Assembly: GCA_963811375.1 (NCBI GenBank)
Contig: CAWEQY010000008.1
Span: forward strand, 34,092-98,091
Length of the DNA stretch: 64,000 nt
From: an uncultured Solirubrobacterales bacterium
GTDB lineage: Bacteria; Actinomycetota; Thermoleophilia; Solirubrobacterales; 70-9
Reading direction: 5' to 3'
In this document: piece by piece, positions 1 to 64,000 of the stretch
Layout: each line of letters begins with the position of its first letter
Position numbering within the stretch: position 1 is the stretch's first letter
Translations under genes and position numbers: made by a program
The notes under the pieces: generated by a model
The model's database searches: none
What the model was told of the DNA's origin: nothing
Seen by the model: the letters and a program-made list of their open reading frames with translations, nothing else

Positions 1-560
1 CCTCCAGCGATAGCACCGCCGAGCTGGCGCTCGCGGCCGGGGCGCAGGTGGTCAGCCGCGCTCGTGTCCACGGCAAGGGCGCCAACGTCGGCGCCGCGGC
101 CGAGGCGGCGCTGAGCGTCGAGCCGGCGCCGACACTCTTCCTGCTCTGCGACGGCGACCTCGGTGCTTCGGCGGCGCACCTGGGGCCGCTGGTGGAGGCG
201 GTCGAGCGCGGCGAGTGCGACCTCGCGGTGGCCGCCTTCTCGCGCCGGGTCGGCGGTGGCTTCGGCCTCGCCCTCGGCTTCGCCCACTGGGCGATCCAGC
301 GCCTCTGCGGCGCGGACACCAGAGCGCCGATCTCCGGCCAGCGGGCGCTGCGGGCCGAGACCCTGCGCGCTGTCCTTCCCTTCGCGACCGGCTTCGGGAT
401 GGAGATCGGGATGACCGTCGACGCCGTTCGCGCCGACTATCGGCTCGGCGAGTACGAGCTCGACCTCGAGCACCGCGCGAGCGGGCGCTCGCTATCGGGC
501 TTCCGCCATCGCGGTGCTCAGTTGTGGGACTTCACCCGTGCTTACGCCTTGCGTCGCTAG
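1..560 (+). CDS. Glycosyltransferase family 2-like protein, C-terminal part (gene starts upstream of the window)
   Basis: The frame of ORF 48..560 stays open back to base 3 (SSDSTAELALAAGAQVVSRARVHGKGANVG...). This GT-A style region is followed by an acidic CDGDL motif. Recognised by eye only. Confidence 0.55.
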   Translation, partial: SSDSTAELALAAGAQVVSRARVHGKGANVGAAAEAALSVEPAPTLFLLCDGDLGASAAHLGPLVEAVERGECDLAVAAFSRRVGGGFGLALGFAHWAIQRLCGADTRAPISGQRALRAETLRAVLPFATGFGMEIGMTVDAVRADYRLGEYELDLEHRASGRSLSGFRHRGAQLWDFTRAYALRR

Positions 561-572
561 CCTGGATCAGGG

Positions 573-1364
573 ATGAGGCGTGGGCAAATGCGAATCGGAG
601 TGCTGGCGGCAACGGTCGCACTCTTTGTCGCGATCGCGTCGCTGGCCCAGGCGGAGCTGACCGCGCGCGGGGATCTCTTCGTCAAGTTCAGCGGTGGCAT
701 CGCCCCCACTGCCCTGCCCCGGGAGACGCGGGCGCCGATCGCGGTGGAGATCGTCGGCACGGTTCGCACTCTCTCCGGGGAGCGCCCGCCGGCGCTGCGG
801 AAAATCTCGATCGCGATCAACCAGGGCGGGCGGCTCGACACCCAGGGGTTGCCGATCTGTCGCCGGCGCCAGATCGAACCGTCCTCCACCCAAGCGGCGC
901 TTGCCCGCTGCGGCCCGGCGCTGATTGGGAGCGGCAACTATGCCGCCGACGTTGCTTTTCCGGAACAGTCGGCCTTCCCTTCCAACGGTCGCATCCTCGC
1001 TTTCAACGCCGTCGTCGGCGGCAAGCGAGCGATTCTCGCCCACGTCTACGACCCCGAGCCGCTGCCGATCACCCGCGTCATCGTCTTCCACATCCACGAA
1101 AGCAGTGGCACCTACGGGACGATCCTGACCGGCTCCCTGCCGGCAGCGCAAAATCGCTGGGGCTACCTGAAGCGGATCAGCCTGAAGCTGCACCGTGAGT
1201 TCGTCTACAACGGTCAGCGACGCAGCTACCTCAGCGCCGCCTGCGACGCCCCCCCGGGCTTCTCCGGCGCCACCTTTCCCTTCGCCCAGGCCGCAATGAG
1301 CTTCGCCGACGGCCGCACCCTGTCCTCGATCCTGACCCGCAGCTGCAGGGTTCGGGGCGGTTGA
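573..1364 (+). CDS. Secreted hypothetical protein
   Basis: ORF 573..1364 has a signal-peptide-like N-terminus, MRRGQMRIGVLAATVALFVAIASLAQA/ELT. No catalytic motif recognised. Confidence 0.5.
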   Translation: MRRGQMRIGVLAATVALFVAIASLAQAELTARGDLFVKFSGGIAPTALPRETRAPIAVEIVGTVRTLSGERPPALRKISIAINQGGRLDTQGLPICRRRQIEPSSTQAALARCGPALIGSGNYAADVAFPEQSAFPSNGRILAFNAVVGGKRAILAHVYDPEPLPITRVIVFHIHESSGTYGTILTGSLPAAQNRWGYLKRISLKLHREFVYNGQRRSYLSAACDAPPGFSGATFPFAQAAMSFADGRTLSSILTRSCRVRGG

Positions 1365-1428
1365 GCGGGTCACAAAAATTTCCACCCAAGTCACCCACAT
1401 GTGACAGCTCCCATATCAGGGTGCAAAT

Positions 1429-1521
1429 ATGGAGGCGATGAGGGAAAAGTGGAGCGACGGCGGCGCAATGACCGCCACCTTCCTAGCCGGCTTCGCCGGC
1501 CTCGTCGCCACCCAGCTTTGA
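1429..1521 (+). CDS. 30-aa tail-anchored mini-protein, shortened paralogue of the small WTD-RLDD family (below the ORF-track length cut-off)
   Basis: ATG at 1429 and TGA at 1519..1521 give MEAMREKWSDGGAMTATFLAGFAGLVATQL. It shares its N-terminus (MEAMR.KW.D) with 52923..53195 and its C-terminus (GF.GL...TQL-stop) with 39120..39323. Confidence 0.35.
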   Translation: MEAMREKWSDGGAMTATFLAGFAGLVATQL

Positions 1522-1543
1522 GCGGGGCTCGGAGCGACCTGCC

Positions 1544-3007
1544 GTGATCCTCGCGATCGACCAGGGGACCACCGGCACCACCTGCCTCGTCTTCGACGGC
1601 GAGGCCCGAGTCGCCGGTCGTGCCTACTCGGAGTTCGAGCAGCACTTCCCGCGGCCGGGCTGGGTCGAGCACGATGCCGGGGAAATCTGGGAGGTGACCC
1701 GGCGGGTCGCCGCCGCGGCGATCGCCGATGCCGGCATCGAGGGCGGCGAGCTCGACGGGATCGGGATCGCCAACCAGCGCGAGACCGTGGTCGCCTGGGA
1801 CCCGGCGACGGGCGAGCCGGTCCACCGCGCCCTGGTCTGGCAGGACCGTCGCACCGCCGAGCGCTGCGACGAGCTGCGGGCGGCTGGGCAGGAGGCGCTG
1901 GTGCGGGAGCGCACCGGCCTGACGATCGACCCCTACTTCTCCGGGACCAAGATCGAGTGGCTGCTGCGGAACGTCGAGGGGGCGGAGCGGGCGGTCTTCG
2001 GCACGATCGACTCCTGGCTGCTCTTCAAGCTGACCGGGCGCCACGGCACCGACTACTCCAACGCCTCGCGCACGATGCTCTTCGACATCCGCCGCCGCGC
2101 CTGGGACCCCGAGCTGTGCGAGCTGCTCGGAATCGACCCGGCGCGCCTGGCGGAGCCGCTGCCCTCCGCCCATATCTACGGCACCACCACCGAGTTCGGC
2201 GGCGAAGTGCCGGTGGCGGGGATCGCCGGCGACCAGCAGGCCGCCCTCTTCGGCCAGGCCTGCCACCGCCCCGGCATGGCCAAGAACACCTACGGCACCG
2301 GCAGCTTCGTCCTCCTCAACACCGGCACCCGGGCGCCCCGCCCGCCCGACGGCCTGCTGGCCACGGTCGCCTGGGGGCTGGGAGACGAGGTCACCTACGC
2401 GCTCGAGGCCTCGATCTTCGTCACCGGCGCCGCCGTGCAGTGGCTGCGCGATGGGCTCGGGATCATCGAGCAGGCGGCCGATACCGAGGCGCTGGCGGCC
2501 TCGCTCGATTCCAACGACGGCGTTTACTTCGTTCCCGCCCTGACCGGCCTCGGCTCGCCGCACTGGGATCCCTACGCCCGCGGCACGATCGTCGGCCTCA
2601 CCCGCGGCAGCGGCCGCGCCCACCTGGCCCGGGCGGCGCTGGAGGCGATCGCCTACGAGACCGTCGACGCGGTGCACGCCCAGGAGGCCGCGGCCGGCGA
2701 GCGCCTGCGGGAGCTGAAGGCCGATGGCGGCGCCGTCGCCAACGCTTGGCTGATGCAGTTCCAAGCGGACGTGCTCGGCGCTGCGGTGGTGGTTCCGGAG
2801 ATTGCCGAGACGACCGCGCTCGGGGCCGCCTACCTGGCCGGGATCGCGACCGGGCGCTGGACCCAGGAGCAGGTCGGCGAGATGTGGCGCGAGGCGACTC
2901 GCTACGAGCCGCGGATCAGCGCCGATCGGCGTCAGTCGCTGCTCGCCGAGTGGCGCCGGGCGCTGGGTCGTTCGCGTGACTGGGCACGCCCCAAGACACC
3001 CGAGTAA
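1544..3007 (+). CDS. glpK: Glycerol kinase
   Basis: GTG start at 1544. FGGY-kinase blocks are present: ILAIDQGTTGTTCLVFD, FGTIDSWLLFKLTG, GDQQAALFGQ, YGTGSFVLLNTG, ALEASIFVTGAAVQWLRD, LKADGGA. Confidence 0.95.
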   Translation: MILAIDQGTTGTTCLVFDGEARVAGRAYSEFEQHFPRPGWVEHDAGEIWEVTRRVAAAAIADAGIEGGELDGIGIANQRETVVAWDPATGEPVHRALVWQDRRTAERCDELRAAGQEALVRERTGLTIDPYFSGTKIEWLLRNVEGAERAVFGTIDSWLLFKLTGRHGTDYSNASRTMLFDIRRRAWDPELCELLGIDPARLAEPLPSAHIYGTTTEFGGEVPVAGIAGDQQAALFGQACHRPGMAKNTYGTGSFVLLNTGTRAPRPPDGLLATVAWGLGDEVTYALEASIFVTGAAVQWLRDGLGIIEQAADTEALAASLDSNDGVYFVPALTGLGSPHWDPYARGTIVGLTRGSGRAHLARAALEAIAYETVDAVHAQEAAAGERLRELKADGGAVANAWLMQFQADVLGAAVVVPEIAETTALGAAYLAGIATGRWTQEQVGEMWREATRYEPRISADRRQSLLAEWRRALGRSRDWARPKTPE

Positions 3008-3065
3008 CCGTCCCTTCGCCGCAGGGTAGGCAAGGGCGGCGGCATACCCCGGCCGCCATCTCGTC

Positions 3066-3809
3066 ATGGCGGACATGAGGCCACAGACCTACAAGGACCC
3101 GCGCCCGGCGGAGTACTTCACGCAGTTCCACGAGGCCGCCCGCAAGGGGGTCGGCTGGACCTACGCCTTCACCCGCATCGTCCTCACCCTGCCGACGCTG
3201 CTGATCTACCGGGTGCGGGCGATCGGGCTCGAAAACGTGCCACGGGACGGCGCCCTCGTCCTCGCCCCCAACCACTTCAGCCAGATGGACCACTTCTTCA
3301 CCGGCGTCTATCTGCGGCGGAAGATCCGCTTCATGGCGAAATCGCAGATGTTCGGCCCGCCCTTCCTCACCTACATCTATAAGCACGGGGGCGTCTTCCC
3401 GGTGCGCCGCGGCCAGCACGACGAGGAGGCCTTCAAGACCGCCTACCAGCTGCTCGACCAGGGGGAGATGCTGCTGGTCTACGCCGAGGGGGGACGCTCG
3501 CGATCGGGCGAGCTGGGCGAGCCGAAACCGGGCATCGGACGGATCGCGCTGGAGTCGGGCGTGCCAATCGTTCCGGTCGCGATCCACGGCTCGGCCCGGG
3601 TGCGCGGCTGGAAGCGGTTGCACTTCCCCAAGGTGACTATCCAATTCGGCAAGCCGATGACCTTTGCCGTCGAGCCGTCGCCAAGCCGCGAGCGCCAGCT
3701 TGAGGCCGCGGCCGAGGTCTTTGCCGAGGTGCGGGAGATGTACGAGCGGATCGCTACTCGAAGCGAGAGTCGAGCCGGGGGTAGAACTCCGGATCGTGCC
3801 CTGGCGTGA
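3066..3809 (+). CDS. 1-acyl-sn-glycerol-3-phosphate acyltransferase-like (PlsC family)
   Basis: HX4D acyltransferase motif NHFSQMDH, plus YAEGGRSRSG and PIVPVAIHG blocks. Confidence 0.85.
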   Translation: MADMRPQTYKDPRPAEYFTQFHEAARKGVGWTYAFTRIVLTLPTLLIYRVRAIGLENVPRDGALVLAPNHFSQMDHFFTGVYLRRKIRFMAKSQMFGPPFLTYIYKHGGVFPVRRGQHDEEAFKTAYQLLDQGEMLLVYAEGGRSRSGELGEPKPGIGRIALESGVPIVPVAIHGSARVRGWKRLHFPKVTIQFGKPMTFAVEPSPSRERQLEAAAEVFAEVREMYERIATRSESRAGGRTPDRALA

Positions 3810-4677
3810 TCGTGGCGTTCGGGAACTGACCGTGGAACAGCCGCAGCTCCTGTAGCGAGCGGCGGAAATTGTGGGCGTCGTAGGGGCGCGGCGGCATCGC
3901 CGCGTCGCCGTCGAGCTGAGCGGCCATATACATCGCGTCGCCGCCGATCACGAAGTCGTCCTGCTTGAGCCGACAGATCACCGACATGTGGCCGGCGCTG
4001 TGGCCGGGGGTGAAGGCGAGGTGGATCGAGCCATCGCCGAAGAGGTCGAAGCTGCGGCCGAAGCTGGCGTAGGAGTCGATCCCAGCCCGGTCGAAGTCGA
4101 TCGTGCGGTAATCGAAGGCGTAATCGAAGTGCTGGCGACGGTAACCGTTGAGGGCGGGGCGAGGGCCGGTCGCGGCGCTCTTCCACTCGGTCTCGCTGAC
4201 GACGAAGGTCGAGTTCGAGAACTCCGAGATCGCCGAGCTGTGGTCGCTGTGCAGGTGGGTCATGACCACGACGGGGATCTCGCCCGGGTCGAGGCCGCGT
4301 TTGCGCAGCTGCGCCGGGGCGTCTTCGCCGGCGGCCAGGGACGGCCTGCCGATGCGGTTGCCAAGGCTGCCGAAGTTCTCCTTGCCGTCGGTGGCGATGG
4401 AGGGGTGGAGGCCGGTATCGACGAGGATCGCGCCGGCGCTGGGGTGGCGGATCAGGAAGGCCGGGACCGGGATAACGTTGGCCGGCCGGCTGCCCAGCAG
4501 CGCCCGCAGCAGCTTCAGGGTGAGGAAGGGACCGCCGGGGCTGACCATCATCGCCTGCGGGAAGTCGACGTGGCCGGCGATCAGCGGTTCGACGACGACA
4601 GTCGCTCCCGGCGTACCCCCGGCGAGCGGCTCGTGCAGGGGCTGCGCCTCCACCTGAACCTTCATCGCCGTTGACAT
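3754..4677 (-). CDS. MBL-fold metallo-hydrolase (lactonase-like)
   Basis: ATG at 4677. HxHxDH zinc motif THLHSDHSS and TPGHSAGH are present. Its 3' end overlaps the convergent plsC-like gene by 56 nt. Confidence 0.8.
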   Translation of the reverse strand: MSTAMKVQVEAQPLHEPLAGGTPGATVVVEPLIAGHVDFPQAMMVSPGGPFLTLKLLRALLGSRPANVIPVPAFLIRHPSAGAILVDTGLHPSIATDGKENFGSLGNRIGRPSLAAGEDAPAQLRKRGLDPGEIPVVVMTHLHSDHSSAISEFSNSTFVVSETEWKSAATGPRPALNGYRRQHFDYAFDYRTIDFDRAGIDSYASFGRSFDLFGDGSIHLAFTPGHSAGHMSVICRLKQDDFVIGGDAMYMAAQLDGDAAMPPRPYDAHNFRRSLQELRLFHGQFPNATITPGHDPEFYPRLDSRFE

Positions 4678-4712
4678 TACGCAGAACCGGTCGTCTATAG
4701 GCTTGCTCGCCG

Positions 4713-5561
4713 ATGGCTGAAAGCTCGCATTCGCAGGTGTTCCGGGACGGGTTGCTCGAGGGTCAGGTCTGTGTCGTCTCCGGCGCCGGCAGCGGGCTCG
4801 GTCGCGAGACGGCGCTGGAGCTGGCGCGCCTCGGCGCCATCGTCGTCGCCTGCGGGCGCCGCGAGGAGCCGTTGGCGGAGACCGCGGAGCTGGCCGCGAC
4901 GATGCCCGGCAGCTTCGAGCACGAGACTCTCGACATCCGCGAGGAGGAGCCCGTCGGCCGCTTCTTCGATGCGCTGCTGGAGCGCCACGGCCGCCTCGAC
5001 GTGCTCGTCAACAATGCCGGCGGTCAGTTCCTCAGCCCGGCCGAGGCGATCACCCCCAAAGGCTTCCGCACCGTGATCGACCTCAACGTCCAGGGCACCT
5101 GGCTGATGACCCACGCCGCGGCAACCAAGGCATTCATCCCCCAGGGCGGCGGCAAGGTGCTGAGCGTCACCCTCTCCCCGCACAACGGCATGCCGGGGAT
5201 GGTCCACTCCGGCGCCGCCCGGGCCGCGGTCGAGAACATGATGCGGACGCTGGCGATCGAGTGGTCGCGCTTCGGGATCAAGACCGTCGCCCTCGCCGCC
5301 GGTCAGTTCGCGACCGAGACGCTGCTGACCAAGTATCCGCAGGTCGTCGTCGACAACCTCGAGCGCTCGATCCCGATCGGCCGCGCCGGCCGTCCCGAGG
5401 AGATGGCCTGGCTGGTCGCCTACCTGGCCTCGCCGGCCGGCGACTTCTACTCCGGCACGACGATCACGATCGACGGCGCCCGCGACAACTGGGCCGGCCC
5501 CTGGCCGCCGGAAGCGATCGCCACCGACTCCGGCGACCCGGTCGCCGAGGAGCGCCGCTAG
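4713..5561 (+). CDS. SDR family oxidoreductase
   Basis: Rossmann motif VVSGAGSGLGRETALELA, an NNAGG block, about 280 aa of classical SDR layout. Confidence 0.85.
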   Translation: MAESSHSQVFRDGLLEGQVCVVSGAGSGLGRETALELARLGAIVVACGRREEPLAETAELAATMPGSFEHETLDIREEEPVGRFFDALLERHGRLDVLVNNAGGQFLSPAEAITPKGFRTVIDLNVQGTWLMTHAAATKAFIPQGGGKVLSVTLSPHNGMPGMVHSGAARAAVENMMRTLAIEWSRFGIKTVALAAGQFATETLLTKYPQVVVDNLERSIPIGRAGRPEEMAWLVAYLASPAGDFYSGTTITIDGARDNWAGPWPPEAIATDSGDPVAEERR

Positions 5562-6043
5562 CTGCGGGGCTCGAGCACGACGAGCGGGATCTCGCGGCCC
5601 TTGCTGCGGATCGCGTAGTCCTCATAGCCGTGGTAGGCATCGACCGCCATTGCCCAGAGCCGGTCGCGCTCCTCCGGTTTGGCGACGCGGGCACGGACCG
5701 GCAGGTGCTCTGAGCCGACCTGCACCGTGGTGTCGGGGTTGGCGATGAGATTGTGGAGCCAGGCGGGGTTCTTCGGGAAGCCGCCTTTGGAGGCGACGAT
5801 GACGATGTCCTCGCCGTCCCTGACGTAGAGCAGGGGCGAAGTGCGCTTGGTGCCGCTCTTGGCCCCGACGTGATCCAGCAGGAGCATCTTGCCGGGCACG
5901 CCGGGGATCGTGTGGCCGAGGCGCCCACCCGTCCTCTGGTACAGGAACGTGTGGGCGCCCATGAAGCGGCGCGTCAACGGCCAGATCTTGTCCCCGATGT
6001 CGAGATAGCGAGGGGTCGACCTGCTCTGTGCCGCGTCGCTCAT
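5558..6043 (-). CDS. Deazaflavin (F420)-dependent nitroreductase family protein (DDN-like)
   Basis: The ORF 5558..6238 is trimmed to the internal ATG at 6043 (MSDAAQSRS...), 1 nt from the stop of the upstream gene. Diagnostic blocks are LLLDHVGAKSGTKRTSPLLY, VIVASKGGFPKNPAWLHNL and ERDRLW. Confidence 0.75.
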   Translation of the reverse strand: MSDAAQSRSTPRYLDIGDKIWPLTRRFMGAHTFLYQRTGGRLGHTIPGVPGKMLLLDHVGAKSGTKRTSPLLYVRDGEDIVIVASKGGFPKNPAWLHNLIANPDTTVQVGSEHLPVRARVAKPEERDRLWAMAVDAYHGYEDYAIRSKGREIPLVVLEPRS

Positions 6044-6044
6044 C

Positions 6045-6875
6045 TCAGGTGTACATCCCGCCGAACATGCCACCGGTGACGTTGAGGACCTGGCCGTGCA
6101 CGTAGTTGGCCAGCGGCGAGGCGAGGAAGAGGACCGGGCCGGAGGCCTCCTCGGGCGAGGCGGGACGGCCGACCGGAATGATCGCCGAGGCCATCGCCCG
6201 CATCTGCTCGGGGATGCCGAGCTCGATCTTCTCGCCACCGGGAGCGGTCATCTCGCCGCCCTCCTCTTTGGCTGCGGTGAGGCGGGTGTCGACGAAGCCG
6301 AAGGCGACCGCGTTGACGTTGATCTTGAACTGGCCCCACTCCTTGGCAAGGGTTTTGGTGACGCCGACGACGCCCATCTTGGCGGCCGAGTAGTTGACCT
6401 GGCCGGCATTGCCCATCGTTCCCGAGGTCGAGGAGATGTTGATCAGCTTGCGGAAGACCTCTTTGTCTTCGCCGCGCTCGGCCTTGGCGGCCTCACGCCA
6501 GTGCGGGGCGAGCGCGCGGGCGACCCGGAAGGGGACGACCGTGTGGATGTCCAGCATCGCCTGGAACTGCTCGTCGCTCATCTTGTGGGCGACGCCGTCC
6601 CAGGTATAGCCGGCGTTGTTGACGCAGATGTCGACGGCGCCGAAAGCATCGACGGCGGCGGCGACGAGGTCGTCGCCAGCGCCGGTTTTGGTCAGGTCAC
6701 CAGCGAAAACGGCGGTCTCGCCATCGATTTCACCGGCCGTCTGCTCGGCGACGTCGGCATCGAGATCGTTGATCAAGACCTTGGCGCCCTCGGCTGCGAA
6801 CAGCTCCGCGGTCGCTCGTCCGATACCCCGTGCGGAACCGGTGACGATCGCCGCTTTCCCATCGAGAAGTCCCAT
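6045..6875 (-). CDS. SDR family oxidoreductase (FabG-like)
   Basis: AAIVTGSARGIGRATAELFAAEGAKV, NNAGYTWD, YSAAKMG (YxxxK). Confidence 0.85.
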   Translation of the reverse strand: MGLLDGKAAIVTGSARGIGRATAELFAAEGAKVLINDLDADVAEQTAGEIDGETAVFAGDLTKTGAGDDLVAAAVDAFGAVDICVNNAGYTWDGVAHKMSDEQFQAMLDIHTVVPFRVARALAPHWREAAKAERGEDKEVFRKLINISSTSGTMGNAGQVNYSAAKMGVVGVTKTLAKEWGQFKINVNAVAFGFVDTRLTAAKEEGGEMTAPGGEKIELGIPEQMRAMASAIIPVGRPASPEEASGPVLFLASPLANYVHGQVLNVTGGMFGGMYT

Positions 6876-6977
6876 CAGTCTGCGTCTCCTTTAGTTCGTG
6901 AAGTCGGCGCCGGAGGCTACAGGGAACGCTGAAATCCTGGTCAGCCGGCCAGTTTTGTGCGAGCTGCCGCTCGGGGC

Positions 6978-7397
6978 TCAGCTGAGTCTGGTGCCACCGT
7001 CCTCGGTGATGCGCCAGTGGGGATTGTGGGCGACCTCCCAGGGATGACCGTCGGGATCGAGGAAGACGCCGCTGTAGCCACCCCAGAAGGTCTCGGCCGG
7101 CTCGCGGCCGATCGTCGCGCCGGCCGCTCGCGCTTCCTCGATCGCCGCATCGACCTCCGCCGGCGAGTCAAAGTTGAGAGCCAGGGTTACGCCTCCCCAG
7201 CCAGGCGAGTCCTCGACGCTGCTGTCCTCAGCGAGCCGGTGGCGGTCCCAGAGCGCCAGCACCATCTCGCCGGCCTGAAAGAAGACGACGTCTTCGCCGG
7301 GCTTGGCACCGGTCGTCCAGCCCAGCCCTTCGTAGAAGGCGCGGGCACGCTCGAGGTCGGAGACGCCGAGGGTGATGACGCTGACCCGTTGCTTCAT
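6978..7397 (-). CDS. VOC/glyoxalase family protein
   Basis: 139 aa with VITLGVSDLERARAFYEGLGW and FLDPDGHPWEV, typical of the VOC fold. Confidence 0.8.
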   Translation of the reverse strand: MKQRVSVITLGVSDLERARAFYEGLGWTTGAKPGEDVVFFQAGEMVLALWDRHRLAEDSSVEDSPGWGGVTLALNFDSPAEVDAAIEEARAAGATIGREPAETFWGGYSGVFLDPDGHPWEVAHNPHWRITEDGGTRLS

Positions 7398-7426
7398 AGG
7401 TCGATTCTTCCAGTAAGAATGGCGGC

Positions 7427-8122
7427 GTGAGCGATCTCGCGAGCATCTTTTTCCTTTCGCTGCTGGCGATGTTCACGCCGACGCTCCTCGCCGCGGTGAC
7501 GGTGATGATGCTGCTGCCGAACCCGAAGAAGTTGATGCTCGGCTACCTGTTCGGCGCCTACCTGACCAGCATCACCGCCGGCCTGCTGATCGTCTTCTCG
7601 TTACATGGGTCGGCGAGTGTCAGCACCGCGCACACCTTGGGGCCGATCGAGGACATCGTCGTCGGCCTGGTGGCGCTGCTGGTCGCCTTCGTCCTCGGCA
7701 GCGGTCGCGACGCACCACTGCAGGAGCGGCGCCGGCGCCGGCAGGAGGCGAAGGAGGCGGAGGGCACGAAGGAATCCTGGCCCGAGCGGATGCTCGGCCG
7801 GGGGTTGGCCCGCGTCACCTTCGCGGTCGGGGTCGTCCTCACCTTTCCGGGCGTCTCCTATCTGACGGCCCTCGACCGCATGGCCAAGCTCGACGCCGGC
7901 GTCGCCCCGACGGTGCTGCTCGTCGTCGTCTTCTGCGTGATCCAGCAGCTGCTGCTGGAGGTGCCGCTGCTGGGATACACGTTCGCCCCCGAGCAGACCA
8001 GGGACCGGGTCACGCGCTTTCGCGCCTGGCTCGCTCGCAACGGACGTCGGGCGGGAGTAATTCTCGCCGCTGTCGTCGGCGTCCTGCTGGTGGCACGCGG
8101 TGCGATCGCGCTGTTGACGTAG
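7427..8122 (+). CDS. Integral membrane protein (GAP/Sap-like?)
   Basis: Multiple hydrophobic helices with a charged central loop (RRRRRQEAKEAEG). The family call is tentative. Confidence 0.45.
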   Translation: MSDLASIFFLSLLAMFTPTLLAAVTVMMLLPNPKKLMLGYLFGAYLTSITAGLLIVFSLHGSASVSTAHTLGPIEDIVVGLVALLVAFVLGSGRDAPLQERRRRRQEAKEAEGTKESWPERMLGRGLARVTFAVGVVLTFPGVSYLTALDRMAKLDAGVAPTVLLVVVFCVIQQLLLEVPLLGYTFAPEQTRDRVTRFRAWLARNGRRAGVILAAVVGVLLVARGAIALLT

Positions 8123-8125
8123 TCG

Positions 8126-8428
8126 CTACTCCATCGAACGCTCCTCGACCACCTCGAAGACGCCGTCGGTGCCGACGGATTCGACGAACTCGTCAGCGGC
8201 CGCGCGGCGCTGGTCGTACTCGTTGTCGTCTTTGTTCGCGCGCATCTCCTCCAGGGTGCCGTCGAAGAAGCCGAAGGTGATGACTTCGTTCTCGTCGGCG
8301 AGGCCGCGCAGGGCGTAAAAGCGCTTCCAGCCCGGCGGTGGCTCCTGGTCCTCCGCTGGGACGAAGGCCCGTTTGAAGTCCTCCATCGCGCCCGGTTTCA
8401 GCTTGCGTACGGTCAGTGCGCAGAGCAT
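8126..8428 (-). CDS. Small hypothetical protein (ferredoxin-like/ABM-fold-like?)
   Basis: ORF 8126..8488 is trimmed to the ATG at 8428 (MLCALTVRKLKPGAMEDFKRAF...). No firm motif recognised. Confidence 0.4.
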   Translation of the reverse strand: MLCALTVRKLKPGAMEDFKRAFVPAEDQEPPPGWKRFYALRGLADENEVITFGFFDGTLEEMRANKDDNEYDQRRAAADEFVESVGTDGVFEVVEERSME

Positions 8429-8498
8429 CTGGCTCTCCTCTCGTCTGGGCTTCACCCGGCCGGGAGCCCGGCCCGGGGGCCGATCCATAAATCGTAAC

Positions 8499-8921
8499 TC
8501 AGAGCTTGCCGATGCTGGCCAGGTACTCGTCCAGCGCTTTGCTTTTCTGCGTGTCCTCGTAGACCTCGTAGTCGCGCAGCAGGCCCCAGGAGATGTGCCC
8601 CCAGATCACGTAGCGGTTCTCGTAGACGCGCTTGCCCGCGGGCGTGTCGAGGTAAACGGGGCCGCGAATGCAGATCGTCTGCTTCCAGGGGAAGCCCTTG
8701 AGCACGACCTCGTCGGGGCTGATCTGGATGCCGGCATCGGCGAAGCGCCGCAGCCAAGCCTCGAGCTTCTGCTTGCCCTGCAGCTCCGTTGCCCAGGAGC
8801 TGTCGCCGGGGAAGCGGAACCGGATGTCCTTCGCGTCCATTTTCAGCAGCGGGCCGAGGTCCCCGGCGCTGGCCGCCCTCATGTTGCTGGCGATCATCTT
8901 CTTACCCAGCCACGACAGCAT
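8499..8921 (-). CDS. NTF2/SnoaL-like fold protein
   Basis: The start is moved to the ATG at 8921, preceded by GGAGGAGG 6 nt upstream. The sequence MLSWLGKKM...FRFPGDSSWA...NRYVIWGHISWG resembles the NTF2-like family. Confidence 0.55.
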   Translation of the reverse strand: MLSWLGKKMIASNMRAASAGDLGPLLKMDAKDIRFRFPGDSSWATELQGKQKLEAWLRRFADAGIQISPDEVVLKGFPWKQTICIRGPVYLDTPAGKRVYENRYVIWGHISWGLLRDYEVYEDTQKSKALDEYLASIGKL

Positions 8922-9052
8922 CGGTGCCTCCTCCGCTCGTTGGTCGGGCAACTTAGCGCGCGGGGCCCGTCACACCGCTCGCGTGGCCCAGGCCGTCTGT
9001 CAGCTGCGCGCAGCGTCGCCGGGGGACCTTGCGACGATGCGCCGGCGGCTGC

Positions 9053-9499
9053 TCAATCCGAAGCGGTTGGCGGAGCGATAACCGCCAGGTCAGTGGGTCG
9101 CAGCAGCGCCACCAGGGTCGAGCCGTCGACGATCGCCAGCCCGCCCTTGCGCATCTTTGCCCTCGCACCCGTCAGTCGGGCGACCTCACTGGAGAAGTCG
9201 GGCTCGTGACCGACGAGGAGGACGTCGCCGCGGCCGGTGGCGAGTGCCAGCGAATCGAAGCTGCCTCCGCTCAGCTCGACCGCAGGCTCCGGCTCGATGC
9301 CCAGCGATTCGCAGGCGAGCCGCGCCGTTTCCGCCGCCCGGGCCCTGGGGCTGGTGAGACAGACGTCGATCTCAGCCCCGAGGCCGGCCAGCGCCCGGCC
9401 CGCCGCGCGTGCCTGGCGCTTCCCCTTCGGCGTCAGCCGCCGGGCCGCGTCGTTCCCATCGCCGTCCTCGGCGTCGCCGTGCCGGAGCAGATAGATCAC
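9053..9499 (-). CDS. Histidine phosphatase family protein (SixA-like)
   Basis: LLRHGDAE (RHG catalytic motif), LTPKGKRQA, LLVGHEPD. Confidence 0.8.
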   Translation of the reverse strand: MIYLLRHGDAEDGDGNDAARRLTPKGKRQARAAGRALAGLGAEIDVCLTSPRARAAETARLACESLGIEPEPAVELSGGSFDSLALATGRGDVLLVGHEPDFSSEVARLTGARAKMRKGGLAIVDGSTLVALLRPTDLAVIAPPTASD

Positions 9500-9595
9500 A
9501 TCACGATCCTACGCCCGCAATTTCCGTTTTTTTGGATAAGGATCTTTTAAAAATGGGAGTGCCCGGACCCTTGGGGTCTTTAGCATGCGCCGCTG

Positions 9596-10309
9596 GTGTT
9601 TTCTCGCGCTCATAAAACTCACAGACTGCTCATCGTCGGCCTGGCCCTGGTCGCGTTGCTGTCGCTCCCAAGCGCCGCCTCGCCCGCGGGCCGGATCGTC
9701 GTCTTCGGCACCGACTCCGGCTCGCACCTGAAGGTGACCAGGAGCGGAGGCGACGTCGTGGTCGAGGGGACGATGGCCTCGGCCCGGCCGCAGGGCTGCA
9801 ACCTCACCGCCGGCAACCATGTCGCTGTCTGTCCGATCGCCGGCGCCGGCGGGATCGAAATCGAGATGGGGGCCGGCAACGACTTCGTCGAAGTGCTCGA
9901 CCCACTGCCCTTCACGCTCACCGCCCACCTTGGCGACGGCGAAGACAAGTTCATCGGCAATGCCGAGAAGGACGTCTGCTTCCCCGAGGGATCGAGGCGC
10001 AACCGCTGCATCGGCGAAGGTGGAGACGACGTCTGCATCACCGGCTCCCGCAACAGCGACTGCGTCGGCGGCTCCGGCGACGACTACTGCCGCACGAGCA
10101 CGGGCAGCGACGGCTGCTGGGGCGGCCCCGGCGACGACGTCTGTTACATGGGCCCCGGCCAGGACGGCTGCCACGGCGAAGCCGGCAACGACCGGCTCTA
10201 CGGCGAACACGACCCCGACCAGCTCTACGGCGGCGAAGGTTTCGATTTCTGCGACGGCGGCCCGGGGATGGGCTACTCGCGAGCCTGCGAGGCCGGCCCC
10301 GGCCGCTAG
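9596..10309 (+). CDS. Secreted Cys-rich protein with calcium-binding (RTX-like GGxGxD) repeats
   Basis: GTG at 9596 and signal peptide LLIVGLALVALLSLPSAASPA. The C-terminal repeats are CVGGSGDDYC, CWGGPGDDVC, CHGEAGNDRLYG and LYGGEGFDFC. Confidence 0.6.
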   Translation: MFSRAHKTHRLLIVGLALVALLSLPSAASPAGRIVVFGTDSGSHLKVTRSGGDVVVEGTMASARPQGCNLTAGNHVAVCPIAGAGGIEIEMGAGNDFVEVLDPLPFTLTAHLGDGEDKFIGNAEKDVCFPEGSRRNRCIGEGGDDVCITGSRNSDCVGGSGDDYCRTSTGSDGCWGGPGDDVCYMGPGQDGCHGEAGNDRLYGEHDPDQLYGGEGFDFCDGGPGMGYSRACEAGPGR

Positions 10310-10323
10310 TCGGGCCAGGCTGG

Positions 10324-10360
10324 CCTACAGCCCCATCGTCTTGCCGAGGATCTCCTTCAT
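10324..10360. repeat. attL: left copy of the 37-bp direct repeat flanking the island
   Basis: cctacagccccatcgtcttgccgaggatctccttcat is identical base-for-base at 10324..10360 and 20958..20994. The flanking bases differ on both sides. Confidence 0.85.
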
Positions 10361-10654
10361 GAAGCCCGACCGTGGAAGCTCCGGACCACAAGGGACGTTC
10401 GAGGACATTAATCCCTTGCAAATCGAATTCTTCTGCCGTGACGACGGATGACGGGAGTGACCGCGAGCTAGGGGTGCTGCGTGTCGGAATTGTGTCCGCT
10501 CCTCGCTACGCCGGTCGAGCATCCAGAACTTGGCTAGAGGGACAGGGCGGCCAGGTTCTCAGGCGATCGGCCGGGTCGACTCCAGGTCGCAGGGAGTTGA
10601 GGGACCGACTCCCGTTTCGCGGATCTTGGGAGCCGCGGATATTTTAGGACTGAG

Positions 10655-13645
10655 ATGGGCAAGGGTGCACGGCTACGCGCTGAACGTCGCGGCGAGCAGG
10701 CGCTTCAGGAAAACCTGGAGGGGCTGCTCGAGGCGGTCTCCGAGACGAGAAACGCAGAGGGCATTGCCGAGCTCGTCCAGGAGCGCCCCGAGCTTTTCGC
10801 CCCGGAGGTGCTGGCCCACATTGAAACTGCTCGGGATCTGCCCCACGCAGGCCCCTACCTCGAGCCGATCGGCATGCTTGTGCGCTTCGCGCCAGAAAAT
10901 CCCGAGCGCGCCTGGGAGGCCTACACAGAGGCCCGCGATCTGCTCCAAAGCGCCTTGACGGCAATCGAGCCGCGCTCCGAGGAGCTTGGCTCGATGCTCG
11001 ATCAGCGCCGCTACGACGAGGCGATCGAGGTCGGAGAGGAGGTGCTTTCTCAGGCATTCGCCGACGGCCTCGGACTGGTGGTGATCGAGACCCGAGAGCG
11101 CCTGGTGACCGCCTACCGGAACGCCGAAGGCGGCGACCGGGCTGAGAACATCGAGAAGGCGATCGGTCACGTAGACGAGGTCGTGCAGGCGACGCCGGCG
11201 CCTGACCGGGCCGGCGCGATGATGAATTTCGCCGTCCTGGTCAGCATGCGGCTTAAAGGCGACCCGGCCGAAAACTTCGAGATCGGCGTCGGCGTGCTTC
11301 GCGACGCCCTGGAGGAAGCAAGGCGTGCCGACGATCCGAAAACCACCGCCACGAGCGAGATGAACCTGGCCCGCACGCTTCAGGTGCGCCAGCGCGGCGA
11401 GAAAATCGACAACCTGATCGAGGCTCGCGATCTCTGCCGCCGCTCGCTCACCTTCCGAACGCTTGAGCGTGATCCTGTCGACTGGGCCTACAGCATGCTT
11501 AACCTCGGCGGGATCGAGAACGACCTGATCCCACTCGGCGCAGCCGAAGTCGGCGACGCCGAAGGCCCGCTGCTCGAGTTGATCGAGGCCGGAGAGCAGG
11601 TCGAGGAGAAGTGGCTCCTCGGCTTTGCCCACTCCTCGCTCGGGGCGGTGCACCGTGACGAGGCCCGACGAATACAGCATGCAAGCGAACGGGTCAGCGT
11701 CGGCCCGGGCCGCCCTACGCCGCCGGAGGGGGAGGAGGCCGGACGCCTCGGGCTCGCCCGCCAGCACCTTGAGAGTGGCCTTGGGCTTCTCGACCCGGCC
11801 CGCAACCCCGACACGGTCGGGCGCACCTTGGCTGATCTGGCCGAAGTAGCTGATCACTTCGAGGACGAGGATGAAGCGATCGCTCTCTACCGGACCGCCG
11901 TAGCCCACGTCGACGCCCGACTCGAACCGCGCCTCGCCCGGGATGCAGGCGGACGACTCGGTCACCTGCTCGCCCAGAATGGCGAGTGGGACGATGCCGC
12001 CGCAGCCTTCACGAAGGCCGTCGAAGGGGCCGAGCTGGCGTTTCACGCCCGCTTTGCCACCGCCGACCGAATCGATGAGGGAGAGCGCTCAGGCAATCTC
12101 CCGCGCTGGGCGGCGATCACCATTGCCCGCGCCGGCGACCTAGAGAAAGCGCTTCTCGTCCTGGAGAACGGTCGCACCCGGGAGCTGCGTCGGCGCCTCG
12201 GCGTCGGCAAGGGCGAGTTGGAACTGCTGCCCGATGATGCTCGCGAGGACTACGAAGCCGCGCAGGCGAGCCTTGCCGCGCTGCCGCTCGGCGCCGACTC
12301 CCACGAGGCGGCCTACGTCCTGCAGAGGGTGGTCGCCGCGATTCGGGAGATTCCCGGACGCGAAGAGTTCGGGACCGGCTTCGCCCTCGCCGACGTCTCA
12401 GGCGCGGTCGAGGAGGGTTGTCCGCTTCTCTATGTCGACCCGAGCCCCTACGGAACCATGCTCCTCGCCGCTCACCGTACCGGCGGCGAGGTCCATCTGG
12501 AGACCACGTTCCTTGAGCGGCCGATCGCCTTCGAGGTGCTGATGCACTCGGCTCTCGGTGATTACGAGAGGCTCTTTCGCGAACCGCAGAATCCAGGGGA
12601 GTCGGCTGGATACCTGGCCGCTCTCTCGAACCCCGATTCCGACCCTGATCACCTCGACCGCGCTCTCGTCTATCTGACGGCAACCCTCGGGGAGACCTTG
12701 GCTAAGCCGATCGCCCAGTTCCTAACCAAGCTCGGCGCGGCGAAGGCGACGCTTGTCCTCTGCGGGCCCTTGGCCTTCGCGCCGGTGCACGCGTTCCGGT
12801 GGGAGGAGGATGGCGTGGAGGTCGCGCTCCTCGAGCGCTTCGAGTTGCGCATCGCCCCTTCGGCCACCCTCCAGGGCGCCAGCATCGAACGCGCGGCTGA
12901 GCGCGGCGAGCGCGGGGTCTCCCTGGCGGCGCTCGGAGACCCAGACCTCGACGATCCGGAACTCGACCTGCCGGCGGCGGGCGCCGAGGTGGAAGAAATT
13001 GCAGAGCTCTTTGCCAGGGATTCCCGCGAGTGCGCGTTTCGCGCCGAGGCGACTAGCGCGTTCTTGGAGCGCACCGCCCCTAGCGCATCGCACGTCCACC
13101 TCGCCTGCCACGGCAGCGGCTCCCTTTTCTCTTCGGATGAGAGCGAAGAGCCGCGCATCTACCTCGCCGACCGCGAGGTGACCGGCTCAGAGCTCGTCAC
13201 CCTGGGATTGTCCGCCGACCTCACGGTAATTTCTGCGTGCGAGACGGCTGTTTCCTCGCTTGGCTTTCAGGCTCACGAGGCCCTGTCGTTGGGAGCGGCA
13301 TTTCTCGCCGCCGGCAGTTCGGTCGCCGTTGCAAGCCTGTGGACTGTCGACGACATCGCTACCGCGATGCTGATGGCCCGCTTCTATAGAGAGATGTTCG
13401 AGTCGGGCACCTCGCCGGCCGCCGCGCTGCGCTCAGCCCAGCTCTGGCTTCGCGACCTTGACGAGGATGAAGAGCAGGAATTCCTGGTCGCGCATCCGGA
13501 AATCGAGGAGGCCTATCGCACGCGTGAGCAGGCTGGCGATCGGCCCGGAAGAAGAGGCGCGGCGGGCGCTGGAGCGGTGGTGGCCGACAGGCCTTACGCC
13601 TCACCCGAGTTCTGGGCACCATTCATTTGCTTCGGCGCCGGTTAG
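10655..13645 (+). CDS. TPR-like repeat / CHAT-domain (caspase-like) protease
   Basis: ATG at 10655. The N-terminal ~650 aa are helical-repeat. The C-terminal CHAT domain has a His (SHVHLACHGSG) and Cys (LTVISACETAVSS) dyad and the VASLWTVDDIATAMLMARFY block. Confidence 0.85.
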   Translation: MGKGARLRAERRGEQALQENLEGLLEAVSETRNAEGIAELVQERPELFAPEVLAHIETARDLPHAGPYLEPIGMLVRFAPENPERAWEAYTEARDLLQSALTAIEPRSEELGSMLDQRRYDEAIEVGEEVLSQAFADGLGLVVIETRERLVTAYRNAEGGDRAENIEKAIGHVDEVVQATPAPDRAGAMMNFAVLVSMRLKGDPAENFEIGVGVLRDALEEARRADDPKTTATSEMNLARTLQVRQRGEKIDNLIEARDLCRRSLTFRTLERDPVDWAYSMLNLGGIENDLIPLGAAEVGDAEGPLLELIEAGEQVEEKWLLGFAHSSLGAVHRDEARRIQHASERVSVGPGRPTPPEGEEAGRLGLARQHLESGLGLLDPARNPDTVGRTLADLAEVADHFEDEDEAIALYRTAVAHVDARLEPRLARDAGGRLGHLLAQNGEWDDAAAAFTKAVEGAELAFHARFATADRIDEGERSGNLPRWAAITIARAGDLEKALLVLENGRTRELRRRLGVGKGELELLPDDAREDYEAAQASLAALPLGADSHEAAYVLQRVVAAIREIPGREEFGTGFALADVSGAVEEGCPLLYVDPSPYGTMLLAAHRTGGEVHLETTFLERPIAFEVLMHSALGDYERLFREPQNPGESAGYLAALSNPDSDPDHLDRALVYLTATLGETLAKPIAQFLTKLGAAKATLVLCGPLAFAPVHAFRWEEDGVEVALLERFELRIAPSATLQGASIERAAERGERGVSLAALGDPDLDDPELDLPAAGAEVEEIAELFARDSRECAFRAEATSAFLERTAPSASHVHLACHGSGSLFSSDESEEPRIYLADREVTGSELVTLGLSADLTVISACETAVSSLGFQAHEALSLGAAFLAAGSSVAVASLWTVDDIATAMLMARFYREMFESGTSPAAALRSAQLWLRDLDEDEEQEFLVAHPEIEEAYRTREQAGDRPGRRGAAGAGAVVADRPYASPEFWAPFICFGAG

Positions 13646-13802
13646 TAGGGCCTCGCCTTCGGTTGGTGGGCTCCGAACCGGGCCGTCGGCTGCGATGTGA
13701 CCACGGGGTCTAATCAGCAGAGGCCAGAGTGGAGATGACGGACGCCGATGCCGAGGATCTAAGCCGTGATCTCGTCATTAGAGAAAATGCTGGAAGAAGT
13801 CC

Positions 13803-13828
13803 CTGCAAAGCGGGGGGTCGCTTTGCAG
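13803..13828. terminator. Perfect 10-bp stem / 6-nt loop hairpin between the CHAT gene and the RT operon (possible bidirectional terminator)
   Basis: ctgcaaagcg-gggggt-cgctttgcag. On the minus strand it is followed by a moderately U-rich tract (GGACUUCUUCCAGCAUUUUCUC). Confidence 0.35.
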
Positions 13829-13933
13829 AAATAGATCCTCAAAGGGCCCGCCGAGGAAACGGATCTGACGTGTCCGGATTGTGCCTCTGAGTCGCTCCCT
13901 AGATCATAAAAAACACCCAAATGCAGGGGAAAA

Positions 13934-13969
13934 TCAAAGTCCAAATTGCTTACTGACGATCTCCTTCAT
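13934..13969 (-). pseudogene. Orphan 3' end of an acyl-CoA dehydrogenase-like gene (MKEIVSKQFGL-stop): degenerate internal att-like junction
   Basis: The minus strand reads atgaaggagatcgtcagtaagcaatttggactttga. This compares with MKEILGKTMGL-stop encoded by the 37-bp repeat. gatctccttcat is identical to the inner end of the repeat, and the adjacent arm resembles the arm right of attL. Confidence 0.5.
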
Positions 13970-14146
13970 GAGTTCCGAGCGTGGGACGGGTGGGCACACG
14001 GGATCGTCGGAGGGCAAAGAATCGCCGCAAATGGCTCTCTTTGAGGACGAGGGGGATGATCCGGCGTGGTCGCCCAGGGACCCATAGATATGTCCGTTTT
14101 GTGTTGGCCGATGATGGTTTCGCCCAACGCCTCGGTCGGGGATTGC

Positions 14147-15670
14147 TCAGATCTTTGACCAGCCGAAGGGTTCGCCTCTCAAGGACTTAGCGAGTCGAGC
14201 CAGACTGCGTCCCTCACTCGACCAGCTACTAAAGCGGCCGTCTCGCTCCGGCGCGTTCTTTTCTTGGATAGCTACAAGGGCATACGAAAGCCATGGACGC
14301 GGCGCCTTCGAGAAGAAGTGATCCGCCGCCGAAAAGTCGTGTTCATCCGACTGGCTACCCCAAGCCAAAAGCGCGCGAGCGCGGACCAACGGATGGTCGT
14401 GCTTGATCGCGAGCTCCGCGACTCGGCCAGAAAGTGCTTTCGCTCCACGCGCGGGGATGACTTGAATGGCGCGAAGAATATGAAGCCACTCCTGAGTTCG
14501 GTGAAAACGGTCCGACGTGATGTTGGCCAGGGCAGAAGCAACCTCCTCCCTGTGGTCGCTAGTCGCTAGCGACTCTAGGTACCGACAGGCGGCCGCAGTC
14601 AGGCCAGGCATGCGAAGCAAAACCTGTGGCAGTGCATTGATGGCATGGGGGTGCTTCTCGCGCGCGAGATGTCGAAGCGCGAAGGTGAACTCATTCCGAC
14701 GATATTCATCGTTGCCGAGCGCGTGAACTGCATCGTCGAAAATCGCGCAGACACGATCAAGGCGGATCTCGTCGATCTGATCATCGTCAGGCGCATATTC
14801 ACCCTCCTGCAACTCAGCCAATAGTTGCTCGACCCCCTCTTGCGGGGTCAGCCGGGACAGAACCCGCTCGGATCTCCGGATCCTGGTCTTACCACCCCCG
14901 AGGCTCAAGCCGTCTTCGTACAGCAGCTCCTCGATTCTGTCTAGAAGTTGCCTAGCTTCATGGTGGGTCGGGCAGCTGATTGCTATGTCGTCCATGTATC
15001 GAACGAACGGAACGCCTTCGGCGCGAAGTAGCTCATCGAGTGGGGAGAGGTAAAAGTTCGCCAGGGATGAGGAAGGAGGACTCCCCTGTGGCAGCCCTCG
15101 CACGCCCTGGGCTGCCCATCCGGACAGGAGGCCGCCAAGATCAGTGACCACGCTGCCGTCGCACCCAGCTTCTAGTAGCCGGCGCTCAAGTTGGCTCACG
15201 CTGATGTTTAAGAAGAAACTCGCCACATCAGCTTCGATGACATAGCCGTCGAAAGCATCAAACGCAATCTGATGAAGTGCAATGTTGTAATCAACCCATC
15301 GAGGTGAATCTGCAAATGGGTCGTCCTCGCTAAGCGGGGAAAGCCGATAAGCGAAGACCTCCTCGCGAGACCCCAAGGCATTCTCTATCGGGGTCTTCAT
15401 GGCGTCCACCAAGGCTTGATACAGCAGCATGTCGCGTGGATGGACTCGGACAAACGGGCGAACCGTTGCTTGCCCAGGCTTGGTGGCGGGAACGCGCTGG
15501 ACGCCTTGCACTTGGTGGTTGTTGCAGAGAGCGGGGGAGGAACCCCAGAACCTCGCCGCTACCTCGAACGGCAGCCGATCTGGCACATCCATAATTCCCC
15601 CGCGAACCCGATGCAGAACCCGTTGCCACGACCGATCGATACGCAGTTGATCTAGTGATTTCAGATGCAT
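14147..15670 (-). CDS. Reverse transcriptase with C-terminal HEAT-like helical-repeat domain (UG/Abi- or DRT-like, unclassified)
   Basis: Palm motifs are KPGQATVRPFVRVHPRDMLLYQAL, YVIEADVASFF, RGLPQGSPPSSSLANFYLSPLD, FVRYMDDIAISC (YMDD at 14987..14998) and LSLGGGKTRI. The C-terminal ~200 aa are helical and end in the HEAT/PBS-like HPLVRARALLAWG. An alternative ATG at 15592 follows GGGGGA. Confidence 0.85.
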   Translation of the reverse strand: MHLKSLDQLRIDRSWQRVLHRVRGGIMDVPDRLPFEVAARFWGSSPALCNNHQVQGVQRVPATKPGQATVRPFVRVHPRDMLLYQALVDAMKTPIENALGSREEVFAYRLSPLSEDDPFADSPRWVDYNIALHQIAFDAFDGYVIEADVASFFLNISVSQLERRLLEAGCDGSVVTDLGGLLSGWAAQGVRGLPQGSPPSSSLANFYLSPLDELLRAEGVPFVRYMDDIAISCPTHHEARQLLDRIEELLYEDGLSLGGGKTRIRRSERVLSRLTPQEGVEQLLAELQEGEYAPDDDQIDEIRLDRVCAIFDDAVHALGNDEYRRNEFTFALRHLAREKHPHAINALPQVLLRMPGLTAAACRYLESLATSDHREEVASALANITSDRFHRTQEWLHILRAIQVIPARGAKALSGRVAELAIKHDHPLVRARALLAWGSQSDEHDFSAADHFFSKAPRPWLSYALVAIQEKNAPERDGRFSSWSSEGRSLARLAKSLRGEPFGWSKI

Positions 15671-15690
15671 GAACAGATGTGATTGAGAGT

Positions 15691-15741
15691 GTCGCCCCGC
15701 CCGGACTGTTTAGTCCTGATCCTGGATAGGCCGGGTGCGAC
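15691..15741 (-). other. GC-rich compound stem-loop inside the 88-nt ATPase-RT spacer (candidate RNA element)
   Basis: Minus-strand RNA is GUCGCACCCGG...CCGGGCGGGGCGAC (outer imperfect stem) enclosing GGACU-AAAC-AGUCC. No U-tract follows it, and no Shine-Dalgarno precedes the RT ATG at 15670. Confidence 0.3.
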
Positions 15742-15758
15742 GGATTGCGCTTTAGGAT

Positions 15759-17429
15759 CTAGCCAAACAAGCGAAGGGGGGCATCATCCGGCTCATCTTC
15801 GGTTGATTCAACGATCTCAATGGCCTCCTCGGCCCGGACATCGCCTTCTTGGGCGATGATCCCAGCCGCGCGCTTGAGGTCGTAGACAGGCGCCTCACGA
15901 AGCTTCACTCTGCGACGTTGATCATCGGTTTCCCAGAAGCGGACGATCTCGATGTTGCGCTTTCTTGGCTCCATGAAGAGCGCAAAGTCCAACGTATATG
16001 CCTCGTAACGACCGGGCCTCCCAGACGCGGCGCTCGTGCTGGGATCGACCAGGTGAATCAACTTGAAGTCCATAAGCTGCTGCATCAACTCGTGCGCGTC
16101 GGCATATGCCGCTTTCTGTTCTAGCGGCACCAAAAAAGCCGTCTTGCGCTTCTCCGTCAGGCAAAACTTGACGACGTCAACAAATAGCGCTTCAAGAGCA
16201 GGAACCTCACTTCCCGCGTCCGTCCGGAGATCCTTGAGCTTCGTCTCGTTGCTCAGTGCTGCCGCAGCTCGGCGCAGATCCGTCGGAGTGAGATTCTTTC
16301 TCTTAGGGGTTCGCGCGGCCCGGTCTAGCCCTCCCACGAAGATGTTGAGATAGTCGCGAGGCACGCCCCCAGAAAGCAACACGAGATCCTTGCTGGCTTC
16401 TTCACTCATGATTGAAAGCACGTCCTCCTCGATGCCGACTTGCTTTCCAAGTTCCCGCAGCATCGTTCCGAGATACGCCCCGGTTTGCCCCAGATCTTCG
16501 AGGGTTTGATCGAGGTTGAAGCCGTCCACGTCTTGCTGAATCTGGATTCCTATATGCAGCGGGGTAGTCTCAAGGAGCCGGGTTCTGTGGCGTACCGTTC
16601 CAACCTTGAAATAGAGATCGGTGTCCCGTAGAAGTCGATGAATGTAGTCGATCACATTTGGCTGCACGCCTGAGTCGATTAGATAGAAGTCATCAATGAT
16701 GAACACAGCGAACTCAGCACTGGATTCCTCGATGCGATCCTGGATCACGGACTTGTAATCCGGGAGGCGGTTCTCGATCTCTCGGACCTTTCGCTCGTCG
16801 CTTTCCCGGACTTCTTGGGTGCTTTCACTGCTGGATTGCTCTGAGTCGAGGCTTCCGCCGATCCCTTTGGTTCCGACGGTGGCCCCTGCGCTGTCCTTAA
16901 GGCCTGATGCAGCGTCTTTCGTGACCTTGAGTTTCGAAGCGCTTGGAAGGGAAAGGAGGCCCTTGAGTTCCTTCACCACCTCTTGGACTGGATCGGACTC
17001 ACTGAACAGCCTGGCCTTCAAACGCTTTCCTGCGGACCGCTTTGGAAGCCCTTGAAAAATGGCGAGCAGAAGGCGGAGCAATACATCCGGATATTCCAAG
17101 GTCTTGATGGTGTCCGCGAGGATGTACGCCGAGTGAACGTTTTCCTCGGGCGCTACTTTGTGCCGGTAGTACACGAGGAGGCAGGACTTTCCGCTTCCCC
17201 GGCGACCAAAGACAATCTGATGCTGCCTAAGGGCAATACGGTCGAGATTGCCGGCGACATCCACGTAGACGGGCGTTCTGTTGTCGCGGACGCGAAAGCT
17301 CTCCCGAATTAGCCTTTCGAGCTTTTTCAGTCGCTTATCGTCTAGCTGGATCTCGTTTCCCTCTGCCATTCCGGATAAGGCTATTCGAGCGATTTTCATT
17401 TGGGTCCGTATGGAGTTCTCAAGGGTCAT
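15759..17429 (-). CDS. ORC/Cdc6-like AAA+ P-loop ATPase with C-terminal winged-helix-like region and acidic tail
   Basis: Walker A GRRGSGKS (17184..17207), Walker B FAVFIIDDFY, sensor-2-like SGGVPRDYLNIF. The ATG at 17429 overlaps the upstream HTH gene by 11 nt (ATGACCCTTGA). The ORF track starts at TTG 17438. Confidence 0.8.
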   Translation of the reverse strand: MTLENSIRTQMKIARIALSGMAEGNEIQLDDKRLKKLERLIRESFRVRDNRTPVYVDVAGNLDRIALRQHQIVFGRRGSGKSCLLVYYRHKVAPEENVHSAYILADTIKTLEYPDVLLRLLLAIFQGLPKRSAGKRLKARLFSESDPVQEVVKELKGLLSLPSASKLKVTKDAASGLKDSAGATVGTKGIGGSLDSEQSSSESTQEVRESDERKVREIENRLPDYKSVIQDRIEESSAEFAVFIIDDFYLIDSGVQPNVIDYIHRLLRDTDLYFKVGTVRHRTRLLETTPLHIGIQIQQDVDGFNLDQTLEDLGQTGAYLGTMLRELGKQVGIEEDVLSIMSEEASKDLVLLSGGVPRDYLNIFVGGLDRAARTPKRKNLTPTDLRRAAAALSNETKLKDLRTDAGSEVPALEALFVDVVKFCLTEKRKTAFLVPLEQKAAYADAHELMQQLMDFKLIHLVDPSTSAASGRPGRYEAYTLDFALFMEPRKRNIEIVRFWETDDQRRRVKLREAPVYDLKRAAGIIAQEGDVRAEEAIEIVESTEDEPDDAPLRLFG

Positions 17430-17655
17430 GCCTGTCAACGAGCTTTCCTAGCTCGCCCATCGAGACGCCGAGGGCCACGGCGATCCCTTTGATCGTGCTC
17501 CAAGTGGGGTTTGCCTGGCCGCGCTCGATCAGAGACAGGGTGCCGGTCGTAATGTCGGCGTCGTGGGCTAAATCTTCCTGGGTGAGGCCATGCTTGGCAC
17601 GAAGTTGGCGGATTGCTTCGCCAAGAGCAGGCTGTGGTTGTTCGGAGCGGCGCAT
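17419..17655 (-). CDS. XRE-family helix-turn-helix transcriptional regulator
   Basis: 78 aa with LRAKHGLTQEDLAHDADITTGTLSLIERGQANPTWSTIKGIAVALGVS. It is the first gene of the HTH-ATPase-RT operon. Confidence 0.85.
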   Translation of the reverse strand: MRRSEQPQPALGEAIRQLRAKHGLTQEDLAHDADITTGTLSLIERGQANPTWSTIKGIAVALGVSMGELGKLVDRHDP

Positions 17656-17672
17656 TTGAACACGTTTTCAAA
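17655..17672. promoter_or_regulatory. Near-palindrome abutting the HTH start codon (candidate operator)
   Basis: tttgaacacgttttcaaa has TTTGAA/TTCAAA arms. The AT-rich 150-bp divergent region also has GCTAGAGC (17687..17694) and its complement GCTCTAGC (17731..17738). Confidence 0.3.
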
Positions 17673-17804
17673 CGCGAGCGTCATGGGCTAGAGCATAAAT
17701 AGCTAGCGTTATGTGCTTAGTCCTTGGTAGGCTCTAGCTATCCCAGAAAAGCGCCCCCGCGCTGCGCAAACAGCCGGGGGCATGGCACAGGAGGGTTAGC
17801 TCCC

Positions 17805-18101
17805 ATGCACGACAAGCCTATTGGCGCTGGCGATGATGGCCACGCCTCGACCGCCGCCCAGGATCTTCACGACCAGGGCGTGGTCCTGATCCAAATCCTG
17901 ACGATCTACCCGACGCATCTGCGCCTCTTGGAGCTGGTGCGCGAGATCGGCGCCGGATCGGCCGACTTCTCCGAGAGGGACCGCATCGAACGCGCTGTCC
18001 GCGATCTGATCGGAGTGGGCCTGCTGTTCCGCAGCGACGGGCTCGTATTGCCGACGCGGGCGGCACTCCGCTTCAACGAGATCCTCGGGGAGGGGATGTA
18101 G
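17805..18101 (+). CDS. Small hypothetical protein (possibly winged-helix-like)
   Basis: ORF 17724..18101 is trimmed to the ATG at 17805 (MHDKPIGAGDD...). It lies 2 nt upstream of the next gene. No firm motif recognised. Confidence 0.4.
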   Translation: MHDKPIGAGDDGHASTAAQDLHDQGVVLIQILTIYPTHLRLLELVREIGAGSADFSERDRIERAVRDLIGVGLLFRSDGLVLPTRAALRFNEILGEGM

Positions 18102-18103
18102 CG

Positions 18104-18427
18104 ATGGGGCGCAACGCAGGCCTGCAACGCGAGCAGTTCGCCCGCTGCTTCGGGATCAATCTCGCCAAGGCGCGCGGTGCAGCGGATGTGAGCCAGGACG
18201 AGCTTGCCTTCCGGACCTCGACCCACCGCACGGCGATCAACCAGATCGAGCGCGGCCTGTCCCTGCCGGGCCTCGACTCGGCGATGAGGTTCGCGGCGGC
18301 GCTGGAAACGTCGCTGGATGAATTGGTCGCGGGAATCGAATGGCAGTCGCCAGAGATGCAAATAGGCAAATTCAAAATTCCAGATCCAGAAGAAAATGAG
18401 CCACTACGAACCAGTAGCGAACGATGA
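18104..18427 (+). CDS. XRE-family helix-turn-helix protein
   Basis: DVSQDELAFRTSTHRTAINQIERGLSLPGLDSAMRFAAALETSLDELV. Confidence 0.7.
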   Translation: MGRNAGLQREQFARCFGINLAKARGAADVSQDELAFRTSTHRTAINQIERGLSLPGLDSAMRFAAALETSLDELVAGIEWQSPEMQIGKFKIPDPEENEPLRTSSER

Positions 18428-18758
18428 GCCAGCCAAGAGGCAGCTGCCAGGTCGAAGCCCATCTGTCAGCCCCTCAGGCAGCTACCCAGAGCCCCTACCT
18501 AGCACCCAACCTCAACCCCCGACACACTAGAGACTGGGTTCCCGTGCCCCTCTTCGAGCAGCGTCCAATGACCGGCTTAGCGTCCTCGGCGCGACGGGCT
18601 GACACGACATTTGATGTCGCCCAAGAGGCTGACCGACGGGTCTTGTCGCTCGTCGCGTTCGAGGACCGATGGCGTGACCTGATAGGAGCGTGCAAGAGCC
18701 CCACCCAGTTCTGTCCGCCGTCGATCCGTGACCGCAAGCCACTCCCCGAGGAGCGCCA

Positions 18759-19198
18759 TTGATCACGATCGGCATCGATCCCCACAAGCAAACCAACACC
18801 GCAGTGGCCGCCTCTGACGTCGGCCGCCAGCTCGCCGAGATCACCGTCCCGGCCGACGAGGCCGGCCAGCAGGAGCTGCTCGCCTGGGCCCACGGCCTCG
18901 GCGTCGAGATCCGCTTCGCCCTGGAGGACTGCCGCCACGTCAACGGTCGCCTGGAGCGCTTCCTGACCGCCACCGCTTCGACCGTCACGGCAACCGCCAG
19001 CTGAACGCGGCCTTCTACCGGATCGCCCTGACCCAGGCCCGCGTTCACCCGGGCGCTCGCGCCTACCTGGCCAAGAAGCGCGAGGAGGGCAAGAGCACCG
19101 CCGAAGCGCTGCGTTGCCTCAAGCGCCTGCTGGTCCGCGTCGTCTGGCGGACACTCAGAAGCACCGGTGAGCCCCGCCTTTCTACCTCTCCCTCTTGA
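18759..19198 (+). pseudogene. IS110-family transposase remnant (internal deletion plus frameshift)
   Basis: The N-terminal DEDD block is ITIGIDPHKQTNTAVAAS...LLAWAHGLGVEIRFALEDC (frame 0, stop at 19002). The C-terminal block is RQLNAAFYRIALTQARVHPGARAYLAKKREEGKSTAEALRCLKRLLVRVVWRTL (frame 2, stop at 19196..19198). The roughly 200 central residues are missing. Confidence 0.7.
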
Positions 19199-19493
19199 TC
19201 TTGGAGGGGGAGATCCTTGACACCGTTGGCTCACATAGGAGAGACCCTCCGGATTCGTGCCTGAGCCGCGGCTTGTTGATTCAGAACGTTGGCAAGGTTC
19301 AGCAGCGTTGCTCGTGGCGATCTCGCCCGGGGGACCGGAGTCCCGATTTTGGCACGGCTCCGCCGTGCGGTCGGGCTCCTATGTCCCCTGGTGGAGGGGT
19401 CGCGCAGTGAAGGCGTTGGTGCGTCGGGCTCTCTCTCCTTTCAAAAGCAGGCGATGCATTTCTCGTCTTCGATGGACAGCCAATGCAGAGGAA

Positions 19494-19793
19494 ATGCACG
19501 ACGGCTCCGACACCGAATTCGAGCGGCTTCTGTCCCCAGAGGACGTTGCCCGCGTCTGCGGACTCTCCCGGCGTGCCGTCTATCGGGCGATTGCGCGGGG
19601 GGAGCTTCGAGCCGTGCGAATCTGCCACAGGCTGCGAATCCGTCCAGCGGAGTTGGAGCGCTGGATTGGTGGCCAGGTGAGTTCTTCGGAGTTCCGCAGC
19701 CCCAGACGGCGCAACCGACCTGTTGCCGTTGCTCCGCGTGGCAGCTTGCGGTCGATGCTCAATGAGGCCGACGGCCAAGGCGGCAGTCAGTGA
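19494..19793 (+). CDS. xis: Excisionase-type HTH DNA-binding protein
   Basis: The ORF is trimmed to the ATG at 19494. The sequence LLSPEDVARVCGLSRRAVYRAIARGELRAVRICHRLRIRPAELERWI is excisionase-type. Its stop overlaps the integrase GTG (GTGA at 19790..19793). Confidence 0.7.
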   Translation: MHDGSDTEFERLLSPEDVARVCGLSRRAVYRAIARGELRAVRICHRLRIRPAELERWIGGQVSSSEFRSPRRRNRPVAVAPRGSLRSMLNEADGQGGSQ

Positions 19794-21073
19794 GTGTCGA
19801 GAGGATCGAGCGGAAGGGTGGGGCCGTATGGCGGGTGCGCTGGCGCGATGAGCAGGGGCAGGCGCATTCCAAAGTGATCGGTCGCAAGCGCGACGCGGAA
19901 ACCTTCGACGCCGAAGTCCTGCGACGCAAGCGAACCGGAGATCTCGACCTGCTCACCGGGGGCAGCGAAACGCTCGCCGACTTTGCGGAGGAGTGGTGGA
20001 AGCTGTACGCGGTTCCGAACTTGGCAAGTCGCACGCTGCGCGGCTACGCGGGGCTTTGGGATCGGCACGTCCTGCCGCGACTCGGCGCAATGCGCCTCAA
20101 CGCGATCACTGTCGAGGCGGTCGAGCGCTACCGGGCAGAACTGGAAGGCGACGGCGTTGGGCAGCCGACCATCTATCGAGCGCTGGCGCTGCTTCAGGGC
20201 GTCCTGCGGCGAGCGGTCGAGTGGCGACGGATAGGCCACAACCCGGTCAAGTCTGTCCGGAAGCCGAACGTCCGTCGCCAGCGCGAGGTCCGGCCGGTCC
20301 CTCCCTTCACAGTCGAGCGGCTGCGAGCCGTCGCCGTCGAAAGGCGTAAGCACGGTCCTCGCGATGCCGTCCTGATCGGACTACTCGCCTACGCCGGTCT
20401 GCGACCACAGGAGGCGCTGGTGCTGCGCTGGTCGGACGTGCGTGAGCGGACGCTCTTGGTCGAGAAGGCCGCAGACGGTCAGGGCGGGGTCAAGACGACG
20501 AAGACCGGGCAGGCGCGCACCGTTCGGCTCCTTGCCCCACTCGCCGGTGACTTGACCGAGTGGCGGCTCCTGGGTGGTGAGCCTGACGACGAGGCGCTCC
20601 TTTTCCCAAACGGCAAAGGAGGCATCTGGAATGACCCGGCTTGGCAGACCTGGCATCGCGACTCCTGGCGGCCCGCCTGTCGAGCGATCAGCCTGGAGGG
20701 TGCTCGTCCCTACGACTTGCGCCACAGCTTCGTCTCGTTGCTGATCAGCGAAGGTCGCAGCGTGGTCGACGTGGCCCGCCAAGCCGGACACTCGCCAACC
20801 ATGACGCTCGACGTTTACGCGCACGTCTTCGATGAGTTCGACATCGCCGAGCGGGTGTCTGCCGAGGATCAGATCGAGCAGGCGCGGCGCGATGTGTCCG
20901 AATCGTGTCCGCCTGACGCGGAAGATGGGGTGGAGGGGCAGGAAATCCCCGCTAATCCCTACAGCCCCATCGTCTTGCCGAGGATCTCCTTCATCACCTC
21001 GTCGGTGCCGCCGCCGATCGGGCCGAGGCGGGCATCGCGGACGGCGCGCTCGATGCCGTACTCGCGCATGTAG
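19790..21073 (+). CDS. int: Tyrosine recombinase / integrase (reading frame runs through attR)
   Basis: An N-terminal SAM-like domain is followed by catalytic blocks ARTVRLL, YDLRHSFVSLLI and GHSPTMTLDVYAHV (R..HxxR..H..Y). There is no stop before 21073, so the last ~38 codons lie in the att core and in antisense host DNA. Confidence 0.85.
   Translation: MSVERIERKGGAVWRVRWRDEQGQAHSKVIGRKRDAETFDAEVLRRKRTGDLDLLTGGSETLADFAEEWWKLYAVPNLASRTLRGYAGLWDRHVLPRLGAMRLNAITVEAVERYRAELEGDGVGQPTIYRALALLQGVLRRAVEWRRIGHNPVKSVRKPNVRRQREVRPVPPFTVERLRAVAVERRKHGPRDAVLIGLLAYAGLRPQEALVLRWSDVRERTLLVEKAADGQGGVKTTKTGQARTVRLLAPLAGDLTEWRLLGGEPDDEALLFPNGKGGIWNDPAWQTWHRDSWRPACRAISLEGARPYDLRHSFVSLLISEGRSVVDVARQAGHSPTMTLDVYAHVFDEFDIAERVSAEDQIEQARRDVSESCPPDAEDGVEGQEIPANPYSPIVLPRISFITSSVPPPIGPRRASRTARSMPYSRM
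20958..20994. repeat. attR: right copy of the 37-bp direct repeat
   Basis: Identical to 10324..10360. It covers 1 nt plus the stop codon plus the last 11 codons (MKEILGKTMGL) of the acyl-CoA dehydrogenase at 20959..22137. Confidence 0.85.
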
Positions 21074-22137
21074 CCATAGCCGCCATGAATCTGCAGGGCC
21101 TGGTCGGCGATCTCGAGCAGGGCTCGCTGAGTGACCAGCTTGGTCATGCTGACCTCGCGGATGCACTCCTGGCCGCTGTGGAAGAGGCGCAGGGAGTTGT
21201 AGGTGAGAGCGCGGGCGGCTTCGGCTTGGGTCGCCATCTCGGCGACTTGGTGGCGGATCGCCTGGAACTTGCCGATCGGGCGGCCGAAAGCTTCGCGCTC
21301 CTGCGCGTAGGCGACGGTGGTCTCGATCAGACGCTGCATGCCGCCGATCGCGCCGATCGCCATCAGCAGCCGCTCCCAGGCGAAGTTGGCCATGATCAGC
21401 TTGAAGCCGCCGTTCTCCTCGCCGAGCAGGTTCTCCGCCGGCACCTCGACGTCGGTGAAGGCCAGCTCGCCGGTGTCGGAGGAGTGCCAGCCCATCTTCT
21501 CCAGCTTCGCCGCCACCTCGTAGCCGGGCATCTCGCGCTCGAGGACGAGGAAGGAGATGCCGCCGTGGCCGCCCTCCTCGTTCGTCTTGCAGGCGCAGAC
21601 GAGGAAGTCGGCGCGGACGCCGTTGGTAATGAAGGTCTTGGCGCCGTTGACGATGTAGGCGTCGCCGTCGCGGCGGGCGGTGGTGGTGATGCCGGCGACG
21701 TCGGAGCCGGCGCCGGGCTCGGTGATGCCGAGGGCGCCGATCTTCTCGCCGGCGATCCCCGGCACCAGCCAGCGCTGCTTCTGCTCCTCGGTGCCGAAGT
21801 TGAAGATCGGCGGCATCGCGATCGAGGCATGGGCGTTGAGCCCGGCGGCAACGCCGCCCGAGCCGCCGGAGCGGGCCAGCTCTTCGACCCAGATCGCGTC
21901 GTGCAGATGGGTGCCGCCCTGGCCACCGAGCTCCTCGGGGAACTTGAGCCCGAGGAAGCCCAGCTCGGCGCAGCGCCCGTACAGCTCGCGCGGGAATTCC
22001 CGCGCCTCCTCCCACTCGTCGACGTGCGGCGCGATCTCCTTCGTGACGAAGCGGCTGACGGTCTCCCGCAGCTCCTCGTGCTCCTCGCCGAAGGGGGGGA
22101 GTGGGCGTCGTTGTCCCGTGTCTTTGATGACCGTCAT
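20959..22137 (-). CDS. Acyl-CoA dehydrogenase
   Basis: 392 aa with LGITEPGAGSDVAG, KTFITNG, FGRPIGKFQAIRHQVAEM and GGYGYMREYGIERAVRDARL. Confidence 0.9.
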   Translation of the reverse strand: MTVIKDTGQRRPLPPFGEEHEELRETVSRFVTKEIAPHVDEWEEAREFPRELYGRCAELGFLGLKFPEELGGQGGTHLHDAIWVEELARSGGSGGVAAGLNAHASIAMPPIFNFGTEEQKQRWLVPGIAGEKIGALGITEPGAGSDVAGITTTARRDGDAYIVNGAKTFITNGVRADFLVCACKTNEEGGHGGISFLVLEREMPGYEVAAKLEKMGWHSSDTGELAFTDVEVPAENLLGEENGGFKLIMANFAWERLLMAIGAIGGMQRLIETTVAYAQEREAFGRPIGKFQAIRHQVAEMATQAEAARALTYNSLRLFHSGQECIREVSMTKLVTQRALLEIADQALQIHGGYGYMREYGIERAVRDARLGPIGGGTDEVMKEILGKTMGL

Positions 22138-22189
22138 TTGCTGAAAACGAGGTGTATTGTCTGCGCCTTAATCAACTAGCGTGGCCGGG

Positions 22190-22390
22190 ATGGAGCGGAC
22201 GATGTGGACTGATGAGCGGCTGGACGACATGTCCCACCGGATGGATGCCGGCTTCGATCGCGTGGACAGCGATATCCGGGAATTGCGCAGCGACATCGGC
22301 TCCCTGCGATCGGTGATCATGCAGGTTGGCGTCGGCCTGATGATCGGGATGGCGGGCGTGATCGCCTCGATCCTGGCCAGCAGCCACTAG
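22190..22390 (+). CDS. Small tail-anchored coiled-coil protein (WTD-RLDD family)
   Basis: MERTMWTDERLDDMSHRMDAGFDRVDSDIRELRSDIGSLRSV followed by a C-terminal TM helix. The ATG at 22190 is chosen by analogy with the paralogues; the ORF track starts at GTG 22181. Confidence 0.5.
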   Translation: MERTMWTDERLDDMSHRMDAGFDRVDSDIRELRSDIGSLRSVIMQVGVGLMIGMAGVIASILASSH

Positions 22391-22400
22391 ATCTCCCGGC

Positions 22401-23615
22401 CTAAAGCCCGTAGCTCTTGCCGATCACGTCGAGCATGACCTCGTCGGTGCCGGCGCCGATGCGGTTGAGGCGGACGTCGCGGTAGGCACGCTCGATCTCG
22501 TACTCCTTCATGTAGCCGTAGCCGCCGAGGATCTGGATGCACTCGTCGGCCACTTCGCAGGCGATCCGCGAGGAGAAGAGCTTGGCCATGGTGATCTCGC
22601 GCACCGGGTACTCGCCGTTGCCGAAGCGCCAGGCGGTCGCGTAGGTGAACTGCTTCGCCGCCTCGGTCTTGGTCGCCATCTCGGCGAACTTGTGGCGGAT
22701 CGCCTGGAACTTGCCGATCGGGCGGCCGAAGGCTTCGCGCTCCTTGGCGTACTCGAGGGTCTTCTCGATCATCCGTTCGCAGCCGGCGTGGGAGCCGGCG
22801 GCGGCGACCAGGCGCTCGCCCTGGAGCTCCCAGGCGATGTGGTAGAAGCCTTTGCCGACCTCGCCGAGCACGGCGCTGGCCGGGACGCGGACGTCTTCGA
22901 AGGCCAGCTCGCCGGTGTCCGAGGCGTGCATGCCCATCTTCTCCAGCTCGGCGGAGACGGTGAAGCCGGGGACCGTGTCGCCGTTCTCGTCGCGCAGGTC
23001 GACGACGAAGAGGGTGATGCCGGCGTGACGCTCGTCGGGGTCGGTCTTGCAGACGAGGACGATGAAGTCCGCCCGCGGGCCGTTGGTGATGAAGGTCTTG
23101 GAGCCGTTGATGACGTATTCGTCGCCGTCGCGGATCGCCGTCGTGCGGATGCCGGCGACGTCGGAGCCGGCGCCCGGCTCGGTGATGCCCAGGGAGCCGA
23201 CCTTTTCGCCCTTCAGGCCCGGTTCGAGGTACTTCTTCTTCTGCTCCTCGGTGCCGAGCAGGTGGATCGGGGGCAGGACCATGTCGCTCTGGACCGCGAA
23301 GCCCATATTGGTGCCGCCGGAGCCGGAGTAGCTCATGCACTCGGCGCGGACCAGCGAGTAGAAGTAGTCGCCGCCCTGGCCGCCGTACTCCTCCGGGAAG
23401 CAGAGGCCGAGAAAGCCGAGCTCGCCCGCCCGTTGCATCGCCGAGGTCGGCCAGTAGGTGTCCTCCCACTCGTTGCGGTGCGGCCACAGCTCCTTCTTCA
23501 CCCACGACTCCATCGACTCGCGCAGGTCTTCGTGCTCCTGGCTGAAGATGAAGTGCTTGCGCCCGGCTGCATGGTCGGGCTTGATGACGCTGGAGCCGTT
23601 GGTCGCGGTCGCCAC
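22401..23615 (-). CDS. Acyl-CoA dehydrogenase (second paralogue)
   Basis: LGITEPGAGSDVAG, KTFITNG, FGRPIGKFQAIRHKFAEM and GGYGYMKEYEIERAYRDVRL. The start is set at GTG 23615 behind GGAGAG; the ORF track starts at 23690. Confidence 0.9.
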   Translation of the reverse strand: MATATNGSSVIKPDHAAGRKHFIFSQEHEDLRESMESWVKKELWPHRNEWEDTYWPTSAMQRAGELGFLGLCFPEEYGGQGGDYFYSLVRAECMSYSGSGGTNMGFAVQSDMVLPPIHLLGTEEQKKKYLEPGLKGEKVGSLGITEPGAGSDVAGIRTTAIRDGDEYVINGSKTFITNGPRADFIVLVCKTDPDERHAGITLFVVDLRDENGDTVPGFTVSAELEKMGMHASDTGELAFEDVRVPASAVLGEVGKGFYHIAWELQGERLVAAAGSHAGCERMIEKTLEYAKEREAFGRPIGKFQAIRHKFAEMATKTEAAKQFTYATAWRFGNGEYPVREITMAKLFSSRIACEVADECIQILGGYGYMKEYEIERAYRDVRLNRIGAGTDEVMLDVIGKSYGL

Positions 23616-23721
23616 TGGTGTCTCTCCTCGTTCGCGGGATCGGGAGGCGGCAGCGGCCGCCGGAAGCGAGTAGACAGTAGCACTTCTCACTTTCGATGAA
23701 AGTCGGCTATGGTGGCGCTCG

Positions 23722-24513
23722 ATGAGCGAGGAGAGCTACGAGCTGGTTGCCTACGAGGTCGCTGACGGCGTCGCCACGGTGACCCTGAACAACCCGGAGA
23801 AGCGCAACATGCTCTCCGGTCAGATGCTGGCGGAGCTGGTCGCGGCGATGAAGCAGGCGAAAGCCGCCGAGGAGGTCCGCGCGGTCGTCCTCACCGGGGC
23901 GGGCGACAGGGTCTTCTGCGCCGGCGCCGACCTCGGTGGGTTCGCCGCCGATGCCTCGCTGGTCCAGAAACACTTCGCCTCCGACCTCTTCCTCGAGTTC
24001 TTCCGGCTGATGCCGCGGCTCGGCAAGCCCTCGCTCTGCGCCGCCAACGGCCACGTCTTGGCGGGGGGGATGGGATTGGCGCTCTCCTGCGATCTGGTTA
24101 TCGCCAAAGAGGGCGCCGGCTTCGGCACGCCGGAGATCAACGTCGGCGCCTTCCCCTACATGATCATGTCGATCATCTACCGCAACGTGCCGCGCAAGAA
24201 GGTCAACGAGATGATGCTGCTGGGCGAGCGGCTCAGCGCCGAGCAGGCGGTCGAGTACGGGCTCGCCAACAAGGTCGTGCCAGCGGGCGAGTTCGACGCC
24301 GCCGTCGCCGAGTGGGCGGCCAAGCTGGCCTCGAAGAGCCCGGTGCTGATGCGCCTCGGCCACGACGCCATGTACCGCCAGCAGGACATGGACATCGACG
24401 ACGCGCTCGAGTTCCTGCGTTCCCAGCTCTCACTGACCTTCAGCACCGAGGACATCGTCGAGGGCGTCACCGCCTTCTTCGAGAAACGCGACCCGCAGTG
24501 GAAAGGGCGTTAG
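23722..24513 (+). CDS. Enoyl-CoA hydratase/isomerase (crotonase family)
   Basis: VATVTLNNPEKRNML, VVLTGAGDRVFCAGADL, ANGHVLAGGMGLALSCDL and FGTPEINVG. Confidence 0.9.
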   Translation: MSEESYELVAYEVADGVATVTLNNPEKRNMLSGQMLAELVAAMKQAKAAEEVRAVVLTGAGDRVFCAGADLGGFAADASLVQKHFASDLFLEFFRLMPRLGKPSLCAANGHVLAGGMGLALSCDLVIAKEGAGFGTPEINVGAFPYMIMSIIYRNVPRKKVNEMMLLGERLSAEQAVEYGLANKVVPAGEFDAAVAEWAAKLASKSPVLMRLGHDAMYRQQDMDIDDALEFLRSQLSLTFSTEDIVEGVTAFFEKRDPQWKGR

Positions 24514-26108
24514 TGGCCAGCACCGAGCAAGAGTCGAAGCACCTCCTTCCCGGCACCGCGACGCTGGCGGAGCTGAACGAGCAGCTGCACGAGCGCCGCG
24601 CCAAAGCGAAGCTGGGCGGCGGCGAGGAGAAGATCGCCAAACAGCACGGCCGTGGCAAGCTCACCGCGCGCGAGCGCCTCGACCTGCTGGTCGACGAGGG
24701 CACCTTCGTCGAGCTCGGCATCCACGGCCGCCCGCACTTTGCCCAGCGAGCGATGGACGGGGTCGATGCTCCCGCCGATGGCGTCATCACCGGTTGGGGC
24801 GAGGTCGACGGCCGTCCCACCTGCATCGCCGCCTACGACTTCACGGTGATGGCCGGCTCGATGGGGATGACCGGCGAGCTCAAGGTCACCCGCCTGCGTG
24901 AGATGGCTCTCTCCAAGCGGATGCCCTTTATCTGGCTGCTGGACTCGGCCGGCGCCCGCATCCAGGAGGCAACCGGGTCGCTCTTCGCCGGCTCCGGCTT
25001 CCTCTTCCGTGAGGAGGTCGAAATGTCGGGCGTGGTCCCGATGGTGGCGGCGATGATGGGTCCCTGCGCGGCCGGCACCGCCTACATCCCGGCCCTGGCC
25101 GACTTCGTGCCGATGGTCTCCGGCCAGGGGGCGATGGCGCTGGCCGGCCCGCACCTGGTCAAAGCCGTGACCGGCGAGGACATCTCGATGGAGGACCTCG
25201 GCGGGGCCAAGGTGCACTGCCGCAAATCGGGCGTGGGGGACCTCGAGATTCCGGACGACGAAGCCTGTATCGCCGCGATCAAGCAGTACCTCTCCTACTT
25301 CCCCGCCAACTGCGAGCAGAAGCCGCCGGTGATCGCGACCGACGACCTCGACGACCGCATGTCGGAGAAGCTGATGGAGATCGTCCCCGACTCCTCGCGC
25401 CAGCCCTACGACATGTACGACGTGATCCGCGAGATCGTCGACGACGGCGAGTGGTTCGACCTGAAGCCGAAGTTCGCCAAGACCCTGATCACCTGCTTCG
25501 CCCGCTTCGGCGGCCAGCCGGTCGGGATCGTCGCCAACCAGCCCAAGCAGCTGGCCGGGATCCTCGACAACGACTCCGCCGACAAGGCGGCCCGCTTCAT
25601 CAATCTCTGCGACGCCTTCAGTATCCCCCTGGTCTTCCTCCAAGACGTGCCCGGCTTCATGGTCGGCTCAAAGGTCGAGCACACCGGGATCATCCGCCAC
25701 GGCGCCAAGATGCTCTACGCGGTCAGCCGCGCCACGGTGCCGAAGGTGACGGTGATCGTCCGCAAGGCCTACGGCGCCGGCTACTACGTGATGTGCGGCA
25801 AAGCGTATGAGCCGGACCTGATCGTCGCCTGGCCCGGGGCCGAGATCTCGGTCATGGGCGCCGAGGGCGCGGTCGAAATCATCGGCCGCTCGGCGATCGA
25901 GGCGTCAGACGATCCGGAGGCCACCCGCGAGGCGATGCTGAACGCGGTCCGCCAGCAGATCGACCCCTACATCGCGGCCGGCAACGCGGTCATCGACGAC
26001 ATCATCGACCCCCGCGAGACCCGCCCGACGATCGTCAAGGCACTGCGGATGGCCAAGGACAAGCAAGTGCGCAAGCCCAGGAAACGACATGGAGTGATGC
26101 CCGTATGA
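24513..26108 (+). CDS. Acyl-CoA carboxylase carboxyltransferase (beta) subunit
   Basis: GTG at 24513 overlaps the crotonase stop. Diagnostic blocks are GKLTARERLDLLVDEGTFVELG, FTVMAGSMG, DSAGARIQE and FLQDVPGFMVG. The upstream part of ORF 24312..26108 is rejected. Confidence 0.9.
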   Translation: MASTEQESKHLLPGTATLAELNEQLHERRAKAKLGGGEEKIAKQHGRGKLTARERLDLLVDEGTFVELGIHGRPHFAQRAMDGVDAPADGVITGWGEVDGRPTCIAAYDFTVMAGSMGMTGELKVTRLREMALSKRMPFIWLLDSAGARIQEATGSLFAGSGFLFREEVEMSGVVPMVAAMMGPCAAGTAYIPALADFVPMVSGQGAMALAGPHLVKAVTGEDISMEDLGGAKVHCRKSGVGDLEIPDDEACIAAIKQYLSYFPANCEQKPPVIATDDLDDRMSEKLMEIVPDSSRQPYDMYDVIREIVDDGEWFDLKPKFAKTLITCFARFGGQPVGIVANQPKQLAGILDNDSADKAARFINLCDAFSIPLVFLQDVPGFMVGSKVEHTGIIRHGAKMLYAVSRATVPKVTVIVRKAYGAGYYVMCGKAYEPDLIVAWPGAEISVMGAEGAVEIIGRSAIEASDDPEATREAMLNAVRQQIDPYIAAGNAVIDDIIDPRETRPTIVKALRMAKDKQVRKPRKRHGVMPV

Positions 26109-26998
26109 GCCGCTTCGAGGACCCGGTAGTCATCAGCTGCTCGATCTCGGGCGTGATCGCCAACCGCGACCAGTGCCCGGCGATCCCGTACACGCCCGAG
26201 GAGTACGCGGCGGAGGCACGGCGCGCGGTCGACGAGGGCGCCTCGCAGATCCACATCCACGCTCGCACCCCCGATGGCACTCCCTCGTACGAGATCGAGG
26301 ACTTCAAGGCGATCACCGAGGCGATCCTGGCCGAGGTCGGCGACGTCATCGTCAACTACTCGACCGGGGCGATCGGGATCTCGATCGAGAAGCGGATCGA
26401 GTACCTGCGAGCTCTGAAGCCCGACGTGGCGGCGCTGAACATGAGCTCGATGAACTACGCCAAGTACTCCAAGCGGCGCAAGGACTTCGTCTTCAAAACG
26501 GTTTTCGAGAACAGCTTCGACACGATCGTCGAGTTCCTGACCGCGATGCGGGAGCTGGGGATCAAGCCCGAGAACGAGTGCTTCGACGCCGGCCACGTCG
26601 CCAACCTCGATCCGCTGATCGACATGGGGCTGCTCGAGGAGCCGCTGCAGATCTCGCTCGTGATGGGCGTCACCGGCGGCATCCGGCCGACCCCGCGCAA
26701 CGTCACCCTGATGTCGGACCAGATTCCCGGCGGCGCAGAGGGCCGCAACCAGTGGCAGACGATCGGCATCTCCCGCGACCAGTGGAAACTGCTGGGTGCG
26801 GCGCTGGTGCTGGGGGGCAACGTCCGCGCTGGCGTCGAGGACAACCTTTACCTGCCGGACGGGGAGATGGCGCGCTCCAACGGCGACCTGATCGCCAAGG
26901 CGCGTCAGATGGCCGAGGACGTCGGCCGCCGCGCCGCCACCGTGGCCGAGGCTCGCGAGCTGCTGGGGATACCCAAGCGTGAGCGCTCTCCCGCTTAG
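26105..26998 (+). CDS. Beta-keto acid cleavage enzyme (BKACE / 3-keto-5-aminohexanoate cleavage family)
   Basis: VVISCSISGV, YTPEEYAAEARRAVDEGASQIHIHAR and NVRAGVEDNLYL. Confidence 0.85.
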   Translation: MSRFEDPVVISCSISGVIANRDQCPAIPYTPEEYAAEARRAVDEGASQIHIHARTPDGTPSYEIEDFKAITEAILAEVGDVIVNYSTGAIGISIEKRIEYLRALKPDVAALNMSSMNYAKYSKRRKDFVFKTVFENSFDTIVEFLTAMRELGIKPENECFDAGHVANLDPLIDMGLLEEPLQISLVMGVTGGIRPTPRNVTLMSDQIPGGAEGRNQWQTIGISRDQWKLLGAALVLGGNVRAGVEDNLYLPDGEMARSNGDLIAKARQMAEDVGRRAATVAEARELLGIPKRERSPA

Positions 26999-28217
26999 CG
27001 ACGTCAAGGTCCTCGACCTGACCCGGCTGCTGCCGGGTGGCTTCTGCTCGCTGCTGCTGGCCGACCTCGGCGCCGAGGTGCTGAAGGTCGAGGACACCGG
27101 CATGGGCGACTACATCCGTTGGGCGCCGCCCTACTACGGGACGGACGAGCAGCAGGCACTCGGCACCCGCTCCTCTCTCTACCTCTCGCTCAACCGCGGC
27201 AAGCGCTCGGTCCGGCTCGACCTCAAGAGCGAGGCCGGCCGCGAGGCGCTGCTGCGCCTGGTCGAGCGCCACGACGTCGTCCTCGACGGCTTCCGCCCAG
27301 GCGTCCTCGATCGGCTTGGCGTCGGCTACGAGCGCATGCGCGAGGCCAATCCGGCGCTGGTCTTCTGCGCGATCACCGGTTACGGCCAGGACGGTCCTTA
27401 CGCGCAGCGGGCCGGGCACGACATGAACTACCTCGGTCTGGTCGGGTTGCTCGGCCTGACCGGAGCCGAGGACGGGCCACCGGTCCAGTCCGCCGGCCAG
27501 ATCGCCGACCTCGGCGGTGGCGCGCTGATGGCGGCCTTCGGGGTGATGGCGGCGCTGCACGAGCGCCGCCGCTCCGGCGAGGGCCAGATGGTCGACGTCT
27601 CGATGGCCGACGGCGCCCTCTCCTGGCTGGCGATGGTCGCCGGCCGCTACTTCTGCGATGGCGAGGTGCCGAAGCGGGGTGAGCAGCAGTTGGCGGGGGG
27701 GCTGATCTGTTACCTCCCCTACGAGGTCGCCGACGGCTGGGTCAGCTGCGGCGCCCTGGAGCCGAAGTTCTGGGCCGCTCTCTGCAACGGTGCCGATCGT
27801 CCCGACCTGATCGAGAAACAGTTCGAGGCGCCGGGGTCAGATGCCTGGCGCGAGGTCGCCGCGATCTTCCGCTCGCGCAGCCGCGAGGAGTGGCTCGCCT
27901 TCAACGACGAGCACGACTGCTGCATCGAGCCGATCCTCGACCTCGACGAGGCCCTCGATTCCGAGTTGGTGCGAGCGCGAGAGATGGTGGTCGAGCTCGA
28001 GCAGCCCGAGCTGGGCACGGTGCGCCAGCTCGGGGTGCCGGTGAAGATGAGCCGCACCCCCGGCGACCCGACCCGACCCGCCCCCGCCTTCGGCGAGCAC
28101 ACCGAGGAGGTTCTGCGCGAAGCCGGCTACTCGGCCGCCGAGATCGCGGCGATGCTGGAGTCGGGCGCTGTCGCCGGCGTCGCCACCGAGGCGAAGCCGA
28201 CGGAGTTCCGAGCGTGA
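26979..28217 (+). CDS. Family III CoA-transferase (CaiB/BaiF-like)
   Basis: LSDVKVLDLTRLLPGGFCSLLLADLGAEVLKVE, GHDMNYL and DLGGG. Confidence 0.9.
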   Translation: MSALPLSDVKVLDLTRLLPGGFCSLLLADLGAEVLKVEDTGMGDYIRWAPPYYGTDEQQALGTRSSLYLSLNRGKRSVRLDLKSEAGREALLRLVERHDVVLDGFRPGVLDRLGVGYERMREANPALVFCAITGYGQDGPYAQRAGHDMNYLGLVGLLGLTGAEDGPPVQSAGQIADLGGGALMAAFGVMAALHERRRSGEGQMVDVSMADGALSWLAMVAGRYFCDGEVPKRGEQQLAGGLICYLPYEVADGWVSCGALEPKFWAALCNGADRPDLIEKQFEAPGSDAWREVAAIFRSRSREEWLAFNDEHDCCIEPILDLDEALDSELVRAREMVVELEQPELGTVRQLGVPVKMSRTPGDPTRPAPAFGEHTEEVLREAGYSAAEIAAMLESGAVAGVATEAKPTEFRA

Positions 28218-28918
28218 GCGCCACTCCCGCGGAGCTGCTGCGGATGGGCGAGCTGACCGAGGCCTCGGGCGTGCCGGCGCCGACGATCAAGCACTACCTG
28301 CGCGAGGGGCTGTTGCCGGAGCCGGTCAAGACCAGCCGCAACATGGCCTATTACCCACCCGAGTTCGTCGACCGAATCAAGCTGATCAAGCGCCTGCAGG
28401 AGGAGCGGTTCATGCCGCTGAAGGCGATCAAGTCGGTGCTCGACGAGGGCCCCGAGCGGGCCGGGGCGCTGCTCGAGCTGGAGGACCGGATCCTCGACGG
28501 AGCGCTGGTCGGCGAGCGAGCCCGCACCAGGGCGACCGAGGTCCGCAAGCGCTACGGCGTCCCCAAGGAGGTGCTCGATCGCCTCGCCGAGCTGGAGATC
28601 CTGACCCCCAATAGCCGCGGCTACTCGCCCTCAGACGTAACGATCATCGAGGCGATCGGCCGCTTCCGCGCCGGCGGCTACGACGAGCAGATCGGCTTCA
28701 CCGTCTACGACACCCTTCGCTACAAGGAGGCGCTGGAGCAGCTGGTCCACCAGGAGGTTGAGATGGTGATGACCCGGCTCGCCGGCGAGGTCTCGCCCGA
28801 GCGCGTGGTCGAGATGCTCGAAGCCGGCGCCCAGCCGCTCAAAGACCTGATCGCCGCCCTCCACACCAAGCTGATGGTCGCCGAGTTGGAGCGCCACCGC
28901 GCCGGGCGTAAGCCATAA
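28214..28918 (+). CDS. MerR-family transcriptional regulator
   Basis: GTG at 28214 overlaps the upstream stop (GTGA). The sequence LRMGELTEASGVPAPTIKHYLREGLLPEPVKTSRNMAYY is MerR-type. The upstream part of ORF 27890..28918 is rejected. Confidence 0.8.
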   Translation: MSATPAELLRMGELTEASGVPAPTIKHYLREGLLPEPVKTSRNMAYYPPEFVDRIKLIKRLQEERFMPLKAIKSVLDEGPERAGALLELEDRILDGALVGERARTRATEVRKRYGVPKEVLDRLAELEILTPNSRGYSPSDVTIIEAIGRFRAGGYDEQIGFTVYDTLRYKEALEQLVHQEVEMVMTRLAGEVSPERVVEMLEAGAQPLKDLIAALHTKLMVAELERHRAGRKP

Positions 28919-28997
28919 CGTCATTTCGAGTGCCCGCGCCTAAAGGGGTGGGCATGTTTCGGCCGAATTAGAAGTGTTCGTGTCGATCCTGAAAGAT

Positions 28998-30353
28998 ATG
29001 ACGCCGCGCTTGGGCCCGGTGGCGCTCAATGTCGTGGTCGCCTTTGCGCTGGCTGCACTGGCAGGCCAGGCTGAGGCGAAGGTCATCTACGCCTGTGTCC
29101 AGAAGCACGGGACCACCACTCACCGCGCCAAGGCAGCAATGCGCCTGGTGCGCAGGTCCGCCCACTGCCTGCCGTCCGAGCGACGACTGACCTGGGGCGC
29201 ACCCGGGTCGACGAGCTCGGCCGCCCCCAGAGGCCGAGGCCCGAAGGGAGAGCCGGGAGCCGCCGGGGCCCCAGGCGCTCCAGGCGCCACGGGTGCGCAG
29301 GCCCCAGTCGGTTCGCCCGGCGAGACCGGTCTCCCCGGGGCCACGGGGTCGCCCGGCGCGACCGGGCCAGCCGGATCCGCGGGCGCGACGGGGCCAACCG
29401 GTGCGCCCGGTGCGACGGGCCTCCCGGGTGCACCCGGTGCCCCGGGCGCGACGGGCGCAGCCGGGGCTCAGGGCCCAGCCGGCCCGAGTGGAGAAGCCGG
29501 CCCGCAGGGTCCGGCGGGCGCGGCAGGCACGGCCGGGGCTCGGGGACCGGTCGGTCCAGCGGGAGAAGCCGGCGAGGCGGGAGCGTCGGGCCCGGAAGGT
29601 GCGGCAGGGCCCCAGGGCATTCCCGGACTTGAAGGACCAGCAGGGCCAGCCGGCCCGATCGGATTGCCGGGGCCCCAGGGCGAAGCGGGTGCGCCGGGGC
29701 TCGCGGGGGCTCAGGGCGAACCCGGGGTGCCTGGACTCGCGGGGCCTCAAGGCGAGTCCGGTCCGGAAGGGCCCGCCGGTCCAGCTGGCCCCGCGGGCCC
29801 GATTGGACCGATGGGCCCGGAAGGTCCGATCGGCCCGCCCGGGCCGGAGGGATCCCCAGGCCCCGAAGGACAGCCCGGCGCCCCGGGGCCGGAAGGGCCA
29901 CCGGGCCCGCCCGGCGCCGAAGGGTCTCAAGGCCCCCCTGGGCCCAGAGGAGCTGTCGGGCCGCAGGGCGAGCTGGGGCCGCAGGGCGAACCGGGGTCAC
30001 AAGGTGAACCCGGGGTGCCAGGCGAACCCGGCCCGGAAGGACCGGCGGGCACCGGGGGCATCGCCAAAGTGATCGTGGTCACCGCTCACGGCGGTGAAGG
30101 CGCGCCCGCCGATGCGACCTGCCCGAAAGAGCTGCCCCTGGCGATCGCCGGCGGCAGCGCCCTCGACGACAAGGGTGGGGTCGTCTCGATCTCGGCGCCG
30201 ATCACCGAACACGAACTCTCGAAAGACGGCCAGCAACCCGATGGCTGGCGGACCAAGGCAAGCGCCGGCAGCTATACGGGGTACGCGATCTGCACCGGCA
30301 GCGGCAGCAAGGGATCGGGCGAAGAATCGGGCGAAGGCCCCGTAAAGAAGTGA
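28998..30353 (+). CDS. Secreted collagen-like triple-helix-repeat protein
   Basis: Signal peptide ...[16 protein letters not shown]. There are about 90 Gly-X-Y triplets (29238..30056 by hand count) with one APV interruption, then a ~95-aa Cys-containing C-terminal domain. The start may be ATG 28998 or GTG 28974. Confidence 0.85.
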
Positions 30354-30934
30354 GCACCGCCGCGCCCACGCCTGGTCCAAGGCGGATGGGGAGCCGGCGC
30401 CAGATCGCCGTCGCGGTGGTCGCCATCGGCGCTCTCGGCCTGGTCGTCTGGCTGCTGCTTGGCGATGACGGCGGCGACTCGACGGCCCCGGGTTCGCCCG
30501 AAGCCGTCAGCGCCGCGCAACTCCGCGACCTCTCCGCCTCGGTTGGCCACGACGTCTACTGGGCCGGCGATCCTGCCGCCGGCGCCGAGCTCGAGCTGAC
30601 CCACCAGGCCGATGGCCGGATCTACGTCCGCTATCTGAGCGGCGACGCCGAGGCGGGCGATGCGCGGGCGCGCTTCACGACCGTCGGCACCTACCCGGTC
30701 GCGGCGGCGCTGGCCGCGTTGCGCAGGCAGGCGCAGCAGCCGGCGGCGATCACTCGCACCCTCCCGGACGGCGGCCTCGCATACATGGATGCCGATCGCC
30801 CGACCAGCGTCTATCTCGCCTGGCCCGGATCCGACTATGAGGTCGAGGTCTTCGATCCTTCGCCCAAGCGCGCTCTCGACCTGGTGCTCGCCGGCGCGAT
30901 CGCGCCGGTTCGCCAGGAGGGTCTGGCGAACTAG
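30350..30934 (+). CDS. Membrane-anchored hypothetical protein (coupled to the collagen-like gene)
   Basis: Its start overlaps the upstream stop. It has an N-terminal TM helix, [19 protein letters not shown]. No motif recognised. Confidence 0.5.
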
Positions 30935-33900
30935 ACCGGGACCAGCTCCGCCCGGTCGGCGACGATCTTGCCCAGGGTCGTCCGGTGGCCGAGCCCGGCG
31001 GCGATCTCGGCTGCTTCGTCGAGTGCCGCGGCGACTCCATCCTCACCGGCGGCGGCGCGGATCTGGGCCAGCGCCCGCAGCGCCGGCGGCACCTGCCAGT
31101 AGATTCCGCGCTCCCGGGAGCCCTCGAGCGCCACTTCCGCCTCGCGGCGAGCCTCCTCCGTGCGACCGAGGCCGAGCAGGACGAGGGCTCGCAGCGTCCC
31201 CCGCCAGCCGGCCGACTCGCCCGGTGCGCCCATCGCCTCGCAGTAGGCGCGCTCGGCTAATTCGACGTCCTCCAGCGCCTCGGCGCATTCGCCGGCGGCG
31301 AGCCGCACGTACCCGAGGCTGGTCAGGGCCACGGTGTGGGAGAAGACATCCCCCAGCCGCTCGGTCAGCTCGCAGTTGCGCAGTCCCAGGGCCAGCCCCG
31401 CCTCGATCTCGCCCCGGTCGGCCAGGACCATCGCCTTCCAGCCGAGGCTCCAGCTCTCGGTCTCCGGATCGCCGCGCTCGGTCGATTCGGCCAGCGCCGA
31501 GTCCAGCAGCCGCTCCGCCTCCTCGGGCCGCGCCCGCTCGCGCAGGGCCACCGACTTGACCATCTTGCCCCAGGCCAGCGGGCTGCCGATCACGATCCCG
31601 GCCCCGAGGTCGGGGTCGTCGCCGAGGATCTCCAACATCTCGTCGGCGATCTCTTCCATGCGGTCGATGTCGCCCGAGAACATGTGCGGGTAGGCGGCGC
31701 CGCCGCGGATCGCCGCGCGCAGCCCCGGGTCGCCCGACTCGTCGGCGAGGACGATCGCCTCCTCCGCGTATCGCACCCATTCCTCGGTGTGGCCGGAGAC
31801 GCCGGGCCGGGCTGAGGAGAGCAGCCGCAGCAGGGCCTGCGAGCGCAGATCGCCGCAGCCGGCGGCGATCTCCTCGGCCTCGGCCGCTAGAGCGTCGGCG
31901 CGCTCGCGGTCCATCCCCAGGCGCCAGGCGTATTCGAGCTGCAGCATCCGCGAGACGAGGGCAAGGGCAAGGGTCTCTTCGCTCTCCTCGAGCGCGTCCG
32001 CCAGCTCGGTCACCCGCTGCCACAACCGCAGTGCATCCTGGGGGCGGCTGTGGCCGGCCCAATGGGCGGCGCGGGCGTACCAGCGCGCCGCTTCCAGCCG
32101 TTCCTCGCCTTCCTCGAAGTGCTGCGCGATCAGCCCCGCCAGCTCGTCGTGGCGATCTCCCTCGAGCTCGACGGTCGCCCGCGCCGCCGCGGCGTGGGTC
32201 GCCGCGCGCCGGTCGGCGAGCTGGGTCCCGTAGGCGACCTCGCGGGTCAGCGGGTGGCGGAAGGCGAGCACCCGCTCCGGGTAGATCTCCGCTTCGTAGA
32301 GGAAGCCTGCCTCGATCAGCTCGCGGAGCGTCGGCTCGATCCGCTCCGCCTCCAGGCCGGCGGTCATCCCCAGGGCCCGCCCGCCGACCTCCTTGCCGAC
32401 GACCGAGGCGACCTGGAGCAGCTCCTTGGCGTCCGGGTCGAGGCGGTCGATGCGGGCCGAGAGAACCGCCTGCACGGTTACCGGAACGCCCGCGCCCTCG
32501 ATCGGGCGGACCAGGCGGTAGCTGCCGCGCTCGCCCTCCAAGTGCCCCGCCTCGGCCAGCTCGCGGACGATCTCCTCGATGAAGAACGGATTCCCCTGAG
32601 TGCGCTCGTGGACCGGCTCGTCGAGGCCGTCGAGCGACGGGTCCTGGCCGGCGATGTCGCGCAACAGCTCGCGCGTGTTCTCGCGGACCAGCGGTCCCAG
32701 CGAGATCTCCCGGTAGGCCTCTGACCGCCCCCACGGGGGCGTGTACTCGGGCCTGAAATTGACGAGCGCCAAGGTGTTGGTGCCCTCGATCGAGGCGACG
32801 AGATCGGCCAGCATCGCGTTGCTGCCCTCATCGATCCAGTGCAGATCCTCGATCGCGAGGATCAGCGTCTTGCGGCGCTTCGGCGCGTTGACGAGGCGGC
32901 AGACGATCCCGCCGAGCGCGCGCTGGCGTGCCTCGGGGCTCATCTGCGGCACCGGCCGCTCCGGATCCGGCACGCCGAGGAAGTCGAACATCAACGGCAG
33001 GTCCGCGGCGAAGCCGGCATCGAGCAGCAGCGCCCGTCCGGCGATCTTCTCGCGGGTGGTCTGCTCCGCTTCGCGCTCGCCGATCCCGAAGAAGGCGCGC
33101 AGCATCTGCAGTACCGGCATGAACGGGACCGAGGTCCCGTGCGCCTGTGCCTGCGCCTCGAAGACCTCGACCCCGTCGGCACGGCAGCGCTCGAGGAACT
33201 CGTACAGCAGCCGGCTCTTTCCCGTACCCGGCTCGGCGACGACGCCGACGGCGCCGCCACGGCCGGCGTTGGCACCCTCCAGCGCCGCTTCCAGCGACGC
33301 CATCTCCTCGGCCCGGCCGACGAAGCGCGAGAAGCCGCGGGCACGGGAGAGGTCGAGCCGGGAACGCGCCTGACCGATCCCCGCCAGCTCGAAGACATGG
33401 ACAGGCTGGCTGGCACCCTTGATCTCGAAGTGGCCGAGATCGCTGAGGTCGAGGAAGCCGGCGGCCAGCTCCGCGGTGTGCTCGGTCACGTAGGCCTTGC
33501 CGGGCTCGGCCAGAGCCTCCATCCGCTGCGCCAGCCCGACCGTGTGGCCGATCGCGGTGTACTCGCCGCCGCCCTGCCCGATCGCCCCGGCCACCACCTC
33601 CCCGGAGTTGATCCCGATCCGGGTCGAGAAGTTGAGCCCGGGCCCGCGCCGCAGCTCGGCCGCATAGTCGGAGACGTCGTCGAGCATCTGCAGGGCGGCG
33701 TAGCAGGCGCGCTGCGCGTGGTCCTCGTGGGCGACCGGTGCTCCGAAGACGGCCATGATCCCGTCGCCGGTGAACTTGTCGACCGTGCCCTCGAACTTGG
33801 CCACGGCGTCGGCCAGGATCGAGAAGAAGCGCTGCATGATCTTGCGCCACTCCTCCGGGTCCTGCTGCTCAGCCAGATCCATCGAGCCGCTGACGTCGGC

Positions 33901-33954
33901 GAAAAGCACCGTTACCTGCTTGCGCTCGGCGTCGTCCCTGGTCGTCGGGATCAC
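30931..33954 (-). CDS. Class III adenylate/guanylate cyclase - AAA ATPase - TPR multidomain signalling protein
   Basis: Cyclase blocks are VTVLFADVSGSM, FTGDGIMAVFG and RIGINSGEVVAG. A P-loop GVVAEPGTGKSRLL follows, then a long TPR-like C-terminus. The start is set at GTG 33954 because the upstream 303 codons of ORF 30931..34863 overlap a real SDR gene on the other strand. Confidence 0.8.
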   Translation of the reverse strand: MIPTTRDDAERKQVTVLFADVSGSMDLAEQQDPEEWRKIMQRFFSILADAVAKFEGTVDKFTGDGIMAVFGAPVAHEDHAQRACYAALQMLDDVSDYAAELRRGPGLNFSTRIGINSGEVVAGAIGQGGGEYTAIGHTVGLAQRMEALAEPGKAYVTEHTAELAAGFLDLSDLGHFEIKGASQPVHVFELAGIGQARSRLDLSRARGFSRFVGRAEEMASLEAALEGANAGRGGAVGVVAEPGTGKSRLLYEFLERCRADGVEVFEAQAQAHGTSVPFMPVLQMLRAFFGIGEREAEQTTREKIAGRALLLDAGFAADLPLMFDFLGVPDPERPVPQMSPEARQRALGGIVCRLVNAPKRRKTLILAIEDLHWIDEGSNAMLADLVASIEGTNTLALVNFRPEYTPPWGRSEAYREISLGPLVRENTRELLRDIAGQDPSLDGLDEPVHERTQGNPFFIEEIVRELAEAGHLEGERGSYRLVRPIEGAGVPVTVQAVLSARIDRLDPDAKELLQVASVVGKEVGGRALGMTAGLEAERIEPTLRELIEAGFLYEAEIYPERVLAFRHPLTREVAYGTQLADRRAATHAAAARATVELEGDRHDELAGLIAQHFEEGEERLEAARWYARAAHWAGHSRPQDALRLWQRVTELADALEESEETLALALVSRMLQLEYAWRLGMDRERADALAAEAEEIAAGCGDLRSQALLRLLSSARPGVSGHTEEWVRYAEEAIVLADESGDPGLRAAIRGGAAYPHMFSGDIDRMEEIADEMLEILGDDPDLGAGIVIGSPLAWGKMVKSVALRERARPEEAERLLDSALAESTERGDPETESWSLGWKAMVLADRGEIEAGLALGLRNCELTERLGDVFSHTVALTSLGYVRLAAGECAEALEDVELAERAYCEAMGAPGESAGWRGTLRALVLLGLGRTEEARREAEVALEGSRERGIYWQVPPALRALAQIRAAAGEDGVAAALDEAAEIAAGLGHRTTLGKIVADRAELVPV

Positions 33955-34044
33955 CCGACCTAGCTTACGCCCCGGCCTCAGCCGTGCTGTAAGCGTTTCT
34001 CTCCGGTAAGCGAAGAAGTGCGCCCGCAGCAGTAGCCTGAACCG

Positions 34045-34875
34045 GTGCGCTCCACCTTGATCACGGGAGCTTCGACCGGCATCGGCCGGGCCACGGCGCT
34101 GCGCCTGGATACCGCCGGATGGCAGGTCTTCGCCGGTGTCCGCAAGCAGGAGGACGCCACCGCCCTGAGCGAGGCGGGCAGCGAGCGCCTGACGCCGCTG
34201 ATCCTCGACATCACCGACGCCGAGCAGATCGCCGCTGCCGCCACGCGGGTCGAAGCCGAGTCCGAGGGAGGGCTCGACGGCCTCGTCAACAACGCCGGGG
34301 TTGCCATTCCCGGTCCCCTGGAGACGCTCGCGATCGACGACTTCCGGCGCCAGATCGAGGTCAACATGACCGGCCAGGTCGCCGTTACCCAGGCACTGCT
34401 GCCTTCGATACGCGCCGCCCGGGGCCGCGTCGTCTTCATCAGCTCGATCGGCGGCCGCGTCGCCCTGCCGCTGACCGGCGCCTACCACGCCGCCAAGTTC
34501 GGGATCGAGGCAGTGGGGGACATCTTCCGCCAGGAGCTGCGGCCCTGGGGCATTTCGGTCTCGATCGTCGAGCCAGGCTCGATCGACACGCCCATTTGGG
34601 AGCGCGGCGAGCGCACCGCCGACGAGATCGGGACGCCGGAGCGCGAAGCCCTCTACGGCAGGGTGGTCGAGCGCTACCGCAAGGTGATCAAGGACACCGC
34701 CGAGCGTGGGATCCCGCCGGAGAAGGCAGCGCAAGCGATCGAGCACGCTCTCACTGCCAGTCGTCCCCGGACGCGCTACCTGGTCGGCCTCGAAGCCAAG
34801 GTGGCGGCGCGGGCGAAGCTGCTGATCCCAACCCGGATCTTCGATCGGATCGTCGCCCGGCAAATGAATTTGTAG
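34045..34875 (+). CDS. SDR family oxidoreductase
   Basis: LITGASTGIGRATALRL, NNAGV and YHAAKFG (YxxxK). Confidence 0.85.
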   Translation: MRSTLITGASTGIGRATALRLDTAGWQVFAGVRKQEDATALSEAGSERLTPLILDITDAEQIAAAATRVEAESEGGLDGLVNNAGVAIPGPLETLAIDDFRRQIEVNMTGQVAVTQALLPSIRAARGRVVFISSIGGRVALPLTGAYHAAKFGIEAVGDIFRQELRPWGISVSIVEPGSIDTPIWERGERTADEIGTPEREALYGRVVERYRKVIKDTAERGIPPEKAAQAIEHALTASRPRTRYLVGLEAKVAARAKLLIPTRIFDRIVARQMNL

Positions 34876-34929
34876 TCGCCCGACCCGAGGACGGGATCGC
34901 CCAATCCCGTCCTATACTGAGCGGGCCGA

Positions 34930-35805
34930 TTGACTGGTCAGTCAGCCAGCAGCGACGAACTCTCGGAGGAAGTGTTGCGAGCAGCCGCCGTACAGCTCAA
35001 CTCGAACGCAGACAAGGCCCGGAACCTCGCCACGGCCGAGCGGCTGGTGCGCGCCGCCGCGGCCGACGGGGCCGAGCTCGCCGCGCTGCCGGAGAAGTGG
35101 AACCTGCTGGCCGGGGGCGAGGAGCTGGTGGCGGGGGCGGAGCCACTCGATGGTCCCAGCTTGACGGCGGCCCGCGGTTGGGCGCGGGAGCTCGGAATCC
35201 ACCTACTGGCCGGCAGCATCGCCGAGCGCGGCGAGGGCGAGAAGGTCGCCAACACCTCGGTCCTGATTGGCCCCGAGGGCGAGGAGCTCGCCGTCTATCG
35301 CAAGATCCACATGTTCGATGTCGACGCCGGCGGCGTCTCCTACCGCGAGTCCGAGCACGAGCGGCCCGGCGCGGAGATCGTCACCGGCCCGGTTGGAGAG
35401 CTGATCGCCGGGCTCAGTGTCTGTTACGACCTGCGCTTCCCGGAGCTGTTCCGCATCCTCGCCCTGCGCGGCGCCCGCGTCCTCACCGTGCCCTCCGCCT
35501 TCACCGCCGCCACCGGTCGCGATCACTGGGAGGTGCTGCTGCGAGCGCGGGCGATCGAGAACCAGGCCTTTGTCCTCGCCCCGAACCAGATCGGCCGGGC
35601 TGCGCCTCATTTCGACTCCTTCGGCCACTCGGCAATCGTCGATCCGTGGGGGAAGGTGCTGGCGATGGCGGCCGACGAAGAGTGCTTCGTCGCCGCCGAG
35701 CTCGACCTGGTGGCCCAGGAGCACGTCCGCGAGTCGCTGCCCGCGTTGGCCAACCGCCGCCCCCGGGCATATACCTGGCCGCGACTGGCGGAGGCACGGG
35801 CCTGA
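34930..35805 (+). CDS. Carbon-nitrogen hydrolase (nitrilase superfamily)
   Basis: AAVQLNS...LPEKWN (Glu), YRKIHMFD (Lys) and SVCYDLRFPELF (Cys). The start codon is uncertain (TTG at 34930). Confidence 0.85.
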   Translation: MTGQSASSDELSEEVLRAAAVQLNSNADKARNLATAERLVRAAAADGAELAALPEKWNLLAGGEELVAGAEPLDGPSLTAARGWARELGIHLLAGSIAERGEGEKVANTSVLIGPEGEELAVYRKIHMFDVDAGGVSYRESEHERPGAEIVTGPVGELIAGLSVCYDLRFPELFRILALRGARVLTVPSAFTAATGRDHWEVLLRARAIENQAFVLAPNQIGRAAPHFDSFGHSAIVDPWGKVLAMAADEECFVAAELDLVAQEHVRESLPALANRRPRAYTWPRLAEARA

Positions 35806-36404
35806 TGGCCAAGGCACCGCCGGTCGACAAGCGCCGCCAGATCCTCGATGCGGCGATCCGCGTTTTCGCCCGCCAGGGCTTCCACGCGACCCGGGTCTCC
35901 GACATCGCCGACGAGGCCGGCGTCGCCTACGGGCTCGTCTACCACTACTTCCGCTCCAAGGACGAGGTGCTGAACGAGCTCTTCGTCGAGCGCTGGTCGC
36001 TGCTGCTGAGCGCGATCGAGGAGACCGACCGCATGGGGGAGACGCCGCGCGACAAGCTCGGAGCGGTGGCGGCCTTCATCGTCGACTCCTACCGCCACGA
36101 CCCCGAGCTGATGAAGGTGATCATCGTCGAGGTCACCCGCGCCGCCAACTCCTTCGGGCGTACCCACCTGCCGGAGATCCGCCGCGCCTACCAGTCGATC
36201 GCCAAGATCGTCGAGGACGGACAGAAGGCGGGCGCCTTCCGCGACGACGTGGCACCGATGTTCGCCTCGATGTCCTTCTACGGCGCCATCGAGCAGCTGC
36301 TCTCGGGCTGGATCTTCGACGTCATCCCGGCCTCCGACACAGACTTCGACCAGGCCAAGGAACTTGTGGTGACGACGATTTGCGACGGGCTCGAGCCGCG
36401 ATAG
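35805..36404 (+). CDS. TetR-family transcriptional regulator
   Basis: ATG at 35805 overlaps the upstream TGA. The sequence RRQILDAAIRVFARQGFHATRVSDIADEAGVAYGLVYHYFRSKDEVL is TetR-type. It occupies the last 200 codons of the artefactual ORF 34119..36404. Confidence 0.85.
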   Translation: MAKAPPVDKRRQILDAAIRVFARQGFHATRVSDIADEAGVAYGLVYHYFRSKDEVLNELFVERWSLLLSAIEETDRMGETPRDKLGAVAAFIVDSYRHDPELMKVIIVEVTRAANSFGRTHLPEIRRAYQSIAKIVEDGQKAGAFRDDVAPMFASMSFYGAIEQLLSGWIFDVIPASDTDFDQAKELVVTTICDGLEPR

Positions 36405-36423
36405 GTAAGGTCGCAAACCGGGT

Positions 36424-36558
36424 ATGGAAAACGAGATGGTCAGAAGATTGCTCTGGAGCGGCGTGCTTGCGGCAAGCAGCGCCCTCGCCAGCATCGCCGC
36501 GGCGCGCCTTGCGGCTGTGATCTGGCGCCGAGTCTTCGACGAAGATCCGCCGGAGTAG
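36424..36558 (+). CDS. 44-aa small membrane protein (DUF4235-like?), not in the ORF track
   Basis: ATG at 36424 and TAG at 36556..36558 give MENEMVRRLLWSGVLAASSALASIAAARLAAVIWRRVFDEDPPE. It lies immediately upstream of the holin-X-like gene. Confidence 0.35.
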   Translation: MENEMVRRLLWSGVLAASSALASIAAARLAAVIWRRVFDEDPPE

Positions 36559-36566
36559 GAGGAGCC

Positions 36567-37091
36567 ATGCCCGATCAGAGCCAGACGCCGCCGCCGACGC
36601 CACCCGCGGGGCCGCCAGCGCCACCGCAGGTGCCGCCCTCCGGCGCCGCCGCGGAGAAGAAGTCGGTCGCCGAGCTGGTCTTCGACGTCACCGAAGGCAC
36701 CTCGTCGCTGGTGCGCGAGGAGTTCGAGCTCGCTAAGGCCGAGGTCACCGAAAAAGTCGGCAAGCTGCTGCGCGGCTCGGTGGTCGGGATCGCCGCCGGG
36801 GTCTTCGCCTTTCTCGCGCTGATCCTGGTCATGGAGGGGATCGCCTGGCTGCTCAACGAAGAGGTCTTCGACGGCAAGACCTGGCCGGGCTTCTTCATCG
36901 AGGCCGCCGTCTTCCTGCTGATCGCGGCCGCCGCCGGCCTGATCGCCTACAAAGCCGTCAAGGCCGGCTCGCCGCCGGTTCCCGAGCAGGCGATCGAAGA
37001 GGCGAAGCTGACCAAGACCATGTTCGAGCGCGAGGCCGAGAGCGCGGCCGAGAACGTCCAGCACAGCGTCGTCAAAGGAGGCGGGAAATGA
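36567..37091 (+). CDS. Actinobacterial holin-X-like (phage holin family) membrane protein
   Basis: A Pro-rich N-terminus is followed by LVREEFELAKAEVTEKVGKLLRG and two TM helices. Confidence 0.55.
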   Translation: MPDQSQTPPPTPPAGPPAPPQVPPSGAAAEKKSVAELVFDVTEGTSSLVREEFELAKAEVTEKVGKLLRGSVVGIAAGVFAFLALILVMEGIAWLLNEEVFDGKTWPGFFIEAAVFLLIAAAAGLIAYKAVKAGSPPVPEQAIEEAKLTKTMFEREAESAAENVQHSVVKGGGK

Positions 37092-37333
37092 GCGTCGACC
37101 CGACCCGTCCCCCGACCGCCGGGATGCCCGGCCGCTCCGCCGCCGAGATCCGCCGCGACATCGATATCCAGCGCCGTCAGCTGGGCGGCTCGGTCGAGGC
37201 CCTGCGTGGGCGGGTGACCGAGCTCACCGACTGGCGCCGCCAGGTCGACGAGCACCGCACGCAGCTGATCGCCGCCGCCGCCGTGGTGGGCTTTGCGATC
37301 GGCGTTCGGGCGATGCTGCGCCGCAGGCGCTAG
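37088..37333 (+). CDS. DUF3618-like small protein
   Basis: SAAEIRRDIDIQRRQLGGSVEALRGRV plus a C-terminal TM helix. Its start overlaps the upstream stop. Confidence 0.5.
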   Translation: MSVDPTRPPTAGMPGRSAAEIRRDIDIQRRQLGGSVEALRGRVTELTDWRRQVDEHRTQLIAAAAVVGFAIGVRAMLRRRR

Positions 37334-37339
37334 GAGGGA

Positions 37340-38221
37340 CTAGCGCAGCGCGACCAGCTCGGTCGGCACGCTGCCGATGCCGAGCAGGCCCGGTCCCACG
37401 TGGGCACCGAGGACGGCGCCGATCTCGGAGACGAAGACCGGCTCGCAGCCGAATATTTCGCGACCGTCGTCGATCAGGCTCGCTGCCGTCTCCTCGTCCT
37501 GGATGTGCTGGACGACCCAGCCATCGGCGCCCTGCTCGTGGCGCTGGCGGGCGTAGTCGCGCAGCCGCTCCAGCGAGCGGGCGCGGGTGCGGACCCGCTC
37601 GACCGGGGTGATCTCCTCCTCGAGGGTGAGGATCGGCTTGATCTTCAGAGCACTGCCGATCCAGGCGCGAGCACCGCCGATGCGGCCACCGCGGCGCAGG
37701 TACTCGAGGGTGTCGATCGCGAACCACATCTTCAGCTCTTCGCGGGTCTTCTCGGCGCGGACGAGGACCGCTGCGGCGTCGGCCCCGGTGAGGGCCGCGG
37801 CGGAGGCTCCGAGGACGGTGAGCCCCATGCCCCCGGCCGCCGAGCGCGAGTCCATGACGTGAATCCGCTCGCCGCCCTTGTCCTCGTCAACCAGCCTCTG
37901 GCGGGCCTGGTTGGCGGCCTCGAAGGTGCCGGAGATGCCGGCGGAGATGTGGATCGAGACGATTTCCTTGCCGGCGTCGAGCAGCGGCGCGTAGACGGAG
38001 GTGAAGTCGCCGATCGAGGGCTGGGAAGTGGTCGCGCCGCTCTCGGAGGCCCGCAGTCGCTCGTAGAAGGCGGCGTAGTCGGAGATGTCGAGCTCGCGCT
38101 CCTGGCGGTCGTCGACGGAGACGTAAAGGCTGATCGTCTCGATGCCCCGCTCCTTGACCAGGTCACAGGGAAGGTAGGCGGTGGTGTCGCAGACGACGGC
38201 CGTCTGGGCGCTCGAGTTCAA
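37340..38221 (-). CDS. DegV family fatty-acid-binding protein
   Basis: AVVCDTTAYLP, TTSQPSIGDF, SIHISAGISGT and HVGPG. Confidence 0.85.
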   Translation of the reverse strand: MNSSAQTAVVCDTTAYLPCDLVKERGIETISLYVSVDDRQERELDISDYAAFYERLRASESGATTSQPSIGDFTSVYAPLLDAGKEIVSIHISAGISGTFEAANQARQRLVDEDKGGERIHVMDSRSAAGGMGLTVLGASAAALTGADAAAVLVRAEKTREELKMWFAIDTLEYLRRGGRIGGARAWIGSALKIKPILTLEEEITPVERVRTRARSLERLRDYARQRHEQGADGWVVQHIQDEETAASLIDDGREIFGCEPVFVSEIGAVLGAHVGPGLLGIGSVPTELVALR

Positions 38222-38287
38222 CTGGGCGATTCTCGCAGACGCGCAGATGGGTGCAGCCCGACCGCTACACTTTGTGAAGTGACGGAT

Positions 38288-38659
38288 ATGCCAAACGCCG
38301 CGATCACCCTCACCGACAAGGCCGCCGAGAAGATCGGCGAGCTGCTGGGGGGTCAGCCCGAGGGCACCGAGCAGGCACTGCGCGTCGCGGTTCGCGGCGG
38401 CGGTTGCTCCGGCTTCCAGTACGCGCTTGCCTTCGACAAGCCCAAGGACGACGACAACGTCTTCGAGGTCGACGGCGTCGCCGTCGTCGTCGACAAGGTC
38501 AGCATGCAGTTCGTCTTCGGCTCCGAGGTCGACTACGTCGAAGGCCTGCAGGGCGCGGGCTTCCAGGTCAACAACCCGAATGTTGTCGCTGCCTGTGGCT
38601 GCGGGTCGTCTTTTCAGGTCAAAGACGACGCCCCATCCGAGCAGGTCGCCGCGGTCTGA
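38288..38659 (+). CDS. erpA: HesB/IscA-type iron-sulfur cluster insertion protein
   Basis: ATG at 38288. The sequence has LRVAVRGGGCSGFQY and the C-terminal CGCGSSF motif. The upstream part of ORF 37400..38659 is rejected. Confidence 0.85.
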   Translation: MPNAAITLTDKAAEKIGELLGGQPEGTEQALRVAVRGGGCSGFQYALAFDKPKDDDNVFEVDGVAVVVDKVSMQFVFGSEVDYVEGLQGAGFQVNNPNVVAACGCGSSFQVKDDAPSEQVAAV

Positions 38660-38677
38660 CCCGGACTGCCTGGCGAG

Positions 38678-39091
38678 CTATTCGATCTGAAGCGGCGGCG
38701 ACTGTGCCGGTGGGCCGTCTGACGGCGTCGCGGCAACTTCCGGCTGCTCGACCCCCAGTGCCTCGGCCAGTTCGCCGGACTCGAACATCTCCTCGACGAT
38801 GTCGGCACCGCCGATCAGATCGCCGTTGACGTAGAGCTGGGGGAAGGTCTGCCATTCGAAGAGCTCCGCGGTTACTTCACGCAGCGGCTGCAGCGCCGGC
38901 AGCACGTCGATCGCGCCGTACTCGACGTCGACCTGGTCGAGCACCTGCACGACGCGCATCGAGAAGCCGCAGCGCGGCATCTCCGGCGTCCCTTTCATGA
39001 AGAGCAGCACCGGGTTGGCGGCGATCAGCTCCTGGACTTTGGACTTCAGCTCTGGGTCGGCCATGGCCGCATTGTAGGGAGGCGTTGCCAC
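38678..39091 (-). CDS. Monothiol (CGFS) glutaredoxin, Grx4 family
   Basis: VLLFMKGTPEMPRCGFSMRVVQVL, WQTFPQLYVNGDLIGGADI. The start may be GTG 39091 or ATG 39064. Confidence 0.85.
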   Translation of the reverse strand: MATPPYNAAMADPELKSKVQELIAANPVLLFMKGTPEMPRCGFSMRVVQVLDQVDVEYGAIDVLPALQPLREVTAELFEWQTFPQLYVNGDLIGGADIVEEMFESGELAEALGVEQPEVAATPSDGPPAQSPPLQIE

Positions 39092-39119
39092 CGGCCTCGA
39101 CGCGGCCTCGGCCTCGCAA

Positions 39120-39323
39120 CTAGAGCTGGGTGACGATGAGGCCGGCCAGGCCCAGGAAGCCGGTGAGCATGGCGACCATCAAGGCGATGAAAGCCTGGAC
39201 CATCGTGTGCTGGAGGCCATCGATGCGAGCGCTCAGCCCATCGACGCGACCGCTCAGGTCGCTGACCCGGTCGTTCAGGTCGTCCAGGCGTGAATCGGTC
39301 CAGGTCGAGCGCATTGACTCCAT
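39120..39323 (-). CDS. Small tail-anchored coiled-coil protein (WTD-RLDD family)
   Basis: ORF trimmed to the ATG at 39323: MESMRSTWTDSRLDDLNDRVSDLSGRVDGLSARIDGLQHT followed by the TM helix ...LTGFLGLAGLIVTQL. Confidence 0.5.
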   Translation of the reverse strand: MESMRSTWTDSRLDDLNDRVSDLSGRVDGLSARIDGLQHTMVQAFIALMVAMLTGFLGLAGLIVTQL

Positions 39324-39381
39324 GCTCCGAAGGCTAGGGGTGCGGGCCGCGCAGGGGGCGAACCGAAGTGTAACTTTTTGT

Positions 39382-39621
39382 CTACAGAGTGGAGGTCTTG
39401 ACCGAGAGCGCGTGAATCGTGCCGTCGTCAAAGCGGGTTTTCACCGCGGCCTTGACCAGGCGGTGCTGGTCGATCCGCGAAAGGCCCTCGAACTGGGTGG
39501 CGCTGACGACCGCTCGCAGGTGGTCGCCGCTGCCGGTTTCGTCGCTGACCTCGACGTCGGCGCCGGGGAGCGCCGCCTCGATCATCGCCGTCAGCTCCGC
39601 CAGGTCCGCCGCCACGGGCAT
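39382..39621 (-). CDS. BolA family protein
   Basis: Trimmed to the ATG at 39621. The sequence has GDHLRAVVSATQFEGLSRIDQHRLVKAAV. Its start overlaps the fprA-like stop by 1 nt. Confidence 0.75.
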   Translation of the reverse strand: MPVAADLAELTAMIEAALPGADVEVSDETGSGDHLRAVVSATQFEGLSRIDQHRLVKAAVKTRFDDGTIHALSVKTSTL

Positions 39622-41027
39622 TAACCGGGCAGCTTCTCGCCGAGGGTCGAGAGCATCTCCTCGACCCTGACGAACTTGACGCGGGGGCGGCCGTGGGGCT
39701 CGCCGCGGCCGACCTCGGCCTGATCGATCGCCTGCCAATCCTCGAAGCTGACGTAGCGGGTGCCGCGCGCGGCCAGCAGCGCCTCGACCGCGGCGGGGTC
39801 CGGATTCTCAGGCGCCAGCAGGGTCTGCGACTCGACGTCGGCGAGCAGGTGGGTGACCGTCTCCAGCGCGTCTTTCTTGTTGGTGCCAATGACGCCAGAG
39901 GGGCCGCGCTTGATCCAGCCAGCCGTGTAGTGACCGACCTTGTGCCCGGCGTCGTGGGAGTCGAGCACGCGACCGCCCTCGTTGAGGATCAGCCCGCGCT
40001 TCGGGTCGAAGGGGACGCCCTCGATTGGGATCCCGGTGTAGCCGACCGAGCGCAGGACCAGGCCGCACTCCAGCTCTTCGCGCTCGCCGGTGTCCTTGGC
40101 CCGCAGCGCCCCGCCCTCCTCGACCAGCTCATTGCGGCCGATGACGATGCTTTCGACCTTGCCGTCGCCTTTGATCTCGACCGGCGAGGCGAGGAAGCGC
40201 AGGACGATCCGCTGGTGCTTGCCCTCGGGCGTGCGCTGGGAGAACTCGCGCAGGGTCTCGACGTTGACGCGGGTGGTCTTGTCGACCTCGTCGGACTCGA
40301 GGAAAGCGGCGCTGGCCGGGTCGAGCTCGACGTCGGCGGGGTCGACGATCACGTCGGCGTCCTCCATCACGCCCAGCTCCTTGATCTCCGGGTTGGTAAA
40401 GGCCGCCTGGACCGGGCCGCGGCGGCCGAGCACGACGATCTCGCGGATCTTCTTCGCGTCGAGCAGCTCGATCGCGTGGTCGGCGGTGTCGGTCTGGCGC
40501 AGCTCGTGGTCGGTCAGGGCCAGCATCCGGGCGACGTCCATCGCCACGTTGCCGTTGCCGATCACCACCGCCCGCTCGCTGGAGAGGTCGAAGTCGTGGT
40601 CGGCGTAATCGGGGTGGGCGTTGTACCAACCGACGAAGGCGGTGGCGGCGGCGCTGCCGGGCAGGTCCTCGCCGGGGACGCCGAGCTGGCGGTCGGTCTC
40701 GCAGCCGACCGTGAAGACGATCGCGTGGTAGAGCCGTTCCAGGTCCTCGACCCCGAGGTCCTGGCCGATCTTGACGTTGCCGAAGAAGCGGAAGCCGTCG
40801 CGGGCCGCGGTTTTTTCATAGACCCGGGTGACCGACTTGATCTTGGGGTGGTCGGGGGCGACGCCGCCGCGGACCAGGCCGAAGGGGGTGGGGAGGCGGT
40901 CGAAGAGGTCGACCTGGGCGTGCAGGTCCTCACCTTTGAGGATGTGCTCGGCGGCGTAGAAGCCGGACGGGCCGGCGCCGACGATGGCGACGCGAAGTGG
41001 GTTCTCGGGGCTGCCGATCTTGCTCAT
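39621..41027 (-). CDS. fprA: Ferredoxin-NADP(+) reductase, FprA/adrenodoxin-reductase type
   Basis: Trimmed to the ATG at 41027 (MSKIGSPENPLRVAIVGAGPSGFYAA). It has GGVAPDHPKIKS and a second Rossmann motif VVIGNGNVAMDVAR. Confidence 0.85.
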   Translation of the reverse strand: MSKIGSPENPLRVAIVGAGPSGFYAAEHILKGEDLHAQVDLFDRLPTPFGLVRGGVAPDHPKIKSVTRVYEKTAARDGFRFFGNVKIGQDLGVEDLERLYHAIVFTVGCETDRQLGVPGEDLPGSAAATAFVGWYNAHPDYADHDFDLSSERAVVIGNGNVAMDVARMLALTDHELRQTDTADHAIELLDAKKIREIVVLGRRGPVQAAFTNPEIKELGVMEDADVIVDPADVELDPASAAFLESDEVDKTTRVNVETLREFSQRTPEGKHQRIVLRFLASPVEIKGDGKVESIVIGRNELVEEGGALRAKDTGEREELECGLVLRSVGYTGIPIEGVPFDPKRGLILNEGGRVLDSHDAGHKVGHYTAGWIKRGPSGVIGTNKKDALETVTHLLADVESQTLLAPENPDPAAVEALLAARGTRYVSFEDWQAIDQAEVGRGEPHGRPRVKFVRVEEMLSTLGEKLPG

Positions 41028-41065
41028 TGGACGCGGAAGAATAGGGAATATCGCCGGCGGGGCGA

Positions 41066-41482
41066 CTATGCGGCCAGGAGCATCTCGGTGCAGTCTGGGC
41101 AGACCCCGTGGTCGATCGCCGGCATCCTCGGCAGTTCGAAGAGCCCGAGCCGCGCCACCGCCTCCTCGACCTCGACCCACTCGCTGTCGACCAGGAAGCG
41201 GTCGCACCAGCCACACATCGTCAGCGTCTCCTCGCCCCGCGGCGTCTCCGCGGCGAGTAGCGGCTGGAACTCGTCGCGCCCCTCTTCCTCGCGCAGGAGG
41301 GCCGAGAAGACGACGTACCGGCCGGAAGCCTGAGAGGCGATGTGGATGTCCATTTTGCGCCGCACCTCCGGCCCGTCGCAGCGGAAGGGGAGGTCGACGC
41401 TGCGAAGCTCGCCACGGACTCGTCGCAACAGCATCCGCTGCAGTTTCTCCAGCTCTTGCCCGGCGACGAAGTCCCAGAGCAA
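41066..41482 (-). CDS. Hypothetical protein with C-terminal Cys4 motif (CGWC...CPDC), PAS-like N-terminal part
   Basis: TTG start at 41482. The sequence has MCGWCDRFLV...HGVCPDCTEML. The frame is open for 42 further codons upstream with no ATG, GTG or TTG. Confidence 0.45.
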   Translation of the reverse strand: MLWDFVAGQELEKLQRMLLRRVRGELRSVDLPFRCDGPEVRRKMDIHIASQASGRYVVFSALLREEEGRDEFQPLLAAETPRGEETLTMCGWCDRFLVDSEWVEVEEAVARLGLFELPRMPAIDHGVCPDCTEMLLAA

Positions 41483-41623
41483 GCGGCCGAGGCTGTTGCC
41501 GGCGCCGTCCCAGCCATTCTCGGCAGCGAAGGCATAGAAGCCGTCGTCGACTCTGACGAGGCGATCCTGGTCGTCGATTACGTAGCTGAGGGTGGTCTGA
41601 ACGATCGGCTAAGGCTAAAGCGC

Positions 41624-42325
41624 CTAGCGCAGCGCGTCGGCGGAAACCGCACTGGAAGTGCCGTCGAGCGCGTCGAGCGCCTTGCGGGCCGACATCGCCA
41701 CGCAGGTGAAGATCGGCGTCTCGCGCTCGGTGTACTCGCTCGACTCGGTCGGGCGCAGCTCGTTGACGAGGTCGAGGAACATCCCCGGGTCGTCGCCCTC
41801 GAAGCAGACGACGAACTCCTGGTCGTCGATGCCGAAGGAGTAGGTGGTGTTGATCGTGATCTCGGGGTAGCGGCGCCCGACCTCGATGTGGCTTTTCATG
41901 ATCCGCCCGCGCTCCTCTGGTGGGAGCCCGTACCAGCGGCGTTGCTTGACCATCGGGTAGAGGAAAAGGTACTTGCGCTCAGAGGTGCAGATCTCCGGCC
42001 TAGCCTGCTCCTCGGAGTAGGGCGAGCGTTTGGTCATCGAGAGGAACGAGTAGGGCGTCTCCGCCCACTTGGCCAGGCCGCTCTGGCCGAGGACGACGTG
42101 GAAAGTGTGGATGTCGTCGAGGTTGGGGCTCTGGCTGAGCAGGACCAGGTCGACGTCGCCGCGCGTGCCTATGGTTGAGTAGGCCCGCAGCGAGCGGTCG
42201 ATGCCGAAGTCCTCGCAGGCGGCGAGGAACTCCTGCTTGTCGGCGGCGCGCAGCTCGGCGTCGCGTCGGCGCCAGGCGGGATCGATCTTGAAGAAAGAAA
42301 ACTTGGCGAACGTCCGATCAGCCAT
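41624..42325 (-). CDS. hemQ: Coproheme decarboxylase / chlorite-dismutase-family protein (HemQ/ChdC)
   Basis: Trimmed to the ATG at 42325 (MADRTFAKFSFFKIDPAW). Diagnostic blocks are YLFLYPMVKQRRWY, IMKSHIEVGRRYP and TTYSFGIDDQEFVVCFE. Confidence 0.85.
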   Translation of the reverse strand: MADRTFAKFSFFKIDPAWRRRDAELRAADKQEFLAACEDFGIDRSLRAYSTIGTRGDVDLVLLSQSPNLDDIHTFHVVLGQSGLAKWAETPYSFLSMTKRSPYSEEQARPEICTSERKYLFLYPMVKQRRWYGLPPEERGRIMKSHIEVGRRYPEITINTTYSFGIDDQEFVVCFEGDDPGMFLDLVNELRPTESSEYTERETPIFTCVAMSARKALDALDGTSSAVSADALR

Positions 42326-44084
42326 CGCGGTCACGATAGCGGCCGTTGTCCTGCTGGTCGCGGCAGCACCGGCGAGCGCGCGGGTCTCGCTCGTCCTGCT
42401 TCCCCCGGGGGCATCCGTCGACGAAGTGGCGGCGGCTGGAATGTCGCCGGGGTTGATGAGTGCGGGCCTGGGGTCGGTATCAGCGGAGCAGACGTACCTG
42501 GACATTGGCCAGGGGAATCGGGTCTTCGATTCGCTCTACGAGGGGGAGTTGGCAAGCGCGGATGCGCCGTTAAATCGCCCCGTGACCGATGCCGCGATCC
42601 TGCGGCGGGCGGAATCGGCTCCGGCCGAGATCGTGCCGGGGCTGTTGGCGAGGACGCTCGGGCGGGCGGGCAGGGCGCTCGAGGTTCGCGCTGCCTCTGT
42701 GCCCCAGCTCGCGGGCCTTGTCGCGAGCTTGCGCGGGAACGACCTGCTGATCGCGATCGAGCGGCCGCCGCCCGAAAAGGACCGGGCTCTGGCCATCGGC
42801 ATTGCCGGGGCGGGCTACGACGGCAATCTGACCTCGGACAGCACCCGACTCGACGGCTATGTCCTCTCCACGGACGTGGCGCCGACGATCTTGGAGCGCC
42901 TCGGCGTGGCGGTGCCCTCGCAGATGTCGGGCGAGCCAATCCGCGCCGAGGGAGAGGTCGATCCGGCCGCGGTAATCGCCCTCGGCGACCGGATGGCGGT
43001 GGTCTCTGACCGACGGGGGCCGGTGATCGGGTTGAGCCTGCTGGCCTGGGCCCTGGCGCTCGGGCTCACGGCTGGCCTTGCTGGCGCAGCCGCTGCTCGC
43101 ACCGCGGTGAGAGTCGCGGGATTGGCTGTCGTGTACGTGCCGCTGCTGCTGTTGGTCGGGGCGGCGATCGCGTCGGGGGAGACGGCGGAAATGCTGTTGA
43201 CGATGCTCGGCGCGCCGCTGCTGGCGGCGTTGACGCTGGCGCTGTTCGGCGGCTACCGGGCGCTGGCGCTGGCTTCGGCGCTGACGGTGCTCGCCTGCGG
43301 GGTCGATGTCATCGCGGGCTCGCCGCTGACGGCGCTTTCCCTGCAGGGGCCCAATCCGGGGCTCGGCGTCCGCTTCTATGGAATCGGCAACGAGCTCGAG
43401 GCGCCGCTGGCGGTGCTGACCATCGCCGGTACCGGGGCCGCGTTGACCGGGTTCGCGCCAGGGCTGTCGCCGCGCGGCCGCGCGATCGCCTTCCTCGCGG
43501 CCGGCCTCGCCGCAGCCTTCGTCTTCGCGGCGGGGCGTTTCGGGGCCGACGTCGGCGCGGCGATCGTCCTCCCGGTCGGGGCCGCCACCGCGGCGGCGGC
43601 GATTGCCGGGCGTCGGCGCCGGGTGGCACTGCTGGTCGCGGTCGTGCCCTTCGCTGCCCTGGCTCTGTTGGCACTCGGCGACTTGCTCTCGGGCGCCAAC
43701 GCCCACCTCACCCGCTCGGTCCTGGACGCCGGTGGCTTGGGCGATCTCGGCGACGTTGCCGAGCGCCGCTTGCGCCTCTCCGCGCACAGCCTTCTGCGGC
43801 CGCTCAGCTTCGTCTTCCTGCCCCTGGTCGCCCTTCTGGCCGCTGTGGCGGTGGCGCGCCGCGACCGGCTGCGCGCCTGGCTGCAGCCCCACCCGGCGCT
43901 GCAGGCCGGGCTGATTGGGGCCGCCGTCGCCACCGCGGTCGGCGCCCTCGTCAACGATTCCGGCGCCCTGGTGCTGGAGATCGGAGCCGCCTACCTGCTC
44001 GTCTTTGTCGGCTTCGCCTGGGCGGAGGCCGAGCCGCCTCCGCTAACGCAGACAAAAAGTTACACTTCAGTGTCCCGATCTTAA
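42303..44084 (+). CDS. Large polytopic membrane protein with N-terminal extracytoplasmic domain
   Basis: A signal/anchor segment AVTIAAVVLLVAAAPASA precedes a soluble ~250-aa domain and at least 9 hydrophobic helices. The start is uncertain: TTG 42303 would overlap the divergent hemQ start. Confidence 0.5.
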   Translation: MANVRSAIAVTIAAVVLLVAAAPASARVSLVLLPPGASVDEVAAAGMSPGLMSAGLGSVSAEQTYLDIGQGNRVFDSLYEGELASADAPLNRPVTDAAILRRAESAPAEIVPGLLARTLGRAGRALEVRAASVPQLAGLVASLRGNDLLIAIERPPPEKDRALAIGIAGAGYDGNLTSDSTRLDGYVLSTDVAPTILERLGVAVPSQMSGEPIRAEGEVDPAAVIALGDRMAVVSDRRGPVIGLSLLAWALALGLTAGLAGAAAARTAVRVAGLAVVYVPLLLLVGAAIASGETAEMLLTMLGAPLLAALTLALFGGYRALALASALTVLACGVDVIAGSPLTALSLQGPNPGLGVRFYGIGNELEAPLAVLTIAGTGAALTGFAPGLSPRGRAIAFLAAGLAAAFVFAAGRFGADVGAAIVLPVGAATAAAAIAGRRRRVALLVAVVPFAALALLALGDLLSGANAHLTRSVLDAGGLGDLGDVAERRLRLSAHSLLRPLSFVFLPLVALLAAVAVARRDRLRAWLQPHPALQAGLIGAAVATAVGALVNDSGALVLEIGAAYLLVFVGFAWAEAEPPPLTQTKSYTSVSRS

Positions 44085-44272
44085 GCAGTCGTTCTCTGGC
44101 AAGTCGCATTGACTCGTTGCAGCGAACGATCGTCCAGGTCGGCGGAACTTTGATCGCCGCGTTCGTGGCTGATGGCGGCGGTCCTCGGCTTGATCGCCAC
44201 CCAGCTCTGATCGCCAGTTGCCAGCAGCTGCGTCGCGGGCGAGGCCGGTCGATGATCTACCCTTAACCGTTC

Positions 44273-46597
44273 GTGCGCATAGCTCTCGTCTCGCCATATT
44301 CCTGGTCCTACCAGGGGGGCGTGAACCGGCACGTGGAAGCGCTTGCCGAGGAGTTCCTCGGCCGTGGCCACGACGTTCGCGTGCTTGCCCCCTATGACCC
44401 GCCTGGCCGGGTCAGTCGCGTGCTGCATCGGGCAGCGCCCGAACCGCGCGAGATGCCCGACTACCTGACGCCGCTGGGGCGGACGATGGGCTTCGGTGTC
44501 AACGGATCCGTCGGCAACCTGGCGCCGTTTCCAGCTGGCGGCGTGCTGGCACCCCGCCGCGAGGTGCGGCGGGAGGAGTTCGACGTCATCCACGTCCATG
44601 AGCCGCTGGCGCCGTTGGTCGGCTGGAACGCGACCCTTGGAGCAAGGACTCCGGTCGTCGGCACCTTCCACGCTTACTCGACCAAGCCGATGCCCAACTA
44701 CATCGCCAATTCGCTCGGTGCCCGTCGCATGTTCAACCGCCTCTCGGCTCGGATCGCCGTCTCCGAGGCAGCCGCCTGGACCGGGCGCCGCTGGTACGGC
44801 GGCGACTACACGATCATCCCCAACGGAGTCGATGTCGACACCGCCCCGAGCGCGCCGTCGGCGCCGGCGGGCGAGCTGCGCATCCTTTTCGTCGGCCGCC
44901 CGGAGGAGCGCAAGGGGCTGCCGATCCTCCTCACCGCCTTCGGCGCCCTGGTCGAGCACGTCCCCTGCCGGCTCACCGTGATCGGCGCCGAGCGCGAGGA
45001 CGTGCTCCGCTATCTCGCCGATCCCGAGCTGCTGCGCTGGATCGACATCCGTGGTCGCGTCTCCGGCGACAGTCTCTGGACGGAGCTGCACGGCGCCGAC
45101 GTCCTCTGCGCTCCCTCGCTCTCCGGTGAGAGCTTCGGCATGGTGTTGACCGAGGCCTTCGCCGCCGGGACCCCGGTGATCGCCTCCAACATCGCCGGCT
45201 ACAGCGACGTCGTCAGCGACGGGGTCGACGGTCTCCTGGTGCCACCGGGCGATCCGCAGCGGCTGGCCGAGGAGCTGCAGCGCGTCCATCACGAACCCGA
45301 TCGCCTGACGTCGATGGGGGCGGCGGCCCGGCGCAGCGCCCAGCGCTACGCCTGGCCCCACGTCGCCAACCAGGTGACGGAGGTCTACGAGCGGGCGATT
45401 GCCGCGCCTCAGCCGTCCGGCGTCGGCGAGCGCGTCACCCACTGGGCCGGGCTGCGACCCGCCGACGGCGGCCCTCGCCACCCGGCGCAGAAGCTGCCGT
45501 CGCTGGACCCGGCGCCGGCGCGGCCGGGGAGGCGCGGTCGCGCGGTCGCTCGGCGCGCGGGGCTGGTCGTCGCCGGCGCCCTGGGAGTCGGGCTGACCGT
45601 GCTCGCCGCGCAGAAGATCGGCGTCGACAACGTGGTCGAAAGCATCGTCCGCTCGAACCTCACCTGGGTGCTGATTGCCTGCGCCCTGATGGCCGCATCG
45701 CTCTTTTTCCGCGCTGCCTCCTGGTACTGGATCGCCCGTGCGGCGCTGCCGAACCGGTCCGTTCGGCGCCGCGACGTCACCTCGGCGACGATGATCGGGG
45801 TGCTGATGTCGGCGACCTTGCCCGCGCGCCTTGGCGAGCCCGCCCGCGCCCTCGCTCTCGCCCGCCGCACCGGCCGGATGCGAGAAACCTTCCCGGTCCT
45901 GCTCGGGACCCTGGTCTCGCAGACGATGCTCAACCTGGTGGCGCTGGCGCTGCTCGGGGTGATCATCGTCTCCTCGACGCCGCTCTTTCACTCCGGCACC
46001 CAGAAGCTGTTCGTCTTCAGCTTGGTGCCGCTGCTGCTCCTGGTCATCGTCCTGGTCGCGCCGATGCTGATGCGCCGCAACGGCAACGGCCGTCTGGCCA
46101 GGGCCGGCGCCTCCCTGCATCGGGCACTGGTCCAGGTGAGGGCCGGCCTTGCGGTCTTCCGGGATCCGCGCCGCGGGACCGCCGCCGCGGCTGCCCAGCT
46201 CGGCGCCTGGGCGATCCAGCTTGCTGCCTGCTGGGCGCTGCTTTACGCGCTCGGCCTCGACGGCAAGGCCGGGATCGGCGCCGCCGCGGCGGTCCTCTTC
46301 GCGGTCAACGTCACGGCGGTCGTGCCCGCCACCCCCTCGAACATCGGCGTCTTCCAGCTGGCGGTGATCAGCGTCCTCCACACCGGCTTTGACGTCAGCA
46401 CCGCGGACGCCCTCGCTTACGGAGTCATCCTTCAAGCCGTCGAGATCGCCACCGCTGTTGCCCTGGGCCTGCCGGCTCTCGTCCGCGAGGGGCTGACCTG
46501 GAGCGATCTGCGCGTGCAGGCACTCTCGGCTGCACCAGTGCATCTCGAGTCGAAACCCCGCGAGCGCTCACACGCCAGTCGTGAGGGCGCCGTCTAG
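44273..46597 (+). CDS. GT4-family glycosyltransferase fused to a flippase-like (lysyl-PG-synthase TM region type) membrane domain
   Basis: The N-terminus is RIALVSPYSWSYQGGVNRHVEALAEEF...ESFGMVLTEAFAAGTPVIAS (EX7E). The C-terminal ~330 aa are polytopic. Confidence 0.8.
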   Translation: MRIALVSPYSWSYQGGVNRHVEALAEEFLGRGHDVRVLAPYDPPGRVSRVLHRAAPEPREMPDYLTPLGRTMGFGVNGSVGNLAPFPAGGVLAPRREVRREEFDVIHVHEPLAPLVGWNATLGARTPVVGTFHAYSTKPMPNYIANSLGARRMFNRLSARIAVSEAAAWTGRRWYGGDYTIIPNGVDVDTAPSAPSAPAGELRILFVGRPEERKGLPILLTAFGALVEHVPCRLTVIGAEREDVLRYLADPELLRWIDIRGRVSGDSLWTELHGADVLCAPSLSGESFGMVLTEAFAAGTPVIASNIAGYSDVVSDGVDGLLVPPGDPQRLAEELQRVHHEPDRLTSMGAAARRSAQRYAWPHVANQVTEVYERAIAAPQPSGVGERVTHWAGLRPADGGPRHPAQKLPSLDPAPARPGRRGRAVARRAGLVVAGALGVGLTVLAAQKIGVDNVVESIVRSNLTWVLIACALMAASLFFRAASWYWIARAALPNRSVRRRDVTSATMIGVLMSATLPARLGEPARALALARRTGRMRETFPVLLGTLVSQTMLNLVALALLGVIIVSSTPLFHSGTQKLFVFSLVPLLLLVIVLVAPMLMRRNGNGRLARAGASLHRALVQVRAGLAVFRDPRRGTAAAAAQLGAWAIQLAACWALLYALGLDGKAGIGAAAAVLFAVNVTAVVPATPSNIGVFQLAVISVLHTGFDVSTADALAYGVILQAVEIATAVALGLPALVREGLTWSDLRVQALSAAPVHLESKPRERSHASREGAV

Positions 46598-46690
46598 CTT
46601 GATCAGTCGTCCTTGATGGGTATAAATTGGTACCCATAGAGTCTCTGAGTGGGGAGATTTGCGTTCAGAGCAATCTGAAGGGGTGCCTGG

Positions 46691-47539
46691 ATGAATTACG
46701 ACCCAGCCTTGCTGGAGCAGGTCGCACAGCGGTTCTGGCGCGACATGTGGAGATCGGTGACGCCGGATGCAGTAGCCGAATCCGGTGTCGAGGTGAAGAA
46801 CTTCGGGCCGGTCCAGGCGACTGCCTTTGGCGACCTGCCGGAGGTCCACAGCCTCAACCAGATCCAGGGGGCAGCCGAGCCGGGCGCGGTCGAGGGCGGG
46901 TATCTGGCTCGAGCGGTCGAATGGATGCGCGCCTGGGAGGTCGACTACCGCGTGCCGGTCGCCGAGAGCCGGCCCGGTGCCGAAGACGCGGAGGCCTGGC
47001 TCAATGCCCGTGGCTACGAGCGCGGCAGTGGCTGGGTGAAGATGGTTCGCGAGGCATCCCCACCGGCTCTGCCGGCCAATCCCGACGTGACGATCTTCGA
47101 GCTGGGCGAGCATGAAGCCGACGGCGAAGGCTTGAGCTCGATCGCTGCCGAGATGCTCGGCCTGCCAATAACCGCGGGGTCCCTCTTCTTCTCGTTGCCT
47201 CAGGAGAAGCAATGGCGCTGCTACACGGCGGCACTGGCGCCGCGGGAAGAAATCGTCGCGACCGGCTCGATGCTGATCGATAATGGAGTCGCCCAGCTGG
47301 GCCCCGGCACCACGCTCGAGCACGGACGGGGACGGGGGTGCAACACGGAGCTGCTGCGCCGCCGGCTTCTCGATGCCGTCGAGGCGGGCTGCCACACGGT
47401 CTTCGTCGAGCTGGGCGAACGCGAGCCCGAGCTCCTCTCCGCCGCGTACCGCAACCTGCGACGGGCCGGCTTCGAGGAGGCCTACAAGAGCCGCAACTGG
47501 CAGCGCCCGGCGCTGCATCCCGCCGAGGTAATCGAGTAG
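46691..47539 (+). CDS. GNAT-like N-acetyltransferase (tentative)
   Basis: The C-terminal half has the acetyl-CoA loop-like HGRGRGCNTELLRRRL. No other motif recognised. Confidence 0.5.
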   Translation: MNYDPALLEQVAQRFWRDMWRSVTPDAVAESGVEVKNFGPVQATAFGDLPEVHSLNQIQGAAEPGAVEGGYLARAVEWMRAWEVDYRVPVAESRPGAEDAEAWLNARGYERGSGWVKMVREASPPALPANPDVTIFELGEHEADGEGLSSIAAEMLGLPITAGSLFFSLPQEKQWRCYTAALAPREEIVATGSMLIDNGVAQLGPGTTLEHGRGRGCNTELLRRRLLDAVEAGCHTVFVELGEREPELLSAAYRNLRRAGFEEAYKSRNWQRPALHPAEVIE

Positions 47540-47555
47540 CGAGCTCTAAGTCTGC

Positions 47556-50500
47556 TCAGGCCCTGGCCGTGGCCGGCTCGGGCGCGTCCTCGTCCGGATC
47601 GGACTCGGGCGGCAGCTCGCCACCGCGGTCGGTGCCGGCGATCAGCTCGTCCGGCGCCTTCTCCGCGGGGATGAAGCCGGACTTCATGCCGAAGTAGACG
47701 GCCTGGGGGTGGTGGGCGACGATCGCCACCGTCGACTGCTCGGGCATCACCGCGTAGCCGTCGGAGAGGGTCATGCCGATCTCTTCCAAGCCGAGCAGGC
47801 GCCAGACCTTCTCGTGCTCGGACTGGTCCGGGCAGGCCGGGTAGCCCCAGGAGTAGCGGCGTCCCTGGTCGGGATCGATCTCGAGCTGGCGGCGGATGTC
47901 GGAGTGCAGCCACTCGGCCAGGCCCTCGGCGGACTGCACACCGAGCCCGTGCACGAAGAGCTGTTCGGCGAACTCGCCCTCGCGCTCCAGCTTCTCGATC
48001 AGCTCGGTGACCTCGGGGCCGACGGTGACGCCCTGGAGGGCGACCAGGTCGCGCTCGCCCGAGTCGAGCGGCCGGTAGAAGTCGGCGAGGCAGATGCGGT
48101 CGTGCTTGGGCTGGCGCGGAAAGACCAGGCGCTCGATCTCGCGCTCGTGGTCCTCGGGGTCGAAGATCACCAGCTCGTTGCCGTCGGAGTTGCAGGGGAA
48201 GTAGCCGAGCCGCGCCCGCGGGTGCAGGTAGTCCTGCTCGCGCCACATCCGCTCCAGCCGCGGCGCGAAGCCCTCCTCCTCGTCCGTCCCCTCGACCAGC
48301 TGGCGCCAGGCCTCGCCCTTGACCCCGCGCCCGCCCCAGTGCAGCTTGAAGAGCACGTGGCGGTCGAGGTAGGGGTAGACGTTCTCGAGGTCGATCGGGA
48401 TCTCGCGGGCGCCCCAGAATGGCGGCGCCGGAATCGGATTGTCGGTGGCGGTGGCCGAGCGCACACTGGCATCGGTGACCGGCGGTGAGTCGTCAACTAC
48501 GACCGGCTTCTCCCGTAGCTGCTTGGCCTCGGCCCGGATCCGCTCGACCAGCGCCGCGCGGGCGGGCTCGTCGACCAGCGCGTCCATCGTGTCCAGGCCC
48601 TGGAAGGCGTCCTTGCAGTAGAAGACTCCGGGCTCGTAGATGTCGTCGGACTCGCGGCCCTTGGGGTAGAGCGTGCGGCGGCCGAAGTCGCGATTGATCG
48701 CGGCGCCGCCGATCAGCACCGGGAACTCGAGCCCGCGCTGGTGCAGCTCCTGGATGCAGGCAGGCATCTGCTTCGAGGTCGAGACCAGCAGTGCCGAGAG
48801 CCCGATCGCGTCGGCCTCGTTCTCGACCGCGGCCTCGATGATGGCGTCGATCGGGACCTGCTTGCCGAGGTCGATCACCGTGTAGCCGTTGTTGGTGAGG
48901 ATCGTGTTGACGAGCGACTTGCCGATGTCGTGAACGTCGCCGAAGACGGTGGCGATCACGACCTTGCCCTTGGTGTGGCCGTCGATCCGGTCGAGGTGGT
49001 TCTCCAGCTGGGCGACGGCGCGCTTCATCACTTCGGCCGACTGCAGGACGAAGGGCAGGATCAGTTCGCCGGCGCCGAATTTGTCGCCAACCTCCTTCAT
49101 CGCCGGCAACAGCACCTCGTTCAGGGTCGGGACCGCGCCGATCTTCTTCACCGAGAGCTCGATCTGGTCCTCGACCCCGTCCTTCTTGCGACGCAGGATG
49201 TGCCAGTGCAGGGCCTCCTCGGGCTCCATCCCGGCGGTCGGGTCGGCGACCTCGGCCTCGGCCTCCTCGCCCTGGGACTCGAAGTGGGAGATGAACTTCT
49301 CCAGCGCGTCCTCGCGGCGGTTGAAGACGAGGTCGTTGGTCAGCTCGCGCTCCTCCTCGGAGATCTCGCCGTACGGGGTGATGTGGTTCGGGTTGACCAT
49401 CGCCAGGTCGAGCCCGGCCTCGACGCAGTGGTGCAGGAAGACGGAGTTGAGGATCGCCCGCGGCCGCGGCGAGATCCCGAAGGAGACGTTGGAGACGCCG
49501 AGCGAGGTCTTGACCCCGGGGATCTCCGCCTTGATCCGGCGGATGCCCTCGATCGTCTCGACCGCCGAGGGCTTCCACTCGTCGTCGCCGGTGGTCAGGG
49601 TGAAGGTCAGGGCATCGAAGATCAGCGCCTCCGGTTCGAGGCCGTGCTCCTCGCAGGCGATGTCCCGCAAGCGTTCGGCGATCTCGACCTTGCGCTGGGC
49701 GGTCTTCGCCATCCCGACCTCGTCGATCGTCAGCGCGATCAGCGCCGCCCCGTGGGCTTTGGCCAGCGGAATCACCTTGTCGGCCTTGTCGCGACCGGCC
49801 TCGAGGTTGATCGAGTTGACGATCGCCCGTCCGGGGATCGTCTCCAGCGCCGCCTTCAGCACCTCCGGCTCGGTCGAGTCGATCTGGATCGGCGTCGGCT
49901 GGGTCAGCGAGACCCGCTTCGCGACGGCACTCATCTGCTCGTCCTCGTCTTGGCGCTCGGTCAGCGCCACGCAGAGGTCGAGCACGTGGGCGCCGCCTTC
50001 GACCTGGTCTTCGGCAACCTGGACGAGGCCGTCGTAGTCGTCGGCCAGCAGCAGCTCCTTGGCTTTGCGCGAGCCCTGCGAGTTGACGCGCTCGCCGACC
50101 AGGGTCGGGCGCGGCTCCTGCACCAGCGCGGTCGAAGTCATCATCGAGGAGACCTCGATCGGTCCCGCGGCGGGGCGCTCGTCCGGAACGCGGCCCTTGA
50201 CCTGCTCGGCGATCGCGGCGATGTGCTCCGGCGTCGTGCCGCAGCAGCCGCCGACGATGCCGACGCCGTAGCGCTCGACGAACTCGCCCAGCGTCGCCGC
50301 CAGCGGCCCTGGCTTTTCCGGGAAGATCGTCTCGCCGTCGGGGCCCTGCAGGGGCAGGCCGGCGTTGGGAATGCAGTGAACCGGCAGCGGGCTGGTCTCG
50401 CCGAGGAAGCGGATCGCGTCGCGCATGTCCTCTGGCCCGGTCGAGCAGTTGAGCCCGATCACGTCGACGTCGAGCGCCCGCAGCGTCGTCAGCACCGCCT

Positions 50501-51119
50501 GGATGTCGGTCCCGAGCAACATCTTGCCGCCGTTGGGCAGCAGCGAGACGGAGGTCTGGATCGGCAGCGTGCGGCCGGTCTGGGCGAAGGCCTCGCGGGC
50601 GCCGAAGATCGCCGCCTTGACCTCGAGGATGTCCTGGGCGGTCTCGATGATGATCAGGTCGGCGCCGCCTTCGACCAGGCCGCGCGCCTGTTCGGCGAAG
50701 ACCTCGACCAGGGTGGCAAAGGAGATGTCGCCCAGGGTCGGGTCGGTCGAGGCCGGCAGGAACCCGGTCGGCCCGATCGAGCCGGCGACGAAGCGGTTCT
50801 CGCCGGCCGCCTTGCGGGCGATTTCGGCCGCCTTGACGTTGATCTCCAGCGTGTGCTCGCCGAGGCCCCACTCCTCGAGCTTCAGCCGCGAGGCCTGGAA
50901 GGTGTCGGTCTCGACCACCTCGGCGCCGGCTTCGAGCATCGAGCTGTGGACGCCCTCGATCACGTCGGGGCGATTCAGAACCAGCGCCTCGTGGCACTTG
51001 CCCTGGAGGCCACCGTAGTCCTCCTGGGTCAGGTCGAACATCTCCAGGGTCGCGCCCATGCCGCCGTCGAAGACGACTATGCGCTCTTTGGTTGCGGCTA
51101 TGAAATCGCGGTCGGGCAT
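47556..51119 (-). CDS. metH: Cobalamin-dependent methionine synthase
   Basis: 1187 aa. The Hcy-binding region is VFDGGMGT...GGCCGTTPEHI. The pterin-binding region is HVLDLCVA. The B12-binding region is VIATVFGDVHDIGKSLV (DxHxxG). A C-terminal AdoMet-activation domain follows. Confidence 0.95.
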   Translation of the reverse strand: MPDRDFIAATKERIVVFDGGMGATLEMFDLTQEDYGGLQGKCHEALVLNRPDVIEGVHSSMLEAGAEVVETDTFQASRLKLEEWGLGEHTLEINVKAAEIARKAAGENRFVAGSIGPTGFLPASTDPTLGDISFATLVEVFAEQARGLVEGGADLIIIETAQDILEVKAAIFGAREAFAQTGRTLPIQTSVSLLPNGGKMLLGTDIQAVLTTLRALDVDVIGLNCSTGPEDMRDAIRFLGETSPLPVHCIPNAGLPLQGPDGETIFPEKPGPLAATLGEFVERYGVGIVGGCCGTTPEHIAAIAEQVKGRVPDERPAAGPIEVSSMMTSTALVQEPRPTLVGERVNSQGSRKAKELLLADDYDGLVQVAEDQVEGGAHVLDLCVALTERQDEDEQMSAVAKRVSLTQPTPIQIDSTEPEVLKAALETIPGRAIVNSINLEAGRDKADKVIPLAKAHGAALIALTIDEVGMAKTAQRKVEIAERLRDIACEEHGLEPEALIFDALTFTLTTGDDEWKPSAVETIEGIRRIKAEIPGVKTSLGVSNVSFGISPRPRAILNSVFLHHCVEAGLDLAMVNPNHITPYGEISEEERELTNDLVFNRREDALEKFISHFESQGEEAEAEVADPTAGMEPEEALHWHILRRKKDGVEDQIELSVKKIGAVPTLNEVLLPAMKEVGDKFGAGELILPFVLQSAEVMKRAVAQLENHLDRIDGHTKGKVVIATVFGDVHDIGKSLVNTILTNNGYTVIDLGKQVPIDAIIEAAVENEADAIGLSALLVSTSKQMPACIQELHQRGLEFPVLIGGAAINRDFGRRTLYPKGRESDDIYEPGVFYCKDAFQGLDTMDALVDEPARAALVERIRAEAKQLREKPVVVDDSPPVTDASVRSATATDNPIPAPPFWGAREIPIDLENVYPYLDRHVLFKLHWGGRGVKGEAWRQLVEGTDEEEGFAPRLERMWREQDYLHPRARLGYFPCNSDGNELVIFDPEDHEREIERLVFPRQPKHDRICLADFYRPLDSGERDLVALQGVTVGPEVTELIEKLEREGEFAEQLFVHGLGVQSAEGLAEWLHSDIRRQLEIDPDQGRRYSWGYPACPDQSEHEKVWRLLGLEEIGMTLSDGYAVMPEQSTVAIVAHHPQAVYFGMKSGFIPAEKAPDELIAGTDRGGELPPESDPDEDAPEPATARA

Positions 51120-51292
51120 GAACTTAAAGAGGCTACCGGGGGCGCCGAACCGCCGGATCGCGTAGCGGGAGGGGTCCGGTCACCCTCCATTCGAATTTGT
51201 CGCTCCGCGCCCTATGGGCGCGTCGCTCCGGATGTTGGAGCGCGATCCCGAAGGAGGGGGTACCGACCTCCCTCCCCACAGGGCCTCCGTCC
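51120..51292 (-). promoter_or_regulatory. Structured GC-rich 173-nt leader upstream of metH (unclassified; candidate riboswitch/attenuator plus terminator of the upstream gene)
   Basis: Hairpins on the minus-strand RNA include GGGAGGG...CCCCUCC, CUCCAACAUCCGGAG, GCGCCC-AUA-GGGCGC flanked by a direct repeat GGAGCGAC, and GGAGGG-UGACCGGACC-CCUCCC. Confidence 0.3.
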
Positions 51293-52870
51293 CTAGCCGC
51301 GCATCCCCAGCCGCCGCTTGAAGTCACGCGCGTTGAATGCCTGCGCGACCCGGCCGACCAGCCCGCGGCGGGCCTTCGTGTACGGGAACCACGACGGCTC
51401 GCGCTTGCCGCTGAATCGGGTCGCCACGATCGACTCGGGGCGGCAGTACTTCTTGATCCCGTACTCGCCGTGGCGGAAGCCGATGCCCGACTCCTTCCAG
51501 CCACCCATCGGCACGTCCATCGCCAGATAGTTGACGAGCACGTCGTTGACGTTGACGGCGCCGCACTCGACCCGGCGGGCGACCTTCTCGGCTCGCTCCT
51601 TCTCGCCGAAGACGGAACCTGAAAGGCCGTAGCGGGTGTCGTTGGCGAAGCGCAGCGCCTCCTCGGAGTCGCGTACCTTCATCACCCCGACGACCGGCCC
51701 GAAGGTCTCGTCGCGCATCACCTTCATCGAGTGATCGACGTCGACCAGGACGGTCGGTTCGAAATAGTCGCCGGGCCCCTCGACCCGTTTGCCGCCGGTC
51801 AGCGCCTTGGCGCCGGAGGCAATTGCGTCGTCGACGTGGTCCTCGACGATCGCGGTCTGGTTCGGCGAGGTCATCGCGCCGACGTCCTTTTCGGGAGTCT
51901 TGCCGTCGGCTCCCTGGCGCAGGGCGCTGACCTCCCTGGTCAGCTTCTGGACGAACTCGTCGTAGGCGGGCTCCTCGACGTAGATCCGCTCCACCGACAT
52001 GCAGATCTGGCCGGAGTTCATCATCCCGCCGTAGGTGGCGGCGTTGGCGGCGCGGTCGAGATCGGCGTCGGAGAGGACGATCATCGGGTCCTTGCCGCCG
52101 AGCTCGAGGCTGACCGGGGTCAGCGTCTCGGCGGCGCGCGCCATCACCTTGCGCCCGGTCCTGTCGGAGCCGGTGAACTGGATGAAGTCGGCCGCGTCGA
52201 CCAGGGCGCCGCCGGTCTCGCCGATGCCCTGCACGCAGTCGAGCACGTCGGGGCCGCCGATCTCCTGCTTCCAGGCCTTGACCACCTCGGCCAGGCCCAG
52301 CGGGGTGAACTCGGAGGGCTTGATCACCACGGCGGCACCGGCCTGCAGGGCCGGGATCGCGTCGCCGAGGGCGAGGGTCAGCGGAAAGTTCCAGGGGCTG
52401 ATGATTCCGACCACGGGGTAGGGGCGGTATTGGACGGTGAGCTTCTTCGAGGCGAGCAGCGGCGAGTGTGGCCGCACGTTTTCGTCACCGATGAACTTCT
52501 CCGCCTTGCTGCCGTAGAAATTGATCAGGTCGGTCAGGTAGAGCGTCTCGGTGGTCGCGTCGGCGCGGACCTTGCCGGTCTCGGCCTGCATCGTGTCGCC
52601 GATCCGCCCGGCGCTGTCGAGCATCCAGTCGCGCAGCTTGCCGAGCCAGAAGTAACGACCCTCGAGCCCAATCGCCTCCCACTCCGCCTGGTTGGCGCGA
52701 ACCCGGGCAACGGTTTCGGCGACAGCCTGGGGTGAGTCGACCGCGATCGTCTTAATCAGTCCACCGGTGGCAGGGTTGTTGACGTCGAGCGTCGCGGCCG
52801 CCGGCGGCGCTCCGGCGCCGTTCGTCATCCCGTTCGCCTGCGTACTCGTCTCGGCGGTGCCGCTCTCCAC
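51293..52870 (-). CDS. NAD(P)-dependent aldehyde dehydrogenase
   Basis: ISPWNFPL, FTGSDRTGR, ELGGKDP (Glu) and NSGQICMSVERIYV (Cys). The start may be GTG 52870 or ATG 52828. Confidence 0.9.
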   Translation of the reverse strand: MESGTAETSTQANGMTNGAGAPPAAATLDVNNPATGGLIKTIAVDSPQAVAETVARVRANQAEWEAIGLEGRYFWLGKLRDWMLDSAGRIGDTMQAETGKVRADATTETLYLTDLINFYGSKAEKFIGDENVRPHSPLLASKKLTVQYRPYPVVGIISPWNFPLTLALGDAIPALQAGAAVVIKPSEFTPLGLAEVVKAWKQEIGGPDVLDCVQGIGETGGALVDAADFIQFTGSDRTGRKVMARAAETLTPVSLELGGKDPMIVLSDADLDRAANAATYGGMMNSGQICMSVERIYVEEPAYDEFVQKLTREVSALRQGADGKTPEKDVGAMTSPNQTAIVEDHVDDAIASGAKALTGGKRVEGPGDYFEPTVLVDVDHSMKVMRDETFGPVVGVMKVRDSEEALRFANDTRYGLSGSVFGEKERAEKVARRVECGAVNVNDVLVNYLAMDVPMGGWKESGIGFRHGEYGIKKYCRPESIVATRFSGKREPSWFPYTKARRGLVGRVAQAFNARDFKRRLGMRG

Positions 52871-52922
52871 TGGGCGCTCCCTTCGTCGACCCTTGGCTGG
52901 TCAGCCAACTCTAGCCGCTCGG

Positions 52923-53195
52923 TTAGAGCCGATCGAGAAAGAGACCGAGGATGAAGGTGAGCAGCGCGGCGATCATCAGTCGCTGCAAGGCATCGAATCG
53001 TGCGTTCAGGGCCTCGAACCGCGCATCCACTTTGTCGAACCGCGCATCCACCCGGTCGAACCGCGTGTCCATCTCGGACTTGATTTCACTGCGGAAGGAG
53101 CGGAGGTCCTGGCGCGATTCGCGAAAGCCCTCGTCCACCCGCGCGGTGAGATCGTCGAGCCGCTCGTCGGTCCACGCCTTTCTCATCGCCTCCAT
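52923..53195 (-). CDS. Small tail-anchored coiled-coil protein (WTD-RLDD family) with 7-aa tandem repeats
   Basis: Trimmed to the ATG at 53195: MEAMRKAWTDERLDDLTARVDEGF...RFDRVDARFDKVDARFEALNARFDALQR followed by the TM helix LMIAALLTFILGLFL. Confidence 0.5.
   Translation of the reverse strand: MEAMRKAWTDERLDDLTARVDEGFRESRQDLRSFRSEIKSEMDTRFDRVDARFDKVDARFEALNARFDALQRLMIAALLTFILGLFLDRL
52991..53074. repeat. Four tandem 21-bp units (coding heptad repeats RFDxVDA)
   Basis: catcgaatcgtgcgttcaggg / cctcgaaccgcgcatccactt / tgtcgaaccgcgcatccaccc / ggtcgaaccgcgtgtccatct. Confidence 0.6.
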
Positions 53196-53251
53196 GATGC
53201 CACTGTAGACAGAATGTCTCCAGGGCGTGTTAGCAAATTGCCACAAAAGTG

Positions 53252-54451
53252 TCACTTTTTGACGAGGCGGAATACCGGTCCATCCAACGAGCTGACGTAG
53301 AGGTGGTGGGCGTTGTCTTCGCCGAAGGAGCTTGGGCTTGCGACCGCGAGGCCGAGTTTGCGGTCGCCGCTGGCTCGCTTCGGATGGGGGCTGAGGCTGC
53401 GCAGCTCGCCCTCGCAGAGGTCGGCGTAGACGTAGCGCTTGTACAGGGAGGGCAGGGAGGGGTCGCGGACGACATAGCCACCGATGATCGAGCAGCTGCC
53501 ACCGCGGCTGTGGCTGTAGGCGAAGATCGGCTTGGTCGTGCCGCCGGGGTCGGCGGTGCCGCTGTTTTCGTCGCGATAGGGCGCGAAGCCCTCGAACGCG
53601 TCCCAGCCGAAGTTGGCGCCGCTTGCCGCCGCGACCGTCGTGTAGTCGAGCTCCTCGAACTCGCCCTGGCCGACATCGCCGATCGCGAGTCGCGGCGGCT
53701 GGGCGCCGACCGTGTCGAAGGAGAAGCGGAACGGGTTGCGCAGGCCGTAGCTGTAGATCTCGTCGCGACCGGGCTGGCCGACGAACGGGTTCGAGCTCGG
53801 GACCGAGTAGGGCTGGCCGCCCGCCGGCCGGGGATCGATCCGCAACAGCTTGCCGAGCAGGACATCTTTGTTCTGGGCGTTGTTCGGGGGGTCGCCGCCG
53901 GAGCCACCGTCGCCGCTGCCGAAGTAGAGGAGGTTGTCGAGAAACTGCATCTGACCGCCGTTGTGGTTGGCGTTGACGGGATGGGGGATCTCGATCACCT
54001 GGCGCCGGGAGTCGGGGGCGGCCCGGGTGGCGCTGCCGCGCTTGAATTCGTCGACGCGGATGTTGCCCTCGTCGTCGTTGTAATAGACGTAGAAGCTGCC
54101 GCTCTGGCGGTAATCGGAGGGGAAGGCGACTGAGAGCAACCCGCGCTCGGCGCCGTCGTAGCCGACCGCGGGGCGCAGGTCGAGGAAGGGGCGCGAGAGG
54201 CGCTTGCCAGCGCTCAGCACGACCACGCGCCCGGGCTGCTCGACCACGAACAGCAGTTTCGGAAAGCCCGGCGCCCCGGCGACGTAGACGGGATGGTCGA
54301 ACCTGCCGATCTTCTTCAGCGCGACGCCGTTCTCGGTACCAGTGCGCGTCGCGCCAACATCGTCATCGGGTTGATTGGCGGACCCGCAGGCCGGCAGGCC
54401 GAGCGTCAACAGGGAGACAATCAGTGCGGCGGTGACGGAGAGGCGTTGCAC
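53252..54451 (-). CDS. PQQ-dependent sugar (glucose/sorbosone) dehydrogenase-like beta-propeller, lipoprotein
   Basis: Lipobox LTLGLPAC. Diagnostic blocks are HNGGQMQFLDNLLYFGSGDGG, YSYGLRNPFRFSFD and GDVGQGEFEE. Confidence 0.85.
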   Translation of the reverse strand: MQRLSVTAALIVSLLTLGLPACGSANQPDDDVGATRTGTENGVALKKIGRFDHPVYVAGAPGFPKLLFVVEQPGRVVVLSAGKRLSRPFLDLRPAVGYDGAERGLLSVAFPSDYRQSGSFYVYYNDDEGNIRVDEFKRGSATRAAPDSRRQVIEIPHPVNANHNGGQMQFLDNLLYFGSGDGGSGGDPPNNAQNKDVLLGKLLRIDPRPAGGQPYSVPSSNPFVGQPGRDEIYSYGLRNPFRFSFDTVGAQPPRLAIGDVGQGEFEELDYTTVAAASGANFGWDAFEGFAPYRDENSGTADPGGTTKPIFAYSHSRGGSCSIIGGYVVRDPSLPSLYKRYVYADLCEGELRSLSPHPKRASGDRKLGLAVASPSSFGEDNAHHLYVSSLDGPVFRLVKK

Positions 54452-54480
54452 GCAAGCACGCTACCCGCAAGCGGTGGCGG

Positions 54481-55170
54481 CTATTCGCCGGGCTCGCTGC
54501 GCTGGCGCTGCATCGCCTTTTCGACGACCTCGCCATCGTCGGTCACTTCGGTGTCGGGCGGCACGGCGGAGATTTCGGTGGCGAAGGAGCCGCCAGCGGC
54601 AACGCCGTTCGTCTTCGCCTTCGCGGTTCCGCTGAGGCCCGCGTCGATGCGGTAGAGGACGGTGAACTTCCCGGCTTTGACCGCGCTCAGCTTCCAGACC
54701 GCATCCGTGGTTGCCCCTGGCTTCAGCGGGCCGAAGGAGAAGGTCTTGCGGTTCGAGGTCGAGGCTCCGCCGGGATCTGCGGAGTCGAGCAGGCGTGGGT
54801 AGCCGGCGGCGAGAACCCAGACTGGACGGTCGGGCTGGGCAAGGCCCGTCTGCGGGTCGCTGATCCCGAACGGCAGCGAGGAGGCCTGGCCCTCCTTGCC
54901 GGCAAGCGAGATCGTCACGGTCAGCGCCGGCAGCGGCTTCTTGCCGGTGTTACGTACGCCGAGCTGCAGCAGCGAGGTCTGGCCGAGGCGCTGGTCGGTC
55001 GGGAAGCTCGCCTCGGTCACCCGCACGTCGTAGGTGCCGGACGGCTGGTTCGCGTCCGAGGAGGATTCCCCACCGCAGGCGGCCAGCAGCACCGCCACGG
55101 CCACGGCGGCAACCCCGGTCGCGGTGGCTCGAAGGCGGGTACCCCGGGAATGTCTGCCGGTACCCCGCAA
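54481..55170 (-). CDS. Hypothetical lipoprotein
   Basis: Signal sequence and lipobox AVAVAVLLAACGG. The remainder looks beta-rich, with no motif recognised. Confidence 0.5.
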   Translation of the reverse strand: MRGTGRHSRGTRLRATATGVAAVAVAVLLAACGGESSSDANQPSGTYDVRVTEASFPTDQRLGQTSLLQLGVRNTGKKPLPALTVTISLAGKEGQASSLPFGISDPQTGLAQPDRPVWVLAAGYPRLLDSADPGGASTSNRKTFSFGPLKPGATTDAVWKLSAVKAGKFTVLYRIDAGLSGTAKAKTNGVAAGGSFATEISAVPPDTEVTDDGEVVEKAMQRQRSEPGE

Positions 55171-55314
55171 AGCGGCCGGAACATACCACGGGGTTTCCCC
55201 GCATCCACGCGCTTTTCGCGGCTACCCAGACGGGTTAGCCGGATCTCAACACTCGGCTAACGGTTAGGCCTGGGCCATCCCATAGACTCAGGTGACGAGT
55301 GGGGCGCCGCGTGC

Positions 55315-56148
55315 GTGCGGCGCAGCTCGTCGGAGGAGCAGATGGTCGGATCCGCGGTCAACAGGGCATTCCTGCCCGCCAAGTCACTGTTCGAAGTGGT
55401 CGGGGACATGATGATCCTCACCGCGCGAACGCTCGTGTCCGCAGTCAAGCCGCCGTATCCCTACGGCGAGGAGTTCATCGGGCAGTTCCTCTTCGCCCTG
55501 CAGCTCTGCTGGTTCCCGCTGCTGGTCTCGACCGTTGCCTTCGGCTTCGGCGCGCCCGGCCTGCAGGCCGCCAACTTCCTTTCGCTGTTCGGCGCGCTGG
55601 ACCGGCTGGGCGGCTTCTTCGTGCTCGCCTCGATCCGTGAGTTCGCCCCCTTCGTCACCGCAGTTGTCGTCGCCGGCGTCGCCGGGACCGCAATCACCGC
55701 CGACTTGGGGGCCCGCAAGATTCGCGAGGAGCTCGACGCCCTGCAGGTGCTCGGCGTCGACCCGATCAAGAACCTGGTCGTGCCGCGCTTCCTGGCTCTG
55801 ATGCTGATCACCGGCCTGCTCGACATCTACGCCCTGGTCTTCGGGATCAGCGGCGGCATCCTCACCGAGATGCTCTACAACCAGCCGCTCGGCGGCTTCT
55901 TCGCCACCCTCTTCTCGAACGCCTCGATCACCGACCTCGCCGGCTCGGTCATCAAGTGCACCCTCTTCGGCGCCCTGATCGCGGTCGTTTGCTCCTACAA
56001 AGGGATGACCGCGTCCGGTGGTGCCGCCGGCGTCGGCCGCGCCGTCAACGAGGCCGTCGTCATCTCCTTCATGGGCGTCTTCGCCTTCAACTACGTCTTC
56101 ACCCAGACCATGCTTGCGACCAACCCTGAGCTGCAGACGATCCGGTGA
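55315..56148 (+). CDS. MlaE/YrbE-type ABC transporter permease
   Basis: Polytopic, with typical MlaE blocks REFAPFVTAVVVAGVAGTAITADLGARKIREELDALQVLGVDPI. Confidence 0.85.
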   Translation: MRRSSSEEQMVGSAVNRAFLPAKSLFEVVGDMMILTARTLVSAVKPPYPYGEEFIGQFLFALQLCWFPLLVSTVAFGFGAPGLQAANFLSLFGALDRLGGFFVLASIREFAPFVTAVVVAGVAGTAITADLGARKIREELDALQVLGVDPIKNLVVPRFLALMLITGLLDIYALVFGISGGILTEMLYNQPLGGFFATLFSNASITDLAGSVIKCTLFGALIAVVCSYKGMTASGGAAGVGRAVNEAVVISFMGVFAFNYVFTQTMLATNPELQTIR

Positions 56149-56942
56149 ACCCCTGGCTCGCAGTCCCGCGCGGCTGGCTCGACTCGCTCGGGGAGATCGC
56201 CCGCTTCGGCTCGATGGTCGCCGGCCAGGTCTACACGGGCCGGGTCCTGCGCTTCTTCGGCGAGAGCCTGCGCCAGGCCGGCATCCTGATTCTCGGCTCG
56301 GCCCTGATCATCTGGGGCCTGGTGTTCACGCTCGGCCTGCAGTGCGGGATCGAGGGCGCCTACCTGCTGCGCGCCCAGGGCGCTCCCGCCTACGCCGGCG
56401 TCTTCGCCGCCTGGTGCGACCTGCGCGAGATCATGCCCTACGCCTTCGGCTACATGCTCGCGGCCAAGGTCGGGACCGGGATCGTCGCCGAGCTCGGGGC
56501 GATGCGGATCTCCGACGAGATCGACGCGCTCGAGGTGATGGGGGTGCCGCCGATCACCTTCCTCTGCGCCACCCGGCTGCTTGCCGCCTGGATCACCTTT
56601 CCCTTCATGTATCTGGCCGGGATCGGAATCATGTACCTGGCCAGCTACCTGGCCGTCGTCAAACAGATCGCCGACGTCTCTTCCGGCGGCTACTTCCTGA
56701 TCTTCTGGATGTTCCAGAACCCCCCCGACCTGATCTTCAGCCTGATCAAGGGCATGACCATGGCCACGGCGATCGTGCTGGTCGGCTGTTACTACGGCTA
56801 CACGGCCTCCGGAGGCCCGGTCGGGGTGGGGACCGCGACCGCGAAGTCGATGGTCCTCAACATCGTCTTAGTCCACATCATCGGGATGCTTGGGACCCTT
56901 GTCTTCTGGGGGGCCAACCCGAGGGCGCCAATAGGAGGCTGA
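56145..56942 (+). CDS. MlaE/YrbE-type ABC transporter permease (second)
   Basis: GTGIVAELGAMRISDEIDALEVMGVPPI. Its start overlaps the upstream stop. Confidence 0.85.
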   Translation: MNPWLAVPRGWLDSLGEIARFGSMVAGQVYTGRVLRFFGESLRQAGILILGSALIIWGLVFTLGLQCGIEGAYLLRAQGAPAYAGVFAAWCDLREIMPYAFGYMLAAKVGTGIVAELGAMRISDEIDALEVMGVPPITFLCATRLLAAWITFPFMYLAGIGIMYLASYLAVVKQIADVSSGGYFLIFWMFQNPPDLIFSLIKGMTMATAIVLVGCYYGYTASGGPVGVGTATAKSMVLNIVLVHIIGMLGTLVFWGANPRAPIGG

Positions 56943-56944
56943 CA

Positions 56945-57961
56945 GTGTCGATGGACGAGCAAGAGCGCATCAACGAGACCGAGGGCAGGGACTTTGAGAC
57001 CGAGGTGGAGACCAGTGCCGAGCTGGCCAACCCGGTCGGGCCCGAGGCCGGCACGGAGCCGGGACATCCCCAAAGCGCCACGGCGAGCGGCCCCTATGTG
57101 AGCGAGGACGGCTCGGTCATGGGCCGCGACTTCGTCATCCCCGGTGTCGATCCCCGCGAGCACGATCCCTACCGCTTCCATACCGGCCGCAAGCGCGACC
57201 ACGGCGGCGAAGACGCGATCGAGATCATCGACCTGGTCAAACAGTTCGGCCGCGCCCGCATCCTCAACGGCCTCAACCTCGGCCTGCCCGAAGACCAGGT
57301 GTCGATGGTGCTCGGCCCCTCGGGAACCGGCAAGAGCGTGTTGATCAAGCACATCGTCGGCCTGCTCTATCCGGATTCGGGCGATGTGCTGGTCCACGGC
57401 GAATCGATCCCGAACATGACCGACGACGAACTCTTCGACGTGCGTAAAAAGTTCGGCCTGCTGTTCCAGGACGGGGCCCTCTTCGGCTCGATGAACATCT
57501 ACGACAACACCTGCTTCCCGCTGCGCCAGCACACCGACAAAAGCGAGGAAGAGATCGGCGAGATCGTCAATCGCCGTCTGCGCGAGGTGGGGCTGACCGA
57601 GGCGACGTACAAGATGCCGAACGAGCTCTCGGGTGGCATGCGCAAGCGCGCCGGCTTCGCTCGGGCGCTGGTGCTCGAACCGGCGATCGTGATGTTCGAC
57701 GAGCCCGATTCCGGCCTCGACCCGGTCCGCACGGCGCTGCTCTGCGAGCTGATCCGCGAGGTCCACGCCGAGAACGGCGGCTGCTACCTGGTGATCAGCC
57801 ACGACCTCGGCACCGCTCGTCGCATCGCCGATTTCATCGCGGTGCTCTGGAGCGGCAAGATCGTTGAGTCCGGGCCCAAAGAAGAACTGTTCGACTCGAG
57901 CAACCCGTTCGTGAACCAGTTCCTCAACGCGGACGTCAGCGGCCCACTCTCGATGGACTGA
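56945..57961 (+). CDS. ABC transporter ATP-binding protein (MlaF/Mkl-like) with ~95-aa acidic N-terminal extension
   Basis: AGGAGG lies 5 nt upstream of GTG 56945. Walker A is GPSGTGKS, the signature is LSGGMRKRAG and Walker B is IVMFDEPDSGLD. The upstream part of ORF 56018..57961 is rejected. Confidence 0.9.
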   Translation: MSMDEQERINETEGRDFETEVETSAELANPVGPEAGTEPGHPQSATASGPYVSEDGSVMGRDFVIPGVDPREHDPYRFHTGRKRDHGGEDAIEIIDLVKQFGRARILNGLNLGLPEDQVSMVLGPSGTGKSVLIKHIVGLLYPDSGDVLVHGESIPNMTDDELFDVRKKFGLLFQDGALFGSMNIYDNTCFPLRQHTDKSEEEIGEIVNRRLREVGLTEATYKMPNELSGGMRKRAGFARALVLEPAIVMFDEPDSGLDPVRTALLCELIREVHAENGGCYLVISHDLGTARRIADFIAVLWSGKIVESGPKEELFDSSNPFVNQFLNADVSGPLSMD

Positions 57962-57962
57962 G

Positions 57963-60431
57963 TTGAGCGCTGGGCAGTGGTTCGGCCGCGTCGCGGCGTG
58001 GGCCGCTGGGCACGCCCGGGCGGTGTTGGCGCTCAGCGTCGTGCTGGCGCTCGCCGCCGGGATTGGGGCAACGCGGATCCCGACCGACGCCGGGGTTGGG
58101 ACGCTGGTCGACACCGACACCGCGACCTACCGGGCGACCCAGCAGGTGCGCGAATCCTTTGGCGAGGAACCGGTGGTGGTGCTTGCCGAGGGGGATCTGC
58201 AGGGATTGGTCCTGGGCCCGAACGTCTTTCGCCTGCTGCGCCTCGAGGGCTGCCTCTCGGGAAAGGTGCCGAGGGGGGCAAAGCCAATCCCCGGTCCCTG
58301 CGCGGAACTGGCCGAGCTCGATCCGGTCGAGTTCCTGGCCGGTCCAGCGACCTTCCTCAACGAGTCCGTGGTCCAGATCGATGCCCAGTTACGGCGCTTG
58401 GCACAGCGGGTGCCGCCGCAGCGGTTCCGCGAATTCCTGCTCTCGGTGGCCACCCGCTACGGCATCACCAGCGCTCCGAGCCTCGCCAACGAAGAATTCG
58501 TCGCCACCGTCGTCTTCGACCTGGCGCGGGCCCGCGGCACCCCCAAGTCGCGACTCGCCTACCTCTTTCCCAACAGCCACTCGGCCCAGATCGTGGTTCG
58601 GCTCAAGCCCGACCTCAGCGCTGGCGAGCGCCACCGCACGATCGACCTGATCGAGGCCGCGGTCAACGACACGACTCCGCGTCAGGCGTGCGCCGAGAAA
58701 GGCGAGCCCGCCCCCTGCTTCGAGCTGAAGGGGGGGAGCTACGTCGTCTCCGGCGCCCCGGTCGTCGTCGATGGCCTCGAAAACGCACTGAAGAACGCTC
58801 TGCTGGTCCTCTTCGCCGTGGCCCTGGCGGTGATGGCGGCGACCCTGCTCGCCGTCTTCCGTTCCCGTCTGCGGCTGCTGCCTTTGGCCATCGCCCTCGC
58901 CGCGGCGGCTCTCGTCTTCGGGCTCCTGGGTCTCTTCGGCGGCTCCCTGACGATGGCCTCGATCGCCGTCCTGCCAATCCTGATCGGCCTCGCCGTCGAC
59001 TACGCGATCCAATTCCAGGCCCGCTTCGACGAGGCGGTCGCGGCTGGATCCGAGGGCATCGAGGCCGCCCGAGCCGCGGCAGCCAGCGGCGGCCCCACGA
59101 TCGCTGCCGCCTGCCTCGCCACCGCGGCGGGCATCCTCGCGCTGCAGCTTTCACCCACGCCGATGGTTCGCAGCTTTGGCTTGCTCCTCCTGATCGGCAT
59201 CGGCATCGCTTTTCTCCTCGCGTTGACCGCGGGCTTCGCGGCTCTCAGTCTCCGGCGCAAGAACCCTGAGACCGAAGCGTCGCTCGATCACAGGGCCCGC
59301 CCGCCGGAACGCCTCCTGTCCCTTGCTCTTTTGCATCCCCGAAGGGTTCTCGGCGTCAGCCTCGCCTTGGCGATCGTTGGCTGGGGCGTGGGCACTCAGA
59401 TCGAGACCGCCGCCGACATCCGCTCGCTGGCCCCCCAGAACCTCACCGCCGTCGAGGGGCTGAACGAGCTCCAGGACACCACCGGGGTCTCGGGTCAGCT
59501 CGATGTCAGCGTCGCGGCGCCCGACCTGACCGATCCGGCGACGATCGAGTGGATGGCCGAGTTCAAGCAGCGCGTGCTCCGGAACAACGGCTTCGGTGGC
59601 GAAAATCCCAGCTGCCTCGAAGCCGACGTCTGTCCCGGTCCGGCGCTCTCGGACTTCCTCACCCGAGGCGGCGGCGAGCTGACTCCTCGAGGCATCGACG
59701 AAACGCTGGCGGCGCTCTCGCCGTACGCCCTGCGCCAGGTGGCGCCGCTCGACCCGGAGAGTGGCGAAGTCGGGCATGAGGCGTTGCTCTCCTTCGGCAT
59801 CCGCACCGAGTCGCTGCCCAACCAGCAGGCGCTGATCGATCGGGTTCGCGCGGAGATCGGCGAGCCCGGCTCGCCCGGCGGACCCCCGGCTGGAGTCACG
59901 GTGCACCTCGCGGGCCTCTCGGTCATCGCCGCCGAATCCGCCGCCGATATCTCCAGCAGCCGTTACTGGTTGACGCTGATCGGCCTGCTGGCGGTCGCCC
60001 TGGCGCTGCTCGCCGTCTACCGCTCGCTCCCCCGGGCCCTGGTGCCGCTGCTGCCGACGCTGTTGGCGACCGGCTGGGGATCGCTGATCCTCTGGCTGAC
60101 CGGGATCCCGCTGACCCCGATGTCGGCGGCGCTGGGCGTGTTGACGATCGCGATCGCGACCGAGTTCGGTGTGATCCTCGCCGGCCGCTTCCACGAGGAG
60201 CGGGGCGGTGGGCGGGGGGTGGAGGAGGCGCTGCGGCGTGCCTACGGGCGGACCGGCGCCGCCGTGCTCGCCTCCGGGGCGACCGCGATCGCCGGCTTCG
60301 CGGTGCTGATCGCCAGCGACATCCAGATGCTGCGGGACTTCGGCCTCGTCACCGTGGTCGACCTCGCCGTCGCGCTGGCGGGTGTGATGGTGGTGTTGCC
60401 CGCCGCTCTGACCTGGATCGAGCAGCGATGA
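57963..60431 (+). CDS. MMPL-family (RND superfamily) membrane transporter
   Basis: 822 aa with two 6-TM bundles carrying repeated SIAVLPILIGLAVDYAIQF / LGVLTIAIATEFGVILAGRF blocks, separated by large extracytoplasmic loops. Confidence 0.85.
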   Translation: MSAGQWFGRVAAWAAGHARAVLALSVVLALAAGIGATRIPTDAGVGTLVDTDTATYRATQQVRESFGEEPVVVLAEGDLQGLVLGPNVFRLLRLEGCLSGKVPRGAKPIPGPCAELAELDPVEFLAGPATFLNESVVQIDAQLRRLAQRVPPQRFREFLLSVATRYGITSAPSLANEEFVATVVFDLARARGTPKSRLAYLFPNSHSAQIVVRLKPDLSAGERHRTIDLIEAAVNDTTPRQACAEKGEPAPCFELKGGSYVVSGAPVVVDGLENALKNALLVLFAVALAVMAATLLAVFRSRLRLLPLAIALAAAALVFGLLGLFGGSLTMASIAVLPILIGLAVDYAIQFQARFDEAVAAGSEGIEAARAAAASGGPTIAAACLATAAGILALQLSPTPMVRSFGLLLLIGIGIAFLLALTAGFAALSLRRKNPETEASLDHRARPPERLLSLALLHPRRVLGVSLALAIVGWGVGTQIETAADIRSLAPQNLTAVEGLNELQDTTGVSGQLDVSVAAPDLTDPATIEWMAEFKQRVLRNNGFGGENPSCLEADVCPGPALSDFLTRGGGELTPRGIDETLAALSPYALRQVAPLDPESGEVGHEALLSFGIRTESLPNQQALIDRVRAEIGEPGSPGGPPAGVTVHLAGLSVIAAESAADISSSRYWLTLIGLLAVALALLAVYRSLPRALVPLLPTLLATGWGSLILWLTGIPLTPMSAALGVLTIAIATEFGVILAGRFHEERGGGRGVEEALRRAYGRTGAAVLASGATAIAGFAVLIASDIQMLRDFGLVTVVDLAVALAGVMVVLPAALTWIEQR

Positions 60432-61090
60432 GGGACCGCTACTCGGTTGTCGTCGGCCTGCTCTTTCTCACCGTGATCGTCGTCGCCACGATCGGGACGC
60501 TGAACAGTGGCGGCGGCGAGGGGACGCTCGGCCTCGACCGCCAGCCGCCGCGCTGGCCGCTGCCGGAGTTCGCCGTGCCGGCCGCCGCCGGCGAGCTCGA
60601 AGGCGACGCCAACGTCGCCCAGGACGACTGTGAAAGCTCCGCCCTGCCCTGTCCCGAGGACGCCCGCCGCACCGCCGCCTGCCGGATCGATACCGCCGGC
60701 GCGCTCCGCGTCTGCGACTTCTTCGACCTGCCGCTGGTGATCTCTTTCTGGTTTACCAAAGGCGGCGAATGCGCCGATCAGCAGGACGTCGTCAATGCCA
60801 TCTACCGGCGCTACCGTGGACGGGTGAACTTTCTCTCGCTGGACGTGCGCGACGGCCGCGAGACGGTTCGCGAGTTAATCCACCAGCACGGCTGGAAGCT
60901 GCCGGTGGGATATGACCGCGACGGCGCCGTCGCCAGCCTCTACAAAGTCGGTGGCTGCCCGACCTTCGCCTACGTCTACCCCGGTGGAACCCTCGCCAGC
61001 GCCAGCGTCGGCGAACTCACCGCGGCGCGGCTGGCCGCCAGGGTCGAGCGGCTGCTGAGCGCCTCCCGGGCGGCGGAGAGGGGACGATGA
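60428..61090 (+). CDS. Membrane-anchored thioredoxin-fold (TlpA/redoxin-like) protein lacking the canonical CxxC
   Basis: An N-terminal TM helix precedes LVISFWFTKGGECADQ (where WCxxC is expected) and VGGCPTFAYVYPGG. Confidence 0.55.
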   Translation: MRDRYSVVVGLLFLTVIVVATIGTLNSGGGEGTLGLDRQPPRWPLPEFAVPAAAGELEGDANVAQDDCESSALPCPEDARRTAACRIDTAGALRVCDFFDLPLVISFWFTKGGECADQQDVVNAIYRRYRGRVNFLSLDVRDGRETVRELIHQHGWKLPVGYDRDGAVASLYKVGGCPTFAYVYPGGTLASASVGELTAARLAARVERLLSASRAAERGR

Positions 61091-61761
61091 GCTCCGTGGT
61101 CGACTCGCAGATGGGCTGGGACCCACCGCCGCGGCAGGGCTGGGTTGCACCGCACATCGCGGCCGAGTTTCCCGGCCTGGGGATCGCCTGGGTCGAGGTC
61201 GACGCCCGGCCGGGGCGCAGCCCCGAGCCGGTCCGCCACCGCCTCCGGGACCTCTCCGATCGCTTCTACGGCGCCCAGGCGATCCACATGCGCGAACAAC
61301 CGATTCCCTGGGCCTACCGCGTCTTCTTCCGTCAGATCGGTCTCGACCCCGACCGCACGCGGACGCCAATCGAGCAGCTCGCCTTCGAGCGCATCCGCGA
61401 GGGTGCTTTCAAGAGCTACGGGCTGCCAGCAGACGCGCTCACCGTTGCCACCGTCGAGACCGGTGTCGCCCTGCGCGCCTTCGATGCGGATCGGCTCAGC
61501 GGCAGTCTCTGCATCCGCGACTCGGCCCCGGGCGAGGAGCTGCCGGGCCAACCCGGAGAGCTCTCCCAGGGGACGCTGGCGATCGCCGACGAGAAGAGCC
61601 CGGTGGGCTTGCTGTTCGGGACCACCGGCGATGGCTATGGGGTCGAGCCCGACAGTCGTCGGCTGGCGATCGTCGCCGTCCAGGTGAACGGGGTGCCGCA
61701 GATCGCGGTCTCCGAGGCGCTCTGGATGGCCGCGGCAACGGTTGAGGCGGCCGGGCCCTAG
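61087..61761 (+). CDS. B3/B4 tRNA-binding-domain protein (PheT-like)
   Basis: PWAYRVFFRQIGLDPDRTRTPIEQLAFERI and SPVGLLFG resemble the B3_4 domain. Assigned by eye only. Confidence 0.55.
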   Translation: MSSVVDSQMGWDPPPRQGWVAPHIAAEFPGLGIAWVEVDARPGRSPEPVRHRLRDLSDRFYGAQAIHMREQPIPWAYRVFFRQIGLDPDRTRTPIEQLAFERIREGAFKSYGLPADALTVATVETGVALRAFDADRLSGSLCIRDSAPGEELPGQPGELSQGTLAIADEKSPVGLLFGTTGDGYGVEPDSRRLAIVAVQVNGVPQIAVSEALWMAAATVEAAGP

Positions 61762-61824
61762 GAGGCCTTAACCGATTTCTGGCTTGCCACGGCCTGGCCG
61801 TGATCTACACTCAGAGCCAGGCCA

Positions 61825-62358
61825 ATGCCGGATCTGCTCGTAAGAGACAGCCTGAATGGGCTCCACGTCGAGGTTGACGAGCGCCTTGCCCGTGTTGAGC
61901 TGCGACGCCAGGTCGGCCATCTCGAGCGCGAGCTCGCCGGCCTCTTCTCCGAGGCCTTCGGTCGGGTGGAAGTTCCCCACCGCGTCAACGCAGTCACCGC
62001 CCAGCCCCGAGTTCTCGGCCTGGGCGAGTTGGAGCAGCTGCGCGACGAGCTGGCGGAACGGGTCGCCGACGCGCGGTCGACTCTGCGCGAGCGCGGTCGG
62101 GTGGAGGCCGCTAACCACAGGTTGCTGCGTCAGATGCTGGCTTCGCCGGCGGATTTCAAGTGGGTGCAGGTGAGTCGCGACGACCTCGGGCTGCCGGGCT
62201 GCGGTCACTGGCATTCGCGCCCCCGACTCGGCCCGATCGGAATGCTGATGGGCTGGTGGCGGGTCAAGGTTTCATCGGGATGCCCGTTATCCGGGCGGCT
62301 TGCGGCCGTTGAGCAAGAAGCGCAAGGGAAAGCGACCGAGACGAGTGGCGCCCGCTGA
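61825..62358 (+). CDS. Hypothetical protein
   Basis: ORF with a coiled-coil-like central part (LGELEQLRDELAERVADARSTLRERG). No motif recognised. Its 3' end overlaps the next ORF. Confidence 0.35.
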   Translation: MPDLLVRDSLNGLHVEVDERLARVELRRQVGHLERELAGLFSEAFGRVEVPHRVNAVTAQPRVLGLGELEQLRDELAERVADARSTLRERGRVEAANHRLLRQMLASPADFKWVQVSRDDLGLPGCGHWHSRPRLGPIGMLMGWWRVKVSSGCPLSGRLAAVEQEAQGKATETSGAR

Positions 62359-62785
62359 GAAGCCGGCGGCTGGCGCTCCGAAGCCAGCGCCCCGCGTCGC
62401 CAAGCCGGACGATCGCCCTCCCGCTCCCTGGGGGAAGGTGCCGCTGGCGGAGCTGACGATCCTCGCTGGCATCGTCTCGCTGATCGTCGGCATCGTCGGC
62501 CAACATCCCACCGCGATCGGGATCGGCGTCGCCCTGGCCGGCCTCGGCGGCATGGAGGTCGCGATCCGCGAGCACTTCGCCGGCTACCGCTCCCACACCA
62601 CCCTGCTGGCCGGGGCGGTCTTCGTGTTCACGGTTGGCGGCCTCTTCTACCTCGCCGACCAGATCCTCGCGGTGGCGCTGGGCGTCGGCGCGGTCGCTTT
62701 CGCGATCGTCTTCTACCTCGCGCGCCGCGCATTCCAACGCGCTTCCGGAGGCCTCAGCTTCCGGATCGGCGGAATGCGCGGCTGA
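62300..62785 (+). CDS. Small membrane protein with basic N-terminus
   Basis: KKRKGKRPRR is followed by 3-4 hydrophobic helices. The start is uncertain (62300 or GTG 62345). Confidence 0.4.
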   Translation: MRPLSKKRKGKRPRRVAPAEKPAAGAPKPAPRVAKPDDRPPAPWGKVPLAELTILAGIVSLIVGIVGQHPTAIGIGVALAGLGGMEVAIREHFAGYRSHTTLLAGAVFVFTVGGLFYLADQILAVALGVGAVAFAIVFYLARRAFQRASGGLSFRIGGMRG

Positions 62786-62793
62786 GGCCGCCA

Positions 62794-63102
62794 CTAGGCG
62801 GGCAGTGCTTCACGCCCGCTCGAGGAGCGGGAAGCGAGCTCGGCGGAGAGCAGCCGGCGCTGGCGCGAGGTGAGGGTGCCCAGCTGCTTGTTCTCGTTCA
62901 GCGAGAGCGGCAGCAGGAACTTACGGGCGCGGGTGCGGCCCCAACGGCGCTGGCTGGTCAGCAGCTCGGCGATGGTCATGCTCTCGGTCTCCCACGGACA
63001 ATCGCGGATCACCTCCGAGGGATCCGCGTCGCCCCGCGCTATCGAGCGCTTCAGCTCGGCGCGTGCCAGTCGGACCAGGTTGGCTCGTTCGAGTGCCCTC
63101 AT
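62794..63102 (-). CDS. Actinobacterial integration host factor-like protein (mIHF-like)
   Basis: Trimmed to the ATG at 63102. The sequence LVRLARAELKRSIARGDADPSEVI...MTIAELLTSQRRWGRTRARKFL...LGTLTSRQRRLL matches the mIHF layout as I recall it. Confidence 0.6.
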   Translation of the reverse strand: MRALERANLVRLARAELKRSIARGDADPSEVIRDCPWETESMTIAELLTSQRRWGRTRARKFLLPLSLNENKQLGTLTSRQRRLLSAELASRSSSGREALPA

Positions 63103-63464
63103 ATGTTGCGGGGCCTCCACCGGAGATGCGATCGTCGTTGCGGGTGCCGTAGAGGCAGCGTCCACTGGGACTCCTCCCTTCAAGGAATCGGTTAACTGGG
63201 TATCTCGCTTCCGATCGAGGCCACTGGCTTGAAGGCCGTGACCCGGGTCGGACCGAGTTCTCAATTCGTCCACCCCGCCCGGGGTGTTCGGCGAGAGGGC
63301 CAAGCTATGCCGTGCGGGTAGCGGCCGTCAACCCGAGGTGGGAGATACGCACCGCAGGCCGCCCGCTAAGAGCAACAATTTCGGCTCGATCAGAACCTGG
63401 TTCCCATCTGGCCAAGTCTGAAACTACCCATGACGGGGGATGTCAAGAAAGCGTTACCGGCGGA

Positions 63465-64000
63465 TTACGAGCGTGGCAGTTCCGGGAAGTCCTGGATGAC
63501 TCTGGCGATCGTGCCGAGGGCGCCGTCCAGGTGCTCGCGCTCGTGGGTCGCCATCAGGCTGGTCCGCAGCAGCGCCCCACCCGGGGGCACGGCCGGGTGG
63601 ATCGCGACGTTGGTGTAGACGCCGGCGTCGAAGAGGGCCTTCCAGAGCAGCACCGCCTGCCAGTCGTCGCCGACCACCACCGGCACCACCGGGGTGGTGG
63701 CGGTGGTGCCGTCGGGCAGCGTCCCCGGCTCGACCACCTTCAGGCCGAGGTGTCGCAGACCCTCGCGCAGGTACTCGGCGTTCGACAGCAGCGCCTCGAA
63801 CAGCTGGGGCCCGTCCTCGCGGATCACCCGCAGCGCTGCCAGCGCGGCGCCGACCGCGGCCGGGACCGCGGAGGCGCTGAAGATGAAGGAGCGCGAGGAG
63901 ACGCGCAGATACTCGATTACGTCGGCTGGGCCGGCGATGAAGCCGCCGCAGGAGGCGAGGCTCTTGGAGAAGGTGCCCATCCGCAGGTCGACCTCGCCCT
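63465..64000 (-). CDS. PLP-dependent alpha-oxoamine synthase family protein (KBL/AONS/SPT-like), C-terminal part; gene continues beyond the window
   Basis: GTFSKSLASCGGFIAG contains the PLP-lysine block. The frame is open to the window edge. Confidence 0.8.
   Translation of the reverse strand, partial: GEVDLRMGTFSKSLASCGGFIAGPADVIEYLRVSSRSFIFSASAVPAAVGAALAALRVIREDGPQLFEALLSNAEYLREGLRHLGLKVVEPGTLPDGTTATTPVVPVVVGDDWQAVLLWKALFDAGVYTNVAIHPAVPPGGALLRTSLMATHEREHLDGALGTIARVIQDFPELPRS

Follow-up and report, generated by a model that had tools for sequence, protein, structure and literature searches.

The question raised by this locus is what lies between two copies of the end of one acyl-CoA dehydrogenase (ACAD) gene: a single compact island of 10.6 kb, as the initial annotation had proposed, or more than one integrated element. 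The region is a real mobile genomic island inserted in the last 11 ACAD codons of a soil actinobacterium, and it represents an accretion of a known kind, with one integrative element intact and the other decayed. Instead of one compact unit, a decayed element carrying a CHAT gene and an intact element of 7.0 kb stand in tandem, with a third att-like site between them. That the two are site-specific integrative elements of the same family, stacked at one attB formed by the last 11 ACAD codons, is a reading that we hold with good confidence.

In the window, by which the whole 64-kb stretch of analysed DNA is meant, the 37-mer CCTACAGCCCCATCGTCTTGCCGAGGATCTCCTTCAT occurs exactly twice in an exact match search, at positions 10324-10360 and 20958-20994 and both times on the + strand. 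The count is still two when 3 mismatches are permitted, and none of 100 shuffles gave a match. The reverse complement, ATG AAG GAG ATC CTC GGC AAG ACG ATG GGG CTG TAG G, translates into MKEILGKTMGL, followed by the stop codon and 1 nt. These direct repeats bound the island. The right copy, the attR core (20958-20994), completes the target gene with its functional final 11 codons, the stop codon and 1 nt; this gene is an intact ACAD of 392 amino acids on the - strand (20959-22137) with all three Acyl-CoA_dh Pfam domains. The left copy, the attL core (10324-10360), is an orphan ACAD 3' end encoding MKEILGKTMGL* without its gene; it is the same as the single attB copy in the related genome L001 and lies next to the left host flank, which encodes an RTX-type calcium-binding repeat protein of 237 amino acids (9596-10309, + strand; Pfam HemolysinCabind). 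ACAD is intact after insertion because the attP of the element brings a copy of the ACAD end. The perfect repeats, the make-up of the right copy, the orphan left copy and an insertion that regenerates the gene end had all been described in the initial annotation, and each is borne out by the exact search, the ACAD ORF and the empty site in L001. No tRNA genes or Rfam matches were found in the window, and simple scans of the window returned promoter and terminator signals at or below shuffle expectation.

A set of 80 orthologous ACAD loci, in which the Solirubrobacterales are represented by metagenome-assembled genomes only, served for comparison; ACAD orthologues are 82-94% identical in 80 Solirubrobacterales genomes. 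In the related Solirubrobacterales genome L001 the insertion is lacking: one copy of the identical 37 bp is kept, ACAD directly faces the RTX-like gene, and the flanks are conserved. This locus is an empty site, that is, an unoccupied attB. The RTX-like gene and ACAD are convergent in empty-site genomes, and the bare ACAD-RTX junction is seen in six loci, L001 and five further ones (L002, L003, L005, L017 and L052), where 10-66 bp separate the RTX orthologue from the ACAD stop codon. In at least 20 of the 80 loci the same position is taken by a homologous xis-int element or a remnant of it, with differing cargo that is mostly of the defence type. In 9 loci this ACAD end carries homologues of int-xis with 72-84% identity, int fragments are present in 4 more, and second copies of the ACAD end are found 0.5-8.9 kb away in about 17 loci. 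ACAD-end variants differ between occupied and empty sites. The variants include T versus L, Q or S at position -4. Two siblings deserve mention: L081, which shares the backbone and has an int 95% identical to that of the window but differs entirely in its cargo, and L082, which has three cores, as does the window. Among the cargo of the siblings are SIR2 with HerA, PDC-M68/ABC-3C, multi-ubiquitin with E2 and E1 proteins, RES, PIN and a protein with a TIR-effector match. The initial annotation had suggested such a comparison with relatives and had named two outcomes that would speak against an island, namely, a widely dispersed repeat and the same 10.6 kb present as ancestral sequence without repeats. 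Neither was encountered, as the 37-bp repeat is restricted in the 80 related loci to ACAD ends or the far boundary of inserted elements, the L001 site is empty, and the cargo differs elsewhere.

The recombination genes lie at the right end of the island. A coupled xis-int pair had been proposed for positions 19494-21073, and the domain matches agree with it. The first gene (19494-19793, + strand) encodes an excisionase, or recombination directionality factor, of 99 amino acids (Pfam HTH_17, 1.5e-12; PHROG 66 excisionase), and the second (19790-21073, + strand) is a tyrosine integrase ORF of 427 amino acids (Phage_integrase PF00589, 6.6e-14; SAM-like PF14659; PHROG 1, 3.2e-61), the two being joined by a GTGA start/stop overlap. 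Copies of xis that are 55-70% identical adjoin int in relatives. The tyrosine recombinase signatures GLR, LRHSF, GHS and the tyrosine of YAHV can be read by eye in the int sequence. The alignment with XerD covers int residues 148-349, where the catalytic residues are located, and homology to known integrases stops at about residue 350.

Absent from the earlier reading is a third, diverged ACAD end that splits the island in two. This internal hybrid att site (13933-13969; 65% identity in the repeat search) is another orphaned ACAD end, built of low-GC codons, whose reverse complement encodes MKEIVSKQFGL*. It is identical to the other cores only at GATCTCCTTCAT, an exact identity of 12 nt only, and its layout comprises a P arm motif, a 45-bp spacer, the core and a P' arm. 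The segment to its left, E1 (10361-13932), reaches from the attL core to the internal core and possesses a P' arm, a decayed P arm and TPR-CHAT as sole cargo, without an integrase. The segment to its right, E2 (13970-20957, 7.0 kb), is intact and comprises a reverse transcriptase (RT), an ATPase, three small DNA-binding genes, an IS110 remnant, xis and int. An integrase-less, att-flanked segment hence adjoins an integrase-bearing element, with one att site common to both, which is the arrangement of CIME type.

Further information comes from the arms. The attP of this family has a conserved arm of about 140 bp on the far side of the core, and the bipartite motif GTGTCCG-N4-GTGTCCGC is found on both sides of the core. 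The approximately 140 bp adjoining the distal core are conserved in 9 elements, with no conservation of the sequence further inward. The P'1 arm of E1 (10361-10500), recognised by this conservation, contains the putative arm-type motif CGTGTCGGAATTGTGTCCGC at 10480-10499; the arm motif has two occurrences only in the window and in relatives is separated from the core by about 119 bp. The P'2 arm of E2 (13970-14108), with a motif-like site at 14089-14108, was identified by similarity to the attL arm of L081, which matches window positions 13938-14033 with 83% identity over 96 nt (E = 4e-23) and has no such match to the outer attL. The outer P' arm, on the 10361 side, is the most divergent of all arms compared. 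On the int side, position comparison placed a putative P2 arm-type motif, TGTGTCCGAATCGTGTCCGC (20893-20912), within the 3' coding region of int, 45 bp before the core, and the 11 relatives with a preserved int 3' end have it at the identical position. The decayed P1 counterpart of E1 (13869-13888), 45 bp before the internal core, aligns with the int-side arms of the window, L081, L030 and L064 and has kept the first half-site GTGTCCG as well as the 45-bp spacing. In every element the putative arm motifs keep a constant spacing to the cores, empty sites lack them, and in a tRNA-Thr-targeting relative both half-sites are altered together, to GTACCCG. When attL was compared with attR across 13 loci, the 7-bp overlap could be narrowed only as far as the end of the identity block that lies inside the gene. 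Strand exchange would occur there, within TCATGAAGGAGATC, so that the final ACAD codons of an occupied site would be supplied by the element.

A plausible course of events is that an older E1, with TPR-CHAT and its own core encoding MKEIVSKQFGL*, integrated and then lost int, which would have left it similar to a cis-mobilizable element. A second, intact element, E2, would have integrated in one of the E1 att sites, giving the order attL-E1-hybrid att-E2-attR; the reverse order of arrival would give the same final structure. Both elements would belong to one family using a lambda-type tyrosine integrase and an excisionase. Given the 12-nt identity of the internal site, E2 may have lost the capacity for self-excision.

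The alternative of a single 10.6-kb island, in which CHAT, RT and ATPase are the cargo of one element and 13933-14108 is a fossil within this cargo, is unlikely. In its favour stand the outer cores, which are identical at 37 of 37 positions compared with 65% for the internal core, and the whole unit could move via the outer sites, composite tandems being known to transfer as a unit (PMC5704250). However, the internal site shows the full succession of P motif, 45-bp spacer, core and P' arm, its P' arm is the family-typical one, 83% identical to that of L081, the outer P' arm is the most divergent of those compared, and the L081 element with its 95%-identical int ends exactly at the position of the internal site. 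Far less credible is an ancestral region that was deleted between the repeats in relatives such as L001, with the repeats being a duplication unrelated to site-specific recombination. Homologous deletion between the 37-bp repeats would likewise leave one copy, but an intact integrase and excisionase, together with conserved arms, lie next to the repeat, the cargo within the same borders is completely different among genomes, the GC content is atypical, and the bare ACAD-RTX junction recurs in six loci.

A tandem of integrative elements also has to be weighed against the possibility of a minimal phage satellite, or a prophage in decay, that would rely on a helper phage for induction and packaging, instead of an island that is passive or associated with conjugation. 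The int-xis genes with a divergent pair of Cro/CI-like HTH genes do resemble a phage-type switch, and the small size (5-9 kb) and defence cargo resemble those of satellites. We nevertheless regard this possibility as improbable, since no Pfam or PHROGs matches to capsid, tail, terminase, portal, primase or packaging genes were obtained for the island ORFs scanned, a scan of 2.9 million viral contigs found no relative of the integrase, and a TrwC relaxase gene is located about 1.3 kb past int-xis in the sibling locus L079, an indication of conjugative mobilisation; the far boundary of the L079 element was not found. The PHROGs matches of the island are confined to int, xis, the RT and the HTH regulators, plus, in CHAT, a single weak match to a regulator family. 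The same Pfam and PHROGs scans of island ORFs revealed neither relaxase nor T4SS genes, in agreement with what had been noted at the outset on phage and conjugation genes, and no ICE or AICE conjugation module (T4SS, or FtsK-like TraB with Rep); a relaxase as found in IMEs is absent from the window by Pfam. Because relaxase, T4SS and packaging genes are lacking in the island, cell-to-cell transfer of the tandem elements would need a helper. Neither an exact circular attP junction nor an empty attB of the same strain was present in metagenome contigs, assemblies of which rarely capture circles.

The two elements differ in their cargo. E1 encodes a TPR-CHAT protein of 996 amino acids (10655-13645, + strand; Pfam CHAT 1.4e-48 and TPR). 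Homologues were found among Abi genes in L087 (57%) and at the ACAD end in L086 (79%). The L086 locus has no recognisable att repeats and shares only the CHAT gene itself with the window, so that CHAT may predate at this locus the E1 of our model. A search turned up no int-bearing sibling with CHAT at the ACAD site; L088 has CHAT on an unrelated int element. In E2, where GC decreases to 55-59% across the cargo, the RT gene (14147-15670, - strand; 507 amino acids) is of the UG/Abi class 1 type. Class 1 is defined by an RT domain, a YxDD motif and a C-terminal alpha-repeat (HEAT-like) domain (PMC9226505), and all three are present: the protein matches RVT_1 (4.3e-16) and, weakly, HEAT_2 in Pfam, with a HEAT-like repeat at the C terminus and YMDD visible in the translation. 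Nearly full-length PADLOC profile matches are to RT_UG22 (1.9e-54), Drt8 (3.9e-50) and RT_UG21 (1.4e-49), and UG21 and UG22 have inconclusive defence scores (PMC9226505). The HEPN-like partner gene of UG22 is not next to the RT gene; the neighbour encodes an ORC/CDC6-like P-loop ATPase (15759-17438, - strand; Walker A GRRGSGKS in the translation, weak PF24389 match) without a HEPN match in PADLOC or Pfam. The ATPase probably starts at 17399, as in a 546-amino-acid database copy. An obligate RT-ATPase pair was considered and rejected: the ATPase family has 569 matches, it is a lone gene in the three other loci inspected (L083-L085), which belong to unrelated genomes, and a 79% identical copy is found on the sibling L082 without RT. 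The initial description of the cargo as defence-like is supported by the CHAT and RT profile matches and by sibling elements with mostly defence-type cargo. As judged by family resemblance and neighbourhood only, RT and ATPase of E2 and TPR-CHAT of E1 most likely function in anti-phage defence.

Between cargo and recombination genes, E2 contains small genes that belong to the backbone. A Cro/CI-type HTH regulator of 78 amino acids (17419-17655, - strand; Pfam HTH_3 2.3e-14; PHROGs repressor families; backbone family 1) heads the cargo strand and is divergent from the excision-side genes. These begin with fam4 (17724-18101, + strand), a conserved small backbone protein present in 6 sibling elements with 33-91% identity, for which Pfam, PHROGs and PADLOC gave no match and whose start is likely at an MHD motif near 17802. 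The 3' end of fam4 has an inverted likeness to the core that is not conserved in relatives and was treated as chance. A second HTH_3 regulator of 107 amino acids follows (18104-18427, + strand; Pfam HTH_3 5e-11; backbone family 1). The divergent HTH genes could switch E2 between its cargo and excision sides. Next comes the IS110-family remnant noted from the start (18530-19243, + strand), now backed by two frame fragments matching DEDD_Tnp_IS110 (27.5 bits) and Transposase_20 (24.9 bits). It is internally deleted, and its 714 bp are exactly the stretch missing from the sister element L081. Located between the regulators and xis-int, it may uncouple the expression of the two.

A further feature concerns the end of the integrase. 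Within the island the int reading frame meets no stop codon; it runs on through the attR core and terminates 114 nt into ACAD, on the opposite strand, with residues 390-401 encoded by the core and residues 402-427 by antisense ACAD. Since no stop precedes the core, the integrated form ends in 26 host-encoded residues, from antisense ACAD or, in relatives, antisense tRNA. The int clade comprises about 60 database clusters of roughly 426-440 amino acids, and the host-encoded tail was the same in 13 of 13 full-length members sampled, one ending at a different residue. Judged from these sequences, read-through across the core is a clade-wide trait. In the excised form, int would end in a P'-arm tail of about 33 residues, with the predicted consensus MSxEHGTGGHAGSSEGKDxxQMSLFE and an acidic end. 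For the P' arm as a coding continuation of int, pN/pS in 7, then 13 arms was 0.64-0.65 in the int-tail frame vs 0.66-0.87 in the three other frames, a difference too small to set the frames apart, and column variability by codon phase gave a weak signal. It is tentatively proposed, at a low probability, that int is built across its own att site and that the tail swap alters Int stability or activity, acting as an integration-state sensor that biases the direction of the reaction. The convergent int/ACAD overlap could have a similar direction-biasing effect. SSV-type integrases and lambda sib retroregulation are cases in which an att core in an ORF makes integrated and excised forms differ in the C terminus or 3' end; unlike in SSV-type integrases, the catalytic domain of the window int is not split. 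Mycobacteriophages BPs, Brujita and Charlie exhibit integration-dependent immunity (PMC3694055), and here too an att core inside an ORF leads to different C termini in the integrated and excised forms. However, the ORF crossed in the window is int itself and not a repressor, and no degradation tag is recognisable in the int tail. If the proposal is true, the tail swap would be comparable to integration-dependent immunity or to lambda sib retroregulation, with the integrase itself as carrier.

Clear parallels exist with other integrative elements. AICEs of the pSAM2 type have a xis-int-attP module, rep and FtsK-like tra genes, and tRNA gene targets. The window elements resemble them in the order xis, int and attP at the int 3' end, in their high-GC actinobacterial hosts and in a predicted heterobivalent-type integrase with arm sites, but the island lacks rep and FtsK-like tra genes and has a protein-coding target; L089, the tRNA-Thr-targeting relative, has a Toprim gene and looks closer to the AICE type. 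A three-step accretion path has been described for ICE, IME and CIME elements, with ICESt1/ICESt3 and CIMEs at the fda 3' end of Streptococcus thermophilus as examples of tandem accretion (PMC5704250). Common features are a tyrosine integrase that targets and regenerates the 3' end of a protein-coding gene, integrase-less att-flanked remnants, and a second element that enters an att site to give attL-remnant-attI-element-attR, as in the window and L082. In contrast to the S. thermophilus case, the host belongs to the Solirubrobacterales (Actinomycetota) and the target is an acyl-CoA dehydrogenase; in addition, the window elements have no conjugation or relaxase genes, and the internal att site is strongly diverged on one side. 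A search of the literature brought up no paper relevant to ACAD as an attB. Defence-carrying integrated elements and hotspots (PMC10201445; P2/P4 cited in PMC9226505) likewise combine a conserved integration/regulation backbone with a variable defence slot, but the backbone described here is confined to about 3 kb and lacks genes for replication, packaging or transfer, and several cargo genes have no family assignment.

These data define a family of small integrative elements of the Solirubrobacterales, an abundant soil order, with a precise attB at the ACAD 3' end, attP arms and a backbone of about 3 kb. Their int and att parts are a possible site-specific integration tool for a poorly tractable group. 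The variable slot is a place to seek defence genes, as it contains several genes without family assignment beside known systems such as SIR2 with HerA, ABC-3C, ubiquitin-like conjugation, UG/Abi RT and toxin-antitoxin pairs. Current understanding is not overturned; a known mechanism is extended to a new host group and target, and the locus illustrates clearly, in an actinobacterium, how integrated elements accrete and decay at the attB of a protein-coding gene; the final codons of this host enzyme would be supplied by the element.

The window contains exactly two copies of the 37-mer CCTACAGCCCCATCGTCTTGCCGAGGATCTCCTTCAT, one at 10324-10360 and the other at 20958-20994; allowing up to 3 mismatches added no further copy, and a match was found in 0 of 100 shuffled sequences. 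Read on the reverse complement, it encodes MKEILGKTMGL followed by a stop codon and 1 nt. The right copy forms the 3' end of an acyl-CoA dehydrogenase (ACAD) gene (20959-22137, minus strand; 392 aa, with all three acyl-CoA dehydrogenase domains), and the left copy lies 14 nt beyond the stop codon of a gene for an RTX-type repeat protein (9596-10309). The xis gene (19494-19793, HTH_17) overlaps the start of int (19790-21073) in GTGA. The exact 37-bp repeats, the ACAD end, and the xis-int pair had all been reported in the initial annotation and were borne out at these coordinates. A second ACAD paralogue (22387-23505, minus strand), 1.4 kb past the target gene and with 72-77% nucleotide identity to it, has no insertion at its 3' end, which shares only 65% identity with the att core.

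Using the ACAD protein as query, 80 orthologous loci (82-94% identity) were retrieved, nearly all from Solirubrobacterales metagenome-assembled genomes. In one of these, L001, the ACAD (94% identity) and RTX (85% identity) genes are convergent and separated by one identical 37-bp copy; such a bare junction was seen in 5 further loci. The insertion initially proposed, for which relatives lacking the island had been suggested as a test, is upheld by this empty site. Homologues of int-xis (72-84% identity) directly follow the ACAD stop codon in nine loci (L030, L042, L044, L045, L056, L061, L064, L073, and L079), int fragments occur in L010, L049, L062, and L077, and in about 17 loci the ACAD end is repeated 0.5-8.9 kb further on, the repeat always starting at the ATG of MKEILGK. 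Occupied or scarred sites thus make up at least 20 of the 80 loci. The left flank is also variable, since L081, a locus with a closely related element, has an RHH-PIN toxin-antitoxin pair there (162-853) that is absent from the window.

Although the insertion into the ACAD end stands, its reading as a single element does not, because an internal att site divides the island. The attL core of L081 and its adjoining arm match window positions 13938-14033 (83% identity, E = 4e-23) and not the outer attL. The sequence at 13933-13969, ATCAAAGTCCAAATTGCTTACTGACGATCTCCTTCAT, encodes on its reverse complement MKEIVSKQFGL and a stop codon, a second orphan ACAD end with low-GC codons, and was independently placed by a repeat-family search in the same family as the outer cores. 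This site has a full att layout, with a decayed arm motif 45 bp before the core (13869-13888) and a family-typical P' arm, the flank inside the distal core, after it (13970-14108). The order is therefore attL, a remnant element E1 (10361-13932), a hybrid att site, an intact element E2 (13970-20957), and attR. E1 contains only a TPR-CHAT gene and no int, whereas E2 carries, in this order, a reverse transcriptase (RT), an ATPase, HTH78, fam4, HTH107, an IS110 remnant, xis, and int; the GC content, about 66-69% over the CHAT gene against 55-59% over the E2 cargo, agrees with this division. A second example of tandem accretion at the ACAD site is L082 (3075-10632), which has three ACAD-end cores (two at 3075 and 8881 and a third, degenerate, at 10596) and carries a homologue of the ATPase, a GTPase-like remnant, and a PIN toxin domain beside a small ORF. 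In streptococcal and other ICEs, IMEs, and CIMEs, integration is followed by decay to an att-flanked remnant, and a second element then enters an att site of the first (PMC5704250); the tandem in the window follows the same path. The initial interpretation was essentially right and is refined here to accretion of two elements at a recurrent hotspot. As a caveat to this model, L086 (8001-14385) has a CHAT homologue (79% identity) directly at its ACAD 3' end but no int or recognisable att traces, and the similarity is confined to the CHAT gene itself. The two ACAD paralogues of L086 are separated by DUF445 and Abi_alpha genes, in place of the short spacer of the window.

About 140 bp inside the distal core are conserved in nine elements, the sequence beyond being unrelated. 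The 20-nt motif TGTGTCCGNATNGTGTCCGC was found in the window only at 20893-20912 (0 mismatches) and 10480-10499 (2 mismatches), in the same orientation and against a chance expectation of 0.06. In relatives its distance is 45 bp to the int-side core and about 119 bp to the distal core; empty sites lack it. The int of L089, 57% identical to that of the window, targets tRNA-Thr; the att layout is kept, and both half-sites read GTACCCG. Such co-variation is the pattern expected of sites bound by the arm-binding domain of the integrase, making these half-sites candidate arm sites. L089 (6262-6409) and the window (20880-21010) have in common GCWAATCCC at the P (int) side and CCTTCAT, which in the tRNA corresponds to the anticodon stem, at the gene-internal boundary; this likeness hints at retargeting of the clade from a tRNA to the ACAD end.

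Elements that restore the 3' end of a gene generally cross over at the gene-internal end of the identity block. In 13 attL/attR pairs this boundary is fixed at (TC)ATGAAGG and differences build up toward the stop codon; the hybrid internal site retains only GATCTCCTTCAT. Crossover would accordingly be placed at the gene-internal end, with the ACAD codons from there onward supplied, in an occupied site, by the element. The pattern at ACAD residue -4 agrees with this placement: T is found in 27 loci, 26 of which lack a second ACAD-end copy or int trace, whereas all occupied loci save the window have L, Q, S, G, or R. The latter residues are found too in many loci without visible elements, and the variants may reflect either lineage or scarring by gene ends that elements supplied.

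Homology of the window int to known integrases stops at about residue 350, yet the ORF runs on through the arm motif (encoding DVSESCPP), a variable linker, the core (encoding YSPIVLPRISF), and 79 nt of antisense ACAD. Sibling int ORFs all end at the same host position. All 13 full-length database sequences sampled from the ACAD-site clade end in this host-encoded tail with minor substitutions, 11 of them differing from ITSSVPPPIGPRRASRTARSMPYSRM by at most one residue. The L089 int reads into its tRNA gene, and the tails of the database integrases P0090 and P0082 resemble translated tRNA sequence. Excision would extend the ORF by about 33 codons into the P' arm, where the continuation is a recognisable consensus peptide. 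The pN/pS of the int-tail frame (0.64-0.65) is not separated from that of the other frames (0.66-0.87), and a tail swap between integrated and excised forms may or may not be functional. The SSV-type int partition and lambda sib are among the nearest precedents. Another is integration-dependent immunity (PMC3694055).

ORF clustering defined a backbone of int, xis, an HTH_3 regulator, the approximately 100-aa fam4 protein, and a divergent Cro/CI-type HTH gene, outside of which each element carries variable cargo. L081, with an int 95% identical to that of the window, has the same backbone, wholly different cargo, and no IS remnant. Read in inverted orientation, the fam4 3' end (FNEILGEGM and stop; 18075-18109) shows 71-79% complementarity to the att core, a similarity that is probably due to chance, as sibling fam4 genes do not keep it. 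Sibling cargo is largely of defence type: SIR2 and HerA (L042), PDC-M68/ABC-3C (L010), multi-ubiquitin with E2 and E1 (L073), a RES toxin and a protein with a TIR-effector match (L061), and a PIN toxin domain with a small ORF upstream (L030 and L044). The cargo of L064 (13022-19893) is unusual, encoding a Ser/Thr kinase, two DUF488 proteins, and dCTP-deaminase-like and truncated adenylosuccinate-synthetase-like (PurA-like) proteins, the last two of which were scanned with PADLOC and not recognised.

In the window, the RT has a YMDD motif, a weak HEAT_2 match, and PADLOC profile matches to UG22 (1.9e-54), Drt8 (3.9e-50), and UG21 (1.4e-49), which identify it as belonging to UG/Abi class 1. The usual partner of UG22 is a HEPN-like gene; for UG21 and UG22 alike, evidence of defence activity was inconclusive in PMC9226505. 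Next to the RT lies the gene of an ORC/CDC6-like P-loop ATPase, whose homologues are lone genes in all three other genomes inspected. Sibling element L082 has a 79% copy without an RT, and RT and ATPase are therefore probably independent cargo. A 57% homologue of TPR-CHAT lies within an Abi-rich island, and we infer defence roles for RT, ATPase, and TPR-CHAT. The IS110 remnant (714 bp) sits between xis-int and the regulator genes.

Among the island ORFs scanned, none encoded relaxase, T4SS, FtsK-like, replication, or virion functions, in line with the absence of capsid, tail, terminase, relaxase, and T4SS genes initially noted, and the integrase had no relatives in viral contigs. In L079, with a TrwC relaxase, sigma factor, and RHS protein as cargo, the relaxase gene lies about 1.3 kb beyond int-xis. 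Helper-dependent or cis-mobilised transfer appears most likely. Neither an attP junction nor a same-strain empty site was found in metagenome contigs.

Beyond the island, a 459-aa collagen-like protein with long GXY repeats (28974-30353, plus strand) explains the local GC peak of 75-78% as well as tandem repeats of 18-72 nt. A 1310-aa ORF (30931-34863, minus strand) resembles by eye a multidomain STAND-type regulator with cyclase-like, P-loop, and TPR-like parts.

A paper search gave no report of ACAD as attB. The finding is of value mainly because it defines, for a soil lineage that has been little studied, an integration module and a slot for defence genes, and further for the clade-wide arrangement of int across att, which may or may not be functional.

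Follow-up and report, generated by a model that had tools for sequence, protein, structure and literature searches.

The reverse transcriptases (RTs) of the UG/Abi (DRT) group that come closest to the enzyme studied here form two sets. By sequence profile they are UG22, UG21 and UG7 (DRT8), in which some 200 aa of helical repeats come after an RT palm that carries Y(M)DD, and whose genes lie in mobile or defence islands. UG22 has been reported in association with a HEPN-like neighbor (cluster 79 of Mestre et al., PMC9226505). By fold they are DRT4 (UG15), DRT6, Abi-P2 and AbiK, which share a single-gene organization and an RT/helical-repeat architecture. DRT4 is a single-gene system whose ssDNA is protein-primed and template-independent (PMC12783706), and catalysis of untemplated synthesis by Class 1 DRTs is described in a further source (PMC13174585). 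The closest described ATPases are the Sll1717-family P-loop proteins (Pfam ORC-CDC6-like, PF24389; NCBIfam NF047389), with an AAA+ core, then lid and winged helix, and with ORC4 and archaeal Orc1/Cdc6 as best fold matches. BrxC, BrxD and DUF499, found in defence contexts, belong to the same AAA+ ORC/Cdc6 clade and continue into a wHTH; they are large (BrxC has 1200-1300 residues) or set in conserved multi-gene operons (PMC12839542).

The window, as we call the whole stretch of 64,000 nucleotides that was analyzed, carries three ORFs of interest, all on the minus strand, as the preliminary description had placed them. They encode an XRE-family HTH repressor (17419..17655; 78 aa; Pfam HTH_3, 2.3e-14), an ORC/Cdc6-fold AAA+ ATPase (15759..17438; 559 aa counted from TTG) and an RT with a C-terminal alpha-helical repeat domain (14147..15670; 507 aa; Pfam RVT_1, 4.3e-16). 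The likely start of the ATPase is the ATG at 17429, and the overlap of 11 nt between this ATG and the HTH stop, already pointed out in the earlier reading, is found within ATGACCCTTGA. Between ATPase and RT lies a spacer on the same strand (15671..15758) that had been called an 88-nt structured spacer. The length stands; the G+C-rich hairpin within it (-25.6 kcal/mol) is modestly significant (z = -1.95; an equally good fold arises in 9 of 200 shuffles). A search of the spacer gave no terminator-like site and no T-run, and the two genes are probably co-transcribed in the window. That they are co-directional, 88 nt apart and with no terminator detected between them speaks against their independence, as does the low G+C of the cargo region, which they have in common. 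The AT-richer block noted before is real: G+C over 14-18 kb is 56-59%, compared with 65-73% in the backbone. On the other side of the XRE gene, a divergent intergenic region of 68 nt (17656..17723) separates the operon from an opposing plus-strand unit composed of an uncharacterized ORF (orf125, 17724..18101) and a second XRE-family HTH gene (18104..18427; HTH_3, 5e-11). This region presumably serves as the regulatory switch, through which the XRE protein would repress the cargo operon; no sigma-70-type consensus was found in it.

The RT is a UG/Abi enzyme with a helical-repeat tail, as first proposed. Its YMDD (residues 225-228) computes to 14987..14998, the position given previously. The best PADLOC profile is RT_UG22 (1.9e-54, 183 bits), followed by Drt8/UG7 (3.9e-50, 170 bits) and RT_UG21 (1.4e-49, 167 bits), and the matches cover nearly the whole profile. 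On these profiles of about 480 positions the scores come to about 170-185 bits and the three groups are nearly tied, which points to a sister or divergent lineage outside the core of each group. The lineage itself is already catalogued, in the UG22/UG21/UG7 neighborhood of the Class 1 UG/Abi RTs (Mestre et al. 2022, PMC9226505). Members of the window RT family come mainly from Solirubrobacterales and Conexibacter. The AF2 model (pLDDT 91.1) finds DRT4 as its best full-length Foldseek match (9vdv_A, 5.6e-10, TM 0.55/0.56), and UG15, DRT6, Abi-P2 and AbiK are matched over the full length as well; these top matches range from 5.6e-10 to 5e-8, at a TM of about 0.55 across some 500 columns. Sequence identity to DRT4, DRT6, Abi-P2 and AbiK is just 10-16%, and the protein is no Drt4 member, with 44.9 bits against the NCBIfam Drt4 cutoff of 450. 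Tyr108 is kept in 19 of the 23 members of the family. It precedes the catalytic DD by about 119 residues, comparable to the 115 by which Tyr125 precedes D240 in DRT4.

Foldseek likewise bears out the ORC/Cdc6 fold and winged helix claimed for the ATPase. The model (AF2 pLDDT 85.5) matches ORC4 (7e-8) and Orc1/Cdc6 (1.6e-7) best, and is that of a catalytically competent enzyme whose C-terminal part has a winged helix, a conserved motif and an acidic tail. Walker A GRRGSGKS (residues 78-85) falls at 17184..17207, exactly where it had been located. Together with Walker B IIDDFY and the sensor-2 arginine it forms the core common to the window protein and the PF24389/NF047389 group, and these three elements do not vary in 46 relatives. 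Many of the relatives have a precomputed PF24389 match, whereas the window protein stays just below both curated cutoffs (26.3 bits where the PF24389 gathering threshold is 27, and 41 where NF047389 requires 75). It differs from ORC/Cdc6 by a long helical insert (residues ~150-240) and by the strongly conserved C-terminal motif TSAASGRPGRYEAYTLDF...EPR.RNIEIV.FW. The family comprises 1511 clusters at 50% identity, nearly all of them proteins of ~500-560 aa, and it appears to be horizontally transferred. Compared with BrxC, BrxD and DUF499, its members are solitary proteins of ~530 aa without a conserved partner.

The two genes are not neighbors elsewhere. Fourteen distinct RT loci, at 35-77% identity and for the most part flanked by 7-8 kb of sequence, have no ATPase relative in the vicinity, and 87 ATPase loci (33-79% identity) have no RT relative; among 84 of the latter that were counted, 37 extend 1.6 kb or more downstream. 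Both negatives stand at a tblastn threshold of E<=0.01, and an HMM of the RT palm gave no match either. Many ATPase contigs are short. Clustering of the flanking ORFs gave no recurrent neighbor for either gene, and a Pfam scan of 143 ATPase-neighbor ORFs returned 131 different families, each in at most 3 ORFs. The RT is monocistronic between opposite-strand genes at three loci (L002, L004, L100), and so is the ATPase at three others (L006, L008, L103). Most ATPase relatives are solitary and away from integrase, XRE and other mobile-element genes; L006 and L008 sit between metabolic genes. Since ATPase and RT are never neighbors in the other genomes examined, the likeliest reading is that of two separate modules of one gene each.

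The two genes most likely lie at the cargo end of a mobile island that encodes a tyrosine integrase and has inserted into a gene for acyl-CoA dehydrogenase, at its 3' end. This gene end (coding for ...MKEILGKTMGL) makes up att copy 1, a 37-nt sequence at 20958..20994 that is the left boundary of element A and is repeated perfectly, as a direct repeat, at 10324..10360 (att copy 3, where the composite island ends on the right). A degenerate third copy with 65% identity (13933..13969) marks the junction of element A, which holds ATPase and RT, and element B, which holds a CHAT gene. The same 37-nt sequence is found again at the island boundaries of two sister loci, L005 and L099, and the stretch that flanks the degenerate copy (13948..14110) is homologous to their att-adjacent island tails. 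The integrase (19790..21073, plus strand; Pfam Phage_integrase 6.6e-14, Phage_int_SAM_3) is syntenic with that of L005 and is directly preceded by an excisionase-like HTH_17 protein (19257..19793, plus strand; Pfam HTH_17 3.8e-12). The preliminary description had put the RT genes in an integrase island beside a CHAT protease. Both are present, but the TPR-CHAT protease gene (10655..13645, plus strand; Pfam CHAT 1.4e-48 and TPR matches) lies between att copies 10324-10360 and 13933-13969; it is therefore the sole cargo of a separate tandem element, B, outside the HTH-ATPase-RT segment.

Sister islands that occupy this att site in the acyl-CoA dehydrogenase gene carry one gene or the other. L005 reads HTH-ATPase-88aa-PIN without RT, L099 reads HTH-RT-DUF6414-PIN and L105 reads HTH-RT-91aa-PDC-S21, the last two without ATPase; the window XRE HTH is 82%, 81% and 82% identical to their respective copies. 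The nearest relatives of each gene (77-79% identity) are in this same island type, and there the other gene is missing. At the DNA level, homology between L005 and L099 stops ~10 nt short of the HTH stop codon, the point at which the ATPase starts in the window, and homology between the window and L099 picks up again at the RT start. Cargo is thus exchanged as modules behind a constant head: one XRE gene precedes ATPase alone (L005), RT alone (L099, L105) or both (window), which settles the question of one system in the negative. The sister islands cannot be polarized, and HTH-ATPase-RT could be the ancestral order, with independent losses in L005, L099 and L105.

The single ATPase-dependent RT system under XRE control that had been proposed thus fails on adjacency, a point on which the earlier reading itself had said that it could be refuted: adjacency is not conserved (0 of 14 RT loci, 0 of 87 ATPase loci). 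A cooperative defence system of XRE, ATPase and RT, newly assembled in the window lineage or ancestral with losses, in which the ATPase senses or loads invader DNA and gates or targets the RT, would account for the shared strand, the start/stop overlap, the terminator-free spacer and the cargo region's uniformly low G+C. Class 1 UG/Abi RTs can indeed be multi-gene systems (Mestre et al., PMC9226505), and 355 nt downstream of one RT relative (L001), in the same orientation, lies a gene for an NTPase of another kind, a NACHT protein. We nevertheless consider such a system very unlikely, given the partnerless closest relatives in the same island type, the solitary occurrences of both genes, the XRE that heads either gene alone and the single-gene nature of the RT's nearest structural relatives (PMC12783706). 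Slightly less probable still is that the RT is a canonical UG22 with an unrecognized HEPN-like partner, or is templated by an ncRNA as DRT2, DRT3 and DRT9 are. RT_UG22 is the best PADLOC profile in 23/23 family members tested, UG22 has its reported HEPN-like neighbor, and the spacer has its hairpin. But neither a HEPN-like partner nor the PD-(D/E)XK partner of a UG7 variant stands beside any of the 14 RT relatives, whose loci have no common neighbor even at blastp E<=1e-3; the near-tie of profiles argues against core UG22; the spacer has no Rfam match, upstream leaders compared across 13 loci show no conservation, and the hairpin barely beats shuffled sequence. By Foldseek the fold is also nearer to the untemplated Class 1 enzymes than to DRT2 or DRT9.

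The ATPase might instead act in island maintenance, replication initiation or target selection (ORC/DnaA/TnsC-like) under the XRE switch, leaving the RT as the sole defence cargo. TnsC is among the Foldseek matches to its ORC/Cdc6 and winged-helix fold, the gene stands directly behind the switch with start/stop overlap in the window, L005 and L019, no PADLOC profile matches it, and the model shows no effector domain. This role is unlikely, however: most relatives are solitary and away from mobile-element genes, the same island backbone does without the ATPase in L099 and L105, and the family is nearly missing from annotated plasmids (2 distant matches) and phages (1 distant match). Our best guess for the ATPase, a tentative one, is a stand-alone anti-invader or defence function, in which it would probably bind DNA in an ATP-dependent manner.

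We therefore favor, with good though not full confidence, a backbone XRE that heads a variable cargo slot, filled in the window by two functionally independent single-gene modules adjacent by chance. Co-transcription, and hence functional interplay of ATPase and RT, may occur in the window lineage alone. By analogy with DRT4/UG15, DRT6, Abi-P2 and AbiK, the RT would probably work alone as a homo-oligomer, and the ssDNA that it makes would be untemplated and protein-primed. Tyr108, a putative counterpart of DRT4 Tyr125, is the candidate for the priming residue. As suggested by its closest structural relatives, a phage factor that stabilizes this ssDNA would then lead to abortive infection.

The three co-directional minus-strand genes lie in the window as the preliminary description had them, and their coordinates, motifs and 88-nt spacer are all recovered. 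An XRE helix-turn-helix (HTH) protein of 78 aa (17419..17655; Pfam HTH_3 2.3e-14) is followed by a P-loop ATPase (15759..17438), whose ATG (17429) and the HTH stop codon overlap in ATGACCCTTGA, and by a 507-aa reverse transcriptase (RT; 14147..15670). The Walker A motif GRRGSGKS (ATPase residues 78-85) computes to 17184..17207 and the YMDD of the RT (residues 225-228) to 14987..14998. The flanking TPR-CHAT gene (10655..13645, plus strand) and integrase gene (19790..21073) are likewise borne out. The spacer between ATPase and RT (15671..15758), which had been called structured, does contain a G+C-rich hairpin, but this folds barely better than its shuffles (z = -1.95; 9 of 200 shuffles fold equally well), and the hairpin has no T-run. 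A scan of 13600-18500 for sigma-70-type promoters returned none; such a scan is uninformative for a high-G+C actinobacterium. We infer that the 68-nt divergent region at 17656..17723 is where the XRE protein acts to repress the cargo operon.

As a three-gene system, the arrangement is not conserved. Protein searches gave 121 relatives of the RT and more than 569 of the ATPase, and loci were fetched for 18 RT relatives (14 of them distinct, at 35-77% identity, most with flanks of 7-8 kb) and for 87 ATPase relatives (33-79% identity). The ATPase-RT adjacency, on whose conservation in other genomes the preliminary description had staked its reading, is found in none of the 14 distinct RT loci and in none of the 87 ATPase loci (tblastn, E ≤ 0.01), with sequence downstream of the ATPase reaching at least 1 kb in 45 and at least 1.6 kb in 37 of the 84 loci counted; many metagenomic contigs are short. 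An RT-palm HMM run against the ATPase loci revealed no RT of any related kind. Clustering of the flanking ORFs by blastp gave no recurrent neighbour for either gene, and among 143 ORFs beside ATPase relatives a Pfam scan recognized 131 families, none of them in more than three ORFs. Each gene is also seen alone between genes of the opposite strand, the RT at three loci (L002, L004 and L100) and the ATPase at three others (L006, L008 and L103). At one further locus (L001), a 758-aa NACHT (STAND) NTPase (8879-11155, plus strand) is encoded on the same strand as an RT relative of 63% identity, 355 nt downstream of it; this is a single instance beside the RT family and probably represents another independent defence gene.

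The decisive comparison is with the sister islands. Syntenic islands at the same acyl-CoA dehydrogenase gene, with the same backbone, are present on the metagenomic contigs L005, L019 and L099. The island of L005 carries the closest relative of the ATPase (79% identity) and reads att, integrase, HTH, HTH, ATPase, an 88-aa ORF, a PIN toxin-antitoxin and att, with no RT. That of L099 carries the closest relative of the RT (77% identity) and reads att, HTH, RT, DUF6414, a PIN toxin-antitoxin and att, with no ATPase. A further sister island, L105, presents HTH, RT (73% identical), a 91-aa ORF and DUF4917, again with no ATPase. The HTH protein is 81-82% identical among the window, L005, L099 and L105. 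The DNA homology of L005 and L099 (89.5%) stops some 10 nt short of the HTH stop codon, the position at which the ATPase starts in the window, and the homology of the window and L099 restarts at the RT start. The shared HTH and these breakpoints argue that the XRE gene is part of the island backbone and heads a variable slot that holds the ATPase alone, the RT alone, or both; the cargo is exchanged in modular fashion. With no co-occurrence elsewhere and one gene or the other in the sister islands, the proposal that HTH, ATPase and RT form one system is not supported. The DUF4917 protein of L105 (2774-3790, plus strand), encoded just downstream of the RT relative, matches the PADLOC single-gene candidate PDC-S21 at 1e-112, which shows that the cargo slot gathers stand-alone defence candidates. 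A comparison of positions 1-810 of L099 with 2420-5488 of L005 shows that two genes standing between att and XRE in L005, those of the integrase and of a 154-aa HTH protein, are missing from L099. The island of L099 resembles a remnant, immobilised but with its XRE-RT cargo retained, of this same island.

A perfect 37-nt direct repeat (10324-10360 and 20958-20994), which copies the 3' end of an acyl-CoA dehydrogenase gene, marks the two ends of the island in the window. Two paralogous acyl-CoA dehydrogenase genes stand in tandem on the minus strand (20959-22137 and 22401-23690), of which the nearer provides the att site; on the other side, just outside the island, is the gene of an RTX-type calcium-binding repeat protein (9596-10309, plus strand). 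As in integrative islands of the tyrosine-recombinase type, the integrase gene adjoins a repeat of the 3' end of its target gene, and the composition (G+C of 56-59% at 14-18 kb) is unlike that of the backbone (65-73%). A third, degenerate att-like copy (13933-13969, 65% identity) makes the island composite, and the three copies imply that two elements accreted in tandem at the acyl-CoA dehydrogenase 3' end. One element comprises the integrase, an Xis-like HTH_17 protein, an IS110 fragment, a second XRE, the first XRE, the ATPase and the RT; the other is att-bounded and has the TPR-CHAT gene as its only cargo. The IS110-family transposase fragment (18759-19004, plus strand; 81 N-terminal aa; Pfam DEDD_Tnp_IS110, 27.4 bits with the gathering threshold at 29) sits between the XRE unit and the Xis-like gene and is probably a decayed insertion sequence. 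In the island of L005, too, att is present in three copies, and the second element there encodes a LeoA-like GTPase.

The RT is indeed of the UG/Abi (DRT) type with an alpha-helical tail. Its palm is recognized by Pfam RVT_1 (4.3e-16), D227 and D228 of the YMDD are invariant among 23 relatives, and in the AlphaFold2 model (pLDDT 91.1, pTM 0.89) the palm is followed by an all-helical domain at residues 296-499, where the Pfam HEAT_2 match is sub-threshold (17.7 bits). Among the PADLOC profiles RT_UG22 scores best (1.9e-54, 183.5 bits), followed by Drt8/UG7 (3.9e-50, 169.6 bits) and RT_UG21 (1.4e-49, 167.2 bits), each covered over near its full length; UG22, Drt8, UG21, UG23 and UG20 together span 1e-54 to 1e-40. 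Retron and CRISPR RT profiles reach only 1e-15 or weaker, and the NCBIfam group II intron RT profile gives 70 bits with its cutoff at 300, in agreement with the earlier view that the RT belongs to none of these types. UG22 is the top profile in 23 of 23 aligned family members, but by a narrow margin over UG21 and Drt8. Since the three scores lie so close together, and are modest given profile lengths of ~480 positions, the family is put in the UG22/UG21/UG7 neighbourhood and not assigned to the core of a single group. Profile comparison thus places it, as a predicted affinity, among the Class 1 UG/Abi RTs of Mestre et al. 2022 (PMC9226505), who regarded the part played by UG22 and UG21 in defence as "inconclusive". 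UG22 is reported by them to be accompanied by a HEPN-like protein (cluster 79), whereas the 14 distinct RT loci have no shared neighbour (blastp, E ≤ 1e-3), and at many of them the RT is flanked on either side by genes of the opposite strand. Variant 1 of DRT8 (UG7) has a PD-(D/E)XK nuclease as partner, whereas the family of the window RT has no recurrent one; variant 2 of DRT8 is also without a partner, so this absence alone is not decisive, and the Drt8 profile is second best for the window RT, not best. Plasmid and phage collections gave matches at the level of the RT palm only. The RT adds a member, and possibly a sister lineage, to a class of RTs that is already catalogued.

When the full-length RT model was compared with the PDB by Foldseek, the best match was DRT4 (9vdv_A; 5.6e-10, TM 0.55/0.56), with UG15, DRT6, Abi-P2 and AbiK as the other top matches. 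The NCBIfam profile of DRT4 (UG15), NF041749, scores the window RT at 44.9 bits (cutoff 450), which is below membership; the similarity of the modelled fold supports an RT that may work like DRT4, not one that belongs to it. DRT4 is a single-gene system that needs no template to make random ssDNA, with Tyr125 as the priming residue, and a phage DNA-binding protein that shields this ssDNA sets off toxicity; the same protein activates DRT6 as well (PMC12783706). Untemplated synthesis is reported to be general to Class 1 DRTs (PMC13174585). Because DRT4 is the closest structural relative and Class 1 DRTs are untemplated, we propose that the window RT would share the chemistry of DRT4, namely template-independent, protein-primed ssDNA synthesis, an analogy drawn from relatives that share only 10-16% sequence identity. 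By the same analogy Y108, which is kept in 19 of 23 family members and lies ~119 residues ahead of the DD motif, is the candidate priming residue. Rfam found no RNA match (E ≤ 1) over 9800-21300, and the aligned upstream leaders of 13 RT loci show no conservation (mean column identity 36%), both of which are consistent with template independence.

The ATPase is of the ORC/Cdc6 type with a winged helix, as the preliminary description had proposed. Its AlphaFold2 model (pLDDT 85.5, pTM 0.81) comprises an AAA+ core, a lid and a C-terminal winged helix, and the top 15 Foldseek matches are human, fly and yeast ORC subunits and archaeal Orc1/Cdc6 (7e-8 to 6e-6). Walker A (G78-S85), D249 and D250 of Walker B and the arginine of SGGVPRD (R361) are invariant in 46 sequences. 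The protein is a probable member of a Pfam family that is already on record but uncharacterised: PF24389 (ORC-CDC6-like) gives 26.3 bits (gathering threshold 27) in a match limited to residues 58-96, and many relatives at 45-80% identity have a precomputed PF24389 match. The NCBIfam Sll1717-family profile (NF047389) scores 41 bits, below its cutoff of 75. The family amounts to 1511 clusters at 50% identity, 352 of these at E ≤ 1e-30, and nearly all members have 500-560 aa. Members from Actinomycetota, Bacteroidota, Proteobacteria and Chloroflexota are 45-48% identical to the window ATPase, and a C-terminal motif, TSAASGRPGRYEAYTLDF...EPR.RNIEIV.FW, is invariant in the window protein and in relatives across phyla (P0076, P0079, P0083, P0090 and P0101); these features suggest strong constraint plus horizontal transfer. 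Restriction-modification, AbiEii, integrase and transposase genes are occasional neighbours, together with many housekeeping genes. Annotated plasmids and phages hold very few relatives, all of them distant (23-28% identity); the one in Bradyrhizobium phage ppBdUSDA122-1 is 27% identical over 51% of the query. One metagenomic contig (L024) has two inverted head-to-head copies (2412-3752 and 3877-5217), each 61% identical to the window protein, which may reflect either a genuine inverted duplication or a hairpin-type artefact of assembly. A sequence search of the PDB gave a P-loop match only (8bns, E = 0.03), PADLOC nothing meaningful (mad8, E = 0.0096) and PHROGs no match; no paper was found on the Sll1717 family, and a paper on ORC-CDC6-like proteins treats BREX components, not this family. 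As an AAA+ protein with a winged helix, the ATPase probably is active and binds DNA; no effector domain is visible in it.

The close spacing of ATPase and RT, with no terminator between them, would suit a cooperative pair, recently assembled and lineage-specific, in which the ORC/Cdc6-like DNA-loading ATPase directs or licenses an untemplated Class 1 polymerase under XRE control, and the pattern of the sister islands could reflect losses from an HTH-ATPase-RT ancestor. If this were true, a new multi-gene defence system would have been caught at birth in the island cargo slot. However, the census is without any co-occurrence, RT and ATPase are each self-sufficient in other genomes, and the structural relatives of the RT act alone; we regard such a pair as improbable. 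A canonical UG22 + HEPN system, or an RT templated by an ncRNA, has an even slimmer chance, as neither a conserved neighbour nor a conserved leader is seen. More probable than the ATPase-RT pair is that the solitary ORC/Cdc6-like ATPases (~1500 clusters in several phyla, probably horizontally transferred) constitute an uncharacterised single-gene anti-invader system. That the window ATPase acts stand-alone against invaders is favoured, though only tentatively, and its main rival is an island-maintenance or initiator-like factor.

The trio fails as a new RT defence system and is probably not a functional unit, and the effort of cloning it is spared. What it provides is a clean natural example of an integrative-island defence slot, in which single-gene modules (an ORC-like ATPase, a Class 1 RT, DUF6414, PDC-S21 and a PIN toxin-antitoxin) are swapped behind one conserved XRE regulator. 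It also singles out an actinobacterial, Solirubrobacterales-centred lineage of Class 1 UG/Abi RTs near UG22/UG21/UG7, and attention is drawn to a large, multi-phylum family of solitary ORC/Cdc6-fold ATPases without known function.
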